DNA from: Myxococcota bacterium
Lineage (GTDB): Bacteria > Myxococcota_A > UBA9042 > PHBI01 > JAWLBL01
Direction of reading: 5' to 3'
Length of the DNA stretch: 64,000 nt
Assembly (NCBI GenBank): GCA_041687695.1
Contig: JAWLBL010000005.1
Span: forward strand, 256,799-320,798
Under the pieces are notes generated by a model. The model was given only the letters and a program-made list of their open reading frames with translations, had not been told where the DNA came from and made no database searches. Below, piece after piece: positions 1 to 64,000 of the stretch. Each line of letters starts with the position of its first letter. Positions within the stretch are counted from its first letter, which is position 1. The position numbers and the translations under genes were made by a program.

Positions 1-815
1 CGACGCAGCAGGATCGCGCGCATCAGGCGCAGCGACAGGCCGGTCAGGGCCAGCGCGGGGCGGCGCAGCGGGCCGAGGCGCGGCAGGAGCGCGGCGAGGA
101 GCTGGAAGTTGAAGCGGAGCGCGCCGGGGATGAGGGCCATGGCGGCGCGGACGGTCGGGACGCCGGTGGCGCGGGCGACGAGGGCCACGTCAGGCAACGC
201 GAGACCCACGGCCGGGCGGCGGCCGGCGCCGAGGAACGGCAAGGGGCGGGCGGGTCCCAGCAGCGGCCCTTGGCGGCGGCCGCCGTCCTGGACCCAGCAG
301 CAGGGCGTCTGGAGGCTGCGCAGCATGAGGTCGCAGTTGCCGGGGCCGGCGCCGGACAGGGGCGACAGGCGCACGCCGAGGTCGAGGGTGCGGCATTCGG
401 CGACCAGACCGGCGGCCGCGGCGGCCAGGGCGGTGCTGAGGCCCGGGAACACGCCCACCCCGACCAGCAGCGTGCCGCGCGCGCCCCGGTCCGGCAGGGC
501 GAGGAGCCGCTCGGTCGTGGTCGGGTCGGCGCCCATCTCGAGCAGGGTCAGGCCCTGGGCGAGGCACCAGGCCGCCAGCGCGTCTGGCGGGGCGTTCACC
601 GTGTCGGAGGCGTTGACCACCAGGTCGAAGCCGCGAAGCCGTTGAAACGTCTCGGGGTCCCGCACATCGACCCTCACCCCGCGCGGACCCGTGGCGCCGC
701 GGCCCGCGACGTGCACCTCGGCGCCCTCCAGCCGCGCCAGGACGGCCGCCACGCGGGCCCCGTAGTAGCCGCTCCCGCCGATGACCAGCACCCGCCGAGT
801 CGAGGTCGTGTCCAT
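1..815 (-). CDS. Saccharopine dehydrogenase-like NAD(P)-binding oxidoreductase, 3' end outside window
   Basis: Translated by hand from the ATG at 815 (not in the ORF track because it runs off the edge): MDTTSTRRVLVIGGSGYYG (Rossmann GxxGxxG), FDLVVNAS, GVGVFPGLS. Confidence 0.7.
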   Translation of the reverse strand, partial: MDTTSTRRVLVIGGSGYYGARVAAVLARLEGAEVHVAGRGATGPRGVRVDVRDPETFQRLRGFDLVVNASDTVNAPPDALAAWCLAQGLTLLEMGADPTTTERLLALPDRGARGTLLVGVGVFPGLSTALAAAAAGLVAECRTLDLGVRLSPLSGAGPGNCDLMLRSLQTPCCWVQDGGRRQGPLLGPARPLPFLGAGRRPAVGLALPDVALVARATGVPTVRAAMALIPGALRFNFQLLAALLPRLGPLRRPALALTGLSLRLMRAILLR

Positions 816-1003
816 GGGCCCAAGCTACCCGCTCCGGAGGCGGACCGCCACCGCGCCTTGTACGGCTCGCGGCCGAGGCCTCGCGGGCGACTTGCGAGTC
901 GGGCGGGTCGGGAGTAGACCGGTCGCGGCGTCCGCGCGTCCATAGGCCGCGTTCGCTCGCCCGCCGCGGCTCCGCCGCTGGGCGCCCGTCCCTGGAGACC
1001 CTC

Positions 1004-4000
1004 ATGAACGTCCATCGGATCTCGCGCGCGCTCGCGCTCCTGACCGCCCTCGCCCTCGCCTCGTGCGCCCACCCCTCGCCCGGCGCGGGCGGCCCCGACC
1101 CCGGCCCGGCCGGTGGCGAGCGCTCGACGGAGCCCTCCGGGCCAGGCGCCCCCGCGGGGGCCAAGGAGGTCAAGGTGCCCGCACGGAAGGGATTCTTCTT
1201 CAGCGTCGCCGAGGGCGCCGCCGAGGCGTCGGCCCTCGACCGCGCCCCGGTCGCCGCCGCCAACCCGCTGCCCGACGCCGACACGCAGCGCCTGCTGCAG
1301 CGGCTGCCGGCGGTCGCCGAGCAGGCCACCGACCAGAAGGACTTCGCCCTGCGCGAGCGCAGCCTGCCGGCGCCGAAGACTGGAGACGTCATCGCGACCA
1401 CCTTCCCGCCGCCGCAGCGCCCCGAGGGCCCCCCGGCCGCCGCGCCCGGGCCGCTCGAGGTGCTGCGCGCGCAGCCCGAGGGCGAGGTCCCGCTGGCCCC
1501 GAACCTGAGCGTCACGTTCAACCAGCCGATGGTGGCCGTGACCTCGCACGACGACCTCGCCAAGCAGCCCGTCCCGGTGAAGGTGACGCCGGCGCTCGAG
1601 GGCGCCTGGCGCTGGGTCGGCGCCAAGACGGCCGTCTTCGAGCCCGACACACGCTTCCCGATGGCGACGGTGGTCGACGTCGAGGTCCCCGCCGGCACCC
1701 AGTCGGCCACTGGCGGCACCCTGGCCGCCGCGCACACGTTCCAGTTCGCGACCCCGCCGCCGCGCGTCCTCCGGTCGTCGCCCAACCACGGGCCACAGCG
1801 GCCCGACACGGCCATGCTGGTCGCCTTCGACCAGCGCATCGAGCCCGACGCCGTCCTGCCGACCATCACCGTCGAGGCCGGCGGCAACGCGCGCGCCGTG
1901 CGGCTGCTGACCGAGGCCGAGGTCGAGGCCGACGAGCACCTGGCCCGGCTGGTCGCCGACCTCGAGCCGGGCCGCTGGCTGGCCTTCCGCGCGGTCGAGC
2001 CGCTGCCCACCGACGCCCAGGTCACCGTCAAGGTCGGCCCCGGCACGCCGTCGGCCGAGGGCCCGCGCAAGACCACGGACCCGCAGACCTTCTCGTTTCG
2101 CACCTACGGCCCGATGAAGGTGGTCGAGCACCGTTGCGGCTGGGGCCAGTGCTACCCCGGCCAGCCCTGGCAGATCCGCTTGACCAACCCCATCGAGGCC
2201 AAGGACTTCGACGTCTCGATGGTCACGGTCACCCCCGAGGTGAAGGGGCTGCGCGCCGACGTGTCCGGCCAGTGGCTGAACCTGCGGGGGCGCACCAAGG
2301 GGCGCACGAAGTACGAGGTGCGGCTGGCGCCGGGGCTGCCGGACGTGTTCGGGCAGACGCTGGGCAAGAGCGACCCGCTGACGTTCCAGGTCGACGCGGC
2401 GCGGCCCACCCTGTCCGTGCCCGGCGACACGCTGCTGGTGCTGGACCCGCAGGCCAAGGCGCGCCTGTCCATCTTCAGCATCAACCATCGGGACGTGCGG
2501 GTGCGCGCCTGGAAGGTCGAGCCGTCGCACTATGGGGCGTGGCTCGAGTTCCTGCAGAAGCGCTGGCGTGACGAGGGCCCCAAGGAGCCGCCGGGCCGCC
2601 GGGTGATGGACGAGGTGGTGAAGCTGTCGGAGGCGCAGGACGAGCTCATCGAGTCGCGGCTGGATCTGTCCAAGGCGCTCGACGGCGGCTCGGGGCAGGT
2701 CATCGTCAGCGTCGAGCCCACGCTGAGCCTGAAGAACCTGTGGGAGAAGCGGCGCGCGACGCACTACCGCTGGGTGCAGGCGACCCGGATGGGCATCGAC
2801 GCGGTGGTCGACGGCGACGAGGCGCTGGTGTGGGTCAACGCGCTCGGGGACGGGACGCCGCTGGCGGACGTCGAGGTGGGCATCGAGCCGGGCGGGCCCA
2901 AGGGCAAGACCGGGGCGGACGGGCTGGCGCGGCTGCCGCTGCCCAAGGGGTCGCCCGGGCGTCAGGTGCTGGTCGCGCGGCGCGCGGCGGACGTGGCGTT
3001 CCAGCCCGAGAGCCAGCACCTGTGGGACTCGGGCGGGAGCTGGGTGCGCCAGCAGCCGCGGGACTCGCTGCGCTGGTACACCTTCGACGACCGCACGATG
3101 TACCGCCCCAAGGAGGAGGTGCACCTGAAGGGCTGGCTGCGGCGCGTGCAGGGCGGCGAGCGCGGCGACACGGTGGCCGTGGGGGACGCGGCGCGCACGG
3201 TCGACTGGCGGGTGAGCGACGCCCGGGGCAACGAGGTCCGCAAGGGCACGGCCAAGGTCAACGCCCTGGGCGGCTTCGACGTGAAGTTCGATCTCCCCGA
3301 CACGGTGAACCTGGGCTACGCGACGGTCCACATGACCGCGTCCGGCGAGGGCGAGGTCACCGGCGACCGCTTCTCGCACGGCTTCCAGGTCCAGGAGTTC
3401 CGGCGCCCCGAGTTCGAGGTCGGCGCGAGCGCCAGCGACGGGCCGCACTTCGTCGGCGGCCAGGGCACGGCGAGCGTCAGCGCGACCTACTACGCCGGCG
3501 GCGGGCTGCCGGGCGCCGAGGTCACCTGGCAGGTGCGCTCGCAGCCGGGCCACTTCAGCCCGCCCAACCACGGCGAGTTCACCTTCGGGCGCTGGACGGC
3601 CTGGTGGTGGCACGGGGGCGACGAGGACGGCGGCGAGTTCGGCCACCGCTCGTTCACGGGCCGCACCGACGGCGCCGGCAAGCACACGGTGCGCGTGGAC
3701 TTCGAGGGCGTCAGCCCGCCGCGCGCCGTGTCGGTGACCGCCGAGGCCAGCGTGATGGACGTCAACCGGCAGGCCTGGAACGCGTCGACCAGCATGCTGG
3801 TCCACCCGGCCAGCCACTACGTCGGGCTCAAGGCCGTGCGCAGCTTCGTCCAGGAAGGCGAGCCGCTCGAGGTCGACGCGGTCGTGGCGGACCTCGACGG
3901 ACAGCGCCAGGAGGGGCGGCCCATCGCGATGACGGCCGCTCGCCTCGAGTGGGTGCAGGAAAAGGGCGAGTGGAAGCAGAAGGCCGTCGAGACGCGTGAC

Positions 4001-7000
4001 TGCGCGGTGACGTCGGGCAAGGACCCGGTGCGCTGCGCCTTCAAGATGGCGCAGGGTGGCATGGTGCGGGTCACCGCGACCATCAGCGACGCCGAGGGCC
4101 GGCCCAACCAGTCGCAGATGACGATGTGGATCGCCGGCGGCAAGCAGCCGGTGTCGCGCGAGCTGACCGAGGAGGAGGTGCGCCTCATCCCCAGCCAGGA
4201 CCGCTTCGCCGTGGGTGAGACGGCCGAGCTGCTGGTGCAGGCGCCCTTCACGCCGGCCGAGGGCCTGATGACCATCCGACGCGGCGGCGTGGTGCGCTCC
4301 GAGCGCTTCACCATGAAGGGCGCGACGCACACGCTGAAGGTCCCCATCGAGGCCTGGCAGGTGCCGAACGTGCACGTCAAGGTCGACCTGGTCGGCGAGG
4401 CGCCGCGCACGAACGACCAGGGCAAGCCGGACCCCAAGCTGCCCAGCCGCCCGGCCTTCGCCACCGGCAGCCTGTCCCTGCCCGTGCCGCCGCTGTCGCG
4501 CGCGCTGACGGTCGAGGCGACGCCGCTCGCCCGCGAGCTGGAGCCCGGCGGGACGACCGAGCTGGATCTGGTGGTCAAGGACGCCGCCGGGCAGCCGGTG
4601 GCCGGCGCCGAGGTGGCGGTCGTGGTGGTCGACGAGGCCGTGCTGGCCTTGAGCGGCAAGAAGCTGATGGACGCCCTGAGCTACTTCCACCCGCACCGCG
4701 GGCCGGGCGCGCGCGACTACCGGCTGCGCCACCTGGTGCTGCTGTCCAACCCCGACGACGTCCTGGCCGAGGTCACCGAGCCCGAACAGCAGCCGATGAA
4801 GATGGAGGAGGCCGGCGCCATGCCGCCACCGGCGTCGCCCGCGCCCGCGGCCCGCACCCTGATGAAGAAGGCCTCCGCCGCCAACGGTGACGCCGACGGC
4901 GGCGGCGCCTCCCCCATCGCGGTGCGCTCCGACTTCGACCCGCTGGCCGTCTTCTCGCCCGAGGTGCCGACCGGCGCCGACGGCCGGGCCCGCGTGACCG
5001 TCAAGGTGCGCGACAACCTGACCCGCTACCGGGTGATGGCGGTGGCGGTCGCCGGCGGCCAGCAGTTCGGCCAGACCGAGTCCGCCATCACGGCGCGCCT
5101 GCCGCTGATGGTGCGGCCGTCGGCGCCGCGCTTCCTCAACTTCGGCGACCGCTTCGAGTTGCCGGTCGTCGTGCAGAACCAGACCGACGCGCCGATGCAG
5201 GTCGACGTGGCCGTCAAGGCGACCAACGCCGAGCTGACCGAGGGCGCGGGCCGGCGGGTCACGGTGCCCGCCAAGGACCGGGTCGAGGTGCGCTTCCCGG
5301 TGGCCGCCTTCAAGGCCGGGACGGCCCGCTTCCAGATGGGCGCCGCCTCGGGCCGCTGGGCGGACGCGGCCGAGGTGTCGCTGCCCGTGTGGACCCCGGC
5401 GACCACCGAGGCCTTCGCCACCTACGGCGACGTGGCGGGCGCCAAGGCCGCCGTCGTCCAGCCGGTGCAGGCCCCCGGCGACGTGTGGACCCAGTTCGGC
5501 GGGCTCGAGGTGACGACCTCGTCGACCCAGCTCCAGGCGCTGACCGACGCCTTCCTGTACCTGGTCGCCTACCCCTACGAGTGCTCCGAGCAGCTGGCCT
5601 CGCGCGTCCTGGGTGTCGCCGCCCTGCGCGACGTGCTCGGCGCCTTCAAGGCCGAGGGGCTGCCCGCGCCGGCCGAGATCGTCGCCGCGGTCGGCCGCGA
5701 CCTCGAGCGGCTGCGCGGCCTGCAGAACTCGGACGGCGGCTTCGGCTTCTGGCGGCGCGGCGACGAGTCGTGGCCGTACGTCAGCATCCACGTGGCCCAC
5801 GCGCTGGCCCGCGCCAAGGCCAAGGGCTTCGACGTCCCCGCCCGGATGATCCAGGCCTCGCTCGGGTACCTGCGCACCATCGAGCGCCGCTACCCCAGCT
5901 ACTACTCGCCCGAGGTGCGCCGCGTCCTGACGGCCTACGCCCTGTACACGCGCGGTCTGCTGGGCGATCCCGACCGCGCCCGCGCCCGCAAACTCATCGC
6001 CGAGGCCGGCGGCGCCGACCAGCTGCCGCTCGAGGCCAACGGCTGGCTGCTCACGACCCTGGCCGGCGACAAGGACTCCGCCCGCGAGCTCGAGGCCCTG
6101 CACCGCCACCTGAACAACCGCGTCACCGAGACCGCGGGCGCCGCCCACTTCGCGACCCGGTACTCCGACGGCGCCCACCTGCTGCTCCACTCGGACCGCC
6201 GCGCCGACGCCCTCGTCCTCGAGGCCCTGCTGCACGACCGCCCGCAGAGCGATCTCGTCCCCAAGATCGTGCGCGGCCTCCTCGGCCACAAGACCAAGGG
6301 CCGCTGGGGCAACACGCAAGAGAACGTCTTCGTCCTGCTGGCCCTCGATCGCTACTTCCACGAGTACGAGAAGGTCACCCCGAACTTCGTCGCGCGCGTC
6401 TGGCTGGGCGACCGCTTCGCGGGCGAGCACGCCTTCAAGGGCCGCACCACCGAGCAACACGAGGTCGCGGTCCCGATGGCCTACGTCGCCGAGCGCCCCG
6501 GCCAGCAGCCGCTGACCATCGGCAAGCAGGGCGCCGGCCGCCTGTACTACCGCGTCGGCATGCGCTACGCGCCCAAGAGCCTGAAGCTCGACCCCTCCGA
6601 CCACGGCTTCACGGTCGAGCGCGCCTACGAGGCCATCGACAGCCCGTCCGACGTCCGCCGCGACGCCGACGGCACCTGGCGCATCAAGGCGGGCGCCAAG
6701 GTCCGCGTCCGCCTGACCATGGTCGCGCCGACCCGCCGCTACCACGTCGCGCTGGTCGACCCGCTGCCGGCCGGCCTCGAGCCCCTCAACCCCGCCCTCG
6801 CCGTCACCGGCAGCCTGCCGCCCGACGCGGGCCCGGTCTCCGGCGGCTCGGGCGCCAGCGCGCCCTCCTACTGGCGCTGGTGGGGCCCCTGGTACCAGCA
6901 CCAGAACCTGCGCGACGAGCGCGCCGAGGCCTTCAGCACCCTGGTCTGGGCGGGCGTGCACACCTACAGCTACGTCGCGCGGGCCACGACCCCCGGCGAG

Positions 7001-7087
7001 TTCGTCGTGCCGCCGGCCAAAGCCGAGGAGATGTACGCCCCCGAGACCTTCGGCCGCAGCGCCTCGGACAAGGTGGTCGTGCAGTGA
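1004..7087 (+). CDS. Alpha-2-macroglobulin family lipoprotein with N-terminal Ig-like domains
   Basis: Lipobox LALASC; DRTMYRPKEEV (MG2), QEFRRPEFEV, DNLTRYRVMAVA, thioester YPYECSEQ, QNSDGGFGFW, WGNTQEN, DPLPAGLE, AEEMYAPE. Confidence 0.95.
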   Translation: MNVHRISRALALLTALALASCAHPSPGAGGPDPGPAGGERSTEPSGPGAPAGAKEVKVPARKGFFFSVAEGAAEASALDRAPVAAANPLPDADTQRLLQRLPAVAEQATDQKDFALRERSLPAPKTGDVIATTFPPPQRPEGPPAAAPGPLEVLRAQPEGEVPLAPNLSVTFNQPMVAVTSHDDLAKQPVPVKVTPALEGAWRWVGAKTAVFEPDTRFPMATVVDVEVPAGTQSATGGTLAAAHTFQFATPPPRVLRSSPNHGPQRPDTAMLVAFDQRIEPDAVLPTITVEAGGNARAVRLLTEAEVEADEHLARLVADLEPGRWLAFRAVEPLPTDAQVTVKVGPGTPSAEGPRKTTDPQTFSFRTYGPMKVVEHRCGWGQCYPGQPWQIRLTNPIEAKDFDVSMVTVTPEVKGLRADVSGQWLNLRGRTKGRTKYEVRLAPGLPDVFGQTLGKSDPLTFQVDAARPTLSVPGDTLLVLDPQAKARLSIFSINHRDVRVRAWKVEPSHYGAWLEFLQKRWRDEGPKEPPGRRVMDEVVKLSEAQDELIESRLDLSKALDGGSGQVIVSVEPTLSLKNLWEKRRATHYRWVQATRMGIDAVVDGDEALVWVNALGDGTPLADVEVGIEPGGPKGKTGADGLARLPLPKGSPGRQVLVARRAADVAFQPESQHLWDSGGSWVRQQPRDSLRWYTFDDRTMYRPKEEVHLKGWLRRVQGGERGDTVAVGDAARTVDWRVSDARGNEVRKGTAKVNALGGFDVKFDLPDTVNLGYATVHMTASGEGEVTGDRFSHGFQVQEFRRPEFEVGASASDGPHFVGGQGTASVSATYYAGGGLPGAEVTWQVRSQPGHFSPPNHGEFTFGRWTAWWWHGGDEDGGEFGHRSFTGRTDGAGKHTVRVDFEGVSPPRAVSVTAEASVMDVNRQAWNASTSMLVHPASHYVGLKAVRSFVQEGEPLEVDAVVADLDGQRQEGRPIAMTAARLEWVQEKGEWKQKAVETRDCAVTSGKDPVRCAFKMAQGGMVRVTATISDAEGRPNQSQMTMWIAGGKQPVSRELTEEEVRLIPSQDRFAVGETAELLVQAPFTPAEGLMTIRRGGVVRSERFTMKGATHTLKVPIEAWQVPNVHVKVDLVGEAPRTNDQGKPDPKLPSRPAFATGSLSLPVPPLSRALTVEATPLARELEPGGTTELDLVVKDAAGQPVAGAEVAVVVVDEAVLALSGKKLMDALSYFHPHRGPGARDYRLRHLVLLSNPDDVLAEVTEPEQQPMKMEEAGAMPPPASPAPAARTLMKKASAANGDADGGGASPIAVRSDFDPLAVFSPEVPTGADGRARVTVKVRDNLTRYRVMAVAVAGGQQFGQTESAITARLPLMVRPSAPRFLNFGDRFELPVVVQNQTDAPMQVDVAVKATNAELTEGAGRRVTVPAKDRVEVRFPVAAFKAGTARFQMGAASGRWADAAEVSLPVWTPATTEAFATYGDVAGAKAAVVQPVQAPGDVWTQFGGLEVTTSSTQLQALTDAFLYLVAYPYECSEQLASRVLGVAALRDVLGAFKAEGLPAPAEIVAAVGRDLERLRGLQNSDGGFGFWRRGDESWPYVSIHVAHALARAKAKGFDVPARMIQASLGYLRTIERRYPSYYSPEVRRVLTAYALYTRGLLGDPDRARARKLIAEAGGADQLPLEANGWLLTTLAGDKDSARELEALHRHLNNRVTETAGAAHFATRYSDGAHLLLHSDRRADALVLEALLHDRPQSDLVPKIVRGLLGHKTKGRWGNTQENVFVLLALDRYFHEYEKVTPNFVARVWLGDRFAGEHAFKGRTTEQHEVAVPMAYVAERPGQQPLTIGKQGAGRLYYRVGMRYAPKSLKLDPSDHGFTVERAYEAIDSPSDVRRDADGTWRIKAGAKVRVRLTMVAPTRRYHVALVDPLPAGLEPLNPALAVTGSLPPDAGPVSGGSGASAPSYWRWWGPWYQHQNLRDERAEAFSTLVWAGVHTYSYVARATTPGEFVVPPAKAEEMYAPETFGRSASDKVVVQ

Positions 7088-7809
7088 GCCGGGTCGCCTT
7101 CGTCTCGGGGGCGACCGGCTACACGGGCCGCGAGGTGGTCCGGCTCGCCGCCGAGGCCGGCCTGACCACCGTGGCCCACGTGCGCCCCGACTCGCGCGAG
7201 CTCGACGGCTGGCGCGAGCGCTTCGGGGCGCTGGGCGCGACGGTCGACGCGACCCCCTGGGACGAGGACGCCATGGCCGACACGCTGGCGCGCCTGAAGC
7301 CGGACGTCGTGTTCGCGCTGCTGGGCACGACCCGCGCGCGGGCCAGGGCGACCGCGCGCGCCGGCGGCGATCCCGACGCCGAGACCTACGAGGCGGTCGA
7401 CTACGGCCTGACGGCGCTGCTGCTGCGCGCCATCGGGCGGGCGGGCGTCCAGCCCCGCTTCGTCTACCTGTCGTCGCTGGGGGCCTCTGCCACCAGCGCC
7501 AACGCCTACCTGCGCGCGCGCGGCCGCCTCGAGGCCGAGCTGACCGCCAGCGGCCTGCCCTTCACCGTCGCGCGGCCCTCGTTCATCACCGGCCCCGACC
7601 GCGACGAGCCCCGGCCACTGGAGCGGGTCGGCGCCGCCGTCGCCGACGGGGCGCTGTCGCTGGTCCGGGCGCTGGGCGCGCGCCGGGTCGCCGACCGCTA
7701 CGCCTCGACCGACGCCGCCACCCTGGCCGAGGCGTTGGTGGCCGCCGCGCTGGCCCCCGACGCCGCCGGCCGGGTGCTCGAGGGCGCCGAGCTGCGCCGC
7801 AGGATCTGA
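7084..7809 (+). CDS. NAD(P)H-binding atypical SDR (YraR/TIP30-like)
   Basis: GTG at 7084 overlaps the A2M stop (GTGA); FVSGATGYTG, YEAVDY, FVYLSSLGA, YLRARGRLE, ARPSFITG. Confidence 0.85.
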   Translation: MSRVAFVSGATGYTGREVVRLAAEAGLTTVAHVRPDSRELDGWRERFGALGATVDATPWDEDAMADTLARLKPDVVFALLGTTRARARATARAGGDPDAETYEAVDYGLTALLLRAIGRAGVQPRFVYLSSLGASATSANAYLRARGRLEAELTASGLPFTVARPSFITGPDRDEPRPLERVGAAVADGALSLVRALGARRVADRYASTDAATLAEALVAAALAPDAAGRVLEGAELRRRI

Positions 7810-7946
7810 GCGCACCGAACCCGTGCGGTTGGGCCCACGAGGCGCCCGCGTGCTTGACCGCGGGCGCCGCACGACCCACAACCCGTCACTTCGACTGTCC
7901 AACCCGTCCCCGTCGCCGTGGCTCACGCCATGGAAGGAGCGGTTCG

Positions 7947-8783
7947 ATGCGAAGTGCCCTGCCCTGCCTCCGCGCGCTCGCGATCGCGCTGACCGCGCTG
8001 TCGTCCGCGCTGCCCGCCCCCGGCGTCGCGCGCGCCGACGTGCCGGCCGCCACGCCGCCGCCGCCCGAGGCCATCGGCCAGCGGCCCCACCACGTCGTCG
8101 CCGACCCAGGCGCCGTCGACTTCGCCCTGCGGTGCGTGTGCCAGAGCTTCCCGCCCGGCCGCGCCCGCGAGCGCTGCGTCGACGAGCGCCGCGCCGATGT
8201 GCCCGAGATCGTTTCCGATCTGCTCTGGCTGGCCCAGCTGCACGACATGCCCGACTGGTTCTGGCCCTGGCTCGTCGCGCAGGGCTGCCGAGAGAGCCGC
8301 CTGCTCAACGATCCGCCCGGCCACAACGACAACGGCACCAGCGGCGGCATGTTCCAGCTCAAGAAGGTCCTCTGGGGCCGCTGGTATCACGAGCGGTTTG
8401 GCACCGCGCTGGACGTCTATGATCACGTGCAGGCGGCCGACTTCGTCCTGCGCCGCATCAAGAGCGGCGTCCGTGTCAGCGTGCCCGCCGCCTGCGGCGT
8501 GCAGAACGTCAAGAAGCGCTTTGCCCTGGCGGCCTATCGCTTCGGGCGCGGCCCCCTGGTCGACGGCAGCCCGCGCCGTCCGGTCGAGCGGTGCCGCCCG
8601 GCGCCCGACGGCGGCCAGCAGTGCACGATCGTCAAACCCATCCAGCGCTGCAGCGGCGAGCCCGTCGCCGTCCGCTGGGCGGCCTCGTGGTTCCGGCAGT
8701 GCCCCGAGTGCTGGCGCCTGATGGACGCGCGAGAGGCCGCCTACAGCGGCCCCCGGCGCGGATACCCAGCGCTCGACAGGTGA
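7947..8783 (+). CDS. Secreted divergent lytic transglycosylase (SLT/lysozyme-like)
   Basis: AAGGAG RBS; signal peptide ending ARA; motifs AQGCRES (catalytic E-S), GGMFQL (GLMQ-like), ALAAYRFG (AAYNAG-like). Confidence 0.65.
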   Translation: MRSALPCLRALAIALTALSSALPAPGVARADVPAATPPPPEAIGQRPHHVVADPGAVDFALRCVCQSFPPGRARERCVDERRADVPEIVSDLLWLAQLHDMPDWFWPWLVAQGCRESRLLNDPPGHNDNGTSGGMFQLKKVLWGRWYHERFGTALDVYDHVQAADFVLRRIKSGVRVSVPAACGVQNVKKRFALAAYRFGRGPLVDGSPRRPVERCRPAPDGGQQCTIVKPIQRCSGEPVAVRWAASWFRQCPECWRLMDAREAAYSGPRRGYPALDR

Positions 8784-8837
8784 CCTCGAGGCCCGTCCCG
8801 TGTTGAATGCGCCTCGCATCGTCTCCACGGAGGACTC

Positions 8838-10299
<1,462 letters not shown>

Positions 10300-10310
<11 letters not shown>

Positions 10311-11196
10311 GGGCCAGGGCGGCCGGGGGCCTCGCCAGGGCCCCGGCCAGCGCCTCGGCCACGGCCTGCTCGATGGCGGCCTCGGCCTCGCCGCGCCAGT
10401 CGTCGGCGCCCACCACGAACAGGGCGCAGTCGGGGTCGTGCCCGACCGGCGCGCGCACCAGGGTCGCCGCCTCGGCGGGGGTCAGCATGAAGTCGAGCAG
10501 CGCGCCGACCCCGAAGCCGGCCAGGATCAGGGCCTTGACCGAGGCCAGGCTGCTGGCGACGGCGAAGCTGGTCGCGTCGGGGCCGATCATCCCCTGCTGG
10601 CCGGGCAGCAGCTCGATCTCGACGATGGGGAAGCGCTGCACGGCCTCTTCGGTGGTGGCCTCCGCCAGCGCGGCGAAGCGGTCGGCGCGCCCATAGAAGG
10701 CCAGGCCGTAGCGCCCCGCGCGCGTGGCCCGCAGGTCCGCCGGCGGCCCCGAGGAGGCGATGATGGCCAGATCCAGCTCGCCCGCGCCCAGGCGCCGGCG
10801 CAGCTCGGCCGTGCGCGCCGTCTGGATCTTCAGCTGGAGGTCGGGGAAGCGCTCGGCCAGCGGCGCGACGATGCGCGGCAGCAGCCACGTCGCCACGCTG
10901 TCGACCGTGCCCAGGCGCAGGTCGAAGTAGCGCCGGCTGGCCGTCCGCGCCACCTCGCGCGCGACGTTCGCCGCGTCGGCCAGCAGCCGCCGCGCCCGCG
11001 GCACCAATGCGCGCCCGGCGGCGGTCAGCACCAGCCCGCGCCCCTGCCGATCGAACAGCGGCGTGCCGAGGTCCTCCTCGAGCAGCTTGAGGTTGCGGCT
11101 GACCGCCGGCTGCGTCAGGTGCACCTGCCGCGCCGCGGCGCTGACCGTGCCGGTGTCGACGATCGCCAGGAACAGCGAGAGGCGGTCCAGTTGCAT
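10300..11196 (-). CDS. LysR-family transcriptional regulator
   Basis: N-terminal HTH TVSAAARQVHLTQPAVSRNLKLLEEDLGTPLFDR; 298 aa; convergent overlap with the aminopeptidase. Confidence 0.95.
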
Positions 11197-11209
11197 CAGC
11201 CGAAGTTAT
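11195..11209. promoter_or_regulatory. Probable LysR T-N11-A box overlapping the LysR start
   Basis: ATCAGCCGAAGTTAT: T11196-N11-A11208 with partial dyad, inside an AT-richer patch, the usual autoregulatory position. Confidence 0.45.
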
Positions 11210-11414
11210 CATTTCAAGGCCGATCACATCAACGGCGCGAATCGAACCCAGATCCGATCGGTCCGCGGTGGCGGTAGTCCCGTGGGTGGTGAAGCCGGGA
11301 CCGGGCCGCCAAGCACACAGTCCGAGCACCGCCTTGGCCAACAGGCACCTCGGGGCCGCGCCAGAACGGACGATGCCCCAAGGGTCTCACCTACATCTTC
11401 GGGTGCATCAGCCG

Positions 11415-11578
11415 CACGGCCACGGCCACGGCCAGGGCCTCGGCGACGGCCACGGCCACGGTCCACGGCCACGGTCCACGGTCCACGGTCCACGGCCACG
11501 GTCCACGGCCACGGCCCAGGCCACGGTCTACGGCCACGGTCCACGGCCACGGCCACGCTCTACGGCGACGGACACGGC
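11415..11578. repeat. Low-complexity tandem array of CCACGG / TCCACGG 6-7-mers
   Basis: About 160 bp of cacggc/cacggtc units, read directly from the sequence. Confidence 0.9.
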
Positions 11579-11809
11579 CTCGTGTAGCCGGCCCGACGAG
11601 CGAACTCGTGCCACCGAGCCGTTGGACCATGAGCAAGCCCGACCGCCAGCATCCACGCTCCGAGCCCCGTGGTCGCCGCCCGCGTTCACCCCAATCGTCC
11701 CGGCGGCGGCCGGCTGTCATCACGCGTTAGTCCGGCGGCTTGCAGCGGTCGCGCCGGATCGCCAAGCTCGGCGGCTGCGACGATGAAGTTGGGTCGCCAC
11801 GGAGGTCGC

Positions 11810-12277
11810 ATGTCTCGCTGGAGCTGGTTGGGCGTCGTCTCGGTCCTGAGCCTCGGGCTGACGGGTTGCTTCGTGCACCGCTACGACCCGGGGCCGCCGC
11901 CGCGCGCGCCCCGCACCGCCCCGATGGGCGCGACCGAGCGCGTGCACCGCTGCCCCCATGTGCGCGGCAACGGGGGAGAGATCGTGCTGGCCGCCGGGAC
12001 CTACCGCTGCAAGCTCGAGATCAAGGGCAACGGCAACGTGGTGCGCGGCGCAGGGCCGGGCCGCACCTTCCTCGACGGCAAGCTCGAGGTGAAGGGCAAC
12101 GGCAACCGGGTGGTGGGCCTGACCGTGCTGCGCAAGACCGAGCTGAAGGGCCACGACAACCGCCTGAGCCACGTCGACACCCGCGGCGGGGTCGAGGTCA
12201 AGGGCCGCGGGCACGGCAAGGGTCGCGGCAAGGGGCACGGGCGCGGTCATGGCCGGGGTCACCCTCACGGCGACTGA
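11810..12277 (+). CDS. Small lipoprotein with beta-helix-like (L/V)E(I/V)KGNGN repeats and Gly/His-rich tail
   Basis: GGAGG RBS at 11801; lipobox LTGC; repeats VRGNGG, IKGNGN, VKGNGN, LKGHDN; tail GHGKGRGKGHGRGHGRGHPHGD. Confidence 0.75.
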   Translation: MSRWSWLGVVSVLSLGLTGCFVHRYDPGPPPRAPRTAPMGATERVHRCPHVRGNGGEIVLAAGTYRCKLEIKGNGNVVRGAGPGRTFLDGKLEVKGNGNRVVGLTVLRKTELKGHDNRLSHVDTRGGVEVKGRGHGKGRGKGHGRGHGRGHPHGD

Positions 12278-12343
12278 GTCGCGCCCGCCGCGATCGCGCC
12301 GCCAGCGGTGAAGCTGTATCCTCGCGCTCGGGAGGGGCGACGG

Positions 12344-13552
12344 ATGCGACGGATGCTGGTGGTGTCGTGGATGTGCCTCGTCGGCTGTTCGGGCGACGCG
12401 GGCGCCGGCGCGTTCGCGGACACGCTGATCGAGGGAGGCCCGACCGACGACGCGGCCGACGCCGCGCTCCTGTCGAGTCCGCTGGTCGCGCACGAGTGGG
12501 CGACGCTGACCTCGCTGCAGGGCTCCGATGGGCTGCCGCTGCCTGGGCTGCACCGAGACGAGACCGAAGCCGAGATCGTCCCCGGGTTCGTCCACACCGG
12601 CCCGACGGCGCTCGCCGAGGCGACCCACCGGCTGCCGGCGCCGGTCCTGTACCTGCACACCGAAGGCCGGGGCCGGGTGCAGGTCGCGCTCGCCCTCGGC
12701 CACGGCCAGCTCGACGCCTGGCATCCGTGGGCCGCGCTGACGCCGGCCTCGCCTCACGCGCCGGGCCGCGCGGTGTGGGACCTCCAGGTCGGCGGCCCCT
12801 TCGAGGCGGTGCAGGCGGTCGACGACGGGGTCTTCTGGGCGCCGCTGCGCCAGGTCGACGCGACCATCGTGGCGACGGGCGACGTGCGCGAGCGCTTCGT
12901 GTTCTACCGCGCGCTCGCCAGCGCTCCGCAGGCGGAGCTGTCGCTGGACGCCCTGCAGGTGCGCGGGCCGGGCGGCTCGCAGCTCGAGGTGACCAACACC
13001 TCGGGCGCCCCGCTCCCCGCCGTGTTCCTGCTGCACGTCCACGCGGGCGGCGGCTCGCTGGTGCCGCTGGGGCCCCTGGCGGCGGGGCAGTCGATCCTCG
13101 CGGCCCCCACGCCCAAGGAGATCGACCCCGAGGCCTATGTGGCCAAGGCGACGGCCGCCGTGGCTGCCCAGCTGGTCGCGCTGGGGCTGCACGAGGACGA
13201 GGCCGCCGCCGTGCTGGCGACGTGGCAGGCCAACCTGTTCCGGACCTGGGGGCTGCGCGTCCTGGCCGTGCTGCCTCCGGCGTGGGTCGACGCCCGGTGG
13301 CCGCTCGAGGTTACGCCCACGCCGGCCGCGCGTGTGCGCGCCTGGGTCGCGCGGGTCGAGGTGCTGACCGACGCCGAGGAGCAGGCCCTGGTGGCCGAGC
13401 TCACGGCCGGCCCCGGCGACGATCTGCTGGAGCGCCTGGGCGCGTTTGCCGAGCCCAAGCTGCGCCGCGCCTGCGGCCTGGCCGGGGGTAACGCCGACGC
13501 CGCCGCCGCCTGCGCCGCCCTGATGGCGGATCTGCAGCGCGACGCGCCCTGA
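12344..13552 (+). CDS. Uncharacterised lipoprotein
   Basis: GGAGG upstream; lipobox LVGC; ordered-looking motifs AHEWATLTS, PVLYLH, ERFVFYR; GC3-biased codons. Confidence 0.7.
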   Translation: MRRMLVVSWMCLVGCSGDAGAGAFADTLIEGGPTDDAADAALLSSPLVAHEWATLTSLQGSDGLPLPGLHRDETEAEIVPGFVHTGPTALAEATHRLPAPVLYLHTEGRGRVQVALALGHGQLDAWHPWAALTPASPHAPGRAVWDLQVGGPFEAVQAVDDGVFWAPLRQVDATIVATGDVRERFVFYRALASAPQAELSLDALQVRGPGGSQLEVTNTSGAPLPAVFLLHVHAGGGSLVPLGPLAAGQSILAAPTPKEIDPEAYVAKATAAVAAQLVALGLHEDEAAAVLATWQANLFRTWGLRVLAVLPPAWVDARWPLEVTPTPAARVRAWVARVEVLTDAEEQALVAELTAGPGDDLLERLGAFAEPKLRRACGLAGGNADAAAACAALMADLQRDAP

Positions 13553-16003
13553 TCAGCCGCCCGTGACCCGCGGGCGCCAGCCCAGCGACACGAAGGCCGC
13601 GGTCAGCGACAGGCAGGTCACGAAGCAGACCAGGATGCCCAGGCACGCGACCAGGCCGATGGAGCGGATGCCCTCGTTGTCGACGAAGAGCAGGCTCATG
13701 AAGCCGACAGCCGTCGTCGCCGAGCTGATGGCCGCGGCGCCGCCGGTCGTGCGCATCACGCGCAGCAGGCCCTCGCCCTCCTTGAGGCGGTGGACCAGGT
13801 GGATGCTGGTGTCGACGCCGATGCCGAAGATGGTCGGCAGGACCACCACGTTGAACAGGGTCAGCGGGATGTCCAGCGCGGCCAGCAGCCCCAGGAACAG
13901 CACGAAGCCGATGGCGATGGGCACGAAGGCCAGCGCCGCGTCACCCGGGCGCCGCAGATCCAGCAGCAGGAACAGGATGACCACCGCCCCGGCCAGCGCC
14001 ACGGCCAGCGGCCCCTCCTCGAGCACCAGCGCGTAGGCGTCGCCCGTGATCATCCAGCTGGCGGTCGCGTGGTACACCTTGCCGTCCAGCTCGACGCGCC
14101 CGATCTCGTCCTGGATGCGCAGGACCTCCTTGGCGTTCGACTTCGAGCCGCTGACGTACAGCAGGACGTACCGCCCCAGGTTCCCCTCGGTGTCGGTGAA
14201 CTTCTCCTTCACCCACCCGGGCAGCCCGTCGACCGAGAACGCCGCCGGCGTCAGGTAGGGCCGCAGCCGGTCCGCGCCGTCCTTGTCCTCGCCCTCGAGC
14301 AGGCCGTACTTGGCGTCGATCTTGCGCTTCATCTCGGCGACCAGCGCCAGCTTCCGCTCCTGCTCGGGAGGCACGAAGGTGAAGATGCTGACGACGTCCT
14401 TGAGCCGCTCGGACCGCTCGGCCTTCACCGTGTCCAGGTGCCGGTGCAGCGCGCGCGTGTCCTCGAGCCCGTCGGTGATGATGAGCGCGGGGCTGGCCGT
14501 GCGCGTCTCGGCCTCCTTGCGGTACTTCGTCTTGAGCTCCGAGGCCTTCTGAGACGACTTGGGGCGCAGCTTGCTCATGTCGGCCTCGAAGGCCAGGCCG
14601 GGCAAGGTCAGCCCCGCGCCGCCCAGCAGGAGCGCGAAGACGCCGACCAGGGCCCAGGCGGCGCCGCGGCCCAGCTGGGTGCGGCCGGTCGCGGGGGCGG
14701 CGCTGGGGGCGTCGGGCGCGCTGGCGGGCTGCGGGCGCCGCACCACGTCGTCGAGCGCCGTGGCCAGCGCCGGGATGACGACGTAGACCGCCAAAAGGCA
14801 CAGCAGCACGCCGGCGGCCGCGAGGATGCCGAACTGGCTGAAGCCGCGGAAGTCGAACACCGACAGCGCGGCGAAGGTCGCCATCGTCGTCAGCGCCGCC
14901 GCGAGCATGGCCCGCCCCAGGCTGCCGAAGGCGCGCGGCAGGGCGACCGCCAGCGGGTGCCCGGCGGCGAACTCCTCGTCGGCGCGGCTGACCGCGTGGA
15001 CCGCGAAGTCGATGCCCAGGCCCACCAGGATGGCGAAGATGAAGGCGGTGATGGTGTTGAGCGACCCGATGGCGGCGCGGGCGAAGATCACCATCCAGGT
15101 GAGGCCCACGGCCAGCGGCACCAACACCAGGAAGATGGCCCGGAGGCGCCGGAAGTACAGCGCCAGGATGAGGCAGATCCCGCCCATGGCGACCCAGGTG
15201 GCCGTCGCCAGATCTTCTTTGATCTGCGCGACCGCCGCGGTGACCTGGCTGTAGTCCCCCTCCATGGTGACCGACAGCCCCGCGCCCTGCCGCTTCGACA
15301 GCGCCGCCTCCACGTCGGCCTCGATGAGCGCGTTGAGCCGCTGCGTCCGGTCGGTGTCGGCCGGCTTGAAGGTCGGGTAGACCTTGACGGCGATGACCTG
15401 CCCGTCGGGGCTCTCGAAGTAGGGCGTCAGATCCTGCGCGCCGACCAGCTCGCGCAGCTCGTCTTCGGTGGGGACGCCGCGATCGTCGGCGAGGGCCGCG
15501 GTCGGCGGGTCCTCGTCCTCGTCGTCGAAGTCGTCGAACCCGTCGGCCAGCTCCTTGGCGACGGCCCGCTTGATGCTCTCGTCGACCCGGGTGTGCAGCT
15601 CCTCGAGCTTGTCGACCGTCAGGAAGAGCAGGCCGTTGGTCTCGAAGAAGGCGGTGTCGCGCCGGAACTCGACGGAACCGACCATCTCGGCGTGGCGGGC
15701 GAAGGCGTCGGCCAGCTCGGCGCCCACCTGGCGGTTGACCTCTCGGTCGGGGCCGCCGATGAGGACCTGCATCTCGGAGCGCGAGCCCAGGATCTTCTGC
15801 GCCCGACGCGCGCGCACCACGTTCGGCGTGTCGTCGGGGAACAGCGCCTCCATGTCGCTGTGGATGGGGATGCGGGCGCCCCACAGGATCCCCGCCAGCG
15901 TCGTCGCGACCAGCGCCAGCGTCAGCCAGCGGCGCGCGACCAGGGCCGAGATGCGCCGGCCGACCCAGCGCGCGACCGGATGATGCTGGTGGTCGTCGCT
16001 CAT
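13553..16003 (-). CDS. MMPL/RND-family lipid transporter (HpnN-like)
   Basis: Two MMPL halves with GLGIDFAVH and GIGVDTSIH motifs, two large extracytoplasmic loops and multiple TM segments. Confidence 0.9.
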   Translation of the reverse strand: MSDDHQHHPVARWVGRRISALVARRWLTLALVATTLAGILWGARIPIHSDMEALFPDDTPNVVRARRAQKILGSRSEMQVLIGGPDREVNRQVGAELADAFARHAEMVGSVEFRRDTAFFETNGLLFLTVDKLEELHTRVDESIKRAVAKELADGFDDFDDEDEDPPTAALADDRGVPTEDELRELVGAQDLTPYFESPDGQVIAVKVYPTFKPADTDRTQRLNALIEADVEAALSKRQGAGLSVTMEGDYSQVTAAVAQIKEDLATATWVAMGGICLILALYFRRLRAIFLVLVPLAVGLTWMVIFARAAIGSLNTITAFIFAILVGLGIDFAVHAVSRADEEFAAGHPLAVALPRAFGSLGRAMLAAALTTMATFAALSVFDFRGFSQFGILAAAGVLLCLLAVYVVIPALATALDDVVRRPQPASAPDAPSAAPATGRTQLGRGAAWALVGVFALLLGGAGLTLPGLAFEADMSKLRPKSSQKASELKTKYRKEAETRTASPALIITDGLEDTRALHRHLDTVKAERSERLKDVVSIFTFVPPEQERKLALVAEMKRKIDAKYGLLEGEDKDGADRLRPYLTPAAFSVDGLPGWVKEKFTDTEGNLGRYVLLYVSGSKSNAKEVLRIQDEIGRVELDGKVYHATASWMITGDAYALVLEEGPLAVALAGAVVILFLLLDLRRPGDAALAFVPIAIGFVLFLGLLAALDIPLTLFNVVVLPTIFGIGVDTSIHLVHRLKEGEGLLRVMRTTGGAAAISSATTAVGFMSLLFVDNEGIRSIGLVACLGILVCFVTCLSLTAAFVSLGWRPRVTGG

Positions 16004-17169
16004 CGACGCTTCTCCGCGACCAGCTGCTCGTACAGCGCGAACAGCCCCTCGAAGTGGTCGTCCATCGTGCCGATCTTCTCGCGCGCCGCCCGCGCGCAGC
16101 CGGCCCGCAGCGCCTCGGGGTCGCGCCCCAGCAGCCGCACGATGGCCGCCCGCAGCGCCTCGGGCTCACCCGGCGGATAGCGCTCGGCGTAGTCCGGCCC
16201 CGCCAGATCCGCCGCGCCCCCCGCGTCCGGCACGACGACCGGCAGCCCGCTGCAGATCGCCTCGGCGACCACCAGCCCGTACGTCTCGGCCGCCGACCCG
16301 TGCACCATCGCGTCCGCGCTGGCCAGCGTCGTCGCCAGCTCCTCGCGGTCCTTGGTGTAGCCCGCCAGCAGCACGCCCTTCATCCCGCGCGTCCGCCGCG
16401 CCATCCACGCCCGCAGCGGCCCGTCGCCGTAGACCACCAGCCCCAGCGGCTCGCGCTCGGCCGCCCGCGCGAAGCCCTCGAGCACCGTCCCGAGGCGCTT
16501 TTCCGGGTGGAACCGGCTGACGTTCACCAGCAGCTTGCCCTCGGGCGGCACCCCGCAGGCCGCCAGCAGCTCCTGCCGCCGCGCCTCGCTGCGCTGCGCG
16601 GGCGAAAACGCCGCCTTGTCGATGCCGAACGGCACCGCCTCGGGCCGCGCCAGTTCGAAGCGCCGCAGCTTGTCGGCCAGCCAGTAGCCGCTGACCACCG
16701 TCGCGTCCATGTGCCGGCTCAGGCGCCGCAGGTAGGCCCAGTACCAGCCGAACAGCTTGTCCACGCGCTCGGCGCCCAGCACGTGCCCCAGGAACGTCTG
16801 CGGGTACACCGCCACCGGGTCCTGGTGGAAGATGAACGTCTTGACCGCGCGCCCCGGCCAGCGCGCGACGAACCAGCCGCCCGTCCAGGGCGAGCTGCCC
16901 TCGACCACGTCGGGCCGCTCTCGGTCCAGGATGCGGTGGACCTCTTTTTCGCGCCACAGCACGTAGTACCGCGGGTCGGGCGGCAGCGGCGGGCCCTTGA
17001 CCCACACGATGCGCCCGCCCAGGCGCTCCTCCTCGCCGTCCTCGGGCCCGGGGGCGACGATGACCACCTCGTGCCCGGCGCGCGCGCCGGCCGCCAGCTT
17101 CTGGTTGATGTACGTGCGGACCCCGCCGCCCTGCTCGGCGTAGAACTCCGCGACGTCGACGATCTTCAC
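16000..17169 (-). CDS. Glycosyltransferase family 4
   Basis: GTG start (VKIVDVAEFY...GGGVRTY); SRFHPEKRL; ETYGLVVAEA (EX7E); stop overlaps the MMPL start (ATGA). Confidence 0.9.
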   Translation of the reverse strand: MKIVDVAEFYAEQGGGVRTYINQKLAAGARAGHEVVIVAPGPEDGEEERLGGRIVWVKGPPLPPDPRYYVLWREKEVHRILDRERPDVVEGSSPWTGGWFVARWPGRAVKTFIFHQDPVAVYPQTFLGHVLGAERVDKLFGWYWAYLRRLSRHMDATVVSGYWLADKLRRFELARPEAVPFGIDKAAFSPAQRSEARRQELLAACGVPPEGKLLVNVSRFHPEKRLGTVLEGFARAAEREPLGLVVYGDGPLRAWMARRTRGMKGVLLAGYTKDREELATTLASADAMVHGSAAETYGLVVAEAICSGLPVVVPDAGGAADLAGPDYAERYPPGEPEALRAAIVRLLGRDPEALRAGCARAAREKIGTMDDHFEGLFALYEQLVAEKRR

Positions 17170-17426
17170 AGGACGGCTCCGGGGTGGCGGCCTGAGTGGC
17201 CCAAGTAACGAGTGGCCCCAGCTATGCCACCGCGGCGAGGCCATCGCAACCAAGACCGCGAGCCCCTCCGAGCCTTGGAGTAGCAGCTATCCAGCGGATC
17301 CGGCCGAGGTGGAGCAAGCCTACTCCACCGGGGTCGAGCGACCCGGGCGCCCCCCGCGGGCCGGGACCCGGAAAAAGTGGCGTCCCAGGCGGCCCTGCGC
17401 CACCTTGGCACTCCCGCCCCCCGTTC

Positions 17427-17442
17427 TGGCACATGGCTTGCT
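17427..17442 (+). promoter_or_regulatory. Sigma-54 (-24/-12) promoter
   Basis: TGGCAC-ATGGC-TTGCT, an exact consensus match about 80 bp upstream of the GT4 start at 17522. Confidence 0.75.
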
Positions 17443-17521
17443 TCTGCCCCCTGCCGAGGTCCGCCGGGGTCGACGGGCCCCGGGACCACGTCCCCTGTCT
17501 CCGATCGTCCGGAGGTCGCTC

Positions 17522-18961
17522 GTGCGCGTAGGCATCCTGACGGAGTACCCCTCCCCCGCCGTCCAGTCTGGACCGGCCATCCACACCAAGTTCCTGTACG
17601 AGGGGCTCGGGCGGCGCGGCCACGACGTCATGCTCATCGGCCCGGACACCGGCTCGGTCATGCCCATCGACGGCCCCGAGACCCAGCTGTTCCACGCCGT
17701 CAGCTACCCGACGCACCCGAACGTCAAGATCCCGCTGCCGCGCGGCCTTCGCAGCATGTACGACGCCCCCCGCGTCGACGTCATCCACGGGCAGACCAAC
17801 TCGCACATGATCCACTACGGCGTGTGGGTCCGCGAGCTGCACGGGATCCCGCTGCTCAACACCCACACCATCCACCTGCCGACCCACTCGCACTTCATCC
17901 TGTCGGACAAGCTCTACGGCAACCCGATGGTGCGCGAGGTCACGCGCCAGAGCGCGCTCGGCATGGAGAAGAACTTCGCCCGCCTGTACAACCAGGGCGA
18001 CTGCCTCATCGTCCAGAGCCGCTACTTCGTCGACTACTGGCGCGAGCGCGGCGTGACCGTCCCCATCGAGGTCGTCGGCCGCCCCATCAACCCGACCCTG
18101 TTCTCGGCCCAGCCCGGCGAGGATCCCTTCCCGACCTCCTTCAAGGTCGGCAAGCGCCTGCTGGTCGTCTGCCGCCACGACCGCGAGAAGAGCCTCGACC
18201 ACCTCATCGATCTGTTCGTGAGCCGCATCGCCCCGAACGATCCCGAGGCGACCCTGACCCTGGTCGGCGACGGCCACCACCACGCCAACCTGGTGATGAA
18301 GGCCCTCGCCACGCCCTACGCCGCCCGCATCCACTTCCCGGGCGAGGTCGCGCACGGCCGGCTCGTCGACTGGTACGCCCACGCCGACGTCTTCGTGTAC
18401 ACCTCGGTGTCCGAGACCTTCGGCAACGTCGTCAACGAGGCGCTGTGGACCGGCCTGCCGGTCGTCGCCCTCGACGATCGCATGGGCGTCGCCCACCAGA
18501 TCGCCCACGAGATCAACGGCTACCTGGTCGAGCCGGAGCGCCACGACACCGACGACCGCTTCGCCGCGGCCGTCCTGCGCCTGACGGGCAACCGCAACAT
18601 CCGCCGCCGCATGGCCGAGCAGGCCGCCACCCTCGCTCGGCGGGTGTCGCACCCCGACGTGGTCCTCAGCCGCTTCGAGCGCATCTACGAGGACGCGAAG
18701 CGGCACTGCCGCGAAACCCTTGGCAAACCGCTCCGTGAGCGGGGCCACCTCACCCGCGTCCGCTCTTTCACGCGCAACATCGGCGCCTGGACGTGGTACA
18801 ACAGCCTCCTGTTGACGCTCGCGCACACCGCGACGCGTCTCGGGGCCAGCCGCACGGGAGACGCCGCCCAGCACGAGGCGGTGATGGCCGAGGTCGCCGC
18901 CCAGGCGCCCGCCGCCGCCACCTCGAACCGCGCCGCGCGCGAGCGCCGACCGGCCGCCTGA
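17522..18961 (+). CDS. Glycosyltransferase family 4 (diacylglycerol glycosyltransferase-like)
   Basis: GGAGG RBS at 17511; VGILTEYP, THTIHL, RHDREKSL, SETFGNVVNEA (EX7E). Confidence 0.9.
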   Translation: MRVGILTEYPSPAVQSGPAIHTKFLYEGLGRRGHDVMLIGPDTGSVMPIDGPETQLFHAVSYPTHPNVKIPLPRGLRSMYDAPRVDVIHGQTNSHMIHYGVWVRELHGIPLLNTHTIHLPTHSHFILSDKLYGNPMVREVTRQSALGMEKNFARLYNQGDCLIVQSRYFVDYWRERGVTVPIEVVGRPINPTLFSAQPGEDPFPTSFKVGKRLLVVCRHDREKSLDHLIDLFVSRIAPNDPEATLTLVGDGHHHANLVMKALATPYAARIHFPGEVAHGRLVDWYAHADVFVYTSVSETFGNVVNEALWTGLPVVALDDRMGVAHQIAHEINGYLVEPERHDTDDRFAAAVLRLTGNRNIRRRMAEQAATLARRVSHPDVVLSRFERIYEDAKRHCRETLGKPLRERGHLTRVRSFTRNIGAWTWYNSLLLTLAHTATRLGASRTGDAAQHEAVMAEVAAQAPAAATSNRAARERRPAA

Positions 18962-19061
18962 CCCACAGCCCCTCCGGGGCCGGGCTCCCAGCCCGTCCTC
19001 GACCCCAAGGGCGGGCAGCGATGCCCGCCCTTCCTCTTTTCGAAGCTGCGGGGGAGAGATC

Positions 19062-20981
19062 ATGCGGTTCGCGGCGTGCGCGTTGGCAGTCGTCCTCTTC
19101 GCGGCCTGTGGCGACGCCGGCCCTTCACCGGGACAGGTCGACGCCACCGCCGATGCGACGGACGACGTGGCGCCGCCCGACACCTCCGACGACGCCGGCG
19201 GCGACACCGTGTCCCCCGGCCCCGACGCCGCCGGCCACGACGCGGCGGGCGACACGGCGGGCGACGTCGACGCCGACGCTGGCCCCGACGCCGCGGGCTC
19301 CTGCGTCGCGCCCGGCGGCCCCTGCGATCCCTTCGATCTCGAGCCCGGGGCCGGCTTCTTCTGCGCCCGCCGGGCCGACGGCGCGGGCGAGTGTCGGCCA
19401 GCCTGCGCTCCATCGACACCCCAGGCGTGTCCCCAGGGGCAGGCCTGCCTGGTCCCGGCCCACCGCACGACCGGCTTTTGCGCCCCGGCCGCCTGCGACG
19501 GCTTCGAGGCCGACACCTGCGGCGCGGGCGCTCAGTGCCTCCCGGCGCCCGACGGCGGCGCCTGCGTGGCCGGCGGGTCGGGCGCACCGGGCGTGGCCTG
19601 CGCCGCTCACGCCGCCTGCCAGCTGGGCAGCGTCTGCCACCAGGGCCGCTGCGCGGTGGCGGGGTGCGCGGCCGACCAACCCTCAACCTGTCCGCTGGGT
19701 GCCACCTGCGTCCCGGCCGAGGGACCCGCCGACGCGCCGCTCGAGTTGACGGTGTGCGACCCCTCCTGTGTCGCCTTCGCGCCCGACGATCCGTGCCCGG
19801 CAGGGACCTGGTGCGCGCCCACCCCGGGCCAGCCTGACGGGACCTGCGTGGCCCCCGCCCCCGACGCGGGCGCGCTGGGCGAGGCCTGCGCCGACGCCGG
19901 CTGCTGCGGCGCGCGAGCGGCTCCCGGCTGCGCCTCGGCCCCGGCCGTCGAGGCCTGCGTGTGCGCCCAGGACGCCTACTGCTGCGAGGTCGACTGGGAC
20001 GCGACCTGCGGGCAGCTCGCCGAGGCTTGCGAACTCGGCTGCGGGCCGGCGCCGGCCGAGGCCTGCGCCCAGGGCCTGACCTGCGTGGCGGGCACCTGCC
20101 GCGCCGCCTGCGCCTTCGACGGCGGCCCCCAGTGGACCTGCGGGGTCGCCGAGGCCTGCCTGCCGGTCTACGCCGACGGCGCGCCGAGCGCCTGGGGCGC
20201 CTGCGTGGCCGGCTGCGAGCCCTTCACCTCGGACCCGACCTGCGGCGTGACCCACTGGTGCCGGCCCCTGTTCTTCGGAGGCGGGGCCTGCCAGCCCATC
20301 GCCAACACCAACACGGGCGAGGGCACCGCCTGCGGGGCCGTCGACCCTGCCCTGCCGTGCTGCGACGCAACAAGCGACTGCGCCGACTCCGCTGTGAAGG
20401 CCTGCGCCTGCGCGGCGGACGCTTCGTGCTGTAGCGGCTGGGACCAGGACTGCGTCGCGGCGGCGGTGGACCTGTGCGGCGCCCACTGCTCGCCGCCGCC
20501 GGCCACCTGCGACGTCGGGATGGTCTGCCTGGGCGGCCGCTGCCAGCCCGCCTGCCTGCCCGGCGCCGCCCCCGAGACCGCCGGCGCGTGCCAGGACGAC
20601 GGCGACCTGTGCCGCACGCTCGAGGCCGGGGGCGCCGACCTCGCCTTCGGGGTGTGCCGGCAGATCTGCGCCTTCCCGAGCGGCGCGTGTGACCTGCCGG
20701 GCCAGTTCTGCGCCGCGGCCGACGTCCTGGGCCAGCCTCAGGACCTGTGCGTCTTCGCGCCCGACGCCATCGCCGACTTCCCGCTCGCGGCCGGCGCGCC
20801 CTGCCCCGCCGGGGCCCCGGCCGGCACCTTCTGCGCCCCCAACCGCCTGTGCGTCTCGGGCACCTGCACCGACCTGTGCCTCGCCGTGACCGCGCCGCTC
20901 GACACCGCGCCGCACCCGGACTGCTCGGACCCGCGGGCCTCGTGCGTGCCGCTGTCCGACGCCGTCGGGCTGTGCGACTGA
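19062..20981 (+). CDS. Cysteine-rich repeat lipoprotein
   Basis: Lipobox FAAC; acidic DA-rich linker followed by many Cys modules, including two CxCxxDxxCC..WDxxC units. Confidence 0.85.
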   Translation: MRFAACALAVVLFAACGDAGPSPGQVDATADATDDVAPPDTSDDAGGDTVSPGPDAAGHDAAGDTAGDVDADAGPDAAGSCVAPGGPCDPFDLEPGAGFFCARRADGAGECRPACAPSTPQACPQGQACLVPAHRTTGFCAPAACDGFEADTCGAGAQCLPAPDGGACVAGGSGAPGVACAAHAACQLGSVCHQGRCAVAGCAADQPSTCPLGATCVPAEGPADAPLELTVCDPSCVAFAPDDPCPAGTWCAPTPGQPDGTCVAPAPDAGALGEACADAGCCGARAAPGCASAPAVEACVCAQDAYCCEVDWDATCGQLAEACELGCGPAPAEACAQGLTCVAGTCRAACAFDGGPQWTCGVAEACLPVYADGAPSAWGACVAGCEPFTSDPTCGVTHWCRPLFFGGGACQPIANTNTGEGTACGAVDPALPCCDATSDCADSAVKACACAADASCCSGWDQDCVAAAVDLCGAHCSPPPATCDVGMVCLGGRCQPACLPGAAPETAGACQDDGDLCRTLEAGGADLAFGVCRQICAFPSGACDLPGQFCAAADVLGQPQDLCVFAPDAIADFPLAAGAPCPAGAPAGTFCAPNRLCVSGTCTDLCLAVTAPLDTAPHPDCSDPRASCVPLSDAVGLCD

Positions 20982-21083
20982 GTCCTTTCGGCAGGTTGGG
21001 CCCCCTCGCGCCCGCGCCGTTGCGATGACACGGTCGGCGGGTATGGTGGCGCCCTTCCCACCCGAGCACCCAGTGGAGGCACC

Positions 21084-23180
21084 ATGAAGTCGAGGACGAC
21101 CCGGCTGTGGTCGACGTTCGCCGTCTTGTCGCTGCTCACGGCCGGCGCCTGCGGCGATGACAATGGGGGCACGACGCCCACCACGGACGTGACCGTCGAC
21201 GCGGACGCCGACGCGGGCGAGGTCGGCGAGGACGTCACGCCCGACGTGCCCCCCGACGTGCCGGAGGACATCGCACCCGACGTGCCCGAAGACGTCACGC
21301 CGGACGTGCCCGACGTGGCCCCCGACGTCCCGGAGGACGTCCCCGAAGACGTGACGGACGTCGAAGACGACCTGCCCGACGTGCTGCCCGACGTCGACGA
21401 CGACCTGCCCGACGTCGAAGACGACCTGCCCGACGTCTCGCCGGACGTCGCGGACGACACGGCCGACGTGCCCGGCGAGGTCATCGACACCACCTGCGAG
21501 GCGGTGGACGACCCCTGCACGCCCGGCGCGACCCCGTCCGAGGACTTCGTCTGCGTGCTCGACGGCGCCGGGGGCGGGGTGTGCCGCCTCGCGTGCTCGG
21601 TCTTCGGCGAGCCGTGCCCCGGCGACGAGGAGTGCCTCACGGGCGACGCCTTCGCGGGCTTCTGCGGCCCGGCGACCTGCTCGGGCTTCCTGTCGGGCGA
21701 CTGCGGCCCGGGCGCCCACTGCATCGCCTTCGAGGACGCCGACGACGGGGTCTGCGTCCCCAGCGGCCCGGGCGCGGCGGGCGCCTTCTGCGACGAGCCT
21801 GGCGACTGTGTGGTCGGGACGCTGTGCTTTCTGGGCCAGTGTCGGACGATCGACTGCACGACGGACGGCACGACGCTGACGTGCGAGGGCGGCGCCCAGT
21901 GCCAGCCCCTGGCGTTCGGGGACGAGGCCCTCGACGTGGGCGTGTGCGTGGTCGGGTGCGTGCCGTTCGCCGAGGACGACGGCTGCCCCGACGGCTCCTG
22001 GTGCGCGCCCGACCCGCAGCAGGCCGGCCTGGGGGCGTGCGTGCCCTTCTCCGAGGACAACGCCGGCGCCGGCGAGGCCTGCGGGCCGGGCGAGTGCTGC
22101 GTCGGCAAGGTGACCCCCGGCTGCGAGGGCGACCCGGCGCTCGAGGCGTGCGTGTGCGCCCTGGACGACTACTGCTGCGACACCGAGTGGGACGACGTGT
22201 GCGCGGACCTCGCGGCCACCGCGTGCGGGGCCTGCGCCCCGACGCTCGAGGCGACCTGCGGCGCCGGACTGACCTGCGTCGGCGGGCTCTGCGCGCCCCT
22301 GTGCGACCTCACGGACGCCCAGGCGTGCCCCGCGGGCCAGGCCTGCTTCGCCGCCGCCGCGGACCAGCAGCTCCTGGCCTTCGGCGTGTGCGGCCCCGGC
22401 TGCGTGCCGTTCACGTCGGACCCGACCTGCGGCGAGGACGAGGCCTGCGTGCCCCTGGGGATCGGCGGCGGCCGGTGCGCGCCCGTCGACCCGGCCAACG
22501 CCCCGCTGGGCGAGGCGTGCGGCGACATCGACGACACGCTGTCCTGCTGTGACCCGCTCGCGCCCTGCGAGCAGCCCGAGATCGTCGCCTGCGTGTGCCC
22601 GCTCGACGACTTCTGCTGCGACGACTGGGACGACCTGTGCGCCGAGGTGGCGGTCGCCTTCTGCGGCCTCGGGTGCAGCGCGCCGGACGACACCTGCGCG
22701 GCCGAGCTGGTGTGCGACGAAGGGACGTGCGAGCAGGGCTGCGACCCCGACGCCGCGGCGGGCGAGGCCGGCGCCTGCGACGCCGCCGAGGACGTCTGCC
22801 GGCGCTTGGTCTTTCAGGCCGAGCCGCTCGAGCTGGGCGTGTGCACGGAAGCCTGTGACCTCGACGGCGCCGGCACCTGCGCGGCCGAGGGCACCTTCTG
22901 CGCGGTGGGCGAGGTCTTCGAGGCGCCCAGCGACGTGTGCCTGGACGTGCCCGAGGCGGTGGCCGGGTTCCCGCTGGATGCCGGGGACGCGTGCCCGGGG
23001 GGCGTCGACGACGGGACCTTCTGCGGTCCCGACCGGGTGTGCGTCGACGGCGACTGCCTGGTCCTGTGCTTCGCGGTCAACGGACCGCTCGACGACATCG
23101 ACCACCCCGACTGCCCCGATCCGGCCCAGGAGTGCGCCAGCGTGAGCGATCGCCTGGGGCTGTGCATCGACCTCCCGTAG
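21084..23180 (+). CDS. Cysteine-rich acidic lipoprotein, paralog of the upstream gene
   Basis: GGAGG RBS; lipobox AGAC; (E/P)DV(P/T) repeat linker; colinear Cys modules sharing CxPFTSDPTCG and HPDCxDP with 19062-20981. Confidence 0.85.
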   Translation: MKSRTTRLWSTFAVLSLLTAGACGDDNGGTTPTTDVTVDADADAGEVGEDVTPDVPPDVPEDIAPDVPEDVTPDVPDVAPDVPEDVPEDVTDVEDDLPDVLPDVDDDLPDVEDDLPDVSPDVADDTADVPGEVIDTTCEAVDDPCTPGATPSEDFVCVLDGAGGGVCRLACSVFGEPCPGDEECLTGDAFAGFCGPATCSGFLSGDCGPGAHCIAFEDADDGVCVPSGPGAAGAFCDEPGDCVVGTLCFLGQCRTIDCTTDGTTLTCEGGAQCQPLAFGDEALDVGVCVVGCVPFAEDDGCPDGSWCAPDPQQAGLGACVPFSEDNAGAGEACGPGECCVGKVTPGCEGDPALEACVCALDDYCCDTEWDDVCADLAATACGACAPTLEATCGAGLTCVGGLCAPLCDLTDAQACPAGQACFAAAADQQLLAFGVCGPGCVPFTSDPTCGEDEACVPLGIGGGRCAPVDPANAPLGEACGDIDDTLSCCDPLAPCEQPEIVACVCPLDDFCCDDWDDLCAEVAVAFCGLGCSAPDDTCAAELVCDEGTCEQGCDPDAAAGEAGACDAAEDVCRRLVFQAEPLELGVCTEACDLDGAGTCAAEGTFCAVGEVFEAPSDVCLDVPEAVAGFPLDAGDACPGGVDDGTFCGPDRVCVDGDCLVLCFAVNGPLDDIDHPDCPDPAQECASVSDRLGLCIDLP

Positions 23181-23350
23181 CCCGCCGTCGGCGGACAGGG
23201 GCGAAGCCGGTCTCCCGCGCGGGGAGGCCGGCTTCGTGCTTTCGAAGGCTGCGAAGCGCCCAGCCCCACGCGGGAGATTCCCAGCGCGCGCGCGTGTGTT
23301 ATAGACGCGCGCCTGCGTCGCCCGGACCGGCGACGCGCGGAGGGCACTCG

Positions 23351-24433
23351 ATGGCATCACCTGAGCCGACGCGGGTAGGGATCGCCGGGGTCACCGGCTA
23401 CACGGGGCTCGAGCTGGCGCGGCTGCTGGCCGGCCACCCGGGGCTAAGCGTCGTGGCGGCGTCGAGCGACGCCATGGCGGGGCAGCGGCTGAGCGCGCTG
23501 GACCCGGATCTCGCGGGGGCGTCGGACGCGGCGGTGGTGGGGCACGGCGACGCGGTCTCGGCGGCCGTCGACATGGGCGCCGAGCTGATGTTCCTGGCCA
23601 TGCCGGCCGAGGTCACGCCCGACGTGGCCACGCGCTGCCTCGAGGCCGGCCTGCGGGTGGTGGATCTATCGGGCGCGCACCGCCTGAAGGACCCGGTCGC
23701 CCACCTGATGGCCTACGGCTTCGAGCACGAGGACCCGCAGGTCAGCCTCGAGGCCGTCTACGGGCTGACCGAGCACGTGCCGCCCGAGGCGCTCGCGGCC
23801 GCGCGGCTGGTCGCCAACCCCGGCTGCTATCCGACGGCGGTCCTGCTGGCGCTGCTGCCGCTGGTCGAGGCGGGGCTGGTCGAGCCGGGCAGCCTGGTGG
23901 TCGACGCCAAGAGCGGCACGACCGGCGCCGGGCGCAGCGCCAAGGTGTCGCTGCTGCACGCCGAGATCGACGGCGACTTCTACGCCTACCGGGTCGGGCG
24001 CCACCAGCACACGCCCGAGATCTCGCAGGCCCTGGCGCTGGTGGGCGGCCGCCCGGTCGACCTGACCTTCGTCACGCACCTGCTGCCCGTCGCGCGCGGC
24101 ATCCTGGCGACCTGCTACCTGCGCGTGCCGGACGTCGACTCCGCCGAGCAGGCGGCGCGCAAGGTCGACGCCGCGCTGCGGGCGCGCTACGCCGACGCGC
24201 CGTTCGTGCGCGTGCTCGACAAGGCCGAGGACGTGCGCCTGCGGGCGGTGACCGGGACCAACCGCTGCGTCATGGCCGCGGTGCCCGACGCCTTCGGGCG
24301 CCGGGTGGTCGTCGTGTCGGCCATCGACAACCTGGTCAAGGGCGCCGCCGGGCAAGCCATCCAGAACGCGAACCTGATGCTCGGCTTCGAGCAGACCGCC
24401 GGCCTCGGCCTCGGCACCGGAGGACGCCCTTGA
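23351..24433 (+). CDS. argC: N-acetyl-gamma-glutamyl-phosphate reductase
   Basis: GVTGYTGLEL, DLSGAHRL, ANPGCYPT (catalytic Cys), SGTTGAG, HQHTPEI, IDNLVKGAAGQAIQN. Confidence 0.97.
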   Translation: MASPEPTRVGIAGVTGYTGLELARLLAGHPGLSVVAASSDAMAGQRLSALDPDLAGASDAAVVGHGDAVSAAVDMGAELMFLAMPAEVTPDVATRCLEAGLRVVDLSGAHRLKDPVAHLMAYGFEHEDPQVSLEAVYGLTEHVPPEALAAARLVANPGCYPTAVLLALLPLVEAGLVEPGSLVVDAKSGTTGAGRSAKVSLLHAEIDGDFYAYRVGRHQHTPEISQALALVGGRPVDLTFVTHLLPVARGILATCYLRVPDVDSAEQAARKVDAALRARYADAPFVRVLDKAEDVRLRAVTGTNRCVMAAVPDAFGRRVVVVSAIDNLVKGAAGQAIQNANLMLGFEQTAGLGLGTGGRP

Positions 24434-26553
24434 CGCCCGAACTCGCCCTGCCCCGCGGCTTCCGGTTCGCCGGCATCCGCTCCGGCGTCAAGCAGAACAA
24501 GCCGGACACCGCCCTCATCGTCAGCGACGTGCCCTGCGCGGCCGCGGCGAAGCTGACGACCAACCGGGCGCGCGCGTGGGCGGTCGAGCGCACGGCGACG
24601 CTGCTGCCGGCCGACGGCGTGCGGGCGGTCATCGCGGTCAGCGGCAACGCCAACGCGCTGTCGGGCGCCGCCGGGCGCGCCGCGGACGAGGCGATGGCCC
24701 GCGGGGTGGCCGAGGCGCTGGGCGTCGCGCCGAGCGCGGTCATCACCTCGTCGACCGGCGTCATCGGCTCGCCCATGCCGGCGCGGGTGGTGGTCGAGTC
24801 CATCCCGGGGGCGCTCGGGCAGCTCGAGGCCGACCCCTGGGGGGCGGCGCGGGCCATCATGACGACCGACCGGGTGCCCAAGGGCAGCTCGCGCGTGGTC
24901 TTCCTGGGCGAGACGGAGTGCCGGCTGGCCGGCATCGCCAAGGGCGCCGGGATGATCCACCCCAACATGGCGACGATGCTGGCGTACATCGTCACGGACG
25001 TCGGGCTGACGCCGGCGGCGGCGGACCACATCCTGGGGCGGACGGTGGCGCGGACCTTCAACCGCATCAGCGTCGACGGCGACCAGTCGACCAACGACAT
25101 GGTCGTGCTGATGGCCAACGGTCAGGCGGGCGGGGCGCGGCTGGACGTGGGCGACCCGGGGCTCGAGGCGGTCGAGGAGGCGCTGCGGGGCGTGCTGACG
25201 GATCTGTCGCGGGCCATCGCGGCCGACGGCGAGGGGGCGACGCGCCTGCTGACGGTCGAGGTGGTGGGCGCCAGGGACGAGGCCGAGGCGGACGGCGTGG
25301 CGCGGGCCATCTGCCGGTCGAGCCTGGTGAAGTCGGCCATCTTCGGGGCCGACCCCGGGTGGGGCCGCATCATGGCGGCGGCGGGGCAGGCGCTGGCCGA
25401 GCTGGGCTCGGACGCGCACCCCAGCACGTGGAAGCTGCGGCTGCAGGGCGTCGAGGTGTTCCGGCTGGGCGAGCCGGTGCCCTTCGAGAAGCCGGCGCTG
25501 TCGGCGCGCATCGCGGCCGAAGAGGTGGTGGTCCACCTGGATCTCGGGCGCGGGGCCGGGTTCGCGACCTGCTGGGGCTGCGATCTGACGTACGACTACG
25601 TGAAGATCAACGCCGACTACGCGGCGGCGGTGACCGAGACCCAGGCCGGCCAGGTCGGGCTCGACGCGCACCTGGCGACCTTCTCGCCCAAGATCAAGCG
25701 CAGCCTGCTCATCGAGTCCCTGCGCTACATCGAGCGCTTCCGAGGGCGGCGGCTGGTGGTCAAGGTCGGCGGGGATCTGCTCGAGGACCCCGAGACCACC
25801 GACCGCATCGCCGAAGACCTCATCCTGCTGAGGTCGGTCGGCATGCACCCCATCGTCCTGCACGGCGGCTCGCGCGAGATCTCGCGCGCCCTGGCGGCGG
25901 CGGGGCGCGAGAGCCAGTTCGTCGACGGCCACCGCGTCACCACCGCCGAGGACGCGGCCACCGTCGAGAGCGTCCTGCTGGGCAAGGTCAACCGCAAGCT
26001 GGTCGGGCGCTTGAACGCGCTGGGCGGCCGCGCCGTGGGCCTGTCGGGCCGCGACGGCAACTTCCTGCGCGCCCAGCCGCTCGACGCCGCCGACCCGCAG
26101 CGCTTCGGCCACCTGGGCCAGGTCTCCGAGGTCGACGGCCGCCTCATCACCAGCCTGCTCGAGCAGGGCTTCATCCCGGTCATCGCCCCGGTGGGCGTCG
26201 GCCCCAACGACGCGGCCTACAACCTGGACGCCGAGGACGCCGCCGCCGCGCTGGCCGTCTCCTTCGGCGTCTTCAAGCTGGTCTACCTCATCGCCAACGC
26301 GGGCGTGCAGAGCGAGGGCGAGCGCGTCAGCCGCGTCACCCCGCGCCAGGCCCAGCGCCTGATGCGCGAGGGGGCGGTCAAGGGCAAGCTGGTCCACATC
26401 CTCGAGGCGTCGCTGAACGCCGTCCAGGGCGGCGTCCCCCACGTCCACCTGGTCGACGGCCGGGTCGCCCACAACCTGGTCAGCGAGCTCTTCACCGACG
26501 CCGGCGTCGGCACCCTGGTCGAGCGCGGCGACGCCCCCCGCTCGGGCCGCTGA
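24430..26553 (+). CDS. argJ: Ornithine acetyltransferase ArgJ fused to an acetylglutamate-kinase (ArgB-like) domain
   Basis: TTG overlapping the argC stop. ArgJ motifs STGVIG, KGAGMIHPNMATML, DGEGAT, GCDLTYDYVKINADY; then an AAK fold with VVKVGG, LHGG, GLSGRDG, IPVIAP, ELFTDAGVGT. Confidence 0.93.
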   Translation: MTPELALPRGFRFAGIRSGVKQNKPDTALIVSDVPCAAAAKLTTNRARAWAVERTATLLPADGVRAVIAVSGNANALSGAAGRAADEAMARGVAEALGVAPSAVITSSTGVIGSPMPARVVVESIPGALGQLEADPWGAARAIMTTDRVPKGSSRVVFLGETECRLAGIAKGAGMIHPNMATMLAYIVTDVGLTPAAADHILGRTVARTFNRISVDGDQSTNDMVVLMANGQAGGARLDVGDPGLEAVEEALRGVLTDLSRAIAADGEGATRLLTVEVVGARDEAEADGVARAICRSSLVKSAIFGADPGWGRIMAAAGQALAELGSDAHPSTWKLRLQGVEVFRLGEPVPFEKPALSARIAAEEVVVHLDLGRGAGFATCWGCDLTYDYVKINADYAAAVTETQAGQVGLDAHLATFSPKIKRSLLIESLRYIERFRGRRLVVKVGGDLLEDPETTDRIAEDLILLRSVGMHPIVLHGGSREISRALAAAGRESQFVDGHRVTTAEDAATVESVLLGKVNRKLVGRLNALGGRAVGLSGRDGNFLRAQPLDAADPQRFGHLGQVSEVDGRLITSLLEQGFIPVIAPVGVGPNDAAYNLDAEDAAAALAVSFGVFKLVYLIANAGVQSEGERVSRVTPRQAQRLMREGAVKGKLVHILEASLNAVQGGVPHVHLVDGRVAHNLVSELFTDAGVGTLVERGDAPRSGR

Positions 26554-26567
26554 CCGCCGGGGCAGGC

Positions 26568-26824
26568 CTTACAGACCGCCGGGGCAGCGCGTGCAGACCG
26601 CCCTGGCCGACGTACAGACAGGGTGGGGAGCCCTTGCAGACGCGGTCGAACGCCGTACAGACCGGTCTGCACGCCCTCGCCCCCCTGTCTGCACGCCCTT
26701 CCCCGCTGTCTGCACGCCCTCGCCCCCCTGTCTGCACGCCTTTCCCCGCTGTCTGCACGCCCTCGCCCCGCTGTCTGCACGCCCTCGCCCCCCTGTCTGC
26801 ACGCCCACGCTCGCGGTATGCACG
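26568..26824. repeat. Head-to-head inverted arrays of a 21-22 bp unit with GTCTGCAC core
   Basis: Seven GTCTGCACGCC... units from 26665, plus a degenerate eighth, preceded by five reverse-oriented T(A/G)CAGAC units at similar spacing; near-palindromic centre GTACAGACCGGTCTGCAC. Confidence 0.9.
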
Positions 26825-26830
26825 TGTGGA

Positions 26831-27061
26831 TCACGGCTTCCACTCGGACGACCAGTCGATGTGAACGAAGTCGTCCGGATCGCCGACCATGAAGTCGGGG
26901 CGCGTGACCAGGTTGTCCAACTTGGAGCGCGGCCGGTCGGGCACGATGCGCAGGATCTGTCCGTGACGTTCGATCTCGACCGGAACCCCCGTCTCCAGGA
27001 TCTGGTCCAGGATTCGGAAGATGTTGGCCCGGAGCTCGCTGGGTTTGAGCGGTGTGGTCAT
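26831..27061 (-). CDS. Phd/YefM-family type II antitoxin (76 aa), orphan
   Basis: MTTPLKPSELRANIFRILDQILETGVPVEIERHGQILRIVP fits the Phd N-terminal pattern; acidic C-terminal tail; lower GC than flanks. Confidence 0.85.
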   Translation of the reverse strand: MTTPLKPSELRANIFRILDQILETGVPVEIERHGQILRIVPDRPRSKLDNLVTRPDFMVGDPDDFVHIDWSSEWKP

Positions 27062-27179
27062 CGGAGCCTCGCCCGCATGTACGTCCCCCCACCGTAGCGA
27101 CGTACGCCGCGGACGACCAGCGCCGATGATGACCGAACCATGACGGACGGACGGCGCCGAGCTGAGGCATGATGGTGGC

Positions 27180-28013
27180 GTGAACGTCCGCGCCGTCAGC
27201 CTGCTCGCCGCCCTGCTCGCCGCCTGCGCCGCGCCGGTCAAGCCGGGGCCCGCGGCGCCGCAGCCGGTGCGTGTGCCCGATCTCGTGCGGGTCCGGGTGC
27301 TGCGTGCCACCGACGCCCCGGCCGTCGGCGCCTTCCGCGTGCGCCCGACGGTCGCGGTGGCCGCCGCGCCCTCCCTGGACCTCGACGCGCGCGCCTCCAT
27401 CGTCGCCTTCACCCGCGCCCGCGACGCCCTCGCCCAGGGCCGCCTGCCCGACCCCGACGACGTCCGCGTCGAGTCCTTCCTGTGCGCCCTGGGCCGGCCG
27501 CCCGCCCGCACCGACGCGCCGCTCCTGGTCTCCTCGCCGAGCCGCCGCGGCTACGACCTCCTGCTGCTCGCGCCCGACGAGGGCCGCCTCCGGCACACCT
27601 TCGACCCCGAGCAGGTCGAGCGCTACCGCGTGCTCGGCTACGACGGCGCCGCCTCACCGGCCCACGGCGACCAGGCGGCGGCCGACTGCAGCCCCTGGGT
27701 GCTGGTCGAGGTGAAGCGCACCGTCTTCACCCGCGCCGAAGCGCCCGCCCTGCCCCTGCCCCAGGCCCCCGCCCCCGTCCGCCTGGCCGTCGCCGCCGCC
27801 GCCTTCGCCGAGAAGCTCCGCGGCGCCTACTGGGCCCGCGCGTCCACCTACGACGGGCTGCTGGCCCAATTGGACGGCCTGTCCGGCCACAAGGCCGACA
27901 CGCTGCGCACCATGATGCGACGAGCCGCCGCCCTCGACCGCCGCCCCGACCCGTGGGAGCCGGTCGCCCCGATGGCGACCCTGTCCTTCGACGAGCTGCC
28001 GGTGCTCCCTTGA
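27180..28013 (+). CDS. Lipoprotein, miniature YfbK-like (vWF_A and DUF3520-like motifs, no VWA core)
   Basis: Lipobox LAAC; GRLPDPDDVRVESFL, FDPEQVERYRVLGYD, RLAVAAAAFAEKLRG. Confidence 0.7.
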   Translation: MNVRAVSLLAALLAACAAPVKPGPAAPQPVRVPDLVRVRVLRATDAPAVGAFRVRPTVAVAAAPSLDLDARASIVAFTRARDALAQGRLPDPDDVRVESFLCALGRPPARTDAPLLVSSPSRRGYDLLLLAPDEGRLRHTFDPEQVERYRVLGYDGAASPAHGDQAAADCSPWVLVEVKRTVFTRAEAPALPLPQAPAPVRLAVAAAAFAEKLRGAYWARASTYDGLLAQLDGLSGHKADTLRTMMRRAAALDRRPDPWEPVAPMATLSFDELPVLP

Positions 28014-29803
28014 GGTCGCGCGCCCTCCTCGCCGCGGGCGTCCTCGCCTTCGCCGCGCTCACCATGGGCCTGTGGGCCGTCCACCGCGTCTTCGCCGACA
28101 CGCGCGCCGACGCCCACGCCTCCGTCGCCGCGCGCGAGGCCGCCCTGGCCGAGATCGCCGCGCGCACGCTTCAGATGCAGGTCGCGCTTCGCCTCCGCGT
28201 CGCCCAGATCCGCGCCGAGGCCGCCCTCGAGGAGCCCCTCGACGCGCCGACCGGCCTCGCCCTCATCCGCGACGGCGCCCTCGCCTACCCACGCGTCCCC
28301 GCCCGCCCGGCCTACACCCCGTCCGCCGCCGACCTCGCCCGCGCCCTGGCCACCGACGCGCCCCGGCCGAGCGACGCCCCCGACGACCCGTGGGCCCAGC
28401 TCGCCGCCACCGTCCGCGACGCCCTCACCGCCCCCGACGGCGCCGCCCTCTCGGACGCCGTCCGCCGCCACCTCGCCGCGCGCGCCCTGCACGTCCTCGC
28501 CCCCGAGCGCGAGCTGACGGCCACCCTCGTCCTGCTCGAGCACCTCGCCCGCCGCCCCGATCTCGACCGGCGCCTCGCCCGCGCCCTGGTCCGCGACGGC
28601 CTCGAGGACGACCACGGCGCCCGCGTCGCCAGCCTGCAGCAGGCCCTGCTCGCCCAACGCGCCCGCCTCAGCGCCGAAGACTTCGACTTTCTAGCCGCCC
28701 GCGTCCACGCCATCTCCCGCGCCCTCGACCTGCCCGCCGACGACTTCGTCGCCGCCGCCGGCCCGCTCGACGTCCCGCCTCCGATAGACCGGCCCGCGAG
28801 CCCCACCCTCGACGCCGCCGGGTGGCTGGTCGGCCCCGTCGACGCGGACCTGGTCGCCGTCCGCGCCACCGCCGCGGACCTCGCCGCCCAGGTCACCGAC
28901 GAGCTCGTCGAGCGTGGCGTCCTGGGTCCGGACGACCTGGTCCTGGTCCCCGACGACGTCGGCCCGCTCTCCAGCTCACCGCTCACCGTTTCCTCGCCGA
29001 GCTTCGCCGCCGCCCGCGCCGCCGCCGACGCCCGCTACCGCCTCTCCCTCGCCTTCCTCGCCGCCTTCGCCGCCCTCGCCCTCGCCGCCGCCGCCGCCGT
29101 CGCCTGGGCCGTCCGCCGCCACCAGCGCGCCCTGACCGTCCGCGCCGACCTCCTCGCCGCCGCCGCCCACGAGCTGCGCACCCCCCTCGCCTCCATCCGC
29201 GCCCTCGCCGAGACCCTGACCCTCCGCCCTTCGGCCGCCCCCGACTACCCCGCCCGCATCCTCCGCGAGGCCGACGCCCTCATCGCCACCACCGAGAACG
29301 TCCTGGCCCACGGCCGCCTCGACGCCGCCCGCCTCACCCCCACCCGCGCCCCCCTGCGCCTCGGCCCCCTGCTCGAGGACGTCGCCGACGAGGTCGCCGC
29401 CCACGCCGCCGCCGCCCTCACCGTCACCCACTACGGCCTCGACGGCCTGACCGCCCACGCCGACCGCCCCCTGGTCCGCCTGGTCCTGCGCAACCTCCTC
29501 GCCAACGCCGCCGCCCACGCCGGCCGCGACGCGGTCCACGTCCAGGTCACCGGCGCGCGCGCCCCCGGCCGGGTCCTGCTCACCGTCCGCGACGACGGCC
29601 ACGGCGTCCCCGACGACGCCCGCGCCCACCTCTTCACCCCCTTCACCCGCGGCGCCGCCCCCTCGCGCGGCGCTGGCGTCGGCCTGGCCCTGTCGCGCAA
29701 GATCGCCCGCGCCCACGGCGGCGACCTGGCCCTGACCGCCACCGGCCCCCACGGCTCCACCTTCACCCTGACGCTCCCCTCCCTGCCGGCGCCGCCGCCA
29801 TGA
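28010..29803 (+). CDS. Membrane sensor histidine kinase
   Basis: TTG overlapping the upstream TGA; two TM segments; H-box AHELRTPLASI, N-box NLLANA, DDGHG, GAGVGL. Confidence 0.92.
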   Translation: MRSRALLAAGVLAFAALTMGLWAVHRVFADTRADAHASVAAREAALAEIAARTLQMQVALRLRVAQIRAEAALEEPLDAPTGLALIRDGALAYPRVPARPAYTPSAADLARALATDAPRPSDAPDDPWAQLAATVRDALTAPDGAALSDAVRRHLAARALHVLAPERELTATLVLLEHLARRPDLDRRLARALVRDGLEDDHGARVASLQQALLAQRARLSAEDFDFLAARVHAISRALDLPADDFVAAAGPLDVPPPIDRPASPTLDAAGWLVGPVDADLVAVRATAADLAAQVTDELVERGVLGPDDLVLVPDDVGPLSSSPLTVSSPSFAAARAAADARYRLSLAFLAAFAALALAAAAAVAWAVRRHQRALTVRADLLAAAAHELRTPLASIRALAETLTLRPSAAPDYPARILREADALIATTENVLAHGRLDAARLTPTRAPLRLGPLLEDVADEVAAHAAAALTVTHYGLDGLTAHADRPLVRLVLRNLLANAAAHAGRDAVHVQVTGARAPGRVLLTVRDDGHGVPDDARAHLFTPFTRGAAPSRGAGVGLALSRKIARAHGGDLALTATGPHGSTFTLTLPSLPAPPP

Positions 29804-30531
29804 CCGACGCCCCGTCCATCTCGCCCTCCATTCTGATCGTCGAGGACGACCCCACCCTGCGCCTCGTGCTCGCGGACAACCTGCGCGCCGAGGGCTACCG
29901 GGTCACCACCGCCGAGACCGGCCGCGCCGCCCGCGCCGCCTTCGCCGCCCCCCACGATCTGATCGTCCTCGACCTGATGCTGCCCGACGCCGACGGCTAC
30001 GCGCTCTGCCGCGAGCTGCGCGCCGCCGAGCCCCCGGGCGCGCGGCCCGCGCGCGTCCTGATGCTGACCGCCCGCGCCCTCGAGGACGATCTCCTCCGCG
30101 GCTTCGACGCCGGCGCCGACGACTACCTCGCCAAGCCCTACCGCCTGCGCGAGCTGCTCGCCCGCGTCCGCGCCCTGCTCCGCCGCGGCGCCCCCTCCCC
30201 GCTCGCCGGCCCCGCCACGCTCCGCTTCGCCGGCTTCACCCTCGATCTCGACGCCCGCACGCTGCTCGACCCGGCCGGCGCCCCCATCGCGCTCACCCGC
30301 ACCGAGCACGATCTGCTGGCCTGCTTCCTGCGCCACGAGGGCCGCGCCCTGTCCCGCGATCGCCTGCTCGACGAGGTCTGGGGCGCCGACGTCGTGGTCG
30401 ATCCGCGCACCGTCGACAACTTCGTCTCGTCGCTCAAGCGCAAGCTCGGCTGGACCGACGACGCCCCCTTCCGCTTCCAGGCCGTGCGCGGCGTCGGCTA
30501 CCGCCTCGAGGTCGATTCCACGCCGGATTGA
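29800..30531 (+). CDS. OmpR/PhoB-family response regulator
   Basis: ILIVEDD, LDLMLPDADG, GADDYLAKP, winged helix RTVDNFVSSLKRKL and VRGVGYR; ATGA overlap with the kinase. Confidence 0.95.
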   Translation: MTDAPSISPSILIVEDDPTLRLVLADNLRAEGYRVTTAETGRAARAAFAAPHDLIVLDLMLPDADGYALCRELRAAEPPGARPARVLMLTARALEDDLLRGFDAGADDYLAKPYRLRELLARVRALLRRGAPSPLAGPATLRFAGFTLDLDARTLLDPAGAPIALTRTEHDLLACFLRHEGRALSRDRLLDEVWGADVVVDPRTVDNFVSSLKRKLGWTDDAPFRFQAVRGVGYRLEVDSTPD

Positions 30532-30951
30532 CGCTCCCAAGACCCTCGTCCGCGCCCTCACCGCGCCCTGCAGCGCCCCGAAGCTCACACCTGCCGGGGC
30601 GACGCGCGTAACATCCTCCTCAGGACTCGAACCCAGGCCCCCTCGCCGCCCGTCCTCGTCGCACCGCGGCGCTCCCGACGGGCCCCTCGACGCCTCCCGA
30701 GCCTCACGCCGCGGCCTCGACGCCCCTCGTCGAAGCGCCCACGCCCGCGATCGGCGCCGCTCGCGCTCGCCGCCAGCGCGCGTCGCCCGTGATCGATGCC
30801 CGCCCTCACGCCCGCTCCCCGTCCCCGTGCTCGCGTCCTCGCGCCGCCACGGCCCTGGGGCCGCGCGCCGTGAAACCGGGAATTTTCAGCCACTTACGAA
30901 CCTTCTGAGGCGGGGAGATCCCGCCCACCGGCGGACCCCGAGGTCACACCC

Positions 30952-32574
30952 GTGGACAGGCTACTCCAGGAGCGACTCGCCCGGCTCGTGCTCGACAAGC
31001 TGCTCGACAGCGGAGAGCTCCGCAGCGTGGCGAGCCAGCGCGCCCTCGCCCTGCGGATGTTCTATCTGCCGCCGAGCATCCGCCTGGACGTCCCCCCCGA
31101 CGACGACTACCTGCCCCTGCTCGACCCCAACAAGCAGGGCAAGGCCATCGCCGGCCTGCGCGACGCCATCCTGCGCATCGTGCAGCACGAGGAGGGCGAT
31201 CACTGGGTGGTCGTCGACCCCGATCTGCAGCTCGACGTCCACCTCCGCGAGCACTCGCGCGTCCCGCGCATCCGCCCCATCTACGAGCCCGACGTCGAGG
31301 ACGACCGCCCGCAGGGTAGCCGCCTGGGCGAGCCGCGGCTGCGCCTGTCGTGGGGCACCCGCAGCGCGGTGCTGCGCGAGCGCCACGGCCTGCTCAAGGT
31401 GGACCTGGGCCCGCGCCGTCCTGGCCTGGTCCTCATCGAGGGCGGCGCCTCCGACGAGGAGGTCGCCTGGCTGTACGCCACCGGCAAGATCCAGGTCATC
31501 GGCGACGACACCAAGCGCGCCCGCCGCTACCCGGCCCGCACGCGCATCCCCGTCACCCACGACATGACCTTCATCGTGCGCGCGCCCTTCGGCGCCATCT
31601 GGCAGCGCAAGGTCCGCATGCAGCTCGAGGTGCTGGGCCTGACCCGCCTCGGCCGCGCCACCATCGCCTTCACCAACCCCACCGGGCAGACGGTCTCGTG
31701 GGACCGCAACCACCAGCCCCACATGCAGCTGGGCGGCGACTTCGTCCTGCACGCCCGCGAGCGCGATCTGGTCGAGATCGAGAACGTCGAGGAGTCGCCC
31801 GCCTCGCTCATCTGGTTCGACGGCAAGCCCCTGACCATCCCGGGCGGCTCGCGGGTGGCCGTCCAGGGCAGCCACCTCAAGGCCCTGGTCACCACCGGCG
31901 GCGGCGCCTGGGCGGCCACGCTCCCCAGCGCCGGCTCGGCCCCGCCCCCGCGCGTCATCCTGCTCGACGGCGAGATGAGCGCCGAGCGCCACGAGGTCCA
32001 GCGCCGCCGCAGCGAGCCGTCCCTGTTCGGCTTCGTCAGCGAGGCGGCCACCATCTTCCAGGACGCCCTCATCCTGGCCCACGTCCAGGGCGACCGCGCC
32101 CCCATCATCGTCAAGAACCCGGCGCACGCCGGCCCCCTGGCCGAGGTCGCCCTCGACGACTGCGCCGGCGCCAAGGTGCGCCTGCTCCGCGACTCGCACG
32201 GCAAGCCCATCGAGGACGCCCCCTGGCGCCACGTCCAGGACGTCCTCGAGCTCTATCCGTCCTCGGCCCGCCTCGAGCTGGTCGGCGCCCCCCAGGTCAC
32301 CTTCGAAGTGCCGCGGCACATCGGCCGGCTGACCATGGACCCCTCCGACCAGTTCACCGTCGACGGCTGGCGCATCCGCATCACCGCCGACGGCCTCAGC
32401 CTCACGGGCGCCGGCAACGGCCCGGTCGACATCGACGGCGCCGCCTACACCGGCCCGAGCCGCCTCGTCTACCAGGACGGCTACCGCATCCGCGCCGGCG
32501 ACGGCGTCTTCCGCATCCTGCGCGGCCACACGCCCTCCTCGCTGAAGGCCTCGGCCAACAGCCTCCCCGGGTGA
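30952..32574 (+). CDS. Hypothetical protein: FhaA-like N-terminal domain (DUF3662-like) plus beta-rich FHA-like domains
   Basis: GAGG RBS and GTG start; N-terminal MFYLPPSIRLDVPPDD resembles the FhaA N-domain; C-terminal GPVDIDG...LVYQDGYRIRAGDGVFRIL resembles an FHA end. Confidence 0.55.
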   Translation: MDRLLQERLARLVLDKLLDSGELRSVASQRALALRMFYLPPSIRLDVPPDDDYLPLLDPNKQGKAIAGLRDAILRIVQHEEGDHWVVVDPDLQLDVHLREHSRVPRIRPIYEPDVEDDRPQGSRLGEPRLRLSWGTRSAVLRERHGLLKVDLGPRRPGLVLIEGGASDEEVAWLYATGKIQVIGDDTKRARRYPARTRIPVTHDMTFIVRAPFGAIWQRKVRMQLEVLGLTRLGRATIAFTNPTGQTVSWDRNHQPHMQLGGDFVLHARERDLVEIENVEESPASLIWFDGKPLTIPGGSRVAVQGSHLKALVTTGGGAWAATLPSAGSAPPPRVILLDGEMSAERHEVQRRRSEPSLFGFVSEAATIFQDALILAHVQGDRAPIIVKNPAHAGPLAEVALDDCAGAKVRLLRDSHGKPIEDAPWRHVQDVLELYPSSARLELVGAPQVTFEVPRHIGRLTMDPSDQFTVDGWRIRITADGLSLTGAGNGPVDIDGAAYTGPSRLVYQDGYRIRAGDGVFRILRGHTPSSLKASANSLPG

Positions 32575-32592
32575 CATCGGAGCTCCCCCTCG

Positions 32593-35500
32593 ATGCTCGA
32601 GAACGTCCCCACCCCCACCGGCCTCACGGCCCACCTGCTGTTCATGGCGATCTACATCGCCACGGCGGCGGCGGGCCTGACCGGCGCGCTGCTCTCGCTG
32701 GTGCGGCGCGAGACCGCGGGCAACGCGGTCCGGGTCTGCGCCATCCTGACCGCCGTCGGCGCCTTCGCGGCCGTCCTGGTCGGCGCCACGGTGGTGCCCC
32801 GCGTCCCCGCCAGCGACTTCGGCTGGGACGCCCAGCTCGTCACGGTCGGCGCCGCCCTGGCCCTGGCCATCAGCAACGTCGTCCTGGCCATCACGGTCGC
32901 CGAGCCCCGCACCGCCGCCCTGGCGACCCTCGCCGGCGCCCTCACCGGCAGCGGCCTGCTGGTCCACCTGCTCCTGTACTCCGCCGCCCCCAGCCTGTCG
33001 GCCGCCATGAACTGGGAGCTCAAGCGCCTGAGCGTCTACGCGGGCTTCGCCGGCCTCGAGGCCCTGCTCTTCGCCCTGCTCGGCGCCACCGTCAGCCTGC
33101 GTCCGCTGGTCGTCTCGCGGACCCTGCACGCGGTCGCCTTCGTCGCGGGCGGGGTCGCCGTCGTCCTGGCGATGAGCGTGGCCGGCGCCTCGACCCTGTC
33201 GCAGCTGGCGGTCGTCGCCTTCATCTTCGTCCCGGCCTTCTTCTGGTTCCTGTGGCTCATGCTGCGCGCCCGCCCGCCGGTGGTCCCGCGCGCCGTGCCC
33301 GGCGCCGACCGCCGCACGCTCGACCGCCTGGCCCACCGCATCCTGTCGGGCCGCCTGGCCATGCGCGCCCGCCTCGCCCGCTTCGCCGGCTCGCTCCGTC
33401 GCCTGCCCGAGCGCCGCTCGACCCTCCTGCTCGCCAGCCTGATGCCCCTGGGCCTCGCCGTCATGGCGCTCTTCTTCGGCTCGGGCGACACCGCCCGCGA
33501 GGCCGCCCGCGTCAACATCGGCGGCGTCGCCTTCACCCCGGCCCTGCTCGTCCCCTTCGCCTTCGCGCCCGCCCTGGGCCTCATCCTCGGCAGCCCCAAC
33601 CTGCGCGCCCGCGGCCTGTGGGGCCTGGGGCTGACCTTCATGCTCTTGGGCCTGCTCGCCGCGCAGAAGGAGATCGGCTACAGCGGCGTGGTCGTCGCGG
33701 TCGCCGCCGCCGCCTTCCTGGCCGCCCGCGGCACCCTCCTGCACCTGGTCATCGGCGGCGCCTTCGGCCTGCTGGCCGTCGCCATCGCCTTCGAGCTGCA
33801 GCCCGTCCTGCCGTGGATCCCGTTCACCGTCCGCGAGCGCATCCTCCTGTGGCTCGGCGCGGCCAGCTTCGTCCGCCGCGGCGGCCACCTGCTCATGGCC
33901 GACCGCGTCACCTACGACGTCGGCGGCTTCTGGGGCATCGGCGTCGACACCGAGGCGCACCTCGATCTGCACAACATGGTCAACAGCCTCGACACCGACT
34001 TCCCGCTGGCGGTGGTCGGCCTGTTCGGCGGCATGCCGTGGCTGGTGTCGTTCATCGTCCTGTTCGTCGCGCTGGCCCTGCTCCTGTTCGACATCGCGCG
34101 CCGCGACAGCCGCCGCAAGAGCTTCTCGACCACGCGCTGGCGCCTGCCGACCCTCATCGGCCTCGCCACCGTCCCCATCGCCTCCACCGCCATCAACCTG
34201 TCGGGCGGCACGACCCAGCTCACGCCCTTCACCGGCGTCCCCGCGGCCTTCCTCAGCTACTCCAGCTTCTTCCTCGGCGGCACCCTGGTCGTCGTCATGC
34301 TCTTCTTCGTCGCGGGCAACGACGGCGCCGTGGTGCGCCTGCTCCGCCGCGGCGCCGAGATCGCGCGGCCCAAGCCCAAGCTGGACCCCGCCCTGCTCGC
34401 TCAGGTGCAGCGCACCAAGGCCCCCGAGCCCTGGTGGGAGAACCTGTCGTGGGCGGGCCTGCGCCTGTTCGGCCGCCGCCAGCTCGAGCGCGTCCGCACC
34501 GCCTCGGTCGACGCCGGCGCCTTCCTGCTGATGGGGGGCCTCGCCGCGGCCTCCTACTTCTGGATCGGCGCCATCTACGACCGCTACGCCGACCGGCCCG
34601 CGGTCCACGCCCACCCCGCCCTGACCAGCCACGTCCGGGTGCGCCCGCTGGTCCCGGGCACCTGGGAGGTGGTCGAGGACACCATCCCGGGCTGGCGCGG
34701 CATCCTGTCCGAGCGGCGTCAGTACCGCCTGGACAACCTGGAGATGCACTTCAAGGGGGGCACGCTCGAGGTGACGGGCGCCTGCTTCCCGTGGCTGCAG
34801 AGCTCGACGCGCGGCGTCTCCCTGGGCTTCGACGGGCTGATGAAGACGCACCTGGCCGGCTTCGACGGCGCCTCGCGCAGCGTCGCCTCGCGGCTGGGCG
34901 CGCGCATCGAGCAGGGCAACGACCTGGTGCTGCCGCTGGCGCCCGTCTGGCTGCGCCACGCGACCGTCACGCGCGTGTCGCCCGGGTGGTTCCGCGTCGA
35001 GTCGGCGACCCCCGGCGCCCGCTACGTCGTCCTCAACGCCCGGGGCAAGCCGGTCAGCGACCCTATGGACGGCCCGATGATCCTGCCCGCCGGGACCGGC
35101 TTCGCGCTGGCCGACGACCGGCGGCTGCGCTTCCGCATCGACGACGTCGAGGGCGACGGCCCCGCCTCGGGCGAGACCTGCCTGCGCAGCTTCGACAAGC
35201 CGATGTTCACCTGGCCGCTCGACCCGTGGCGCCACACGCTGGTCGGCGGCCCGCGCCTGCTCCGCCGGGCGCCCATCGACAACAGCATCGACTTCGAGTT
35301 CGCCGAGGACTTGAAGCGCGCCGCCGAGCACCACCTGGTCGGCGTCCGGGCCGACGGGACGCTGTGGGTGGCGCCGTGGGACCGCGCCACGCGCGAGGCC
35401 TGGGACCCCATCACCCAGCGGGTCTTCGCGCGCGCCTTCCGCGTCAAGCGCTTCAAGACCGACGACGGCGGCGTCCGCGAGGAGCTGCACTGGATCCGCC

Positions 35501-37215
35501 GCTTCTACTTCGACGGCGGCTCCAAGGTGCGCGCCGACGCCGAGCTCGACGCCTTCGCCTCGAGCTGGACCGGCCACCTCGCCGGCCTCGCCGACCCGTT
35601 CCGCTTCAGCCTGCCGCTGCCGACCACCGCGGCGGGCGAGCTCATCCGCGAGGCGGGGACGGTGATGGACGCGAAGAACCGGCCGCTCGCCTACTACGTG
35701 CCCGAGGAGCAGCGCTTCGAGGTGACGGTGCCGCAGACGGGCACCATCTTAGGGTGGGGCTTCACCGAGCGCGGCATCTTCGGCGGCACGCTGCGCGTCT
35801 TCCGGCGCCTGCTGATGGGGCGGCTGGTCCGGCCGGTCGGCATCGAGGCCGAGCTGACCGAGCGCATCCTCGACCGCGAGGCGACCTTCATCGGCGCCGA
35901 CGTGATGCTGACCCTGGACGCCGAGCTGCAGGCCGGCCTGCAGAAGATCGTCGACGAGGAGTGCGCCATCCTGCAGCGGGGCGGCCGCGGCGACTACAAG
36001 GCCCGCGGGCGCGCGCTCATCCTGGGGCCACACAACGAGATCGTGGCGATGGCCCAGTGCCCGGGCGTCGACATCCGGACCCTCGAGCAGGCCGAGGAGC
36101 TGGTCCGGATGCAGAAGGAGCAGCCCTACGAGGCGCCCGCGCTCGACGTCCTGCACCGCACCGTCACCGTGGGCTCGACCGCCAAGGTCGGCATGGTCGT
36201 CGCCGCGGCGCGCGACCCCAAGAAGTACTTCAAGCCCTACGACAAAAAGGACATCTGCATCCGGGCCGACGACGACCCGGGCAACAGCTCCCGCGGGTGC
36301 TTCCGCGAGCCGGGCCTGCTCACGAGCGTCAAGGGCGAGAAGATCGCGCCCGTGAAGAACTTCGCCGGCGCCGGTTACGGCGGCGTCACGACCATCCGCC
36401 AGCTCCTCGTCAAGTCGATCAACACGGCCTCGGCCTACCTCGCCGGCCGCCTGGGCCTCGCGGAGTTCCAGGACTTCTACGACCTCGTCGAGATGACCCG
36501 GCCCTACGACCTGGTCCCGGACGTCATCGGAAAAAACCCCAAAATTGCCATCGAGCTCGACCGTTGGCACGGTGATCCACTGACGGCCTGGCGCGCGCGC
36601 CTCGGCGAGCTGCCGCCCGGCCCCGACTATTGGCGCATGAGCTACGACGTCCGCCTCGCCCTCAGCGGCTTTTCGGACTTCAGCATGCTCCACGTCGGCG
36701 TGGCCACCGGCATCATCGCCCGCGACGGCATCCACTACCGTCCGTACATGGTCCGCGGCATCCGCGACCTGATGGACGGCCAGGTGCTGAAGGTCGACGT
36801 CCCCAGCTCGTTCCGCGTCATCGCGTCGCCCATCGCCGGCTACCTCAAGAGCGCGATGGTCGACACCGTCGACCACGGCACGGCCGGCGGCATGCGCGGC
36901 ATGCTCCCGCCCGAGGTCTGGAAGGAGACCGGCGGGAAGACGGGCACGGGCGAGACGGTTCGCCTCATCAGAGGGGGCACCTCGTCGAGCGGCAACGTCA
37001 AGTCGACCCAAGACCACAAGTTCTTTACCGGATTCTGGCCCGCGTCCTCAGCCACGCCCTACGTCGTCGTCACCGGCTTCGAGTACGCGAGCCACATCGA
37101 CACCCGCGTCGCGGTCCGCTGCGCCGCGCGCGCCATCGACATGCTCGCGAAGGTCGTGAGCGGACCGACCACCACCACGCAAAGCACCCACTCAGCCTCG
37201 GAAGCCACGCCATGA
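32593..37215 (+). CDS. SEDS (RodA/FtsW) glycosyltransferase - beta-rich linker - class B PBP transpeptidase fusion, 1540 aa
   Basis: Multi-TM N-half with QKEIG, LDTDFPLAVVGLFGG, PFTGVPAAFLSY; C-half DVMLTLDAELQ, SxxK (GSTAK, 36175), SxN (SIN, 36415), KTGT (36937), HKFFTGFWP. Confidence 0.88.
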   Translation: MLENVPTPTGLTAHLLFMAIYIATAAAGLTGALLSLVRRETAGNAVRVCAILTAVGAFAAVLVGATVVPRVPASDFGWDAQLVTVGAALALAISNVVLAITVAEPRTAALATLAGALTGSGLLVHLLLYSAAPSLSAAMNWELKRLSVYAGFAGLEALLFALLGATVSLRPLVVSRTLHAVAFVAGGVAVVLAMSVAGASTLSQLAVVAFIFVPAFFWFLWLMLRARPPVVPRAVPGADRRTLDRLAHRILSGRLAMRARLARFAGSLRRLPERRSTLLLASLMPLGLAVMALFFGSGDTAREAARVNIGGVAFTPALLVPFAFAPALGLILGSPNLRARGLWGLGLTFMLLGLLAAQKEIGYSGVVVAVAAAAFLAARGTLLHLVIGGAFGLLAVAIAFELQPVLPWIPFTVRERILLWLGAASFVRRGGHLLMADRVTYDVGGFWGIGVDTEAHLDLHNMVNSLDTDFPLAVVGLFGGMPWLVSFIVLFVALALLLFDIARRDSRRKSFSTTRWRLPTLIGLATVPIASTAINLSGGTTQLTPFTGVPAAFLSYSSFFLGGTLVVVMLFFVAGNDGAVVRLLRRGAEIARPKPKLDPALLAQVQRTKAPEPWWENLSWAGLRLFGRRQLERVRTASVDAGAFLLMGGLAAASYFWIGAIYDRYADRPAVHAHPALTSHVRVRPLVPGTWEVVEDTIPGWRGILSERRQYRLDNLEMHFKGGTLEVTGACFPWLQSSTRGVSLGFDGLMKTHLAGFDGASRSVASRLGARIEQGNDLVLPLAPVWLRHATVTRVSPGWFRVESATPGARYVVLNARGKPVSDPMDGPMILPAGTGFALADDRRLRFRIDDVEGDGPASGETCLRSFDKPMFTWPLDPWRHTLVGGPRLLRRAPIDNSIDFEFAEDLKRAAEHHLVGVRADGTLWVAPWDRATREAWDPITQRVFARAFRVKRFKTDDGGVREELHWIRRFYFDGGSKVRADAELDAFASSWTGHLAGLADPFRFSLPLPTTAAGELIREAGTVMDAKNRPLAYYVPEEQRFEVTVPQTGTILGWGFTERGIFGGTLRVFRRLLMGRLVRPVGIEAELTERILDREATFIGADVMLTLDAELQAGLQKIVDEECAILQRGGRGDYKARGRALILGPHNEIVAMAQCPGVDIRTLEQAEELVRMQKEQPYEAPALDVLHRTVTVGSTAKVGMVVAAARDPKKYFKPYDKKDICIRADDDPGNSSRGCFREPGLLTSVKGEKIAPVKNFAGAGYGGVTTIRQLLVKSINTASAYLAGRLGLAEFQDFYDLVEMTRPYDLVPDVIGKNPKIAIELDRWHGDPLTAWRARLGELPPGPDYWRMSYDVRLALSGFSDFSMLHVGVATGIIARDGIHYRPYMVRGIRDLMDGQVLKVDVPSSFRVIASPIAGYLKSAMVDTVDHGTAGGMRGMLPPEVWKETGGKTGTGETVRLIRGGTSSSGNVKSTQDHKFFTGFWPASSATPYVVVTGFEYASHIDTRVAVRCAARAIDMLAKVVSGPTTTTQSTHSASEATP

Positions 37216-38588
37216 ACCCCTCTGCCCCTCGCGTCCCTCGCGGCCTCCTCGCCGCGATCCTCGGCGTCCTCACGCTCGCGCTGGCCGTCCCCGCCCAGGC
37301 GCGTCCGCCGCGCGAGCGCCGGCCCGCCCAGCCCACCGAAGCCGAGCGGGTGCTCGAAGGCGGCCCCGCGGCCCAGCAGGGCGCCCAGGCCGCCGGGGCC
37401 CCAGCGGCCCGACAGTGGCACGCCTCGTGCTCGAGCCCCTACCGCCGCCCCATGTCGATGGTGCTCGGCTTCGACGAGTTCCGCGACTACCGCCCGGCGC
37501 AGCTCGCCGAGCCCGAGGCGGTGCGGCAGCTCCTCGGCACCGCCTGCGCCGGCGACCGCGTGGTGCTCGCCGCCGTCGGCATGGACGTGCGGCTGCTGAC
37601 CGAGCCGACCACGCTCAAACAGCCGGCCGACATCGACGCGCTGGTCCAGGCCGTGGCGAGCCGCCGCGAGCCGACCCTGTACACGCGCATCAACGACAAC
37701 CTGACCAAGCTGGCCAGCGAGGAGTGGTCGCGCGCCGAGAACAAGGACAAGCAGGATCTGCTGCGGGTGCTCATCTTCTTCACGCGCCACGTCGAGAGCC
37801 GCAAGCCCTCGAAGTCCTACGTGAACGACTTCTCGTGGGCGTCCCCGCCCTTCTGGCTCGAGGGCATGGCCATGGTGGGCGTCATGCGCCCGCTGGTGGC
37901 CGACAAGAAGATCGAGGCCTGGGATCTCTCGGTGGTGACCACGCCCGGCTTCGTCGACCGCAAGCAGCTGTCGACGGGGCTCAAGCCGGATCTGACGGCG
38001 TTCATCGACGGCGCCCGTATGAAGGAGCGGCCCAAGGAGGTCGCCCGGATGGAGGTCAAGCAGACGGCGCAGGGCCCGGTCATCATCGGCGCGCCCAAGC
38101 TGCCCGAGCTGTGGCCGGTGCCCGACGGCGCCATCCTGTGGGACGACGCCTGGACGCCCTGGGCCATCGCCGCGGGCCTCGGCCTCGCGCTGGTGCTGGT
38201 GCTCATCTGGGCCCTGGCGCGCTCGGCCCCGCCGCGCAACCTCGGCGTCGCCAGCTCCGACGCCAAGGAGCTGACCCTCATCATCCACGACCGCCTGCAC
38301 GGCACCGTCGTCGGCCAGGAGAAGGCCCGCCTCGAGGCCGCCCTGCGCGTCGGCCCGTCCGTGTCGAGCGACGTCATCATCCCCGGCCCGTACGCCCTCG
38401 AGATCATCCCGGGCTCCAACGGCTCGGCGCCGCGCCTGCGCTCGACCAACACCCTGCCGGTCGAGGTGCAGCGCGCCTCCGGCGGGCGCCTGCTGCACGC
38501 GACCGACGCCATCCCGGTCCCCATCCGGTCGGGCGACCGCGTCCACCTCGGCGGCGGCCACGAGCTCGAGGTCCGCTACACGACCTGA
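37212..38588 (+). CDS. Membrane protein: signal peptide, vWA-like alpha/beta ectodomain, TM, cytoplasmic FHA-like domain
   Basis: ATGA overlap; signal peptide ending AQA; GDRVVLAAVG and LRVLIFFT (vWA-like strands, no DxSxS); TM WAIAAGLGLALVLVLIW; C-terminal LRVGPSVSSDVII...IRSGDRVHLGGGHELEV. Confidence 0.6.
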   Translation: MNPSAPRVPRGLLAAILGVLTLALAVPAQARPPRERRPAQPTEAERVLEGGPAAQQGAQAAGAPAARQWHASCSSPYRRPMSMVLGFDEFRDYRPAQLAEPEAVRQLLGTACAGDRVVLAAVGMDVRLLTEPTTLKQPADIDALVQAVASRREPTLYTRINDNLTKLASEEWSRAENKDKQDLLRVLIFFTRHVESRKPSKSYVNDFSWASPPFWLEGMAMVGVMRPLVADKKIEAWDLSVVTTPGFVDRKQLSTGLKPDLTAFIDGARMKERPKEVARMEVKQTAQGPVIIGAPKLPELWPVPDGAILWDDAWTPWAIAAGLGLALVLVLIWALARSAPPRNLGVASSDAKELTLIIHDRLHGTVVGQEKARLEAALRVGPSVSSDVIIPGPYALEIIPGSNGSAPRLRSTNTLPVEVQRASGGRLLHATDAIPVPIRSGDRVHLGGGHELEVRYTT

Positions 38589-38647
38589 CGGCGGCGATCA
38601 GCCCGCGCCCCTCACCTTTGTCCCCACCCGCGCGCATCGAGAGAGCC

Positions 38648-39772
38648 ATGCGACAACCCTTCATCATCGTCGGCGCCGGAACCGATGTGTCCACCCGGGT
38701 CATCCTCCCGGCCTGCCAGCGCATCCGCGAGATGCACGGCAGCTGGCCCAACCACGTCTACGCCCTCATCGCGGACGGCGACGAGCAGACGCGCACGCGC
38801 TACACGCAGGCCAAGCTCCCGGCCGACCGCGCCGCCTTCGTGCCGCTGTCGCTGGTGCAGGTCCGCGAGGCCCTGGCCTGGCGGCGCGACGAGTTCCGCG
38901 ACGCGTGGCGCGACGACTGGCAGCAGCTGCTGGTCCAGGGCCCCGACAACGGCGCCTGCATGGTGCCGGCCATCGGACGCATGATGATGAAGGCGGCGCG
39001 CCCCGCCATCATCCAGCACCTGCGCGCCTTCGAGCGGCGCCTCGACGCCCAGGGCGGCAAGGCGCCCGAGATCTACGTGGTCTGGTCCCCGGTCAGCGGC
39101 ACCAGCCGCGGCAGCGTCGTCGACCTGCCGCGGTATCTGCGGGCCATCTTCCCCGAGTCGCCCATCCACGCGGTCGTCGTGCACCCGGTGGGCGTCGAGG
39201 AGCTGGACCCCGCGGTGGCGCGCATCTTCCAGGCGAACTTCATCGAGGCGCTGCGGCTCATCGACCACTACTCGAACACCGTCAGCTACGAGACCTGGGT
39301 CGACGACCAGGCCGGCTGGCAGCGCTTCGAGGGGCGCCTGGTCGACACGGTCTTCTCGTTCGACGAGCAGTACGGCAACACGCGCTTTCGCCACCTGGCG
39401 GAGACCCAGCGCACGCTGCCCGGGCGGCTCGAGGCGTTGACCTCGCGGGTGGCCGACTTCCTGGCGGGCGTCGCCGGCGGCGACCCGCTGTACGAGCGCA
39501 TGCGCGCGCGCTTCGCGGACGCCGAGATGCACCGGGCCGACCGGCGGCTGGCCGGCCATCGGACCTACCTCTTCGGCGTGCACGAGGCCCGGGCGAGCCT
39601 GGACATGAAGGCCTTCAAGCAGGCGCTCATCGAGCGCGTCATGGAGCGCATCGGCGGCCGCCTCGCGGAGGCGAAGCGGCCCGACGCGACCGACGCGCAC
39701 GCTCAGAGCGTGACCCTCTTTGGCGACACCCTCGGCCGCGCGGAGCTGGCCGGGGACATGACACAGGAATAG
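38648..39772 (+). CDS. Divergent tubulin/FtsZ-like (Tubulin_2-type) protein
   Basis: FIIVGAG (T1 loop), NGACMVPAIGR, IYVVWSPVSGTSRGSVVDL (degenerate GGGTGSG), ANFIEALRLIDHY. Confidence 0.75.
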   Translation: MRQPFIIVGAGTDVSTRVILPACQRIREMHGSWPNHVYALIADGDEQTRTRYTQAKLPADRAAFVPLSLVQVREALAWRRDEFRDAWRDDWQQLLVQGPDNGACMVPAIGRMMMKAARPAIIQHLRAFERRLDAQGGKAPEIYVVWSPVSGTSRGSVVDLPRYLRAIFPESPIHAVVVHPVGVEELDPAVARIFQANFIEALRLIDHYSNTVSYETWVDDQAGWQRFEGRLVDTVFSFDEQYGNTRFRHLAETQRTLPGRLEALTSRVADFLAGVAGGDPLYERMRARFADAEMHRADRRLAGHRTYLFGVHEARASLDMKAFKQALIERVMERIGGRLAEAKRPDATDAHAQSVTLFGDTLGRAELAGDMTQE

Positions 39773-39775
39773 GCG

Positions 39776-41503
39776 ATGGCTGAGCATACGCTTGGTGTGG
39801 GCCTGAAGTTCCGGGACGGCGAGGAGGCGCGCAGGTGGCTCCTCGACCACCTGGAGCGGCTCGAGGAGAGCGTCGCGGACGCGGCCGACATCCACCAGAC
39901 GTCGGCCACGCTGACCGGCGACGCGCTGACGCAGCTCGAGTCCGATCCGCTGGCGTTCCGCAAGAGCGCGGTCATCCACTTCCGCGATCTGCTGAGCGAG
40001 GTGACCGACCGGGCCGCCTCGCGCGCCGAGCGCGAAGGGCTGAACGTCAAGGCGCTCGAGCGGCTCGTGCTGTCGACCCTGGGCACGCGCCCGTCGCACA
40101 CGCGCGAGATCCTCGAGGGGCTGGCCGCCGGCTTCCGCGAGCGCATCGACCGCCTGTCGGTCGAGGGCAACGCGGCGCACGAGGGCGGCCAGGGCGAGCT
40201 GGACGACGCGCTGGGCGGCCTCGACCGGGCGCTCGAGCAGGCGGTGCGCCGCTGGGAGAGCGCGCCGCTGGGCATCTGGAACCGCTACCGGCGGCGCCGG
40301 AAGTTGAAGCGCCAGGGCCTCGACCACGTCGCGGACCTGCCCGAGCTGGCGCTGGGCCTGGCGAGCGCGGCGCGCGAGCAGCGGCCCTCGTTCGAGCAGG
40401 CCTGGGGCCACGTGGTGCGGGCCGGCATCCACCTGGGGCTCGCGCGCAGCTACGCGGCGACCCTGGACTGGCTGGTCACCGTGCTGCACGGCGTCGACGA
40501 TCTGGCGCGGCAGGCCGGCGAGCTGGCCCGCGAGGCCGCGCAGCGCCGCCGGCGCCTCAAGGGCGACTGGACGGGCGCGCGCGTGCCCGACCGGCACAAC
40601 CTGCTCAGCCTCGAGCTGCTCGACGAGGTCATCGACCAGCTCGAGCTGAACGCGGCCGCCTTCCTGGACCGCAGCGAGGTCAAGGCCGACCAGCTGGGCG
40701 CCGCGGGGCGGCAGGTCCTCGAGTCCGATCTCCGCCGCTGGATCGAGGCGCGCCTCGGCGCCCTGCCCGACGCGGGGCTGCGCGACGTGCTCGCCGGGTT
40801 CCGACCCGACGCCGACGTCTCGGGGCCGCTGGTCGAGCTGTTGGCGGCCGGGCAGCCGCTGATGCGGTTCAACGACGATCTGCACCGGCTGTGGCCCGAG
40901 GGGCACCCCGCCCAGTACTACGTCATCGCCGGCGCGACCGACGACAGCCTTCACGACGCCCTGGCCGACGCCTGCGTGGCCGTCGGGCTGCCCTCGCCGC
41001 TGTCCGAGGTCGACGCGGCCGAGGCCGAGGCGACCGGCCACCACCTCGAGCTGCGGGTCCTGCAGCTGGTCGGCGGCCTGGCGTGGCTGAGCGAGGCCGA
41101 GCGCCTGCTGCCGATGATGGTCACCCACGCGACCGTCATGAGCGAGGCCGACGCCCAGCTCGAGACCCGCGAGGGGCTGCGCGCGGCCCTGCGCGACACC
41201 CTCGAGTCCGAGGCCATCGGCGACGTGCTCCCCGACAAGCTGCGGCGCTCGCTGCGCGAGCTCGACGTCCTGCGCACGCAGGCGCTCGAGGCGCCGCGCG
41301 GCTCCGTGCTGCCCGCGCCGTCGGCGTCGGGAGCCGGGGGAAACGGATCGCGTGGGTCGAAGGAGCGGCCGTCGGAGGACTCCCCCGACGAACCCTCGAC
41401 CCACGAGATGGCGAGCGCGCCGGGCCGCTCGGCCGAGCGCCTGACGGCGACGGCGAAGGGCGCTGGCGAGGGCCCGATCCCCTCCGCCGACATCCCCAAC
41501 TGA
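39776..41503 (+). CDS. Helical/coiled-coil protein, in frame with the tubulin-like gene
   Basis: L/E/R/A-rich heptad-like sequence with a disordered C-tail; separated from the upstream ORF only by TAG GCG. Confidence 0.75.
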   Translation: MAEHTLGVGLKFRDGEEARRWLLDHLERLEESVADAADIHQTSATLTGDALTQLESDPLAFRKSAVIHFRDLLSEVTDRAASRAEREGLNVKALERLVLSTLGTRPSHTREILEGLAAGFRERIDRLSVEGNAAHEGGQGELDDALGGLDRALEQAVRRWESAPLGIWNRYRRRRKLKRQGLDHVADLPELALGLASAAREQRPSFEQAWGHVVRAGIHLGLARSYAATLDWLVTVLHGVDDLARQAGELAREAAQRRRRLKGDWTGARVPDRHNLLSLELLDEVIDQLELNAAAFLDRSEVKADQLGAAGRQVLESDLRRWIEARLGALPDAGLRDVLAGFRPDADVSGPLVELLAAGQPLMRFNDDLHRLWPEGHPAQYYVIAGATDDSLHDALADACVAVGLPSPLSEVDAAEAEATGHHLELRVLQLVGGLAWLSEAERLLPMMVTHATVMSEADAQLETREGLRAALRDTLESEAIGDVLPDKLRRSLRELDVLRTQALEAPRGSVLPAPSASGAGGNGSRGSKERPSEDSPDEPSTHEMASAPGRSAERLTATAKGAGEGPIPSADIPN

Positions 41504-41661
41504 TCCGCCGCGCCGTGCTCGGCCCCGGCGCCGCGCAGCGCCCGCGCGCGCGCCAGATCGCAGGCCGCCGCCGGGTCGTGCGCGCCACCTGGGCCCGCTC
41601 GCGGCGCCGCTGAGGGCCGGCGGGCAGTTACACCGCCTCCGCCCCGCGCGCACAGGCTCTC

Positions 41662-43824
41662 GTGGCCGCCGCGCGCGGGCCCGGCTACTATGGGGCGGCC
41701 GCATCACCGCGGCCCAACGCCCAGGCTCGACGCGTTTTGCTTCCTCATCGCCCGGCCAGCAGCGAGCTCGAGCGTGTCCTCGTGGCCATCGCCTCCGGGA
41801 CCGCGACGGCGACCAGCGGCGAGGCGTTCTTCCAAGCGCTGGTCGAGCACGCCGCCCGCGCCTTCGGGACGCGCTGGTCGTGCGTCGGCGTGCTGGACGG
41901 CGACACGGTCCGGACCCGGGCCTTCTGGGATCACGGCAGGGCCGACGCGCCGCCCTACCCGCTGCCGGGCAGCCCGTGCGAGCAAGCGGCGCGCCAAGGC
42001 TGCCTCCGCATCGACGCCGAGGTCGTCGGGGCCTTCCCCGAGGACCTGGCCCTCGCCGAGATGGGGGTCGAGGCCTACCTGGGCTGCGCCATCACCGACG
42101 GCGCGGGACGCGTGCGCGGCGTCTTGAGCGTGCTGCACGACGCCGCGATCGCCTGGCCGGACGAATCCGAGCTGATCCTGACCATCTTCGCCGCCCGGGC
42201 CAGCGCCGAGCTGCAACGCCTCGAGGCCGAGCAGAGCCTGCACGAGCGCGAGCGGGAGGCGCGGCGCCTCGCCCACGAGCGGACGAGCGCGCTCATCGAG
42301 GTCCAGCGCAGCGAGGCGCGCTTCCGCTCGGTCATCGAGAACGCGTCCGACCCGGTCATCATCATGACCGTCGACGGCGTCTGCCTGTACGCCAGCCCCG
42401 CGACCGAGCGGGCGGTGGGCCTGCCGCCGGCGCAGCTGGTCGGGGCGAACCTGTTCGGGCTGCTGCACCCCGAGGACGTCGACCCGGCGCGATCGGTGGT
42501 GGCGGACGTGCTCGCCGACGCCGATCAGCCCTTCACGATGCAGCTGCGCGTCCGGCACCGCGACGGCTCGTGGCGCGACTTCGTCTGCACCGCGCACAAC
42601 CGCCTGGGCGATCCGGCGATCGGGGGCGTGGTCGTGAACGCGCGCGACGTGACGACCGAGATCGCGCTCGAGCAGCAGCTGCGCCAGGCCCAGAAGATGG
42701 AGGGGCTCGGCCGGCTCGCCGGCGGCGTCGCCCACGACTTCAACAACCTGGTCACCGTCATCCAGGGCTACTGCGAGATGATCACCGAGGAGCTGGCGAT
42801 CGGGCACCGTCACCACGAGCCGCTGCACCAGATCCAGCGCGCCGCCGAGCGGGCCGCGTCGCTGACCGGTCAGCTCCTGGCCTTCAGCCGCAAGCAGGTC
42901 TTGCGCCCGGTCGTGCTCGATCCCATCGAGGTGGTCGCCGGCATGGAGCCGATGCTGCGGCGCCTGGTCGGCGAGGACATCCGGATCGCGGTCGACTTCG
43001 CGATGGACGTCCCCGCGCTGCGCGCCGACCGGGCCGGCCTCGAGCAGGTCCTGATGAACCTGGTCGTCAACGCGCGCGACGCCATGCCGCGCGGCGGGCG
43101 CCTGGACATCGCGGTCGATCGCGCCACCCTCGAGGCCGACGCCGTCGGCGATCTGCCGGGTGGCGAGTTCGTCGTGCTGACGGTGCGCGACACGGGCCAT
43201 GGCATGAGCCCCGAGGTGCAGGCCCACATCTTCGAGCCCTTCTTCACGACGCGCGAGCCCGGCAAGGGCACGGGGCTGGGGCTGTCGACCGTCTACGGCA
43301 TCGTCCGCCAGTCCGGGGGCGCCATCGCGTGCCAGTCGGCGCCCGGCCAGGGGGCCTGTTTCACGGTGTACCTGCCCGGCAGCGCAGGATCGCCGGCGCG
43401 GCTCGAGGGGGTGACCCGCGTCGCGCCGCCCGGACGCGGGCGGGTCCTGGTGGTCGAGGACGACGCCTCCGTGCGGTCGCTGGTCCGACGCATCCTCCAC
43501 GGCCGCGGCTACGCCGTCGTCGAGGCGTCCGACGGCCCGGGCGCCCTCGAGCTGCTCTCCCTCGACGCCCGCGCGGTGGACGTGGTGCTGACCGACGTCG
43601 TGATGCCGGAGATGAGCGGCCCGGCCCTGGCGCAGCGGATCCGCGTCCTGCGCCCCGAGCTGCCCATCCTGTTCATGTCCGGCTACCCGGGCGAGGAGGT
43701 CATGCGCAGGGGCCTGGCCCACCGCGACGTGCCCGTCCTGCAGAAGCCCTTCACGCCGCACGAGCTCGCCGAGGCGGTGCGCCGCCTGCTCGATCGGGAG
43801 CCCGCGCTCGCGCGCGGGGCATGA
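41662..43824 (+). CDS. Hybrid histidine kinase GAF-PAS-HisKA-HATPase-REC (start uncertain)
   Basis: GAF (EAYLG, IFAARA), PAS (LLHPED, HRDGSWR), [34 protein letters not shown] and QKPF. Confidence 0.95.
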
Positions 43825-43888
43825 TTCCGAAAATCCGAGCACTTGCGGGGCTTTCCTCTGCGTCCGGCCCCGGCTAAGATGCCGGCCC

Positions 43889-45466
43889 ATGAAGGTGTGT
43901 CCCACGTGCGGCTCCGAATACGCCGAGTACTTCCGCTTCTGTGGCGTGGACGGGACCGCTCTGACCGAGGCCGAGCAACAGGACCCGCTGGTCGGCCGCG
44001 TCATCGATCGCCGCTACCGGCTCGTCTCGCTCATCGGGCGCGGCGCGTTCGGCGCCGTCTACAAGTCGCGCCACGAGCGGGTGCCCCGGGATCTGGCGGT
44101 CAAGATCCTGTTCGCGAACCGCTCGACCAACCCCGACTTCGTCGCCCGGTTCGAGCGTGAGGTGCGCGCCGAGGCCGTCCTCAGCCACCCGCACATCGTC
44201 GAGGTCATCGACTACGGCTTCGCCAGCGAGGTCGGCTACTACATCGTCATGGAGCACCTGGCCGGCGAGCCGCTCGACGAGCGCCTGTCGCGCGAGGGGG
44301 CCCTGAAGATCCTCGACGTCTACACGATCATGACGCAGGCGGGCAGCGCGCTCGCCCTCGCCCACTCCAAGGGCATCGTCCACCGCGACTTCAAGGCCGA
44401 GAACGTCTTCCTGGTCACCGCCAACGACCAGCCCGTCGGCTACACGGTGCGCCTGGTCGACTTCGGCGTCGTCAAGATCACGCGGCCCGACGGCGATCTG
44501 GTCGGCGAGGGCGACGCGCTGCTCGAGACGCAGGCCGGCGCCTCGGTCGGCACGCCCTACACGATGAGCCCCGAGCAGATCCGCGCCGCGGACGTCGACG
44601 GGCGCGCCGACATCTACAGCCTGGGCGTGCTGCTGTACGAGATGCTGACCGGGAACGTGCCGTTCATCGGCGAGACCCTGGACGAGCTGCTCGAGCACCA
44701 CCTCCGCTCGCGGCCCACGGCGCCCTCCGAGATCGACGGCTGCGACTGGATCCCGCCCGAGCTCGACGCCCTGGTCCTGTCGATGCTGGCCAAGGATCGC
44801 GCCGAGCGCCCCCAGACCGTCGAGGAGGTCCTCGACCGCCTCGACCAGATCCGCCCCGCCGTCGAGGACGCGTGGGCCGCGCGCCACCTGGTCGCGCGCC
44901 CCCCCGCGGCCGCCCGCCCGCTGCGGGTCGCGGAGGCGACGCCGGTCATGCTGAACGCGCCCATCGAGCCGGCCAGCGTGGGCCGCCCCAAGGGTGACTT
45001 CGTGGCCACCGCCGAGCAGGTCTCCGCGCCGCCGCTGGGCGCCGGCGGCCCGCCGCCCGTCCCCGCGGCCGCCGCCGCCCCGGACGCGGCGACCCGGCCA
45101 CGCCCCCGCGTCCTCATCGTCGACGACGAGGCCCCCATCCGCCGCCTGGTCCGCCGCATCATCAACCAACGCGGCTACGAGGCCTTCCTGGCCGAGACCG
45201 GCGAGCAGGCGCTCGACTGGCTGAGCGCCAACGCCGCCCCGGACGCGATCATCCTCGATCTGCTGCTGCCGGGGGTCGACGGGCTGACGCTGCTCAAGCG
45301 CATGCGCGACGACGGCTTCGCCGGCCCGGTCATCGTCTGCTCGGGCCTGGCCTCGCAGGCCCTGCGCGACGAGGCCATGCGCTTTGGCGCGGTGCGCTTT
45401 CTGGCCAAGGTCGACGACTTCCACCGCATCTCGGACGTGCTCGACGAGATGCGCGTCGGGTGCTGA
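43889..45466 (+). CDS. Hanks-type Ser/Thr kinase with N-terminal zinc ribbon and C-terminal receiver domain
   Basis: CPTC...FCGVDG; GRGAFG, AVK, HRDFKAEN, DFG, GTPYTMSPE; REC VLIVDDE, LDLLLPGVDG, FLAK. Confidence 0.95.
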   Translation: MKVCPTCGSEYAEYFRFCGVDGTALTEAEQQDPLVGRVIDRRYRLVSLIGRGAFGAVYKSRHERVPRDLAVKILFANRSTNPDFVARFEREVRAEAVLSHPHIVEVIDYGFASEVGYYIVMEHLAGEPLDERLSREGALKILDVYTIMTQAGSALALAHSKGIVHRDFKAENVFLVTANDQPVGYTVRLVDFGVVKITRPDGDLVGEGDALLETQAGASVGTPYTMSPEQIRAADVDGRADIYSLGVLLYEMLTGNVPFIGETLDELLEHHLRSRPTAPSEIDGCDWIPPELDALVLSMLAKDRAERPQTVEEVLDRLDQIRPAVEDAWAARHLVARPPAAARPLRVAEATPVMLNAPIEPASVGRPKGDFVATAEQVSAPPLGAGGPPPVPAAAAAPDAATRPRPRVLIVDDEAPIRRLVRRIINQRGYEAFLAETGEQALDWLSANAAPDAIILDLLLPGVDGLTLLKRMRDDGFAGPVIVCSGLASQALRDEAMRFGAVRFLAKVDDFHRISDVLDEMRVGC

Positions 45467-45511
45467 CCCCCTCCGCCCCGGGTCTGAGCCGCTGACGGGC
45501 CCTCCGGCGCG

Positions 45512-46507
45512 TCAGCCGCGGGCCAACCTGGCCGCGCGCGCGGCCTCGAAGCCGCGGGCCAGGCGGCCCATCGCCTCGTCGATCGCGACCGCGGGCCGAT
45601 AGCCGAGGACGCGCGCGCTGGCGGCCAGCGAGTAGGTCGCGCGGCGGCACAGGTAGTGCACGGCGCCCCGGGTGAAGGCGGGCTGCAGGCCGGCGGCGCG
45701 CTGCAGCGCCTCGGCGCCGGCGGCGAGGGACAGGGCCAGGGCCTTGGGCAGGGCCAGCCGCGGACGCGGCGCCCCGGCGGCGGCCGCGAGGCGGGTGAAG
45801 TAGTCGCGGTAGGTCATGGACGCGCCGTCGTGGATCTGGAACACGCCGCCCAGGGCGTCGGCCGAGGACAGGGCCGCCATCAGGGCGTCGACCAGGTTGT
45901 CGACCCAGCACGGGGCCATCAGGCCGCGCCCGCCCTCGATGAGGACGGGGACGTGGCGGCGCATCAGCCCCAGCGGCCGGTCGACCCAGGGGACGCTGCC
46001 CGGCCCGTAGACGTCGCCCGGTCGCACGACCACGGCGGCGACGTGCCCCTCGGCGTGGGCCTGCCGGACGAGCTGCTCGCTCGCGGCCTTGGTGTCGAAG
46101 TACGGGGCGCCGGTGCCGAGCGCGAGCGGCGTGTCCTGGTCGGCGTCGGGCCCGGGATCGAAGCCGAGGGCGGCGATGGAGGACAGGTGGACGAAGCGCT
46201 CGACCCGGGCGGCGGCGGCCGCGTCGAGGACGTTCTGCGTGCCGGCGACGTTGACCTGCTGGAACCGCTCGGCCGGGCCGCGATCGTCGACGACGGCGGC
46301 GGCGTGGACCACGACGCGCGGCGACAGGCGTCGAAAGACGTCCATGACCTCGGCGCCGTCGGTGACGTCGAGGTGCAGCGTCGGCGACGGGCCGGCGCGG
46401 AGATCGAGGCCCTGAACGGTCGCGCCTTCGGCCTCGAGGCGCGCGACCAGGACCGAGCCGATGAAGCCCGCCGCGCCCGTCACCACGACGTCGACCGGGC
46501 CCTGCAT
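45512..46507 (-). CDS. NAD-dependent epimerase / 3-beta-HSD-like extended SDR
   Basis: VTGAAGFIG, NVAGTQN, HLSS, YFDTK (YxxxK), RPGDVYGPG. Confidence 0.9.
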   Translation of the reverse strand: MQGPVDVVVTGAAGFIGSVLVARLEAEGATVQGLDLRAGPSPTLHLDVTDGAEVMDVFRRLSPRVVVHAAAVVDDRGPAERFQQVNVAGTQNVLDAAAAARVERFVHLSSIAALGFDPGPDADQDTPLALGTGAPYFDTKAASEQLVRQAHAEGHVAAVVVRPGDVYGPGSVPWVDRPLGLMRRHVPVLIEGGRGLMAPCWVDNLVDALMAALSSADALGGVFQIHDGASMTYRDYFTRLAAAAGAPRPRLALPKALALSLAAGAEALQRAAGLQPAFTRGAVHYLCRRATYSLAASARVLGYRPAVAIDEAMGRLARGFEAARAARLARG

Positions 46508-46509
46508 GG

Positions 46510-47451
46510 TCAGAGGGCCTCGAGGCGGGCCTGGGCGACGGTGGCGAGGTAGCGCACGGCGGTCAGCTCGCCACCCGTGAAGCCGCCAGGCCGGGGCGAG
46601 TCGAGGAGCAGGAGGACGCCGACGAGCCCGCCGCGTTGGCCCGGGGCGCCCAGGGGCACGCCCAGCAGCGAGCGGACGCCCACCGTGACCCGCTGGCGCA
46701 GCGTCACCTGATAGGCCAGCCGAGCGTCCCCGCCCTGCAGATCCATGCGCATGGACGAGCGCGTCGCGAGCGCGAGGCAGGTCTGGTCGGAGGCCACCTG
46801 GGCCCCGATCACCGTGGCGCCGGGGGCGCCGAGGCTGGCCTGGACGCGCAGCCCGCGGCCGTGGCGCTCGGTGAGCAGGACCTGGGCGCCGGCGCAGGGG
46901 ATGTGGCGCCAGAGCAGCTCGGCGGTCCGCGCGGCCACCTCCTCGCGGGTGTCGCCGAGCCGGCCGACGCGCGGGATGAGCCGGAAGCGGTCGCCGGTGT
47001 CGACGCGGGGGCGGCCGTCGTCGGTCGTCAGTCGCCAGCGGGGGGCGAGGCGGGCCGGAGCGCGGCGCCGGCAGTCGTGGGCGGGCGCGTCGGGGGCGAG
47101 GCGGTCGGCCCACTCGGGCGTGACCGAGGCGAGATCGATGGCGGTGAAGTCCTCGGGGCCGCGCGGGACGGCGCGGCGCGGGCGCGGCAGGGCGGGCGGC
47201 GGGGCGGCGATCGAGGCGACGGCGCCAGCCGGGTGGGTCGCCCGGATGACGAGGCGGCGGCCGGTGGAGCGCATCCTCAGCCGAATCTCGCCCTGGGCCA
47301 CCTCGCAGTCGACGTCGCGCGGGTCGGCCGGCTCGCCGAGCTCGGCCAGGCCGCGCTGCCAGGCGTCGATCCAGTGGTCCGCGTCGACCGTGAGCGTCAT
47401 CTGCGCCCCGCCCTGCGGCTCGCTGGCGATGGTGATTTCGAAGGGGGTCAC
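46510..47451 (-). CDS. GAF-domain protein
   Basis: C-terminal RSLLGVPL...VGVLLLLD...FTGGELTAVRYLA (GAF); small N-terminal domain and Pro-rich linker. Confidence 0.7.
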   Translation of the reverse strand: MTPFEITIASEPQGGAQMTLTVDADHWIDAWQRGLAELGEPADPRDVDCEVAQGEIRLRMRSTGRRLVIRATHPAGAVASIAAPPPALPRPRRAVPRGPEDFTAIDLASVTPEWADRLAPDAPAHDCRRRAPARLAPRWRLTTDDGRPRVDTGDRFRLIPRVGRLGDTREEVAARTAELLWRHIPCAGAQVLLTERHGRGLRVQASLGAPGATVIGAQVASDQTCLALATRSSMRMDLQGGDARLAYQVTLRQRVTVGVRSLLGVPLGAPGQRGGLVGVLLLLDSPRPGGFTGGELTAVRYLATVAQARLEAL

Positions 47452-47658
47452 CGGCTACCGCGCCTTCGGCCGTGGGCCCGCCCGCGCCGTCAGGCGGAAT
47501 CAATGGCCCGACCGACGCATTGCAAGCCTCGAACATAGCGAACACCAGGCGGGCGTCAAGGTCGCCCCCGGACGCCGTCGGGTCGCCTCACGGCGGCGTG
47601 GACGTCGGCCATGTCCCAGCTCGTTGCCCCCCGCCAGGCCCGGACGTAAGGTACGCCC

Positions 47659-50283
47659 GTGACGCGCACCCCCTCCCCTACCGCCCTCGTCGAGGTGGTG
47701 AACCCCCGGCGCGGTGGTCTCCCCGGGGCCATCCTCCGCGGCTTCGTCGCCTCCCTCATCCTCGCGGTCCTGCTGGTCGGCCTCGCCGGCTTCTGGACCT
47801 ACGCCTTCTTCGCGCGGGACCTCCCGCGGCTCGACACCTTCGACCGCCTCGAGCGCTCGACCGTCAGCCGCTTCATGGCCGCCGACGGGACCCTGGTCGG
47901 CGAATGGAGCGACGAGCGGCGCCTCGCGCTCCGCTGGGAGGAGGTGCCCTCCGACCTCGTCCTGGCCTTCCTCGCGGCCGAGGACGCGCGCTTCTTCGCC
48001 CACACGGGCATCGATCTCGTCGGCATCTTCCGCGCGATGGTGACCAACCTGCGCGCCGGCGGCATCAAGGAGGGCGCCTCGACCATCACGCAGCAGCTGG
48101 CCAAGACGCTGGTCGGCGACGAGAAGAGCCTGACGCGCAAGGCCCGCGAGGCCATCCTCGCGCGGCGGATGGAGGATCTGTACACGAAGAAGCAGATCCT
48201 CTCCTGGTACCTCAACGCCATCTTCCTGGGCCACGGCAGCTACGGCGTGCAGGCCGCGTCCCAGAACTACTTCCGCAAGAACGTCTGGCAGCTCGAGCTG
48301 GCCGAGATGGCGATGATCGCAGGGCTGCCCCAGTCGCCCAGCCGCGTGAACCCGGTGGTCGACATGCCGGCCGCGAAGAAGCGCATGGCCCACATCCTGG
48401 GCAACATGCGTCAGCGCGGTTGGATCACCGAGGAAGAGGAGGCCGAGGCCCTGGCCTACGAGTTCACCATCTACCCGCGCGCCGATCTGCTGGGCGACCA
48501 CGTGCCCTTCTACACCGAGACGGTGCGGCGCCAGGTCGTGCAGACCTTCGACGGGGCGACCCGCGGAGGGCCGTCGTGGCTCGAGCAGGGCCTGACGGTC
48601 CACATGGCGGTCGAGCCGGCGCTGCAGCGCGTGGCCGAGCAGGCGCTGCGCGGCACCCTCGAGGGGCTGGCCAAGAAGCAGGGCTACCCGGGCCCGCTCG
48701 GCACCATGGGCCGCGACAAGTTCTTCGTGCGCAACCAGCCGTGGGTCTCGCAGACCCGCATCGAGCCCGGCGTGCGGCTGCTCGGGCGCGTCGCCGAGGT
48801 CGACGGCAAGCAGGCGAAGGTCGAGCTGAGCCCGCACGTGCGCGGCACCCTCACGTCCAAGGGCGCGTCGTGGGCCGGCAAGTACAGCGAGTACCCGGTC
48901 GACGACAAGACGGGCGAGCGCAAGATCCGCGGGTCCGTCTCGTTCTGGGCCAAGCTCGGCAGCATGGAGAAGACCTTCGCTCCCGGCGACGTCGTCCTGG
49001 TCGAGATCACGAAGGTGCCCGGCCTCCGAGCGGAGGACGGCAAGAAGAAGACGAAGGCGAAGAAGAAGAAGGGGGAGGACGAGGGCACGGAGGAGCCGGC
49101 CGCGGAGGAGACCGCCGAGGCCAAGGACCCGTCGCCCGAGGCGCTGACGCAGCTCGAGTTCGAGCTGGTGCCGGTGCCGCTGATGGAGGGCGCGGTCGTC
49201 TCGTTCCCGACCCACAGCGGCGGCATGGACGTCATGGTCGGCGGCTGGGACTTCGACCGCAGCCAGGTCAACCGCGTCTACGCCCTGCGCCAGACCGGGT
49301 CGACCATGAAGCCCATCGTCTACGCCAAGGCCTACGACATGGGCCTGCCGCCCTCGACCGTCTTCTCCGGCGCGCCCTTCCACTACGACGACGGACACAC
49401 CCAGTACAACCCGACGGGCGCGCGCGTCGTGCCGGACATGAGCGCGTGGGACGCCCTGACCAAGAGCGAGAACTCGGTCAGCCTGCGTGTCTTCGAGTGG
49501 GTGCTCCGCAACACCTCGCTCGCCGACTACAAGGCCTGGGGCCAGCGCCTCGGCCTGACGCACCCGCTGCAGGGCAACATCAGCGAGGTGCTCGGCGGCG
49601 ACCAGACGCCCTTCGGCATGGCGCACGCCTTCGGCGTGTTCGCGCGGCGGGGCTACGGCCCCCGCATGCACACCGTCCGCAAGGTGGTCGACCGCGCCGG
49701 CAACGTGCTGCACCGCAATATCGGCCCGCTGGACCCCTACGCCACGTTCCCTGAAGCCATCGTCGCCCTGTGGGAGACGAACCTCCGCCCCGAGCAGCCG
49801 CGCATCAACCCGTCGACCGCCTTCCTGGCCACCGCCAACCTGGCCGAGGCCGTGCAGCGCGGCACCGGCACGCGCGCCAAGGCCGTCGACCACCAGGCGG
49901 CCGGCAAGACCGGCACCCTGCCCTTCGACGTCTGGTTCAACGGCTGGACCTGGCACCGCCACACCCTGGTCTGGGTGGGCGCCGACCGCCGCGAGCGCGT
50001 GCTGGGCCGCAGCTACGAGGTCAACAAGGTCTACGGCGGCGACACGGCCCTGCCCGCCTGGGTCGAGTTCATGAAGCAGGTCGACGTCGGCCGCGCCAAG
50101 CGCGCGCTGCTCGAGCGACCGCCCGGCGAGGTGAACTACACGCGCATCGACCCGGCCACGGGCCTGCGCGCGGTCGGCGGCGGGGCGATGATCCCGCACC
50201 GCGCCGGGACCGAGCCGTCCGAGTACAACTACCCCGACGAGCAGGGCGCGTCGGAAATCCTGCAGGTCGAGCACGAGTTCTGA
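47659..50283 (+). CDS. mrcA: Penicillin-binding protein 1A (class A PBP)
   Basis: TM anchor; GT51 motifs AEDARF, GASTITQQLAK, RKARE, YLNAIFLG; OB insert; STMK, SEN, KTGT. Confidence 0.93.
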   Translation: MTRTPSPTALVEVVNPRRGGLPGAILRGFVASLILAVLLVGLAGFWTYAFFARDLPRLDTFDRLERSTVSRFMAADGTLVGEWSDERRLALRWEEVPSDLVLAFLAAEDARFFAHTGIDLVGIFRAMVTNLRAGGIKEGASTITQQLAKTLVGDEKSLTRKAREAILARRMEDLYTKKQILSWYLNAIFLGHGSYGVQAASQNYFRKNVWQLELAEMAMIAGLPQSPSRVNPVVDMPAAKKRMAHILGNMRQRGWITEEEEAEALAYEFTIYPRADLLGDHVPFYTETVRRQVVQTFDGATRGGPSWLEQGLTVHMAVEPALQRVAEQALRGTLEGLAKKQGYPGPLGTMGRDKFFVRNQPWVSQTRIEPGVRLLGRVAEVDGKQAKVELSPHVRGTLTSKGASWAGKYSEYPVDDKTGERKIRGSVSFWAKLGSMEKTFAPGDVVLVEITKVPGLRAEDGKKKTKAKKKKGEDEGTEEPAAEETAEAKDPSPEALTQLEFELVPVPLMEGAVVSFPTHSGGMDVMVGGWDFDRSQVNRVYALRQTGSTMKPIVYAKAYDMGLPPSTVFSGAPFHYDDGHTQYNPTGARVVPDMSAWDALTKSENSVSLRVFEWVLRNTSLADYKAWGQRLGLTHPLQGNISEVLGGDQTPFGMAHAFGVFARRGYGPRMHTVRKVVDRAGNVLHRNIGPLDPYATFPEAIVALWETNLRPEQPRINPSTAFLATANLAEAVQRGTGTRAKAVDHQAAGKTGTLPFDVWFNGWTWHRHTLVWVGADRRERVLGRSYEVNKVYGGDTALPAWVEFMKQVDVGRAKRALLERPPGEVNYTRIDPATGLRAVGGGAMIPHRAGTEPSEYNYPDEQGASEILQVEHEF

Positions 50284-50463
50284 CCGCAGCGTCCCGCATC
50301 GCGCGGCGCTGGCGAGGCCATCCCGCGCCTTGCCGGCCCGGGCGGGCGGCCCTATCATCCGCGACGGTTCGGCGGCCGGCCCCCCCCTCGCTGGGGCGGA
50401 ACCGGCCGCCGACGTCTTCGCTTCGGTCTCCCCGCATGGGCCTCGCATGGCCTCGGAGTGCGC

Positions 50464-50901
50464 ATGTTCGGCCTCGGCACCTGGGAAGTCCTCCTCATCC
50501 TCGTGGTGGCGCTCGTCTTCCTCGGGCCCCAGAAGCTGCCGGAGATCGCCAAGTCCCTGGGCAAGGGCGTGCGCCAGATGCGCCAGGCCATGGACGGCCT
50601 CGACCGCGAGGTGCGTGACGCTGGGCGCTACGAGCCCCCCGCCAGCGACGGCCGCCCGCCCCAGGTCGAGGCGTCCCCCGAAGAGGACGTCGCCATGCAC
50701 GCCGCCGCGGGCGACGTCATGCGCGACGCCCACCGGCCGCCGCAGGCGGGCCCCGACGACCTGCCGGGCGGTCGGCTCGACGGGCGCGCGCGCGCTCAGG
50801 CCACCGCCGCGCAGGCCAGCCGCCCGACGGCCGCCGCCTCGACCGCGACGCCGGCCGCCGCCGCGCGGGCCACCCAGCCGGACGAGGGCCAGGACGCGTG
50901 A
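50464..50901 (+). CDS. tatB: Twin-arginine translocase TatA/B subunit (TatB-like)
   Basis: MFGLGTWEVLLILVVALVFLGPQKLPEIAKSLGK; long tail; directly precedes tatC. Confidence 0.85.
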   Translation: MFGLGTWEVLLILVVALVFLGPQKLPEIAKSLGKGVRQMRQAMDGLDREVRDAGRYEPPASDGRPPQVEASPEEDVAMHAAAGDVMRDAHRPPQAGPDDLPGGRLDGRARAQATAAQASRPTAAASTATPAAAARATQPDEGQDA

Positions 50902-52673
50902 GCGAGCCGGCGGTCATGACGTTCCGCGAGCACCTGGGCGAGCTCCGGACGCGCCTGGTCCGCATCGCCCTGGTCGTGATGGTCGGCTTCTTCGTCGGCT
51001 GGGAGTTCCGCGAGGCCATCTTCGGCTTCCTGTCGGCCCCGGTCACCGAGGCCCTCGCCGACAACGGCATCTACCGCTACCAGGCCATCACCATCACCGA
51101 GAGCATCGTCGTCTACCTCAAGGCGGTGCTGGTCGCGACGCTGCTGGTGACGAGCCCCTTCGTCTTCTACCAGCTGTGGGCCTTCGTCGCGCCCGGCCTG
51201 CTCGACCGCGAGCGGCGCTTCATCCTGCCGGTCACGGCCTTCAGCGTCGTCTTCTTCTTCATCGGTTCGGCCTTCTCCTACCAGGTCATCCTGCCGTTCA
51301 TCGTCGACTGGCTGGTCAAGCTCACGCAGGAGGGCGGCGGCGTCGAGATGCAGGTGACCCTGCAGAACGCCTTTTCGACCTCGTTCACCTTCCTGGCGAT
51401 GTTCGGCCTCGTCTTCGAGCTGCCCCTGGTCATCTTCTTCATGAGCCTCATGGGGACGGTCACCCACACCGGGCTGCTCAAGTTCTGGCGCTACTTCGTC
51501 GTCATCAGCTTCATCGTCTCGGGCATCCTGACGCCGCCCGACCCCATCAGCCAGACCCTGATGGCCGTCCCGCTCAACGCCCTGTACGGCCTGGGCATCC
51601 TGGTCGCCTGGGCGGTCACGCGCGCCCGCGGCGACGGGACGGGCGACGAACCCAGCCGCACCGACGTCGGCCTGTCCAGCCTCAAGCTGATGGGCGGCGC
51701 CCTGGTGCTGGTCGCGCTGGCGGCCAGCCTGGTCGTGGTCTTCATCCGGACGCTGCCCGCGCCAGAGCTGAGCGCCATGGTGCCCCAGCGGGCCGCCTGG
51801 GTGGTAGGCCTCAACCCCGCGGTGCTGGCCGAGGCGCCCAACGCGGCCGGCGGAAAGGCCATCGCCTCGCTGTCGGCGGTGCTGGAGGACGCCGGCGTCG
51901 ACGTCCCCATCCACGACGGGCTGGTCGTCGGCCTGCCCGACGGCCGCCGCGCGACCCTGCTGCGCGCCGAGGGCCTGGGCGCGCGGCTGGACGGCCTGTC
52001 GACGGCGCTGGCGGCGTCGGCCCGGGACGCGGCCCTCGTCGCGCGCGGCCTGGACCCGGACACGGTCGTGCTCGGAGACGCCGAGCTGGTCACCGCCGTC
52101 GAGCAGGCCGCCCAGGGCACGGAAGCGCTGGCCACGACCCGCGACGAGCAGCGGCTGCTCGACCGCCTGCGGGTCAGCGGCCCCGTCTGGGCCTGGGTGC
52201 CCGCCGGGGGCGGCCACGCCGAGGCGCTGGTCGGGCGTGACATGGCCGCGGACCTGGCCGCGGTCGGCGCCTTCGTGGCGCTCGGCGACACCCCGCGGAT
52301 CACGGTCGAGCTGCGCGCCAGCGACCGCAAACGCGCCGACGCCCTCGAGACCCACCTGGAGACCGCCCGCAACGCCCAGCGCGACGCCCGCGAGCGCGGC
52401 AAGAACGCCCGGCTCGCGGCGGCCATCCTGCAGCTGACCGCCGAGCTCAAGCGCTCGGCCGCCCCCGACGCCCAGCAGCGCCTGGCCCTGCTCGAGGCCG
52501 AGCTGGCCGACCTGGCGCCGTCCCAGAGCTCGACCCGCGCCCCGCTGGTCGCCCACCTGGGCGCCCACGCCGAGGCGCTGGCCGTTCGCCGCCAGGACAC
52601 CGTCCTCACCCTGACCGCGCAGCTGGACGACGAGGCCCTCGAGACGCTCCTGGCGCCCCTGCTGGCCCGCTGA
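50898..52673 (+). CDS. tatC: TatC with a C-terminal extension of roughly 330 aa
   Basis: MTFREHLGELRTRL, YQLWAFVAPGL, FGLVFELP, LTPPDPISQ; then an extra TM and a soluble domain. Confidence 0.93.
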   Translation: MSEPAVMTFREHLGELRTRLVRIALVVMVGFFVGWEFREAIFGFLSAPVTEALADNGIYRYQAITITESIVVYLKAVLVATLLVTSPFVFYQLWAFVAPGLLDRERRFILPVTAFSVVFFFIGSAFSYQVILPFIVDWLVKLTQEGGGVEMQVTLQNAFSTSFTFLAMFGLVFELPLVIFFMSLMGTVTHTGLLKFWRYFVVISFIVSGILTPPDPISQTLMAVPLNALYGLGILVAWAVTRARGDGTGDEPSRTDVGLSSLKLMGGALVLVALAASLVVVFIRTLPAPELSAMVPQRAAWVVGLNPAVLAEAPNAAGGKAIASLSAVLEDAGVDVPIHDGLVVGLPDGRRATLLRAEGLGARLDGLSTALAASARDAALVARGLDPDTVVLGDAELVTAVEQAAQGTEALATTRDEQRLLDRLRVSGPVWAWVPAGGGHAEALVGRDMAADLAAVGAFVALGDTPRITVELRASDRKRADALETHLETARNAQRDARERGKNARLAAAILQLTAELKRSAAPDAQQRLALLEAELADLAPSQSSTRAPLVAHLGAHAEALAVRRQDTVLTLTAQLDDEALETLLAPLLAR

Positions 52674-52683
52674 GGTCCGCCCG

Positions 52684-53430
52684 GTGCCCCGCGTCACCTT
52701 CCTGGGCACCGGCCACGCGACCGCGGCCGACCGCCCGACGACCAGCCTGCTCTACCAGGGCGCCCGCACCCTGCTGCTCGACTGCGGCTACAGCGTCCCG
52801 CGCGCTCTGTGGGCCGTCACGCGCGACCCCGACGCCCTCGACGCGGTCTTCGTCTCGCACCTGCACGCCGACCACACCTTCGGGCTGCCGAACGTCCTGC
52901 TGGCGATGCGCAACGGCGGCCGCCGACGCCCGCTGACCGTCTTCGGCGGCCCCGGGGTCGCGCCCTGGCTCGAGCGCCTGCTCGATCTGGCCTACCCGGG
53001 GTCGTTCCACCCCAGCAAGTGCTTCCCCATCGTCCCCACACCGCTGGCCGAGACGGCGCCGACGCCCTTCGGCCCGCTGACCCTCCGCGCCGCCCGCAGC
53101 GATCACAAGGTCCACAACCTGGCGCTGCGCGTGGACGACGGCGCAACCGCCGTGTGCTTCAGCGGCGACGGCGGCCCGACCCAGGCGACCCGCGCGCTCT
53201 ACCAGGGCGCCACCCTGCTGGTCCACGAGGCCTACCACGACGCCCGGGACGTCCCGGGCCACGCCCGCGCCGACCAGCTGCTGCCCATGGCCGCCAGCCT
53301 CGGCGTCCAGCGGCTCGCCCTGGTCCACGTCGCCGACGAGGCCCTGCCCGCGGTCGCCGCGCGCGCCGCCGCCTGGCCGGGCCCTGGTCGCGTCTGGTTG
53401 CCCTCGGCCGGCGAGTCGGTCGACGTCTGA
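52684..53430 (+). CDS. MBL-fold metallohydrolase (RNase Z/BN-like)
   Basis: FLGTG, LLDCG, SHLHADH, FSGDG, LVHEA, GHA, LVH. Confidence 0.88.
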   Translation: MPRVTFLGTGHATAADRPTTSLLYQGARTLLLDCGYSVPRALWAVTRDPDALDAVFVSHLHADHTFGLPNVLLAMRNGGRRRPLTVFGGPGVAPWLERLLDLAYPGSFHPSKCFPIVPTPLAETAPTPFGPLTLRAARSDHKVHNLALRVDDGATAVCFSGDGGPTQATRALYQGATLLVHEAYHDARDVPGHARADQLLPMAASLGVQRLALVHVADEALPAVAARAAAWPGPGRVWLPSAGESVDV

Positions 53431-53592
53431 CCCCACCCGCCCGAGCCTTCTTTCCCCGCTGACCCGCGCCGACGCTGACCGAGACGGCCGCGGACTCGAC
53501 AGTCCCCACCGCTCGGGTCCAGGGTCCCCGATCTAGCGCTCGCGGGACCGGCCGACGCCCGCAAGTCCGCGAACCCGCGTCGCGCCCGCCCT

Positions 53593-53607
53593 CGGCACGG
53601 CCTTTGC
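53593..53607 (+). promoter_or_regulatory. Probable sigma-54 promoter
   Basis: CGGCAC-GGCCT-TTGC with GG-N10-GC spacing, 40 bp before the ATG at 53647. Confidence 0.55.
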
Positions 53608-53646
53608 GATGGCCCCGACCCGTCACCACGGCGGGAGGGAGACGCG

Positions 53647-54507
53647 ATGGGCGGGACCACGGCAGTCGCAGCGAAGAAGACCAGCGCACAGCAGGCCGCG
53701 CAGGAGCCGGCGCGGCCACAGGCCAAAGCCGCCAGCGGCGGCAAAGGTGCGCCCTTTGCCAAGGGCCGAGCCGCGCTGGAACCCGGCCGGCAGCCCGGCT
53801 ACGACCAGCAGCTGAAGAGCCTGATGCCTGCGCCCCGTAAGGGCGAGCCGATCACGGCGACCACCTCGTCACCCGGCGAGATCAGCTTCCTGGGCACGAA
53901 CACGGCCCGTCATGGCCGCGATCCCGACCCGACCCAGCCCGAGGCCGACTACACCGACACGACCTTCCGGCCGGTGACCTCCGCGACCCAGCCGGGCGAC
54001 AACCTGGACCTCGACGAGCACTTCCCGCCGGGCGGCACGGTCGAGGTCGTCACGGGGCCGGGCGCGACCCGACGGATGCCCTCCGAGGAGGCGCGGCCGA
54101 AGTCGGGACAGACGACCGTGCTGCGCCTGCCCACCGGCGAGTACCACATGGTCGCCGACCGCGGCTCCTCGGCCGGCAAGGCGACCTGGTGGCCCGAGCC
54201 CATCACCCGGGCCGAGGTCCGCAAGCTGCACCCCGACAGCTCCGAGCGCTTCATCACGGCCATGGTCGACACGAACGTGGCCATGAACGCCTACCTCGTC
54301 AAGCGTGCGCTGGCGGGCGTTCGGCCCGGTCTGGCCGCGAACGAGTTCAGCGCCCTGGCGCGCTGGAAGCTCATCAATATGCTGACCGTCACGGCCCTCG
54401 AGATCGGCGGCGCCCACGCCTTCGAAGATCCCACCGACCTCAGCACGTACGTCGGGATGGCCGACTACGCGCTCGAGAACCTCCGCACCCACGCGAGGCT
54501 CCGATGA
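53647..54507 (+). CDS. Hypothetical protein
   Basis: GGAG RBS; low-complexity N-terminus and helical C-terminus; ATGA coupling to the next gene. Confidence 0.75.
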   Translation: MGGTTAVAAKKTSAQQAAQEPARPQAKAASGGKGAPFAKGRAALEPGRQPGYDQQLKSLMPAPRKGEPITATTSSPGEISFLGTNTARHGRDPDPTQPEADYTDTTFRPVTSATQPGDNLDLDEHFPPGGTVEVVTGPGATRRMPSEEARPKSGQTTVLRLPTGEYHMVADRGSSAGKATWWPEPITRAEVRKLHPDSSERFITAMVDTNVAMNAYLVKRALAGVRPGLAANEFSALARWKLINMLTVTALEIGGAHAFEDPTDLSTYVGMADYALENLRTHARLR

Positions 54508-55337
54508 AGCACCGGCTGGCCCTCTCCCTCCTCGTCGCGACCTGCTTCGGCGCCGCCTGCCAGGACAAGGCGACCGCGCCGGCGACGCCCCCGCCCGAGG
54601 TCCACTTCACCACGGAGGCCGAGTTCGTCGCCCACGTCGACGACGGGCGCACCTCCGAGGCCCGCGTCCTGGTCGGCCCGGACGGCGTAGCCAACGACTG
54701 GGGCGCCGCCCCACGGCCGTTCGCCTACGGCGACCTGAGCGAGCGGCTGATCATCCCCGAGCTGAAGGAAGCGCTGGCGCGAAGGACCTTCGTCCGGGTC
54801 TCCAAGAGCGGCGGCTTCAAGCTGAAGCTGGGCGAGGTCGAGGTCGCGCCGGAGGTCCCCTTCCTGAAGGTCGCCGCGGCGGCAGCGACCCTGGGCGACA
54901 CGGGGCACAACTACCTGCGCCTGAGCGGGGTGGCGCGCCACCTACCGAAGGATGGACGCCTCCTGGTCGCCCTGGCCGAGCCCGAGCCCGCCGCCGTCGT
55001 GGTCATCGTCGACCGCTTCGCGGTGCGCGTGCGGGGTGGGGGCTCCGACGCCAGGGTCCGCCTGGGCGACGACACCGCGTGGGGCTTCGATCGCCCCGCG
55101 CTCCAGGCCCTGTTGGCGTCGGCGGTGGGCCAAGACGGTGCCAGTCGCTCCCTGACGGTCGCGGCGACGCCCGACGCCCCCTGGGAGTCCGTCGCAGCGG
55201 TCCTGGGGGTCGCCCGCTACCGCCTGGACCTGCCCAAGCTGGCCAGCGAGCGCGAGTACGACGCGGCCCTCGAGGCCAGGCCGGCCTCCCAGCGCGCCCC
55301 GCTCTTCGAGCGCTTCCAGCTCTCGCTCGTCGAATGA
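54504..55337 (+). CDS. Hypothetical lipoprotein with an ExbD-like C-terminal segment
   Basis: Lipobox GAAC; SLTVAATPDAPWESVAAVLGVAR resembles the ExbD/TolR periplasmic motif. Confidence 0.65.
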   Translation: MKHRLALSLLVATCFGAACQDKATAPATPPPEVHFTTEAEFVAHVDDGRTSEARVLVGPDGVANDWGAAPRPFAYGDLSERLIIPELKEALARRTFVRVSKSGGFKLKLGEVEVAPEVPFLKVAAAAATLGDTGHNYLRLSGVARHLPKDGRLLVALAEPEPAAVVVIVDRFAVRVRGGGSDARVRLGDDTAWGFDRPALQALLASAVGQDGASRSLTVAATPDAPWESVAAVLGVARYRLDLPKLASEREYDAALEARPASQRAPLFERFQLSLVE

Positions 55338-55432
55338 GCCCGCCGCGCCGAGCGCGCCCGGGGCCGCATGTTGGCGGAGGACATGGGGGTCACTACCATG
55401 GGGACCGTACCTCAGCGCTCCCAGGAGCCCCC

Positions 55433-56002
55433 ATGGCCACCGACAGCCCCTCGCCGCCCGAGCCCACGCGCAAGCTGACCTATGCCGACTACGCGGCCCT
55501 CCCCGACGACGGGAACGTCCACCAGCTCATCGAGGGAGTGCTGTACGTGACCCCGGCCCCCATCCTGCGCCACCAACGCATCTCGCGACGCCTTCAGCTG
55601 CCTCTGATGCACGCCATCGAGCTCACCGGCCTCGGTGAAGTCATCGATGCGCCGATGGACGTCATCTTCAGCGACGATTCGGTCGTGCAGCCTGACATCG
55701 CGGTGGTGTCGACGCAGCGCTCCGAGATCCTGGACCGCTGGATTCGCGGCGCGCCGGATCTGGTCATAGAGGTCCTGTCGCCCTCGACCCGCCGCATCGA
55801 CGCACGCCTCAAGCGAGACCTCTACGCGGGCTACGGCGTGCCGCGCTACTGGATCGCGGATCCCGAGACCGATCGCATCGATCTATATGTGCTCGAGGAC
55901 GGCGCCTACCGCCTCGACCGGTCGGCCGAGGCCCCAGGGACGCTGACCGTCGAGGTCCTGGGCGTCCCGGTCACCTTCGACCTGACCTTCGCCTTCGCCT
56001 GA
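55433..56002 (+). CDS. Uma2-family PD-(D/E)xK endonuclease-like protein
   Basis: AGGAG RBS; LTYADYAALP, LIEGVL, HQRI, QPDIAV, PDLVIEVLSPST, KRDLYA, YWIADP. Confidence 0.93.
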   Translation: MATDSPSPPEPTRKLTYADYAALPDDGNVHQLIEGVLYVTPAPILRHQRISRRLQLPLMHAIELTGLGEVIDAPMDVIFSDDSVVQPDIAVVSTQRSEILDRWIRGAPDLVIEVLSPSTRRIDARLKRDLYAGYGVPRYWIADPETDRIDLYVLEDGAYRLDRSAEAPGTLTVEVLGVPVTFDLTFAFA

Positions 56003-56020
56003 GCGCCCACGCGGGGCGCC

Positions 56021-57689
<1,669 letters not shown>

Positions 57690-57697
<8 letters not shown>

Positions 57698-58216
57698 CGC
57701 CGATCTCCACCAGGACCACGCCCGCCTCGACCGACTGCCCGGCCGCGACGTTCACCGCGGTGACCACGCCGTCGCGCGGCGCCTTCACCTCGTTCTCCAT
57801 CTTCATCGCCTCGATGATGAGCAGCGGCTGCCCCGTGGCCACCGCCTCACCCACCTCGACGTTCACCTTCACGACGCGCCCCGGCATCGACACGGTCACG
57901 CGCCCCTCGCCGGCGCCCGCCGCGCCGCCGCCCAGCCAGGCGTCCCGCTCGGCGATGGCGCGCACGTCCACGCGCCGCTCGCCCATGGTGACGCTGCGCA
58001 CGTCCTGGAGCCCGCGGAGCACGCGCCCATCGAGCACCCGGCCGTCCGGCATCACGGCCTGATAGCCGCCGCCCTCGCGCGTCAGCCGCTCGAAGCTCAC
58101 CTCGCGCGGGTCCTCGCCCTCGACCTCGATGCGCGCCGTCACCCGCGCCCCGTCGCGCGCCACCAGCTCGACGGTCGCCTCGCGCCCGTCCACCCACGTC
58201 ACGTACCGCGCGCCCA

Positions 58217-58217
<1 letters not shown>
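57690..58217 (-). CDS. accB: Biotin carboxyl carrier protein
   Basis: SMPGRVV...IEAMKMENE biotinylation motif. Confidence 0.93.
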
Positions 58218-59734
<1,517 letters not shown>

Positions 59735-59776
59735 CTCCAGGGAGGCGGCCGGTTTACCCCAGATGCGCCGCGGGGT

Positions 59777-60949
59777 TCAAGGATCGTGCGGCCCCCCGGC
59801 CGCCGCTTCGCCCTCCCCGGGCTCGGGCGGCGTCAGCGGCTCGCCCTCGGCCGTGATGGCGAAGGTCCGCGGGCTGGTCCACACGCCGCCGTCCTCGCCG
59901 CCGGTGAGCCAGAAGACCATCCCGTCCCGCGCCGCGACGGCGGCGGTGCCCGGTCCCGGCGCCGTGAGCGCCGCCGTGCCCCCGCCGCCCTTGGGCACCC
60001 GCGCGGCGTAGGGCGCCTCGTCGCCGCCGGCGATCGCCAGGAACAGGCTGGCCGAGTCGTGCGCCAGCCGCCCACCCGGCACGCGGCCGGTCGCCAGCGT
60101 CCGCGGCGCCCCTCCCGCGCGCGGGACCTCGTCCACCCCGTTCGAGTGCAGGACGTAGACGTGGGTGGGGTCGGCGGCCACGGCCGACCCCTCGGCCCGC
60201 CACGCGCCCGTCGCCAGCGCGTGGGCGCCGCCCCCCGCCAGGGACAGCTCCCAGAGGGTCGCCGGCCCGCCAGCCTCGGCCTGGTGCACGCCCCACGCGT
60301 GCTCGCCCAGGGCGACCGCCGCCCCGGCGACCCCGCCCCGCGGCCCGCCCAGCGGCGTCGCGGCGCCGCCGGTCTTGGCGACCCGCAGCCACGGCGCCTG
60401 CCCCTCGGCCGCGACGGTCACGACCAGCTGGGCCCCGGTCGCGTCGAGCCCGACCACGCGCCCATCGAGCTGCGTCAGCGTCGCCGGCCCGCCCGGCTCG
60501 GGCCGCAGCGGCCGGTCGATGGCGCGGATCAGGGCCGCCTCGCCGTCCTGCCGCACCCAGTACAGCTTGTCGTCGTCGACCGCCAGCCGCGTCACGCCCG
60601 GCTCGTCGACGGCCAGGACGTCCACCGCGCCGGTCCGCAGATCCAGCCGCACCACGCGGCCGCCGTCGCGCTGGTCGGCCACGTAGACGGCGCGCCCGTC
60701 GGTCGCCAGGTCGGCCGGTCGCGTCAGCCCGCCCAGCAGCCGGACGGTCGGCGGGCCGGCGGGGCGCTCGGGCCGCGGGCGCTCCCGGTCCGGCGCGCCC
60801 TCGGCGGGCAGCTCGGACGCTCCTCGCTGGGTGGCGTGGGCGGCGGGCGCGGCGGCGGGCGCGTCGGACGGCGGCCGCTGACGCCCGCAGGCCGAGGTGA
60901 GCGCCGCGGCGACGAGCAGGCCGGTCGCGAGGACGAGCGGACGGATCAT
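59777..60949 (-). CDS. Beta-propeller lipoprotein
   Basis: Lipobox TSAC; blades LATDGRAVYVA, LAVDDDKLYWV, VAADPTHVYV, LAHDSASLFL, AARDGMVFWL. Confidence 0.75.
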   Translation of the reverse strand: MIRPLVLATGLLVAAALTSACGRQRPPSDAPAAAPAAHATQRGASELPAEGAPDRERPRPERPAGPPTVRLLGGLTRPADLATDGRAVYVADQRDGGRVVRLDLRTGAVDVLAVDEPGVTRLAVDDDKLYWVRQDGEAALIRAIDRPLRPEPGGPATLTQLDGRVVGLDATGAQLVVTVAAEGQAPWLRVAKTGGAATPLGGPRGGVAGAAVALGEHAWGVHQAEAGGPATLWELSLAGGGAHALATGAWRAEGSAVAADPTHVYVLHSNGVDEVPRAGGAPRTLATGRVPGGRLAHDSASLFLAIAGGDEAPYAARVPKGGGGTAALTAPGPGTAAVAARDGMVFWLTGGEDGGVWTSPRTFAITAEGEPLTPPEPGEGEAAAGGPHDP

Positions 60950-61063
60950 GACGGGCGCTCCGGCGGCGGGGACGGGTTTCGGAGTCGGGTCGGGACTTTC
61001 GGGGGCCCTTGAGACCTAAGAACCCATCGCGAGGCCGGCAACGCGACCGGCCGCCCGCGACCC

Positions 61064-61078
61064 TGGCGCGAGGATTGC
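61064..61078 (+). promoter_or_regulatory. Probable sigma-54 promoter
   Basis: TGGCGC-GAGGA-TTGC with GG-N10-GC spacing, upstream of the DsbA gene. Confidence 0.55.
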
Positions 61079-61153
61079 GCCGCCTGCCTCGCTGGCTTAC
61101 CGTCCGCCCCGCTCGCGCGACCGCTCGCGAGCCCCTTGCCGTGGAGGCCCCCG

Positions 61154-63154
61154 ATGACGATGCACCGACCGACCCTCATCGCCTCGCTGCTGCCCCTCGT
61201 GCTGCTCGGCGCGCTGTCGGGCTGCCGCGGCGACGCCGGCGCCCCGGTCCTCGAGTCCACGACCGCCGCGGCCGTCGCCATCGACGGCGACGATCCCACC
61301 GTGGTCGCGGCCGACGCCGTCTCGACGCCCGCCCGTGGCGCGCGCTCGCCCCTGGTCGTGGTCACGGTGTTCGAGGACCTCCAGTGCCCCTACTGCCGCT
61401 CGGTCGACCCGCTGATCGAGCGCCTGGTCGAGGCCTGGCCGGACGAGGTGCAGGTCCAGTTCCGCCACCTGCCGCTGGGCTTCCACGAGCGCGCCCGCAC
61501 CGCCGCCCACGCCACCATGGCCGCCCACCGGCAGGGCCGCTTCTGGCCCTACACGCGCCTGCTGTTCGCCGAGCAGGCCGCGTGGTCGCGCGGCGCCGAC
61601 GACACCGACTTCAAGCAGCAGCTGCTGGGCTACGCCGAGCGGCTCAAGCTGGACCTCGCCCGCTTCCAGCAGGACATGGCCGACCCGCGCGTCGCCGACA
61701 AGGTCTCGCAGGACTTCGCCAAGGCCCAGGAGCTGCAGGTCCGCGGCACCCCGACCATCGCGGTCAACGGCCGCGTCATCCAGCACCGCCGCCGCGTCGA
61801 CGAGACCCTGCGGGTCATCGACGAGGAGATCCGCATCGGCCAGAAGCTGGTCCGCGACGGCCTGCCCCGCGCCTCGGTGGCCACGGTCCGCGCCAAGGCC
61901 AACGCCCGCAACCCGCAGTCGGTCGCCTGGCTCGTCGAGGACCGCGACGTCGACGCCGCCCGGGTCAAGCAGGCCAACGCCGCCGGCGCGGCCAGCCGCC
62001 GCCCCGACGTGACCGAAGAGGTCTGGGCCGCCACGGTGCGCGCCGACGACCCGGTCAAGGGCGGCAAGGACACGGCGCTGGTGACCCTGGTGGTCTTCAG
62101 CGAGTTCCAGTGCCCGTTCTGCGCGCGCATCAACCCGACCATCGAGGGCCTGCTGGCCAAGTACGGCGACGACCTCCGCGTCGTCTTCAAGCACCTGCCC
62201 CTGCCCTTCCACAAGGAGGCGCGCCCCGCGGCCGAGGCCTCGCTCTGCGCCCACGAGCAGGGCCAGTTCTGGGCGTTCCACGACAAGCTCTTCGCCAACC
62301 AGCGCGCGCTCGGGCCGGACGACCTGGCCGAAGCCGCGCGCGCGGTCGGCCTCGACATGGCCAAGTACGACGAGTGCCTGCGGTCGGGGCGCACCCGCGC
62401 GCGGGTCGACGAGGACATGGCCCTGGCCGAGGAGGTCGGCGCCCGCGGCACCCCCAACGTCTTCATCAACGGCCGCAAGTCGACCGGCGCCAAGCCCCAG
62501 GCCGACCTCGAGGCCATCATCGACGTCGAGCTCGACAAGGCCCGCCCGATGGCCGCCGAGCACGGCCGAGGCGACGGGCTCTACGCGGTCCTCATGAACC
62601 GCGCCAAGCGGCAGACCGCGCTCGCCGAGGACATCGTCACGCTCGATCTGGCCGGCGCCCCACGCCTCGGACGCGAGGACGCGCCCGTGAAGTTCACCGT
62701 CTTCAGCGACTTCGAGTGCCCCTTCTGCGGGCGCGTCGGCGGGCCGCTGCACAAGCTGGTCGAGCACCGCCCCAACGACGTGGCGGTCTACTTCAAGCAC
62801 TTCCCGCTGAGCTTCCACAAGCGCGCCGAGCCCGCCGCCCGCGCCGCCGTGTGCGCCCAGGCCCAGGGCCGCTTCTGGCCGTTCCACGATCGCCTCTTCG
62901 CCAACCAGCAGGCGCTGACCGACGCCGATCTCCTGGCCCACGCCAAGGCCGCCGGCGTCGACCAGGCCGCCTTCACGGCCTGCCTCTCGGCCCCCGAGAC
63001 CGCCGCCCGCGTCCGCGCCGACTTCGAAGAGGGCAGCCGCGTCGGGGTCGACGGCACCCCGACCCTGTTCGTCAACGGCCGCAAGTACGACGCCTCCCTC
63101 GGCTACGACGGCCCGGGGCTGTCGCGCCTCGTCGACAAGCTGGTCCCACGCTGA
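61154..63154 (+). CDS. Lipoprotein with three DsbA/thioredoxin domains
   Basis: GGAGG RBS; lipobox LSGC; CPYC, CPFC, CPFC, each followed by an HxPLxFH motif and a cis-Pro GTP loop. Confidence 0.93.
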   Translation: MTMHRPTLIASLLPLVLLGALSGCRGDAGAPVLESTTAAAVAIDGDDPTVVAADAVSTPARGARSPLVVVTVFEDLQCPYCRSVDPLIERLVEAWPDEVQVQFRHLPLGFHERARTAAHATMAAHRQGRFWPYTRLLFAEQAAWSRGADDTDFKQQLLGYAERLKLDLARFQQDMADPRVADKVSQDFAKAQELQVRGTPTIAVNGRVIQHRRRVDETLRVIDEEIRIGQKLVRDGLPRASVATVRAKANARNPQSVAWLVEDRDVDAARVKQANAAGAASRRPDVTEEVWAATVRADDPVKGGKDTALVTLVVFSEFQCPFCARINPTIEGLLAKYGDDLRVVFKHLPLPFHKEARPAAEASLCAHEQGQFWAFHDKLFANQRALGPDDLAEAARAVGLDMAKYDECLRSGRTRARVDEDMALAEEVGARGTPNVFINGRKSTGAKPQADLEAIIDVELDKARPMAAEHGRGDGLYAVLMNRAKRQTALAEDIVTLDLAGAPRLGREDAPVKFTVFSDFECPFCGRVGGPLHKLVEHRPNDVAVYFKHFPLSFHKRAEPAARAAVCAQAQGRFWPFHDRLFANQQALTDADLLAHAKAAGVDQAAFTACLSAPETAARVRADFEEGSRVGVDGTPTLFVNGRKYDASLGYDGPGLSRLVDKLVPR

Positions 63155-63403
63155 GGCACCGAGGGCGCGCGCCGCGCCCCTGGGCCATGGCGCGCAATCC
63201 CTTGAAAATCCAAAGCAGCTGGTGTACCTTCTCCCTCGTGTGCCGGTCCCTCCCGGACCGGCGCCGACCCTCGCGCCGCCCGGCCGCTCCGGGCGTCGTA
63301 GACGACCCCGTCGCGGGCCCTTCGCCCCCGGCCAACGGTCGCAGGCCTTCGGTGACCTCCCGTCGCCGCGGGTCACGTTCAACCCACTGGAGTTTGTTCG
63401 GTC

Positions 63404-63515
63404 ATGAACGACGGCGATAGCAGCAGTTATCCGCCAAGTACGTCGCCGTAGCAGCCTTCGAGCGCCCCACCTTCCGCCAGGGAGGCCTCGGGAAGCGCGC
63501 TGAGGGCGACTACGG
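63404..63515 (+). promoter_or_regulatory. Possible leader: 15-codon uORF plus long hairpin
   Basis: GGAG at 63389; uORF MNDGDSSSYPPSTSP* (63404-63451); stem CCGTAG/CTACGG, GCCTTC/GAGGGC, AGCGC/GCGCT spanning 63446-63515. Confidence 0.4.
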
Positions 63516-63559
63516 TGCCCCAACAGCGCAAAACCCGAGAGATCCCCCGGAGGTGGCCC

Positions 63560-64000
63560 ATGACCATCCATGCCACGCGGGCCGTGCTGCTGAGCAAGCT
63601 GCTCCGCAGCGGAGATCGCGCGCGCATCGCGCGCCTTCTCGACCGTCTCGAGCCCCTGGACGTATCTCGGCTCTTCGCGGAGCTGAGCGACCTCGAGCTG
63701 CGCCGCGCCGGCGCGATCCTGTTCGAGGCCGCCCGCGTCGAGCGGACCGTCCACGAGCTGCCGCACGCGGTGCTCGCGCGTCTGATGACGTGCTCGACGC
63801 CCGAGGACGCCCGGCGCGCCCTCGCGGTCCTCAGCCCCGCCGAGGTGGCGCGGCTGCTCACCGTCGTGGCCGCCGAGCGGCGCGGCGCGGTGCTCGAGCT
63901 GCTGTCTCCCGAGGCGCGCGAGCGCGTCGCCAAGATGCTGCCCAGGGCCTCGCGCCGGCTGCCGTCGGCCGTGTTCCGGCTGCGGCGGCTGTTCGCCTGA
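63560..64000 (+). CDS. Stand-alone MgtE N-terminal-domain-like protein
   Basis: GGAGG RBS; helical repeats LDRLEPLDVSRLFAEL, LSPAEVARLL, LELLSPEARERV; stop at 64000 with no CBS or TM region. Confidence 0.7.
   Translation: MTIHATRAVLLSKLLRSGDRARIARLLDRLEPLDVSRLFAELSDLELRRAGAILFEAARVERTVHELPHAVLARLMTCSTPEDARRALAVLSPAEVARLLTVVAAERRGAVLELLSPEARERVAKMLPRASRRLPSAVFRLRRLFA

Follow-up and report, generated by a model that had tools for sequence, protein, structure and literature searches.

Operons that join the tubulin-like protein FtsZl1 (PF13809) to a vWA protein were described by Makarova and Koonin in 2010 and predicted to encode a membrane-remodelling machine (PMC2875224); no experiment testing that prediction turned up in the literature searched. 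A second module, the actinobacterial fhaA-fhaB-pstP-rodA-pbpA-pknA-pknB cluster, sets a protein with an FhaA N-domain and an FHA domain beside a SEDS-bPBP pair, as described in the accessible part of bioRxiv 2024.08.13.607006. Natural SEDS-bPBP fusions, the 'bifunctional bPBPs', have been reported in 117 proteins (PMC12516126). SEDS-bPBP pairs are known to be organised by FtsZ or MreB, which is established knowledge and is also stated in the available portion of PMC8765783. The window analysed here, a 64,000-nucleotide stretch of a Myxococcota genome, contains a five-gene operon that merges the FtsZl1-vWA and FhaA-RodA-PbpA modules, a combination not found in our literature search.

ORF1 to ORF5 share one strand (Table 1) with intergenic gaps of 18, −4, 59 and 3 bp, and these recomputed gaps agree with the preliminary description. 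GC by codon position (~0.73/0.49/0.97) follows the pattern of real genes, and the GC of the locus equals that of the genome (both 0.730). Four other genomes keep the five genes in identical order at identities down to 27-47%, so the arrangement exceeds chance, and dN/dS of 0.04-0.40 in relatives indicates purifying selection on all five. A sigma-70 promoter search of the locus gave no match, and the six terminator-like matches all fall within an ORF.

Table 1 Features of the five-gene operon (nucleotide positions in the window; residues in the protein)
Feature	Position	Strand	Residues	Description or basis
ORF1 (P0001)	30952-32574	+	540 aa	Soluble FhaA-like protein
ORF1 FhaA N-terminal-domain fold			1-126	Structural alignment of AF2 model
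ORF1 three FHA folds			126-230, 232-328, 364-527	Structural alignment of AF2 model
ORF2 (P0002)	32593-37215	+	1540 aa	SEDS glycosyltransferase, FHA-like/beta region, class B transpeptidase fusion
ORF2 SEDS core	33424-34317	+	~278-575	
ORF2 SEDS catalytic Asp (DTDF)	33997-33999	+	D469	Motif alignment
ORF2 FHA-like domain	34909-35142	+	773-850	
ORF2 transpeptidase domain	35890-37152	+		Three class motifs
ORF2 transpeptidase Ser codon	36175-36177	+	S1195	
ORF3 (P0003)	37212-38588	+	458 aa	Signal peptide, vWA, TM, FHA-like
AQA of the ORF3 signal peptide			28-30	Hydropathy, profiles
ORF3 exported vWA				Hydropathy, profiles
ORF3 TM helix			318-336	Hydropathy, profiles
ORF3 cytoplasmic FHA-like tail			350-458	Hydropathy, profiles
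ORF4 (P0004)	38648-39772	+	374 aa	FtsZl1/Tubulin_2 nucleotide-binding domain
ORF4 T4 loop (PxSGTSRG)	39089-39112			
ORF5 (P0005)	39776-41503	+	575 aa	Helical protein

Like the FtsZl1/vWA operons (PMC2875224), the locus pairs FtsZl1 and its probable helical half with an adjoining exported membrane vWA protein, in a genome that also encodes canonical FtsZ. It differs from them in that the tubulin is probably split in two and has altered nucleotide loops, the MIDAS motif is degenerate where an intact one is the majority state, no kinase belongs to the unit, and the partner is a SEDS-bPBP synthase; the six supplements of that study contain none of the terms FtsW, RodA, penicillin and transpeptidase. 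From the actinobacterial cluster, as far as the accessible part of its source describes it, the locus is set apart by three FHA folds lacking phosphothreonine (pThr) motifs, a fused synthase with an FHA-like periplasmic insert, and tubulin and vWA genes in place of a phosphatase or kinase. The likeness to that cluster drawn in the preliminary description accordingly stands for the FhaA and SEDS/bPBP part and fails for the kinase/phosphatase part: at 20 related loci tblastn found no PP2C gene and, for Ser/Thr kinases, a single 39-aa fragment at a locus edge. The window does contain a kinase gene 2.4 kb downstream of the operon, behind a histidine kinase gene, but this kinase is absent from related loci; the PBP1A gene downstream was not seen among the flanks listed, and neither gene was kept as part of the operon.

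Bifunctional bPBPs resemble ORF2 in carrying glycosyltransferase and transpeptidase on one chain alongside canonical FtsW/FtsI (PMC12516126). ORF2, with SEDS motifs of the RodA-PbpA-fusion type (QKEIG, W-L, DTDFP, RGGHL), is larger, at ~1540 residues versus ~950, and has diverged enough for PF01098 to miss it; the neighbours named in the accessible part of that report are mreB, rlmH, kinase and phosphatase genes, with tubulin and vWA genes not among them. The GAP1-N2 GTPase-centric systems (Kaur et al. 2020, PMC7159879), in the sections available, share a tubulin with a helical extension (here probably ORF5), a membrane vWA protein and a proposed membrane-near role, but no double GTPase or GAP1 gene occurs among ORF1-ORF5, and the words 'transpeptidase' and 'FtsW' are absent from the main text of that paper. 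In the divisome (FtsZ-FtsA-FtsWI) and the Rod complex (MreB-MreCD-RodA-PBP2), too, a SEDS-bPBP synthase goes together with a membrane adaptor and a cytoskeletal fold that binds NTP, although no gene of the operon is orthologous to their parts.

Judged by its sequence, ORF2 combines the SEDS and bPBP halves of a wall synthase, keeping the catalytic Asp of the one and the three transpeptidase motifs of the other. The fusion proposed earlier is borne out by matches of TIGR02210 RodA (E 2.9e-6) and PF00905 (E 2e-8) within the single ORF, which has 14 hydrophobic segments, the last at residues 643-661. The SEDS core aligns with that of the RodA-PbpA-type fusion P0030 (hhalign probability 97%, 29% identity, 266 columns), and D469, present in 14/14 rows, falls in the alignment on the motif that reads HTDF or similar in reference SEDS proteins (E. 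coli FtsW D297). The motifs S1195-x-x-K1198, S1275-x-N1277 and K1449-T-G are also found in 14/14 rows, the catalytic residues being unchanged despite identities of 33-54%, and the PDB profile matches of this domain are class B PBPs, with 4mnr on top. The FHA-like domain matches an FHA profile from the same genome (hhalign probability 77-81%; score 32-33, where shuffled sequences reached at most 13) and is predicted to be periplasmic because it lies beyond the last TM helix; C731 and C863 are invariant across the aligned rows. A second, possibly permuted FHA-like domain (670-723 with 861-886) was rejected, scoring 21 against 22.8 for shuffles.

ORF3 is predicted to cross the inner membrane with its vWA domain outside and an FHA fold inside. 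ESM Atlas (0.96 for vWA, 0.91 for vWA plus FHA), hhalign (vWA 88%, FHA 73%, each far above shuffles) and hydropathy all agree with its previous assignment as a vWA/FHA membrane protein, while a PDB sequence search with the ORF3 profile gave nothing meaningful. At the MIDAS, D88 is invariant and both DxSxS serines are missing in 7/7 rows; the vWA of a far-diverged copy in genome G191 reads DNSLS. A complex prediction pairing this vWA with ORF2 residues 662-1125 scored 0.00, which weighs neither for nor against contact.

ORF1 models as an FhaA N-domain followed by three FHA folds, and the predicted model and its structural match to the Rv0020c N-domain favour the FhaA-like identity first proposed. 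The AF2 model, built from a 7-row alignment, reached pLDDT 77.7, compared with only 32 from the single sequence; its N-domain aligns with 2lc0 (Rv0020c) at a middling score (VIA-align Z 6.3, rmsd 3.7, 102 aligned), and the FHA folds give Z of 8.9, 8.3 and 8.6. The ORF1 sequence does not match an FHA profile, no TM segment is predicted by hydropathy, and Foldseek with the good model returned only diffuse beta-propeller matches (TM ~0.1). FHA domains bind pThr through the residues GR, SxxH and NGT. Among these the ORF3 tail retains the Gly and Asn alone and the ORF2 domain the His alone, and no pThr-binding motif is recognisable in the three ORF1 folds.

ORF4 belongs by profile to the tubulin superfamily, in keeping with the degenerate tubulin first suspected. 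It matches Tubulin_2 PF13809 (32.5 bits, cut-off 27), as do 11/12 aligned family members, and canonical FtsZl1 at an hhalign probability of 97-98% (E 5e-11 to 3e-14); PDB sequence searches with ORF4 and its profile gave nothing meaningful. The T1 loop reads GxGT, unlike all 27 canonical FtsZl1 rows, and at T4 PxSGTSRG replaces GGTGSG, altering the GTG core of the canonical GGTGSG, GGTGAG or NGTGxG. G151-T152-S153 occur in 40/40 family rows and S150 and R154 in 39/40; no GGGTG(S/T)G-type GTP-binding signature is present at this loop, where Ser follows GT in 40/40 rows. With dN/dS of 0.04-0.06 in relatives, the family presents a putative natural variant of the tubulin nucleotide pocket that is strongly constrained. 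No T6-H7 filament elements can be recognised in FtsZl1 proteins (PMC2875224), and together with the altered loops this makes polymerisation of ORF4 uncertain. ORF5, for which a family search gave no match, had been taken for a separate helical partner; it is probably instead the split-off coiled-coil/C-terminal half of FtsZl1, since its homologue is fused to an ORF4 homologue in three natural proteins (P0007, P0008, L049) and hhalign matches it weakly to that half (best 44%, E 2e-4, only with some reference rows). ORF1, ORF4 and ORF5 are all predicted to be cytoplasmic.

All five genes recur together elsewhere; with this, the tubulin profile of ORF4 and the canonical SEDS/bPBP sets on other contigs, none of the three findings that would have refuted the preliminary description was made. 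Searched singly with the window proteins, ORF2 and ORF4 match the same 8/107 genomes of the class, which are also those matched by the ORF1, ORF3 and ORF5 profiles; five of these eight genomes have the operon broken up, yet retain all five genes. Three further carriers belong to other classes, one of them far-diverged and re-ordered. Across the phylum, Tubulin_2 occurs in 99/401 genomes and the ORF4 subfamily in 9/401, eight of which match ORF2; in the ninth, G191, the tubulin gene overlaps that of a SEDS-bPBP fusion of 23% identity within a re-ordered operon, whose ORF1-, ORF3- and ORF5-like genes are paired by domain type only, their sequence similarity to the window families being non-significant. 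A P0040 search of 110 other genomes of the order of G191 found no relative. These counts are not independent, as the carriers group into about five lineages.

Canonical FtsW/FtsI/FtsZ and MreB/PBP2/RodA, looked for in the same genome, are present on other contigs (C13, C1), which rules out ORF2 as the housekeeping SEDS/bPBP; two standalone full-length SEDS genes occur in 4/5 relatives checked and MreB in 4/4. On comparative sequence evidence, the five genes are passed on together as a set, alongside intact FtsZ/FtsWI and MreB/RodA-PBP2. Of the self-contained accessory peptidoglycan machine with its own scaffold proposed at the outset, the accessory and conserved parts are supported by these canonical sets and the co-occurrence, whereas for the full reading, in which a tubulin-fold protein organises an accessory peptidoglycan-building machine distinct from divisome and Rod complex, we put the probability at roughly 0.5. 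In such a machine, ORF4 and ORF5 would together make up a single FtsZl1 unit, which would bind nucleotide in the remodelled pocket and assemble into a patch or filament near the membrane. The ORF3 tail and the ORF1 FHA folds would act as couplers, phosphorylation-independent given the missing pThr pockets and the lack of a linked kinase; the ORF3 vWA and the periplasmic FHA-like region of ORF2 may recruit or activate the synthase, which would add and cross-link extra wall at the ORF4/5 site. Candidate occasions are a pole, an appendage, a spore-like stage or a contact site. More tentatively, the operon may encode a third cytoskeleton-directed wall machine, in which a split FtsZl1 with a new SGTSR pocket would polymerise at the inner membrane and steer, by way of kinase-free FHA couplers on both membrane sides, the making of a special wall structure by a single-chain SEDS-bPBP.

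Envelope defence is a somewhat unlikely alternative, in which the ORF3 vWA would sense phage, a predator or wall damage, the FHA-fold tail of ORF3 would pass the signal to an ORF4/5 nucleotide switch that does not polymerise, and ORF2 would then patch or thicken the wall. The receptor-like topology of ORF3, the altered ORF4 loops, the patchy spread and the occurrence of tubulin and vWA genes in proposed conflict systems (PMC7159879, sections available) would fit such a sensor, but PADLOC defence models (2023 library, E 0.1) matched 0 families among six proteins, there is no variable effector slot, and the five constant, strongly conserved genes survive operon scattering. No relative was found in viral contigs, a plasmid search gave one weak match, and the GC is that of the genome, which also argues against mobile or phage cargo.

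The SEDS half itself raises an unlikely reading, that it has lost glycan polymerisation and that ORF2 is a transpeptidase or lipid II-binding anchor, cross-linking or opening existing wall to hold in place a trans-envelope structure that the FtsZl1-vWA module organises. According to the accessible part of PMC8765783, 16 cavity positions of E. coli FtsW are essential and give dominant-negative mutants. Mapped by motif, with the E. coli sequence itself not used, 6 of these are kept in the ORF2 family (5 in ORF2 itself), ~7 are changed and 3 are ambiguous in register, so polymerisation is not assured. All family rows lack the ECL2-hairpin Trp, have Thr for Gln147 and are altered at Tyr242/Arg243 and Gly381; the SEDS branch is very long (3.2 changes per column, in a tree that leaves out three reference rows with an unusable motif cut), and SEDS dN/dS is 0.16-0.26 in relatives. 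Against such a loss, D469, G548, S555, R416 and G362 are invariant wherever family rows extend, several of the changes are common to the ordinary fusion P0030, and the far-diverged G191 copy retains GTDM and QRETG.

That two unrelated modules, FhaA-like protein with synthase (ORF1-2) and vWA with FtsZl1 (ORF3-5), merely travel together is very improbable: although each half resembles a known stand-alone module, ORF1-2 and ORF4-5 persist as separate pairs at operon breaks and 14 other Tubulin_2 regions contain no SEDS gene, neither module was found alone in the genomes searched, even where unlinked, G191 interleaves both (3-5-1-2-4), and in a tree the SGTS tubulins, with that of G191 among them, group as a single clade distinct from canonical FtsZl1 (SH-aLRT 99, with a long-branch warning).

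The set is rare, and its carriers are uncultured myxobacteria known from genome and metagenome assemblies. In its SEDS enzyme roughly half of the cavity residues essential in E. coli FtsW are altered, and its FHA folds are retained without phosphosignalling, one of them predicted to lie outside the cell. Because a tubulin of the ORF4 subfamily is tied here to a simply assayed enzyme, by penicillin labelling, lipid II polymerisation or fluorescent D-amino acid incorporation, the role of FtsZl1 becomes testable. If the reading as a third cytoskeleton-directed wall machine is true, the synthase would give the widespread FtsZl1/vWA operons their first enzymatic output, and the gene set suggests an undescribed way of placing new wall.

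The five genes form one co-oriented cluster with intergenic gaps of 18, -4, 59 and 3 bases, at the coordinates first assigned to them. Codon-position GC is gene-like in all five, and the GC of the locus equals that of the host genome (8.0 Mb, 99% complete). The host is presumably a myxobacterium, its named relatives being assemblies of Myxococcota or 'Deltaproteobacteria'. We propose, with a probability of about one half, that a tubulin-fold scaffold (ORF4) would place or switch an accessory wall synthase (ORF2), the two being linked by a membrane-spanning vWA/FHA adaptor (ORF3) and a cytoplasmic FhaA-like coupler (ORF1) without phosphosignalling. Of this scheme, the domains present, the catalytic residues and the joint inheritance of the genes are shown, and the topology is predicted. 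The synthase would be catalytically active, the scaffold would bind nucleotide and polymerise, and every protein contact in this scheme is putative.

Features of the window and of related loci
Feature	Position	Strand	Observation
ORF1	30952-32574	+	FhaA-like
ORF2	32593-37215	+	SEDS-bPBP fusion
ORF2 residues 670-886	34600-35250	+	possible second FHA-like domain, permuted and enclosing the first, from strand pattern and invariant C731/C863; score does not exceed that of shuffles
ORF3	37212-38588	+	vWA-TM-FHA-like
ORF4	38648-39772	+	FtsZl1/Tubulin_2
ORF5	39776-41503	+	helical
707-aa ORF	24430-26553	+	behind argC-like gene; by eye, presumably ArgJ fused to acetylglutamate kinase ArgB
Short ORF end	26831-27070	-	which we take to resemble a Phd/YefM-type antitoxin
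Two kinase genes	41662-45466	+	GAF-PAS histidine kinase carrying a receiver, followed by a receiver-fused Ser/Thr kinase; this Ser/Thr kinase not conserved next to related loci
Class A PBP	47659-50283	+	PBP1A-like, 6 kb downstream of operon
G262 homolog of ORF3	L039:1030-2285		spread over two overlapping frames, one with vWA and one with TM-FHA; either a genuine split or an assembly artefact
G191 copy	L116:925-9747 (contig C196)		far-diverged; vWA keeps MIDAS-like DNSLS, runs close to contig end
G191 fusion	L118:5894-9681, L119 (contigs C16, C59)		further SEDS-PBP fusion (GSIFK) behind PP2C-like gene; another long ORF with SEDS similarity
Canonical FtsZl1 loci	L084:11367-13694; L086:6434-8782; L087:4404-8603		in this phylum, vWA gene before and often a second gene after, the latter starting with a damaged T1-like loop and lacking a T4 loop

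ORF4 exceeds the Tubulin_2 cut-off. Its alignment to 27 canonical FtsZl1 proteins of other genomes spans ~300 columns (probability 97-98%). Its T1 loop reads GxGT in 39 of 40 rows, the other being truncated, and its T4 loop is SGTSRG, with GTS in 40/40; both are fixed in a non-standard state. Because ORF4 is the most constrained of the five genes (dN/dS 0.04-0.06), these putative nucleotide-binding loops look altered by selection rather than decay. Across all five, dN/dS is 0.04-0.40, measured between relatives rather than on the window genes and likely overestimated because high GC3 lowers dS. Three natural proteins combine ORF5 with the ORF4 homolog in a single chain, and ORF5 residues 351-458 fall weakly on the FtsZl1 C-terminal domain with three of five reference rows (probability 8-44%); of the other two rows, one aligned with a different stretch at 29% and one gave no match. 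The accessible part of PMC2875224 gives the FtsZl1 layout as GTPase, coiled-coil and helical.

ORF1 has no match in Pfam or NCBIfam. Its model, built from a 7-row alignment (pLDDT 77.7, pTM 0.54), aligns at residues 1-126 with the FhaA N-terminal domain of M. tuberculosis Rv0020c (2lc0, Z 6.3) and at three places with FHA domains (Z 8.9, 8.3 and 8.6). Individual Z scores are middling; the top 50 structural rows consist almost entirely of FHA folds and of MH2, a related fold, and this agreement suggests an FHA assignment, consistent with the original FhaA-like label. No ORF1 domain matches an FHA profile by sequence, so phosphothreonine motifs are not recognisable. ORF3 carries a signal peptide, a vWA domain (Atlas 0.96; hhalign 88%), one predicted TM helix and an FHA-like tail (hhalign 73%), as expected of a vWA/FHA membrane protein. 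Its vWA domain lacks the serines of the MIDAS motif, which PMC2875224 describes, and its tail lacks the Arg and SxxH typical of FHA domains. With the same domains, the genes might instead constitute a sensor-switch-repair system, which we consider unlikely.

The synthase proper is a SEDS-PBP fusion, as proposed: the single ORF2 carries a SEDS region that hits TIGR02210 (E 2.9e-6) and, at its C-terminal end, a region that hits PF00905. S1195xxK, S1275xN, K1449TG and the SEDS aspartate D469 are present in 14/14 family rows. The accessible part of PMC8765783 lists 16 positions giving dominant-negative E. coli FtsW mutants. Mapped by motif via the genome's own FtsW and RodA rather than against the E. 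coli sequence, six are kept by the family (G199, R246, D297, G371, Y379 and G380, the last being Ser in the window ORF2, unlike its family), seven differ (W138, Q147, P196, L198, Y242, R243 and G381) and three are of uncertain register. Ordinary RodA-PbpA-type fusions share several of the changes (QKDLG/QRDFG; T-V and no Trp in the comparison protein P0030). A rival reading, a non-polymerising SEDS domain with an anchoring role, seems quite improbable. A 21-row SEDS tree separates the fusions from FtsW/RodA (98/99) and puts the family with the fusions, at the end of a very long branch, a placement that is suggestive only. The last hydrophobic helix is 643-661; beyond it, an FHA-like domain (773-850; hhalign probability 77-81%, score 32-33 versus 13 for shuffles) is predicted to be periplasmic because it lies on the same membrane side as the transpeptidase, a location that the invariant Cys pair would fit.

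Searched singly, ORF2 and ORF4 match the same 8/107 class genomes, as do the ORF1 and ORF5 profiles; the ORF3 profile adds two weak partial vWA matches. The ORF1, ORF3 and ORF5 profiles were built from carriers, and their informative part is the absence of matches in other class genomes. The order 1-2-3-4-5 is intact in four genomes (G050, G044, G262 and G326) and two metagenome contigs, of which one carries a 2 kb insertion and the other an ORF4-5 fusion; two more contigs, scoring the same as G262 and G326, were left out of the counts. All five genes are also present in G051-G054 and G056, but dispersed. Among 401 phylum genomes, ORF2 occurs in at least 8 and ORF4 in 9, the ninth being G191. 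Here the order is 3-5-1-2-4, with vWA-TM, helical and FHA-like proteins, a SEDS-bPBP fusion that retains the motifs (99.4%; 23% identity over 999 columns) and an SGTS tubulin (99.2%). Carriers total 11 genomes in about five lineages; flanking genes vary between loci. No SEDS gene was found within 20 kb of 14 other Tubulin_2 regions (99 genomes carry Tubulin_2), and 20 related loci yielded no PP2C and a kinase only as one short fragment. With the genes inherited together in this manner, two unlinked modules are very improbable.

The canonical machines sought by the preliminary description, which had proposed an accessory peptidoglycan machine, lie elsewhere in the genome: ftsZ, ftsA, ftsW and ftsI on contig C13, and mreB, mreC, mreD, pbp2 and rodA on C1 (ftsA, mreC and mreD were assigned by visual inspection of sequence and location). 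Standalone full-length SEDS genes number two in four of five relatives and one in G191, which also encodes other long SEDS proteins.

FtsZl1/vWA operons occur with kinases, GTPases and OmpA in the accessible part of PMC2875224, and a term search of its six supplements returned no FtsW, RodA, penicillin or transpeptidase. Transpeptidases are likewise absent from the accessible parts of PMC7159879 and bioRxiv 2026.10.19.760177. The available part of PMC12516126 reports 117 SEDS-bPBP fusions, and its Table S11 could include a member of the ORF2 family. The fhaA cluster and the role of FhaA in polar wall growth are described in the accessible part of bioRxiv 2024.08.13.607006. A full-text literature search, with subscription journals mostly uncovered, did not find the five-gene combination. 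The system is real and conserved, and the combination is undescribed. It retains the core of the FtsZl1/vWA operons, and may, tentatively, represent a third cytoskeleton-driven wall machine.

Follow-up and report, generated by a model that had tools for sequence, protein, structure and literature searches.

A divergent SEDS-class B PBP fusion encoded in a conserved five-gene cassette of Myxococcota

A stretch of Myxococcota DNA of 64,000 nucleotides (hereafter, the window) encodes a SEDS protein and a class B PBP (bPBP) as one chain, the product of the second gene in a conserved cassette of five. By its modeled fold and its catalytic Asp the protein is a SEDS protein, but the R-W and QPxExxK motifs are not preserved. 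Given the sequence comparisons and structure models, we regard as established the two folds, the single reading frame, the retained D469 and the arginines that match K97, R101, and R210 of RodA, the three transpeptidase (TP) motifs, and the conserved cassette. The reading that we prefer, and to which we give about half of our belief, is that this divergent SEDS-PBP chain is an accessory peptidoglycan synthase that would be placed or switched on locally by a vWA protein and an FtsZl1 GTPase.

The fusion gene, its family, and the SEDS fold

The gene and the parts of its product that are discussed below are as follows.

32593..37215, + strand: SEDS-class B PBP fusion (P0001), 1540 aa, a single stop-free ORF
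32623..32895, + strand: three extra N-terminal TM helices (aa 11-101), from the AlphaFold model, N-terminus predicted outside (Lys/Arg counts per loop); 1/91 columns invariant
32905..33093, + strand: likely SEDS TM1-TM2 (aa 105-167); FtsW/RodA structural alignments begin at 100-106; G121, W141, E142, and R145 invariant 20/20
33106..33399, + strand: two more TM helices and a cytoplasmic helix rich in basic residues (aa 172-269), a likely insertion between TM2 and TM3 of the SEDS domain; 0/100 columns invariant
33415..34332, + strand: SEDS core TM3-TM10 (aa 275-580), with D469 (at 33997) aligned to E. coli RodA D262; 51/310 columns invariant
34519..34575, + strand: membrane anchor helix of bPBP type (aa 643-661), preceded by a basic linker in the cytoplasm
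34600..35631, + strand: insert of ~345 aa (aa 670-1013), predicted periplasmic, outside all PBP structure matches
34909..35118, + strand: degenerate FHA-like domain (aa 773-842); profile probability 96, E 2.4e-9 over 59 columns
35632..37167, + strand: compact PbpA-type pedestal and D,D-transpeptidase (aa 1014-1525); S1195 at 36175, S1275 at 36415, K1449 at 36937

The initial annotation, made from the letters alone, had proposed that SEDS and class B PBP are fused here, and this is borne out both by the uninterrupted frame of 1540 codons and by matches of the predicted models to both folds. Third-position GC is 0.98-1.0 over 32593-36492 and 0.85-0.94 over the final 720 bases. Protein searches recovered 19 full-length relatives with a common architecture, all from separate assemblies, which makes a family of 20 (1502-1594 aa); the ten found first share 33-54% identity over 82-100% of the query. 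Uninterrupted fusion frames of 1537-1549 aa are also present in four other genomes of the order. Long chance frames do occur in high-GC DNA, but, because the full-length relatives come from separate assemblies, a mis-assembly joining two genes (the error that the initial annotation had warned of) is excluded, and an artifact of this kind or a chance read-through is virtually impossible.

The family is present in 7/18 genomes of the order (counting full-strength matches only) and in 8/401 sampled genomes of the phylum. Most named records of close relatives are MAGs assigned to Myxococcota, Myxococcales, or Deltaproteobacteria, and the fusion carriers that we saw are metagenome-assembled genomes. 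A genome scan with the transpeptidase alone as query returned zero relatives. By these sequence comparisons the family is small and very divergent.

The SEDS half is easily overlooked. A Pfam scan of P0001 reports Transpeptidase only (E 2e-8), and P0001 has no match at the PF01098 cut-off, which 1/11 members pass; one further member exceeded it in the genome search (28.5 bits). Among structure-level searches, neither the single sequence nor a 10-row profile found the SEDS half in solved structures, and it was detected solely via fold search and profile-profile comparison. In the latter, a 16-member family profile matched a profile of canonical SEDS proteins, headed by E. coli RodA, with probability 97.4 and E 1.1e-11; P0001 alone matches TIGR02210 (RodA) at E 2.9e-6. 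An AlphaFold model of aa 1-700 (mean pLDDT 67, pTM 0.73, ten sequences) superimposes on FtsW 8bh1 with Z 22.9 and rmsd 3.5 over 329 aligned residues. FtsW and RodA chains (Z 22.9, 21.0, and 20.4) lead the fold search, followed by WaaL (Z 10.9), and the next unrelated row has Z 9.4. In Foldseek, ranks 1-7 are all SEDS chains (E 4.4e-6). Thus, alignment of the N-terminal half to SEDS, on which the initial annotation had staked its claim, is found with TIGR02210, with the SEDS profile, and with the FtsW/RodA structures. The topology and structure prediction that it had recommended gives a SEDS fold (Z 20.4-22.9), an anchor helix, and a periplasmic half.

An extra N-terminal block of about seven TM helices had also been described. 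The count of seven ahead of the SEDS core is right, but two of these helices occupy the places of SEDS TM1-TM2, which leaves five as extra. Helices 105-130 and 135-167 are the best candidates for TM1-2 (three extra helices before them, two inserted after), and most likely represent them because the structural alignments start at 100-106, because G121, W141, E142, and R145 are invariant, and because aa 171-270 are without an invariant column. A competing profile alignment places SEDS TM1-2 at aa 172-226, and the extra helices still number five. The N-terminal helices alone aligned to no SEDS group. Loop charges are consistent with an N-terminus on the outside, a linker in the cytoplasm (578-642), and the anchor helix at 643-661.

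The SEDS active site and the periplasmic half

The motif positions quoted in the initial annotation are all correct (TDF 468-470, FTPA 314, SYSS 555, LRHATVTRV 787, VLNARG 813, LPAGTGFAL 831). The SEDS catalytic Asp is retained, as it had stated (D469, codon at 33997, 20/20), and QPSE and SYGG have indeed drifted to FTPA and SYSS, the drift of QPSE being fixed in 20/20. Using RodA numbering from the E. coli record and counting over the 20 family members, the counterparts of K97 (R302), R101 (R306), P112 (P316), D159 (E360), R210 (R416), and D262 (D469) are kept in all, and Q358, G548, P550, and S555 are likewise invariant. W102 (now V/I307), Q111 (T/S315), E114 (L318), and K117 (P321) are replaced in every member, and P257, E258, and H260 are mostly lost (H260 is retained in 4/20). 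R145 is invariant at the place matching RodA R48, at the start of TM2, where the profile alignment is five residues off.

For RodA, it is reported that changes at R48, R101, R210, W102, Q111, and D159 lower activity, that R101, R210, D159, and D262 are needed, and that Q111 and W102 are both invariant and needed; the effect of E114A and K117N on activity is modest in vitro, whereas E114/K117 changes are severe in vivo, in SpoVE (PMC10449877). Changes of Q147 in FtsW are reported as dominant-negative (PMC8765783). The SEDS core is the best-conserved region of the protein (mean identity 55%, 51/310 columns invariant, vs. 46% and 36/415 for the transpeptidase), and therefore does not look like a decaying domain. 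On balance, the conservation pattern inclines us toward an active lipid II polymerase.

A model of aa 640-1540 (mean pLDDT 71.5) aligns with the Eggerthella PbpA-type structure 4mnr at Z 34.4 and rmsd 3.0 (392 aligned), and the class B PBP match spans 1017-1525. The layout is that of a class B PBP, with a single TM anchor (643-661) and then a pedestal, from aa 1017, aligned to PbpA-type chains; the fusion has no Pfam match to a Transgly (GT51) domain. All three TP motifs are retained, as had been noted from the letters: S1195-x-x-K1198 (SxxK 20/20), S1275-x-N1277 (SxN 20/20), and K1449-T-G (KTG 19/20). With these motifs in place, the transpeptidase is very probably active.

Between the anchor and the transpeptidase lies the insert, bounded by an invariant H674-P675 (after the anchor) and by the pedestal. 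C731 and C863, both within it, are invariant in 20/20 members and may form a disulfide; their invariance fits an oxidising compartment. The FHA-like domain was identified with a profile built on 29 FHA domains from the same genome. The best of 40 column shuffles reached E 0.018 vs. 2.4e-9 for the real profile, and of 13 windows along the protein only the overlapping one scores. In the FHA S-x-x-H motif the His is present in 19/20 and the Ser in 0/20, and G-R and N-G-T are absent. The domain is thus FHA-like in sequence without the phosphothreonine-binding residues, and its location, after the anchor helix, is predicted to be periplasmic. The initial annotation had reported about 350 aa of beta-rich, partly FHA-like sequence; the FHA-like stretch is real, but its phosphothreonine residues are lost and it is predicted to lie in the periplasm. 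FHA likeness of the first beta region of the insert was not significant (E 0.011), comparison of the insert profile with solved structures gave nothing better than E 0.51, and a search for a free-standing insert among shorter proteins returned one partial sequence only.

The five-gene cassette and its relation to known systems

The fusion is the second of five tightly packed, co-directional genes, with gaps of 18, -4, 59, and 3 bases. The other four are listed here.

30952..32574, + strand: orfA, 540 aa; beta-rich, with a weak FHA-like C-terminus and with neither a signal peptide nor a TM seen
37212..38588, + strand: orfC, 458 aa; hydrophobic N-terminal leader, vWA, one TM, and a C-terminal FHA-like region; start overlaps the fusion stop by 4 bases
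38648..39772, + strand: short FtsZl1 (Tubulin_2) GTPase-like protein, 374 aa; Pfam Tubulin_2 E 7.3e-8, 32.5 bits vs. a cut-off of 27
39776..41503, + strand: orfE, 575 aa; helical-looking; comes after the tubulin-like gene wherever a copy has DNA downstream

It should be noted that this conserved cassette, with its vWA and FtsZl1 genes, went unmentioned in the initial annotation and is more unusual than the fusion. The C-terminus of orfA matches the FHA profile at E 9e-4 (probability 23), and its N-terminus has no significant match to FhaA_N (E 0.26), no Pfam match, and Atlas matches only below 0.9; an FhaA-like ancestry of orfA may be taken from the sequence as a lead only. The vWA domain of orfC is found with probability 89 and E 2.4e-6 (reversed control 0.028), and its FHA-like tail with E 1.6e-4 and probability 50. 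The 374-aa protein matches a full-length FtsZl1 profile with probability 86; its GTPase signature loop GGTGSG (class form GGGTG(S/T)G) has drifted to GTSRGS in 6/6 copies, and the coiled coil and helical C-terminal domain that are fused in FtsZl1 are absent, the protein ending at 374 aa. We considered orfE as a split-off FtsZl1 tail and rejected this, as comparison with the C-terminal region of ordinary FtsZl1 proteins gave no match (E 0.49). Pfam recognizes no kinase or phosphatase inside the cassette, and no polysaccharide-synthesis gene was recognized there. No sigma-70-like promoter was found (0.2 expected, and thus uninformative at the present GC), and six terminator-like matches all lie inside genes.

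The five genes occur in this order at L049, L050, L051, L052, L136, and L137, and at L062 with one inserted gene (L135 repeats L050). At L044-L047 the tubulin-like gene is outside the fetched stretch; those genomes keep it elsewhere, with orfE after it in 5/5 relocated copies. Overall, the GTPase is not within the stretch following the fusion in 4/7 genomes (G005, G006, G007, and G009). The fusion is directly preceded by orfA in 11/11 related loci whose DNA extends upstream. Even in genomes with a split cassette, the fusion, orfA, orfC, and the GTPase are found in the same 7/18 genomes of the order and in 0/11 others. Because the carriers are kin (three of them belong to a single genus), this does not amount to seven independent events; two of the seven genomes have a completeness of only 67%. 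The co-occurrence nevertheless suggests that the cassette products would, quite probably, work as one machine. Away from the cassette, on contigs C1 and C13, the genome encodes canonical RodA and FtsW in the vicinity of bPBP genes, and for this reason the fusion cassette is likely accessory.

Compared with RodA-PBP2 and FtsW-FtsI, the fusion shares both folds, the catalytic Asp, the counterparts of R101 and R210, and the SxxK, SxN, and KTG motifs. The canonical systems, however, consist of two chains with invariant W102/Q111/E114/K117 and are guided by MreB or FtsZ, whereas the fusion is one chain with all four residues replaced; our motif filter passed 15/28 canonical SEDS loci. The initial annotation was right about the one-chain architecture, but its premise that such a fusion is unusual is weak: a 2025 survey has already catalogued 117 natural SEDS-bPBP fusions among InterPro proteins (PMC12516126), fusions are common beside fhaA in the phylum, an ftsW-pbpB(P1) fusion has been described (PMC8136486), and the ESM Atlas holds many SEDS-bPBP fusion clusters. 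The bifunctional bPBPs of the survey, like our fusion, carry SEDS, anchor, pedestal, and transpeptidase in one chain and exist beside canonical pairs. They average 950 aa and are Pfam-detectable (PMC12516126), whereas the present family is 1500-1600 aa long with a SEDS half that mostly escapes Pfam, and it differs further in the 345-aa insert with its FHA-like domain, the replaced QPxExxK, and the vWA and FtsZl1 neighbors. The part of Table S11 of that paper covering 73 of its 117 rows (A to Rhodococcus p., 700-1122 aa) contains no Myxococcota entry.

FhaA_N occurs in 15/301 phylum genomes. The 11 FhaA loci comprise seven with a one-frame SEDS-transpeptidase fusion, one with a long SEDS frame that runs off the contig, one with a separate adjacent pair, and two with neither. 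The seven fhaA-linked fusions (L210, L211, L214, L215, L217, L218, and L219) give the best whole-length profile match to our family (probability 99.7) and have in common with it the loss of W102 (7/7). Together with the actinobacterial fhaA-rodA-pbpA cluster (L053-L055), they also share its PbpA-type compact pedestal and FHA-containing neighbors. However, they keep Q111, E114, K117, D159, and H260 in 7/7, where our family replaces Q111, E114, and K117. No internal FHA domain was found in them, and no vWA or FtsZl1 genes were present in the 11 FhaA stretches scanned. In quick trees the fusion family forms one clade with a stem of about 2.0 and without a resolved sister (the SEDS tree omits the inserted helices and uses partial rows for P0010 and P0013). 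Because the trees resolve no sister, descent from the fhaA-linked fusions is only likely.

The neighboring genes have a counterpart in FtsZl1/vWA operons, in which an FtsZ-like 1 GTPase is encoded beside a membrane-anchored vWA protein (PMC2875224); in that 2010 paper the FtsZl1 family was uncharacterised. As in the cassette, an FtsZl1 GTPase and a membrane vWA protein occur there alongside ordinary division genes, and the terms FtsW, RodA, penicillin, and transpeptidase are absent from the supplements (PMC2875224). Ordinary FtsZl1 is about 1050-1280 aa long, as against 374 aa and a separate orfE in the cassette. Tubulin_2 is present in 99/401 phylum genomes, and local profiles found SEDS or PBP/transpeptidase genes within about 10 kb of 0/20 ordinary FtsZl1 loci. 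Searches of the open-access literature for fusions, and for a SEDS/PBP link to tubulin-vWA-FHA neighborhoods, turned up no account of the present family. By sequence, then, the fusion class is known, and what differs is the replaced SEDS motif, the FHA-bearing insert, and the FtsZl1/vWA cassette.

Alternative readings and what the cassette may do

Some readings give the SEDS half a different role. It may be a conserved pseudo-enzyme that binds lipid II or undecaprenyl phosphate, or scaffolds, with only the transpeptidase working, on the glycan of another synthase. Replacement in 20/20 of the counterparts of W102, Q111, E114, and K117, which matter in RodA, SpoVE, and FtsW, speaks for this, as does the very long stem branch (2.08 changes per column), but all members have the catalytic Asp and the arginines that bind pyrophosphate, and conservation is higher in the SEDS core than in the transpeptidase; we consider a pseudo-enzyme unlikely. 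The same substitutions could instead mark an active GT-C transferase whose acceptor site has been rebuilt; it would carry out a ligase-like, single-step transfer of an undecaprenyl-pyrophosphate-linked glycan, the transpeptidase then tying the product to the wall. Here the Asp is kept, as is the donor-site arginine that WaaL also has (R210 = R416), residues of the loop and the center that relate to the acceptor side and processivity are swapped for a new invariant set, and WaaL is the next fold match (Z 10.9). The fold is much nearer to FtsW/RodA than to WaaL, though, no polysaccharide-synthesis gene is recognized in the cassette, and a fused transpeptidase with intact motifs favors lipid II; this makes ligase-like transfer very improbable.

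Another reading concerns the neighborhood, namely that this is a drifted version of an ordinary fhaA-PP2C-kinase-RodA/PbpA phospho-signalling module, with the vWA and tubulin-like genes as passengers. The full-length profile match to the fhaA-linked fusions (probability 99.7, E 1e-26), the gene order fhaA-PP2C-kinase-fusion at L219, and the FHA-like domains in three cassette genes would all fit. Set against this, the cassette lacks a kinase or phosphatase, its FHA-like domains lack the phosphothreonine residues, and the partners are kept in 7/7 carriers, even after relocation, and in 0/11 non-carriers; we regard a drifted module as distinctly unlikely.

Returning to the accessory synthase, the SEDS part would take lipid II at its undecaprenyl-pyrophosphate donor site (R416), and D469 would activate the acceptor. 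Because the Q-P-x-E-x-x-K motif is replaced, glycan would probably be made slowly or only upon activation, and the transpeptidase would cross-link the new glycan into the existing wall. The protein would in effect be a RodA-PBP2 pair on a single chain. More weakly, we suggest that the periplasmic insert could be a docking surface for the vWA domain of orfC, that the cytoplasmic FHA-like tail of orfC could link orfA, the GTPase, and orfE, and that a GTP-dependent cytoplasmic assembly could set the site of wall addition. A bolder proposal, which we put forward tentatively and think rather doubtful, is that of a third cytoskeleton-guided wall machine beside the FtsZ divisome and the MreB elongasome, running from the FtsZl1 GTPase through a vWA-TM-FHA adaptor to a one-chain SEDS-PBP with a rebuilt acceptor site.

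The mechanism of SEDS enzymes, which are drug targets, depends on a handful of residues supposed to be invariant. By swapping four of these under strong conservation, the present natural family tests which of them are truly needed, and the five-gene unit is expressible and assayable. Because Pfam-based surveys miss the SEDS half, SEDS-fusion families are undercounted. Through the cassette, a wall synthase becomes linked to FtsZl1/vWA systems, whose only proposed role so far has been "membrane remodelling". If the third-machine proposal is true, the FtsZl1 family would acquire a concrete enzymatic output, and SEDS catalysis could run without Q-P-x-E-x-x-K.

Genes flanking the cassette

Around the five-gene cassette that carries the SEDS-class B PBP fusion (window 30952-41503, + strand), the wider window encodes other features as follows.

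About 19700-23180, +, two adjacent cysteine-rich, acidic repeat proteins, similar to each other
24430-26553, +, ArgJ and an amino-acid kinase (ArgB-like) domain in a single 707-aa frame
26831-27097, -, small antitoxin resembling Phd/YefM (E 6.5e-5, below the cut-off)
27180-30531, +, YfbK/vWF_A-like remnant lipoprotein, histidine kinase and OmpR-type regulator, immediately upstream of the cassette
43889-45466, +, Ser/Thr kinase that also carries a receiver domain, 2.4 kb beyond the cassette on its downstream side
47659-50283, +, class A PBP of the ordinary kind, with Transgly and Transpeptidase domains

In the related loci compared (copies of the cassette in other genomes), the lipoprotein, histidine kinase and regulator were not seen next to the cassette, and the adjacency of the Ser/Thr kinase gene is likewise not conserved. 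The class A PBP gene lies 10 kb downstream of the fusion.

Further upstream, the 698-aa member of the cysteine-rich pair carries a leader resembling that of lipoproteins and matches no Pfam family. The gene ahead of the ArgJ-kinase fusion is, judging by its motifs, presumably an argC-like gene.

Other SEDS-transpeptidase fusions

The same phylum contains a second, less divergent family of one-frame SEDS-transpeptidase fusions, which is linked to fhaA (loci L210, L211, L214, L215, L217, L218 and L219) and in which W102 (E. coli RodA numbering) is also lost. Among 73 of the 117 rows of the published table of natural SEDS-bPBP fusions (PMC12516126, Table S11), there are no Myxococcota entries.

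Some solved structures may also derive from such proteins. The Atopobium “peptidoglycan glycosyltransferase” chains (PDB 4r3j, 4ra7 and 4jbf) have residues numbered from about 523 to 950, which suggests that each represents the PBP half of a naturally fused SEDS protein.
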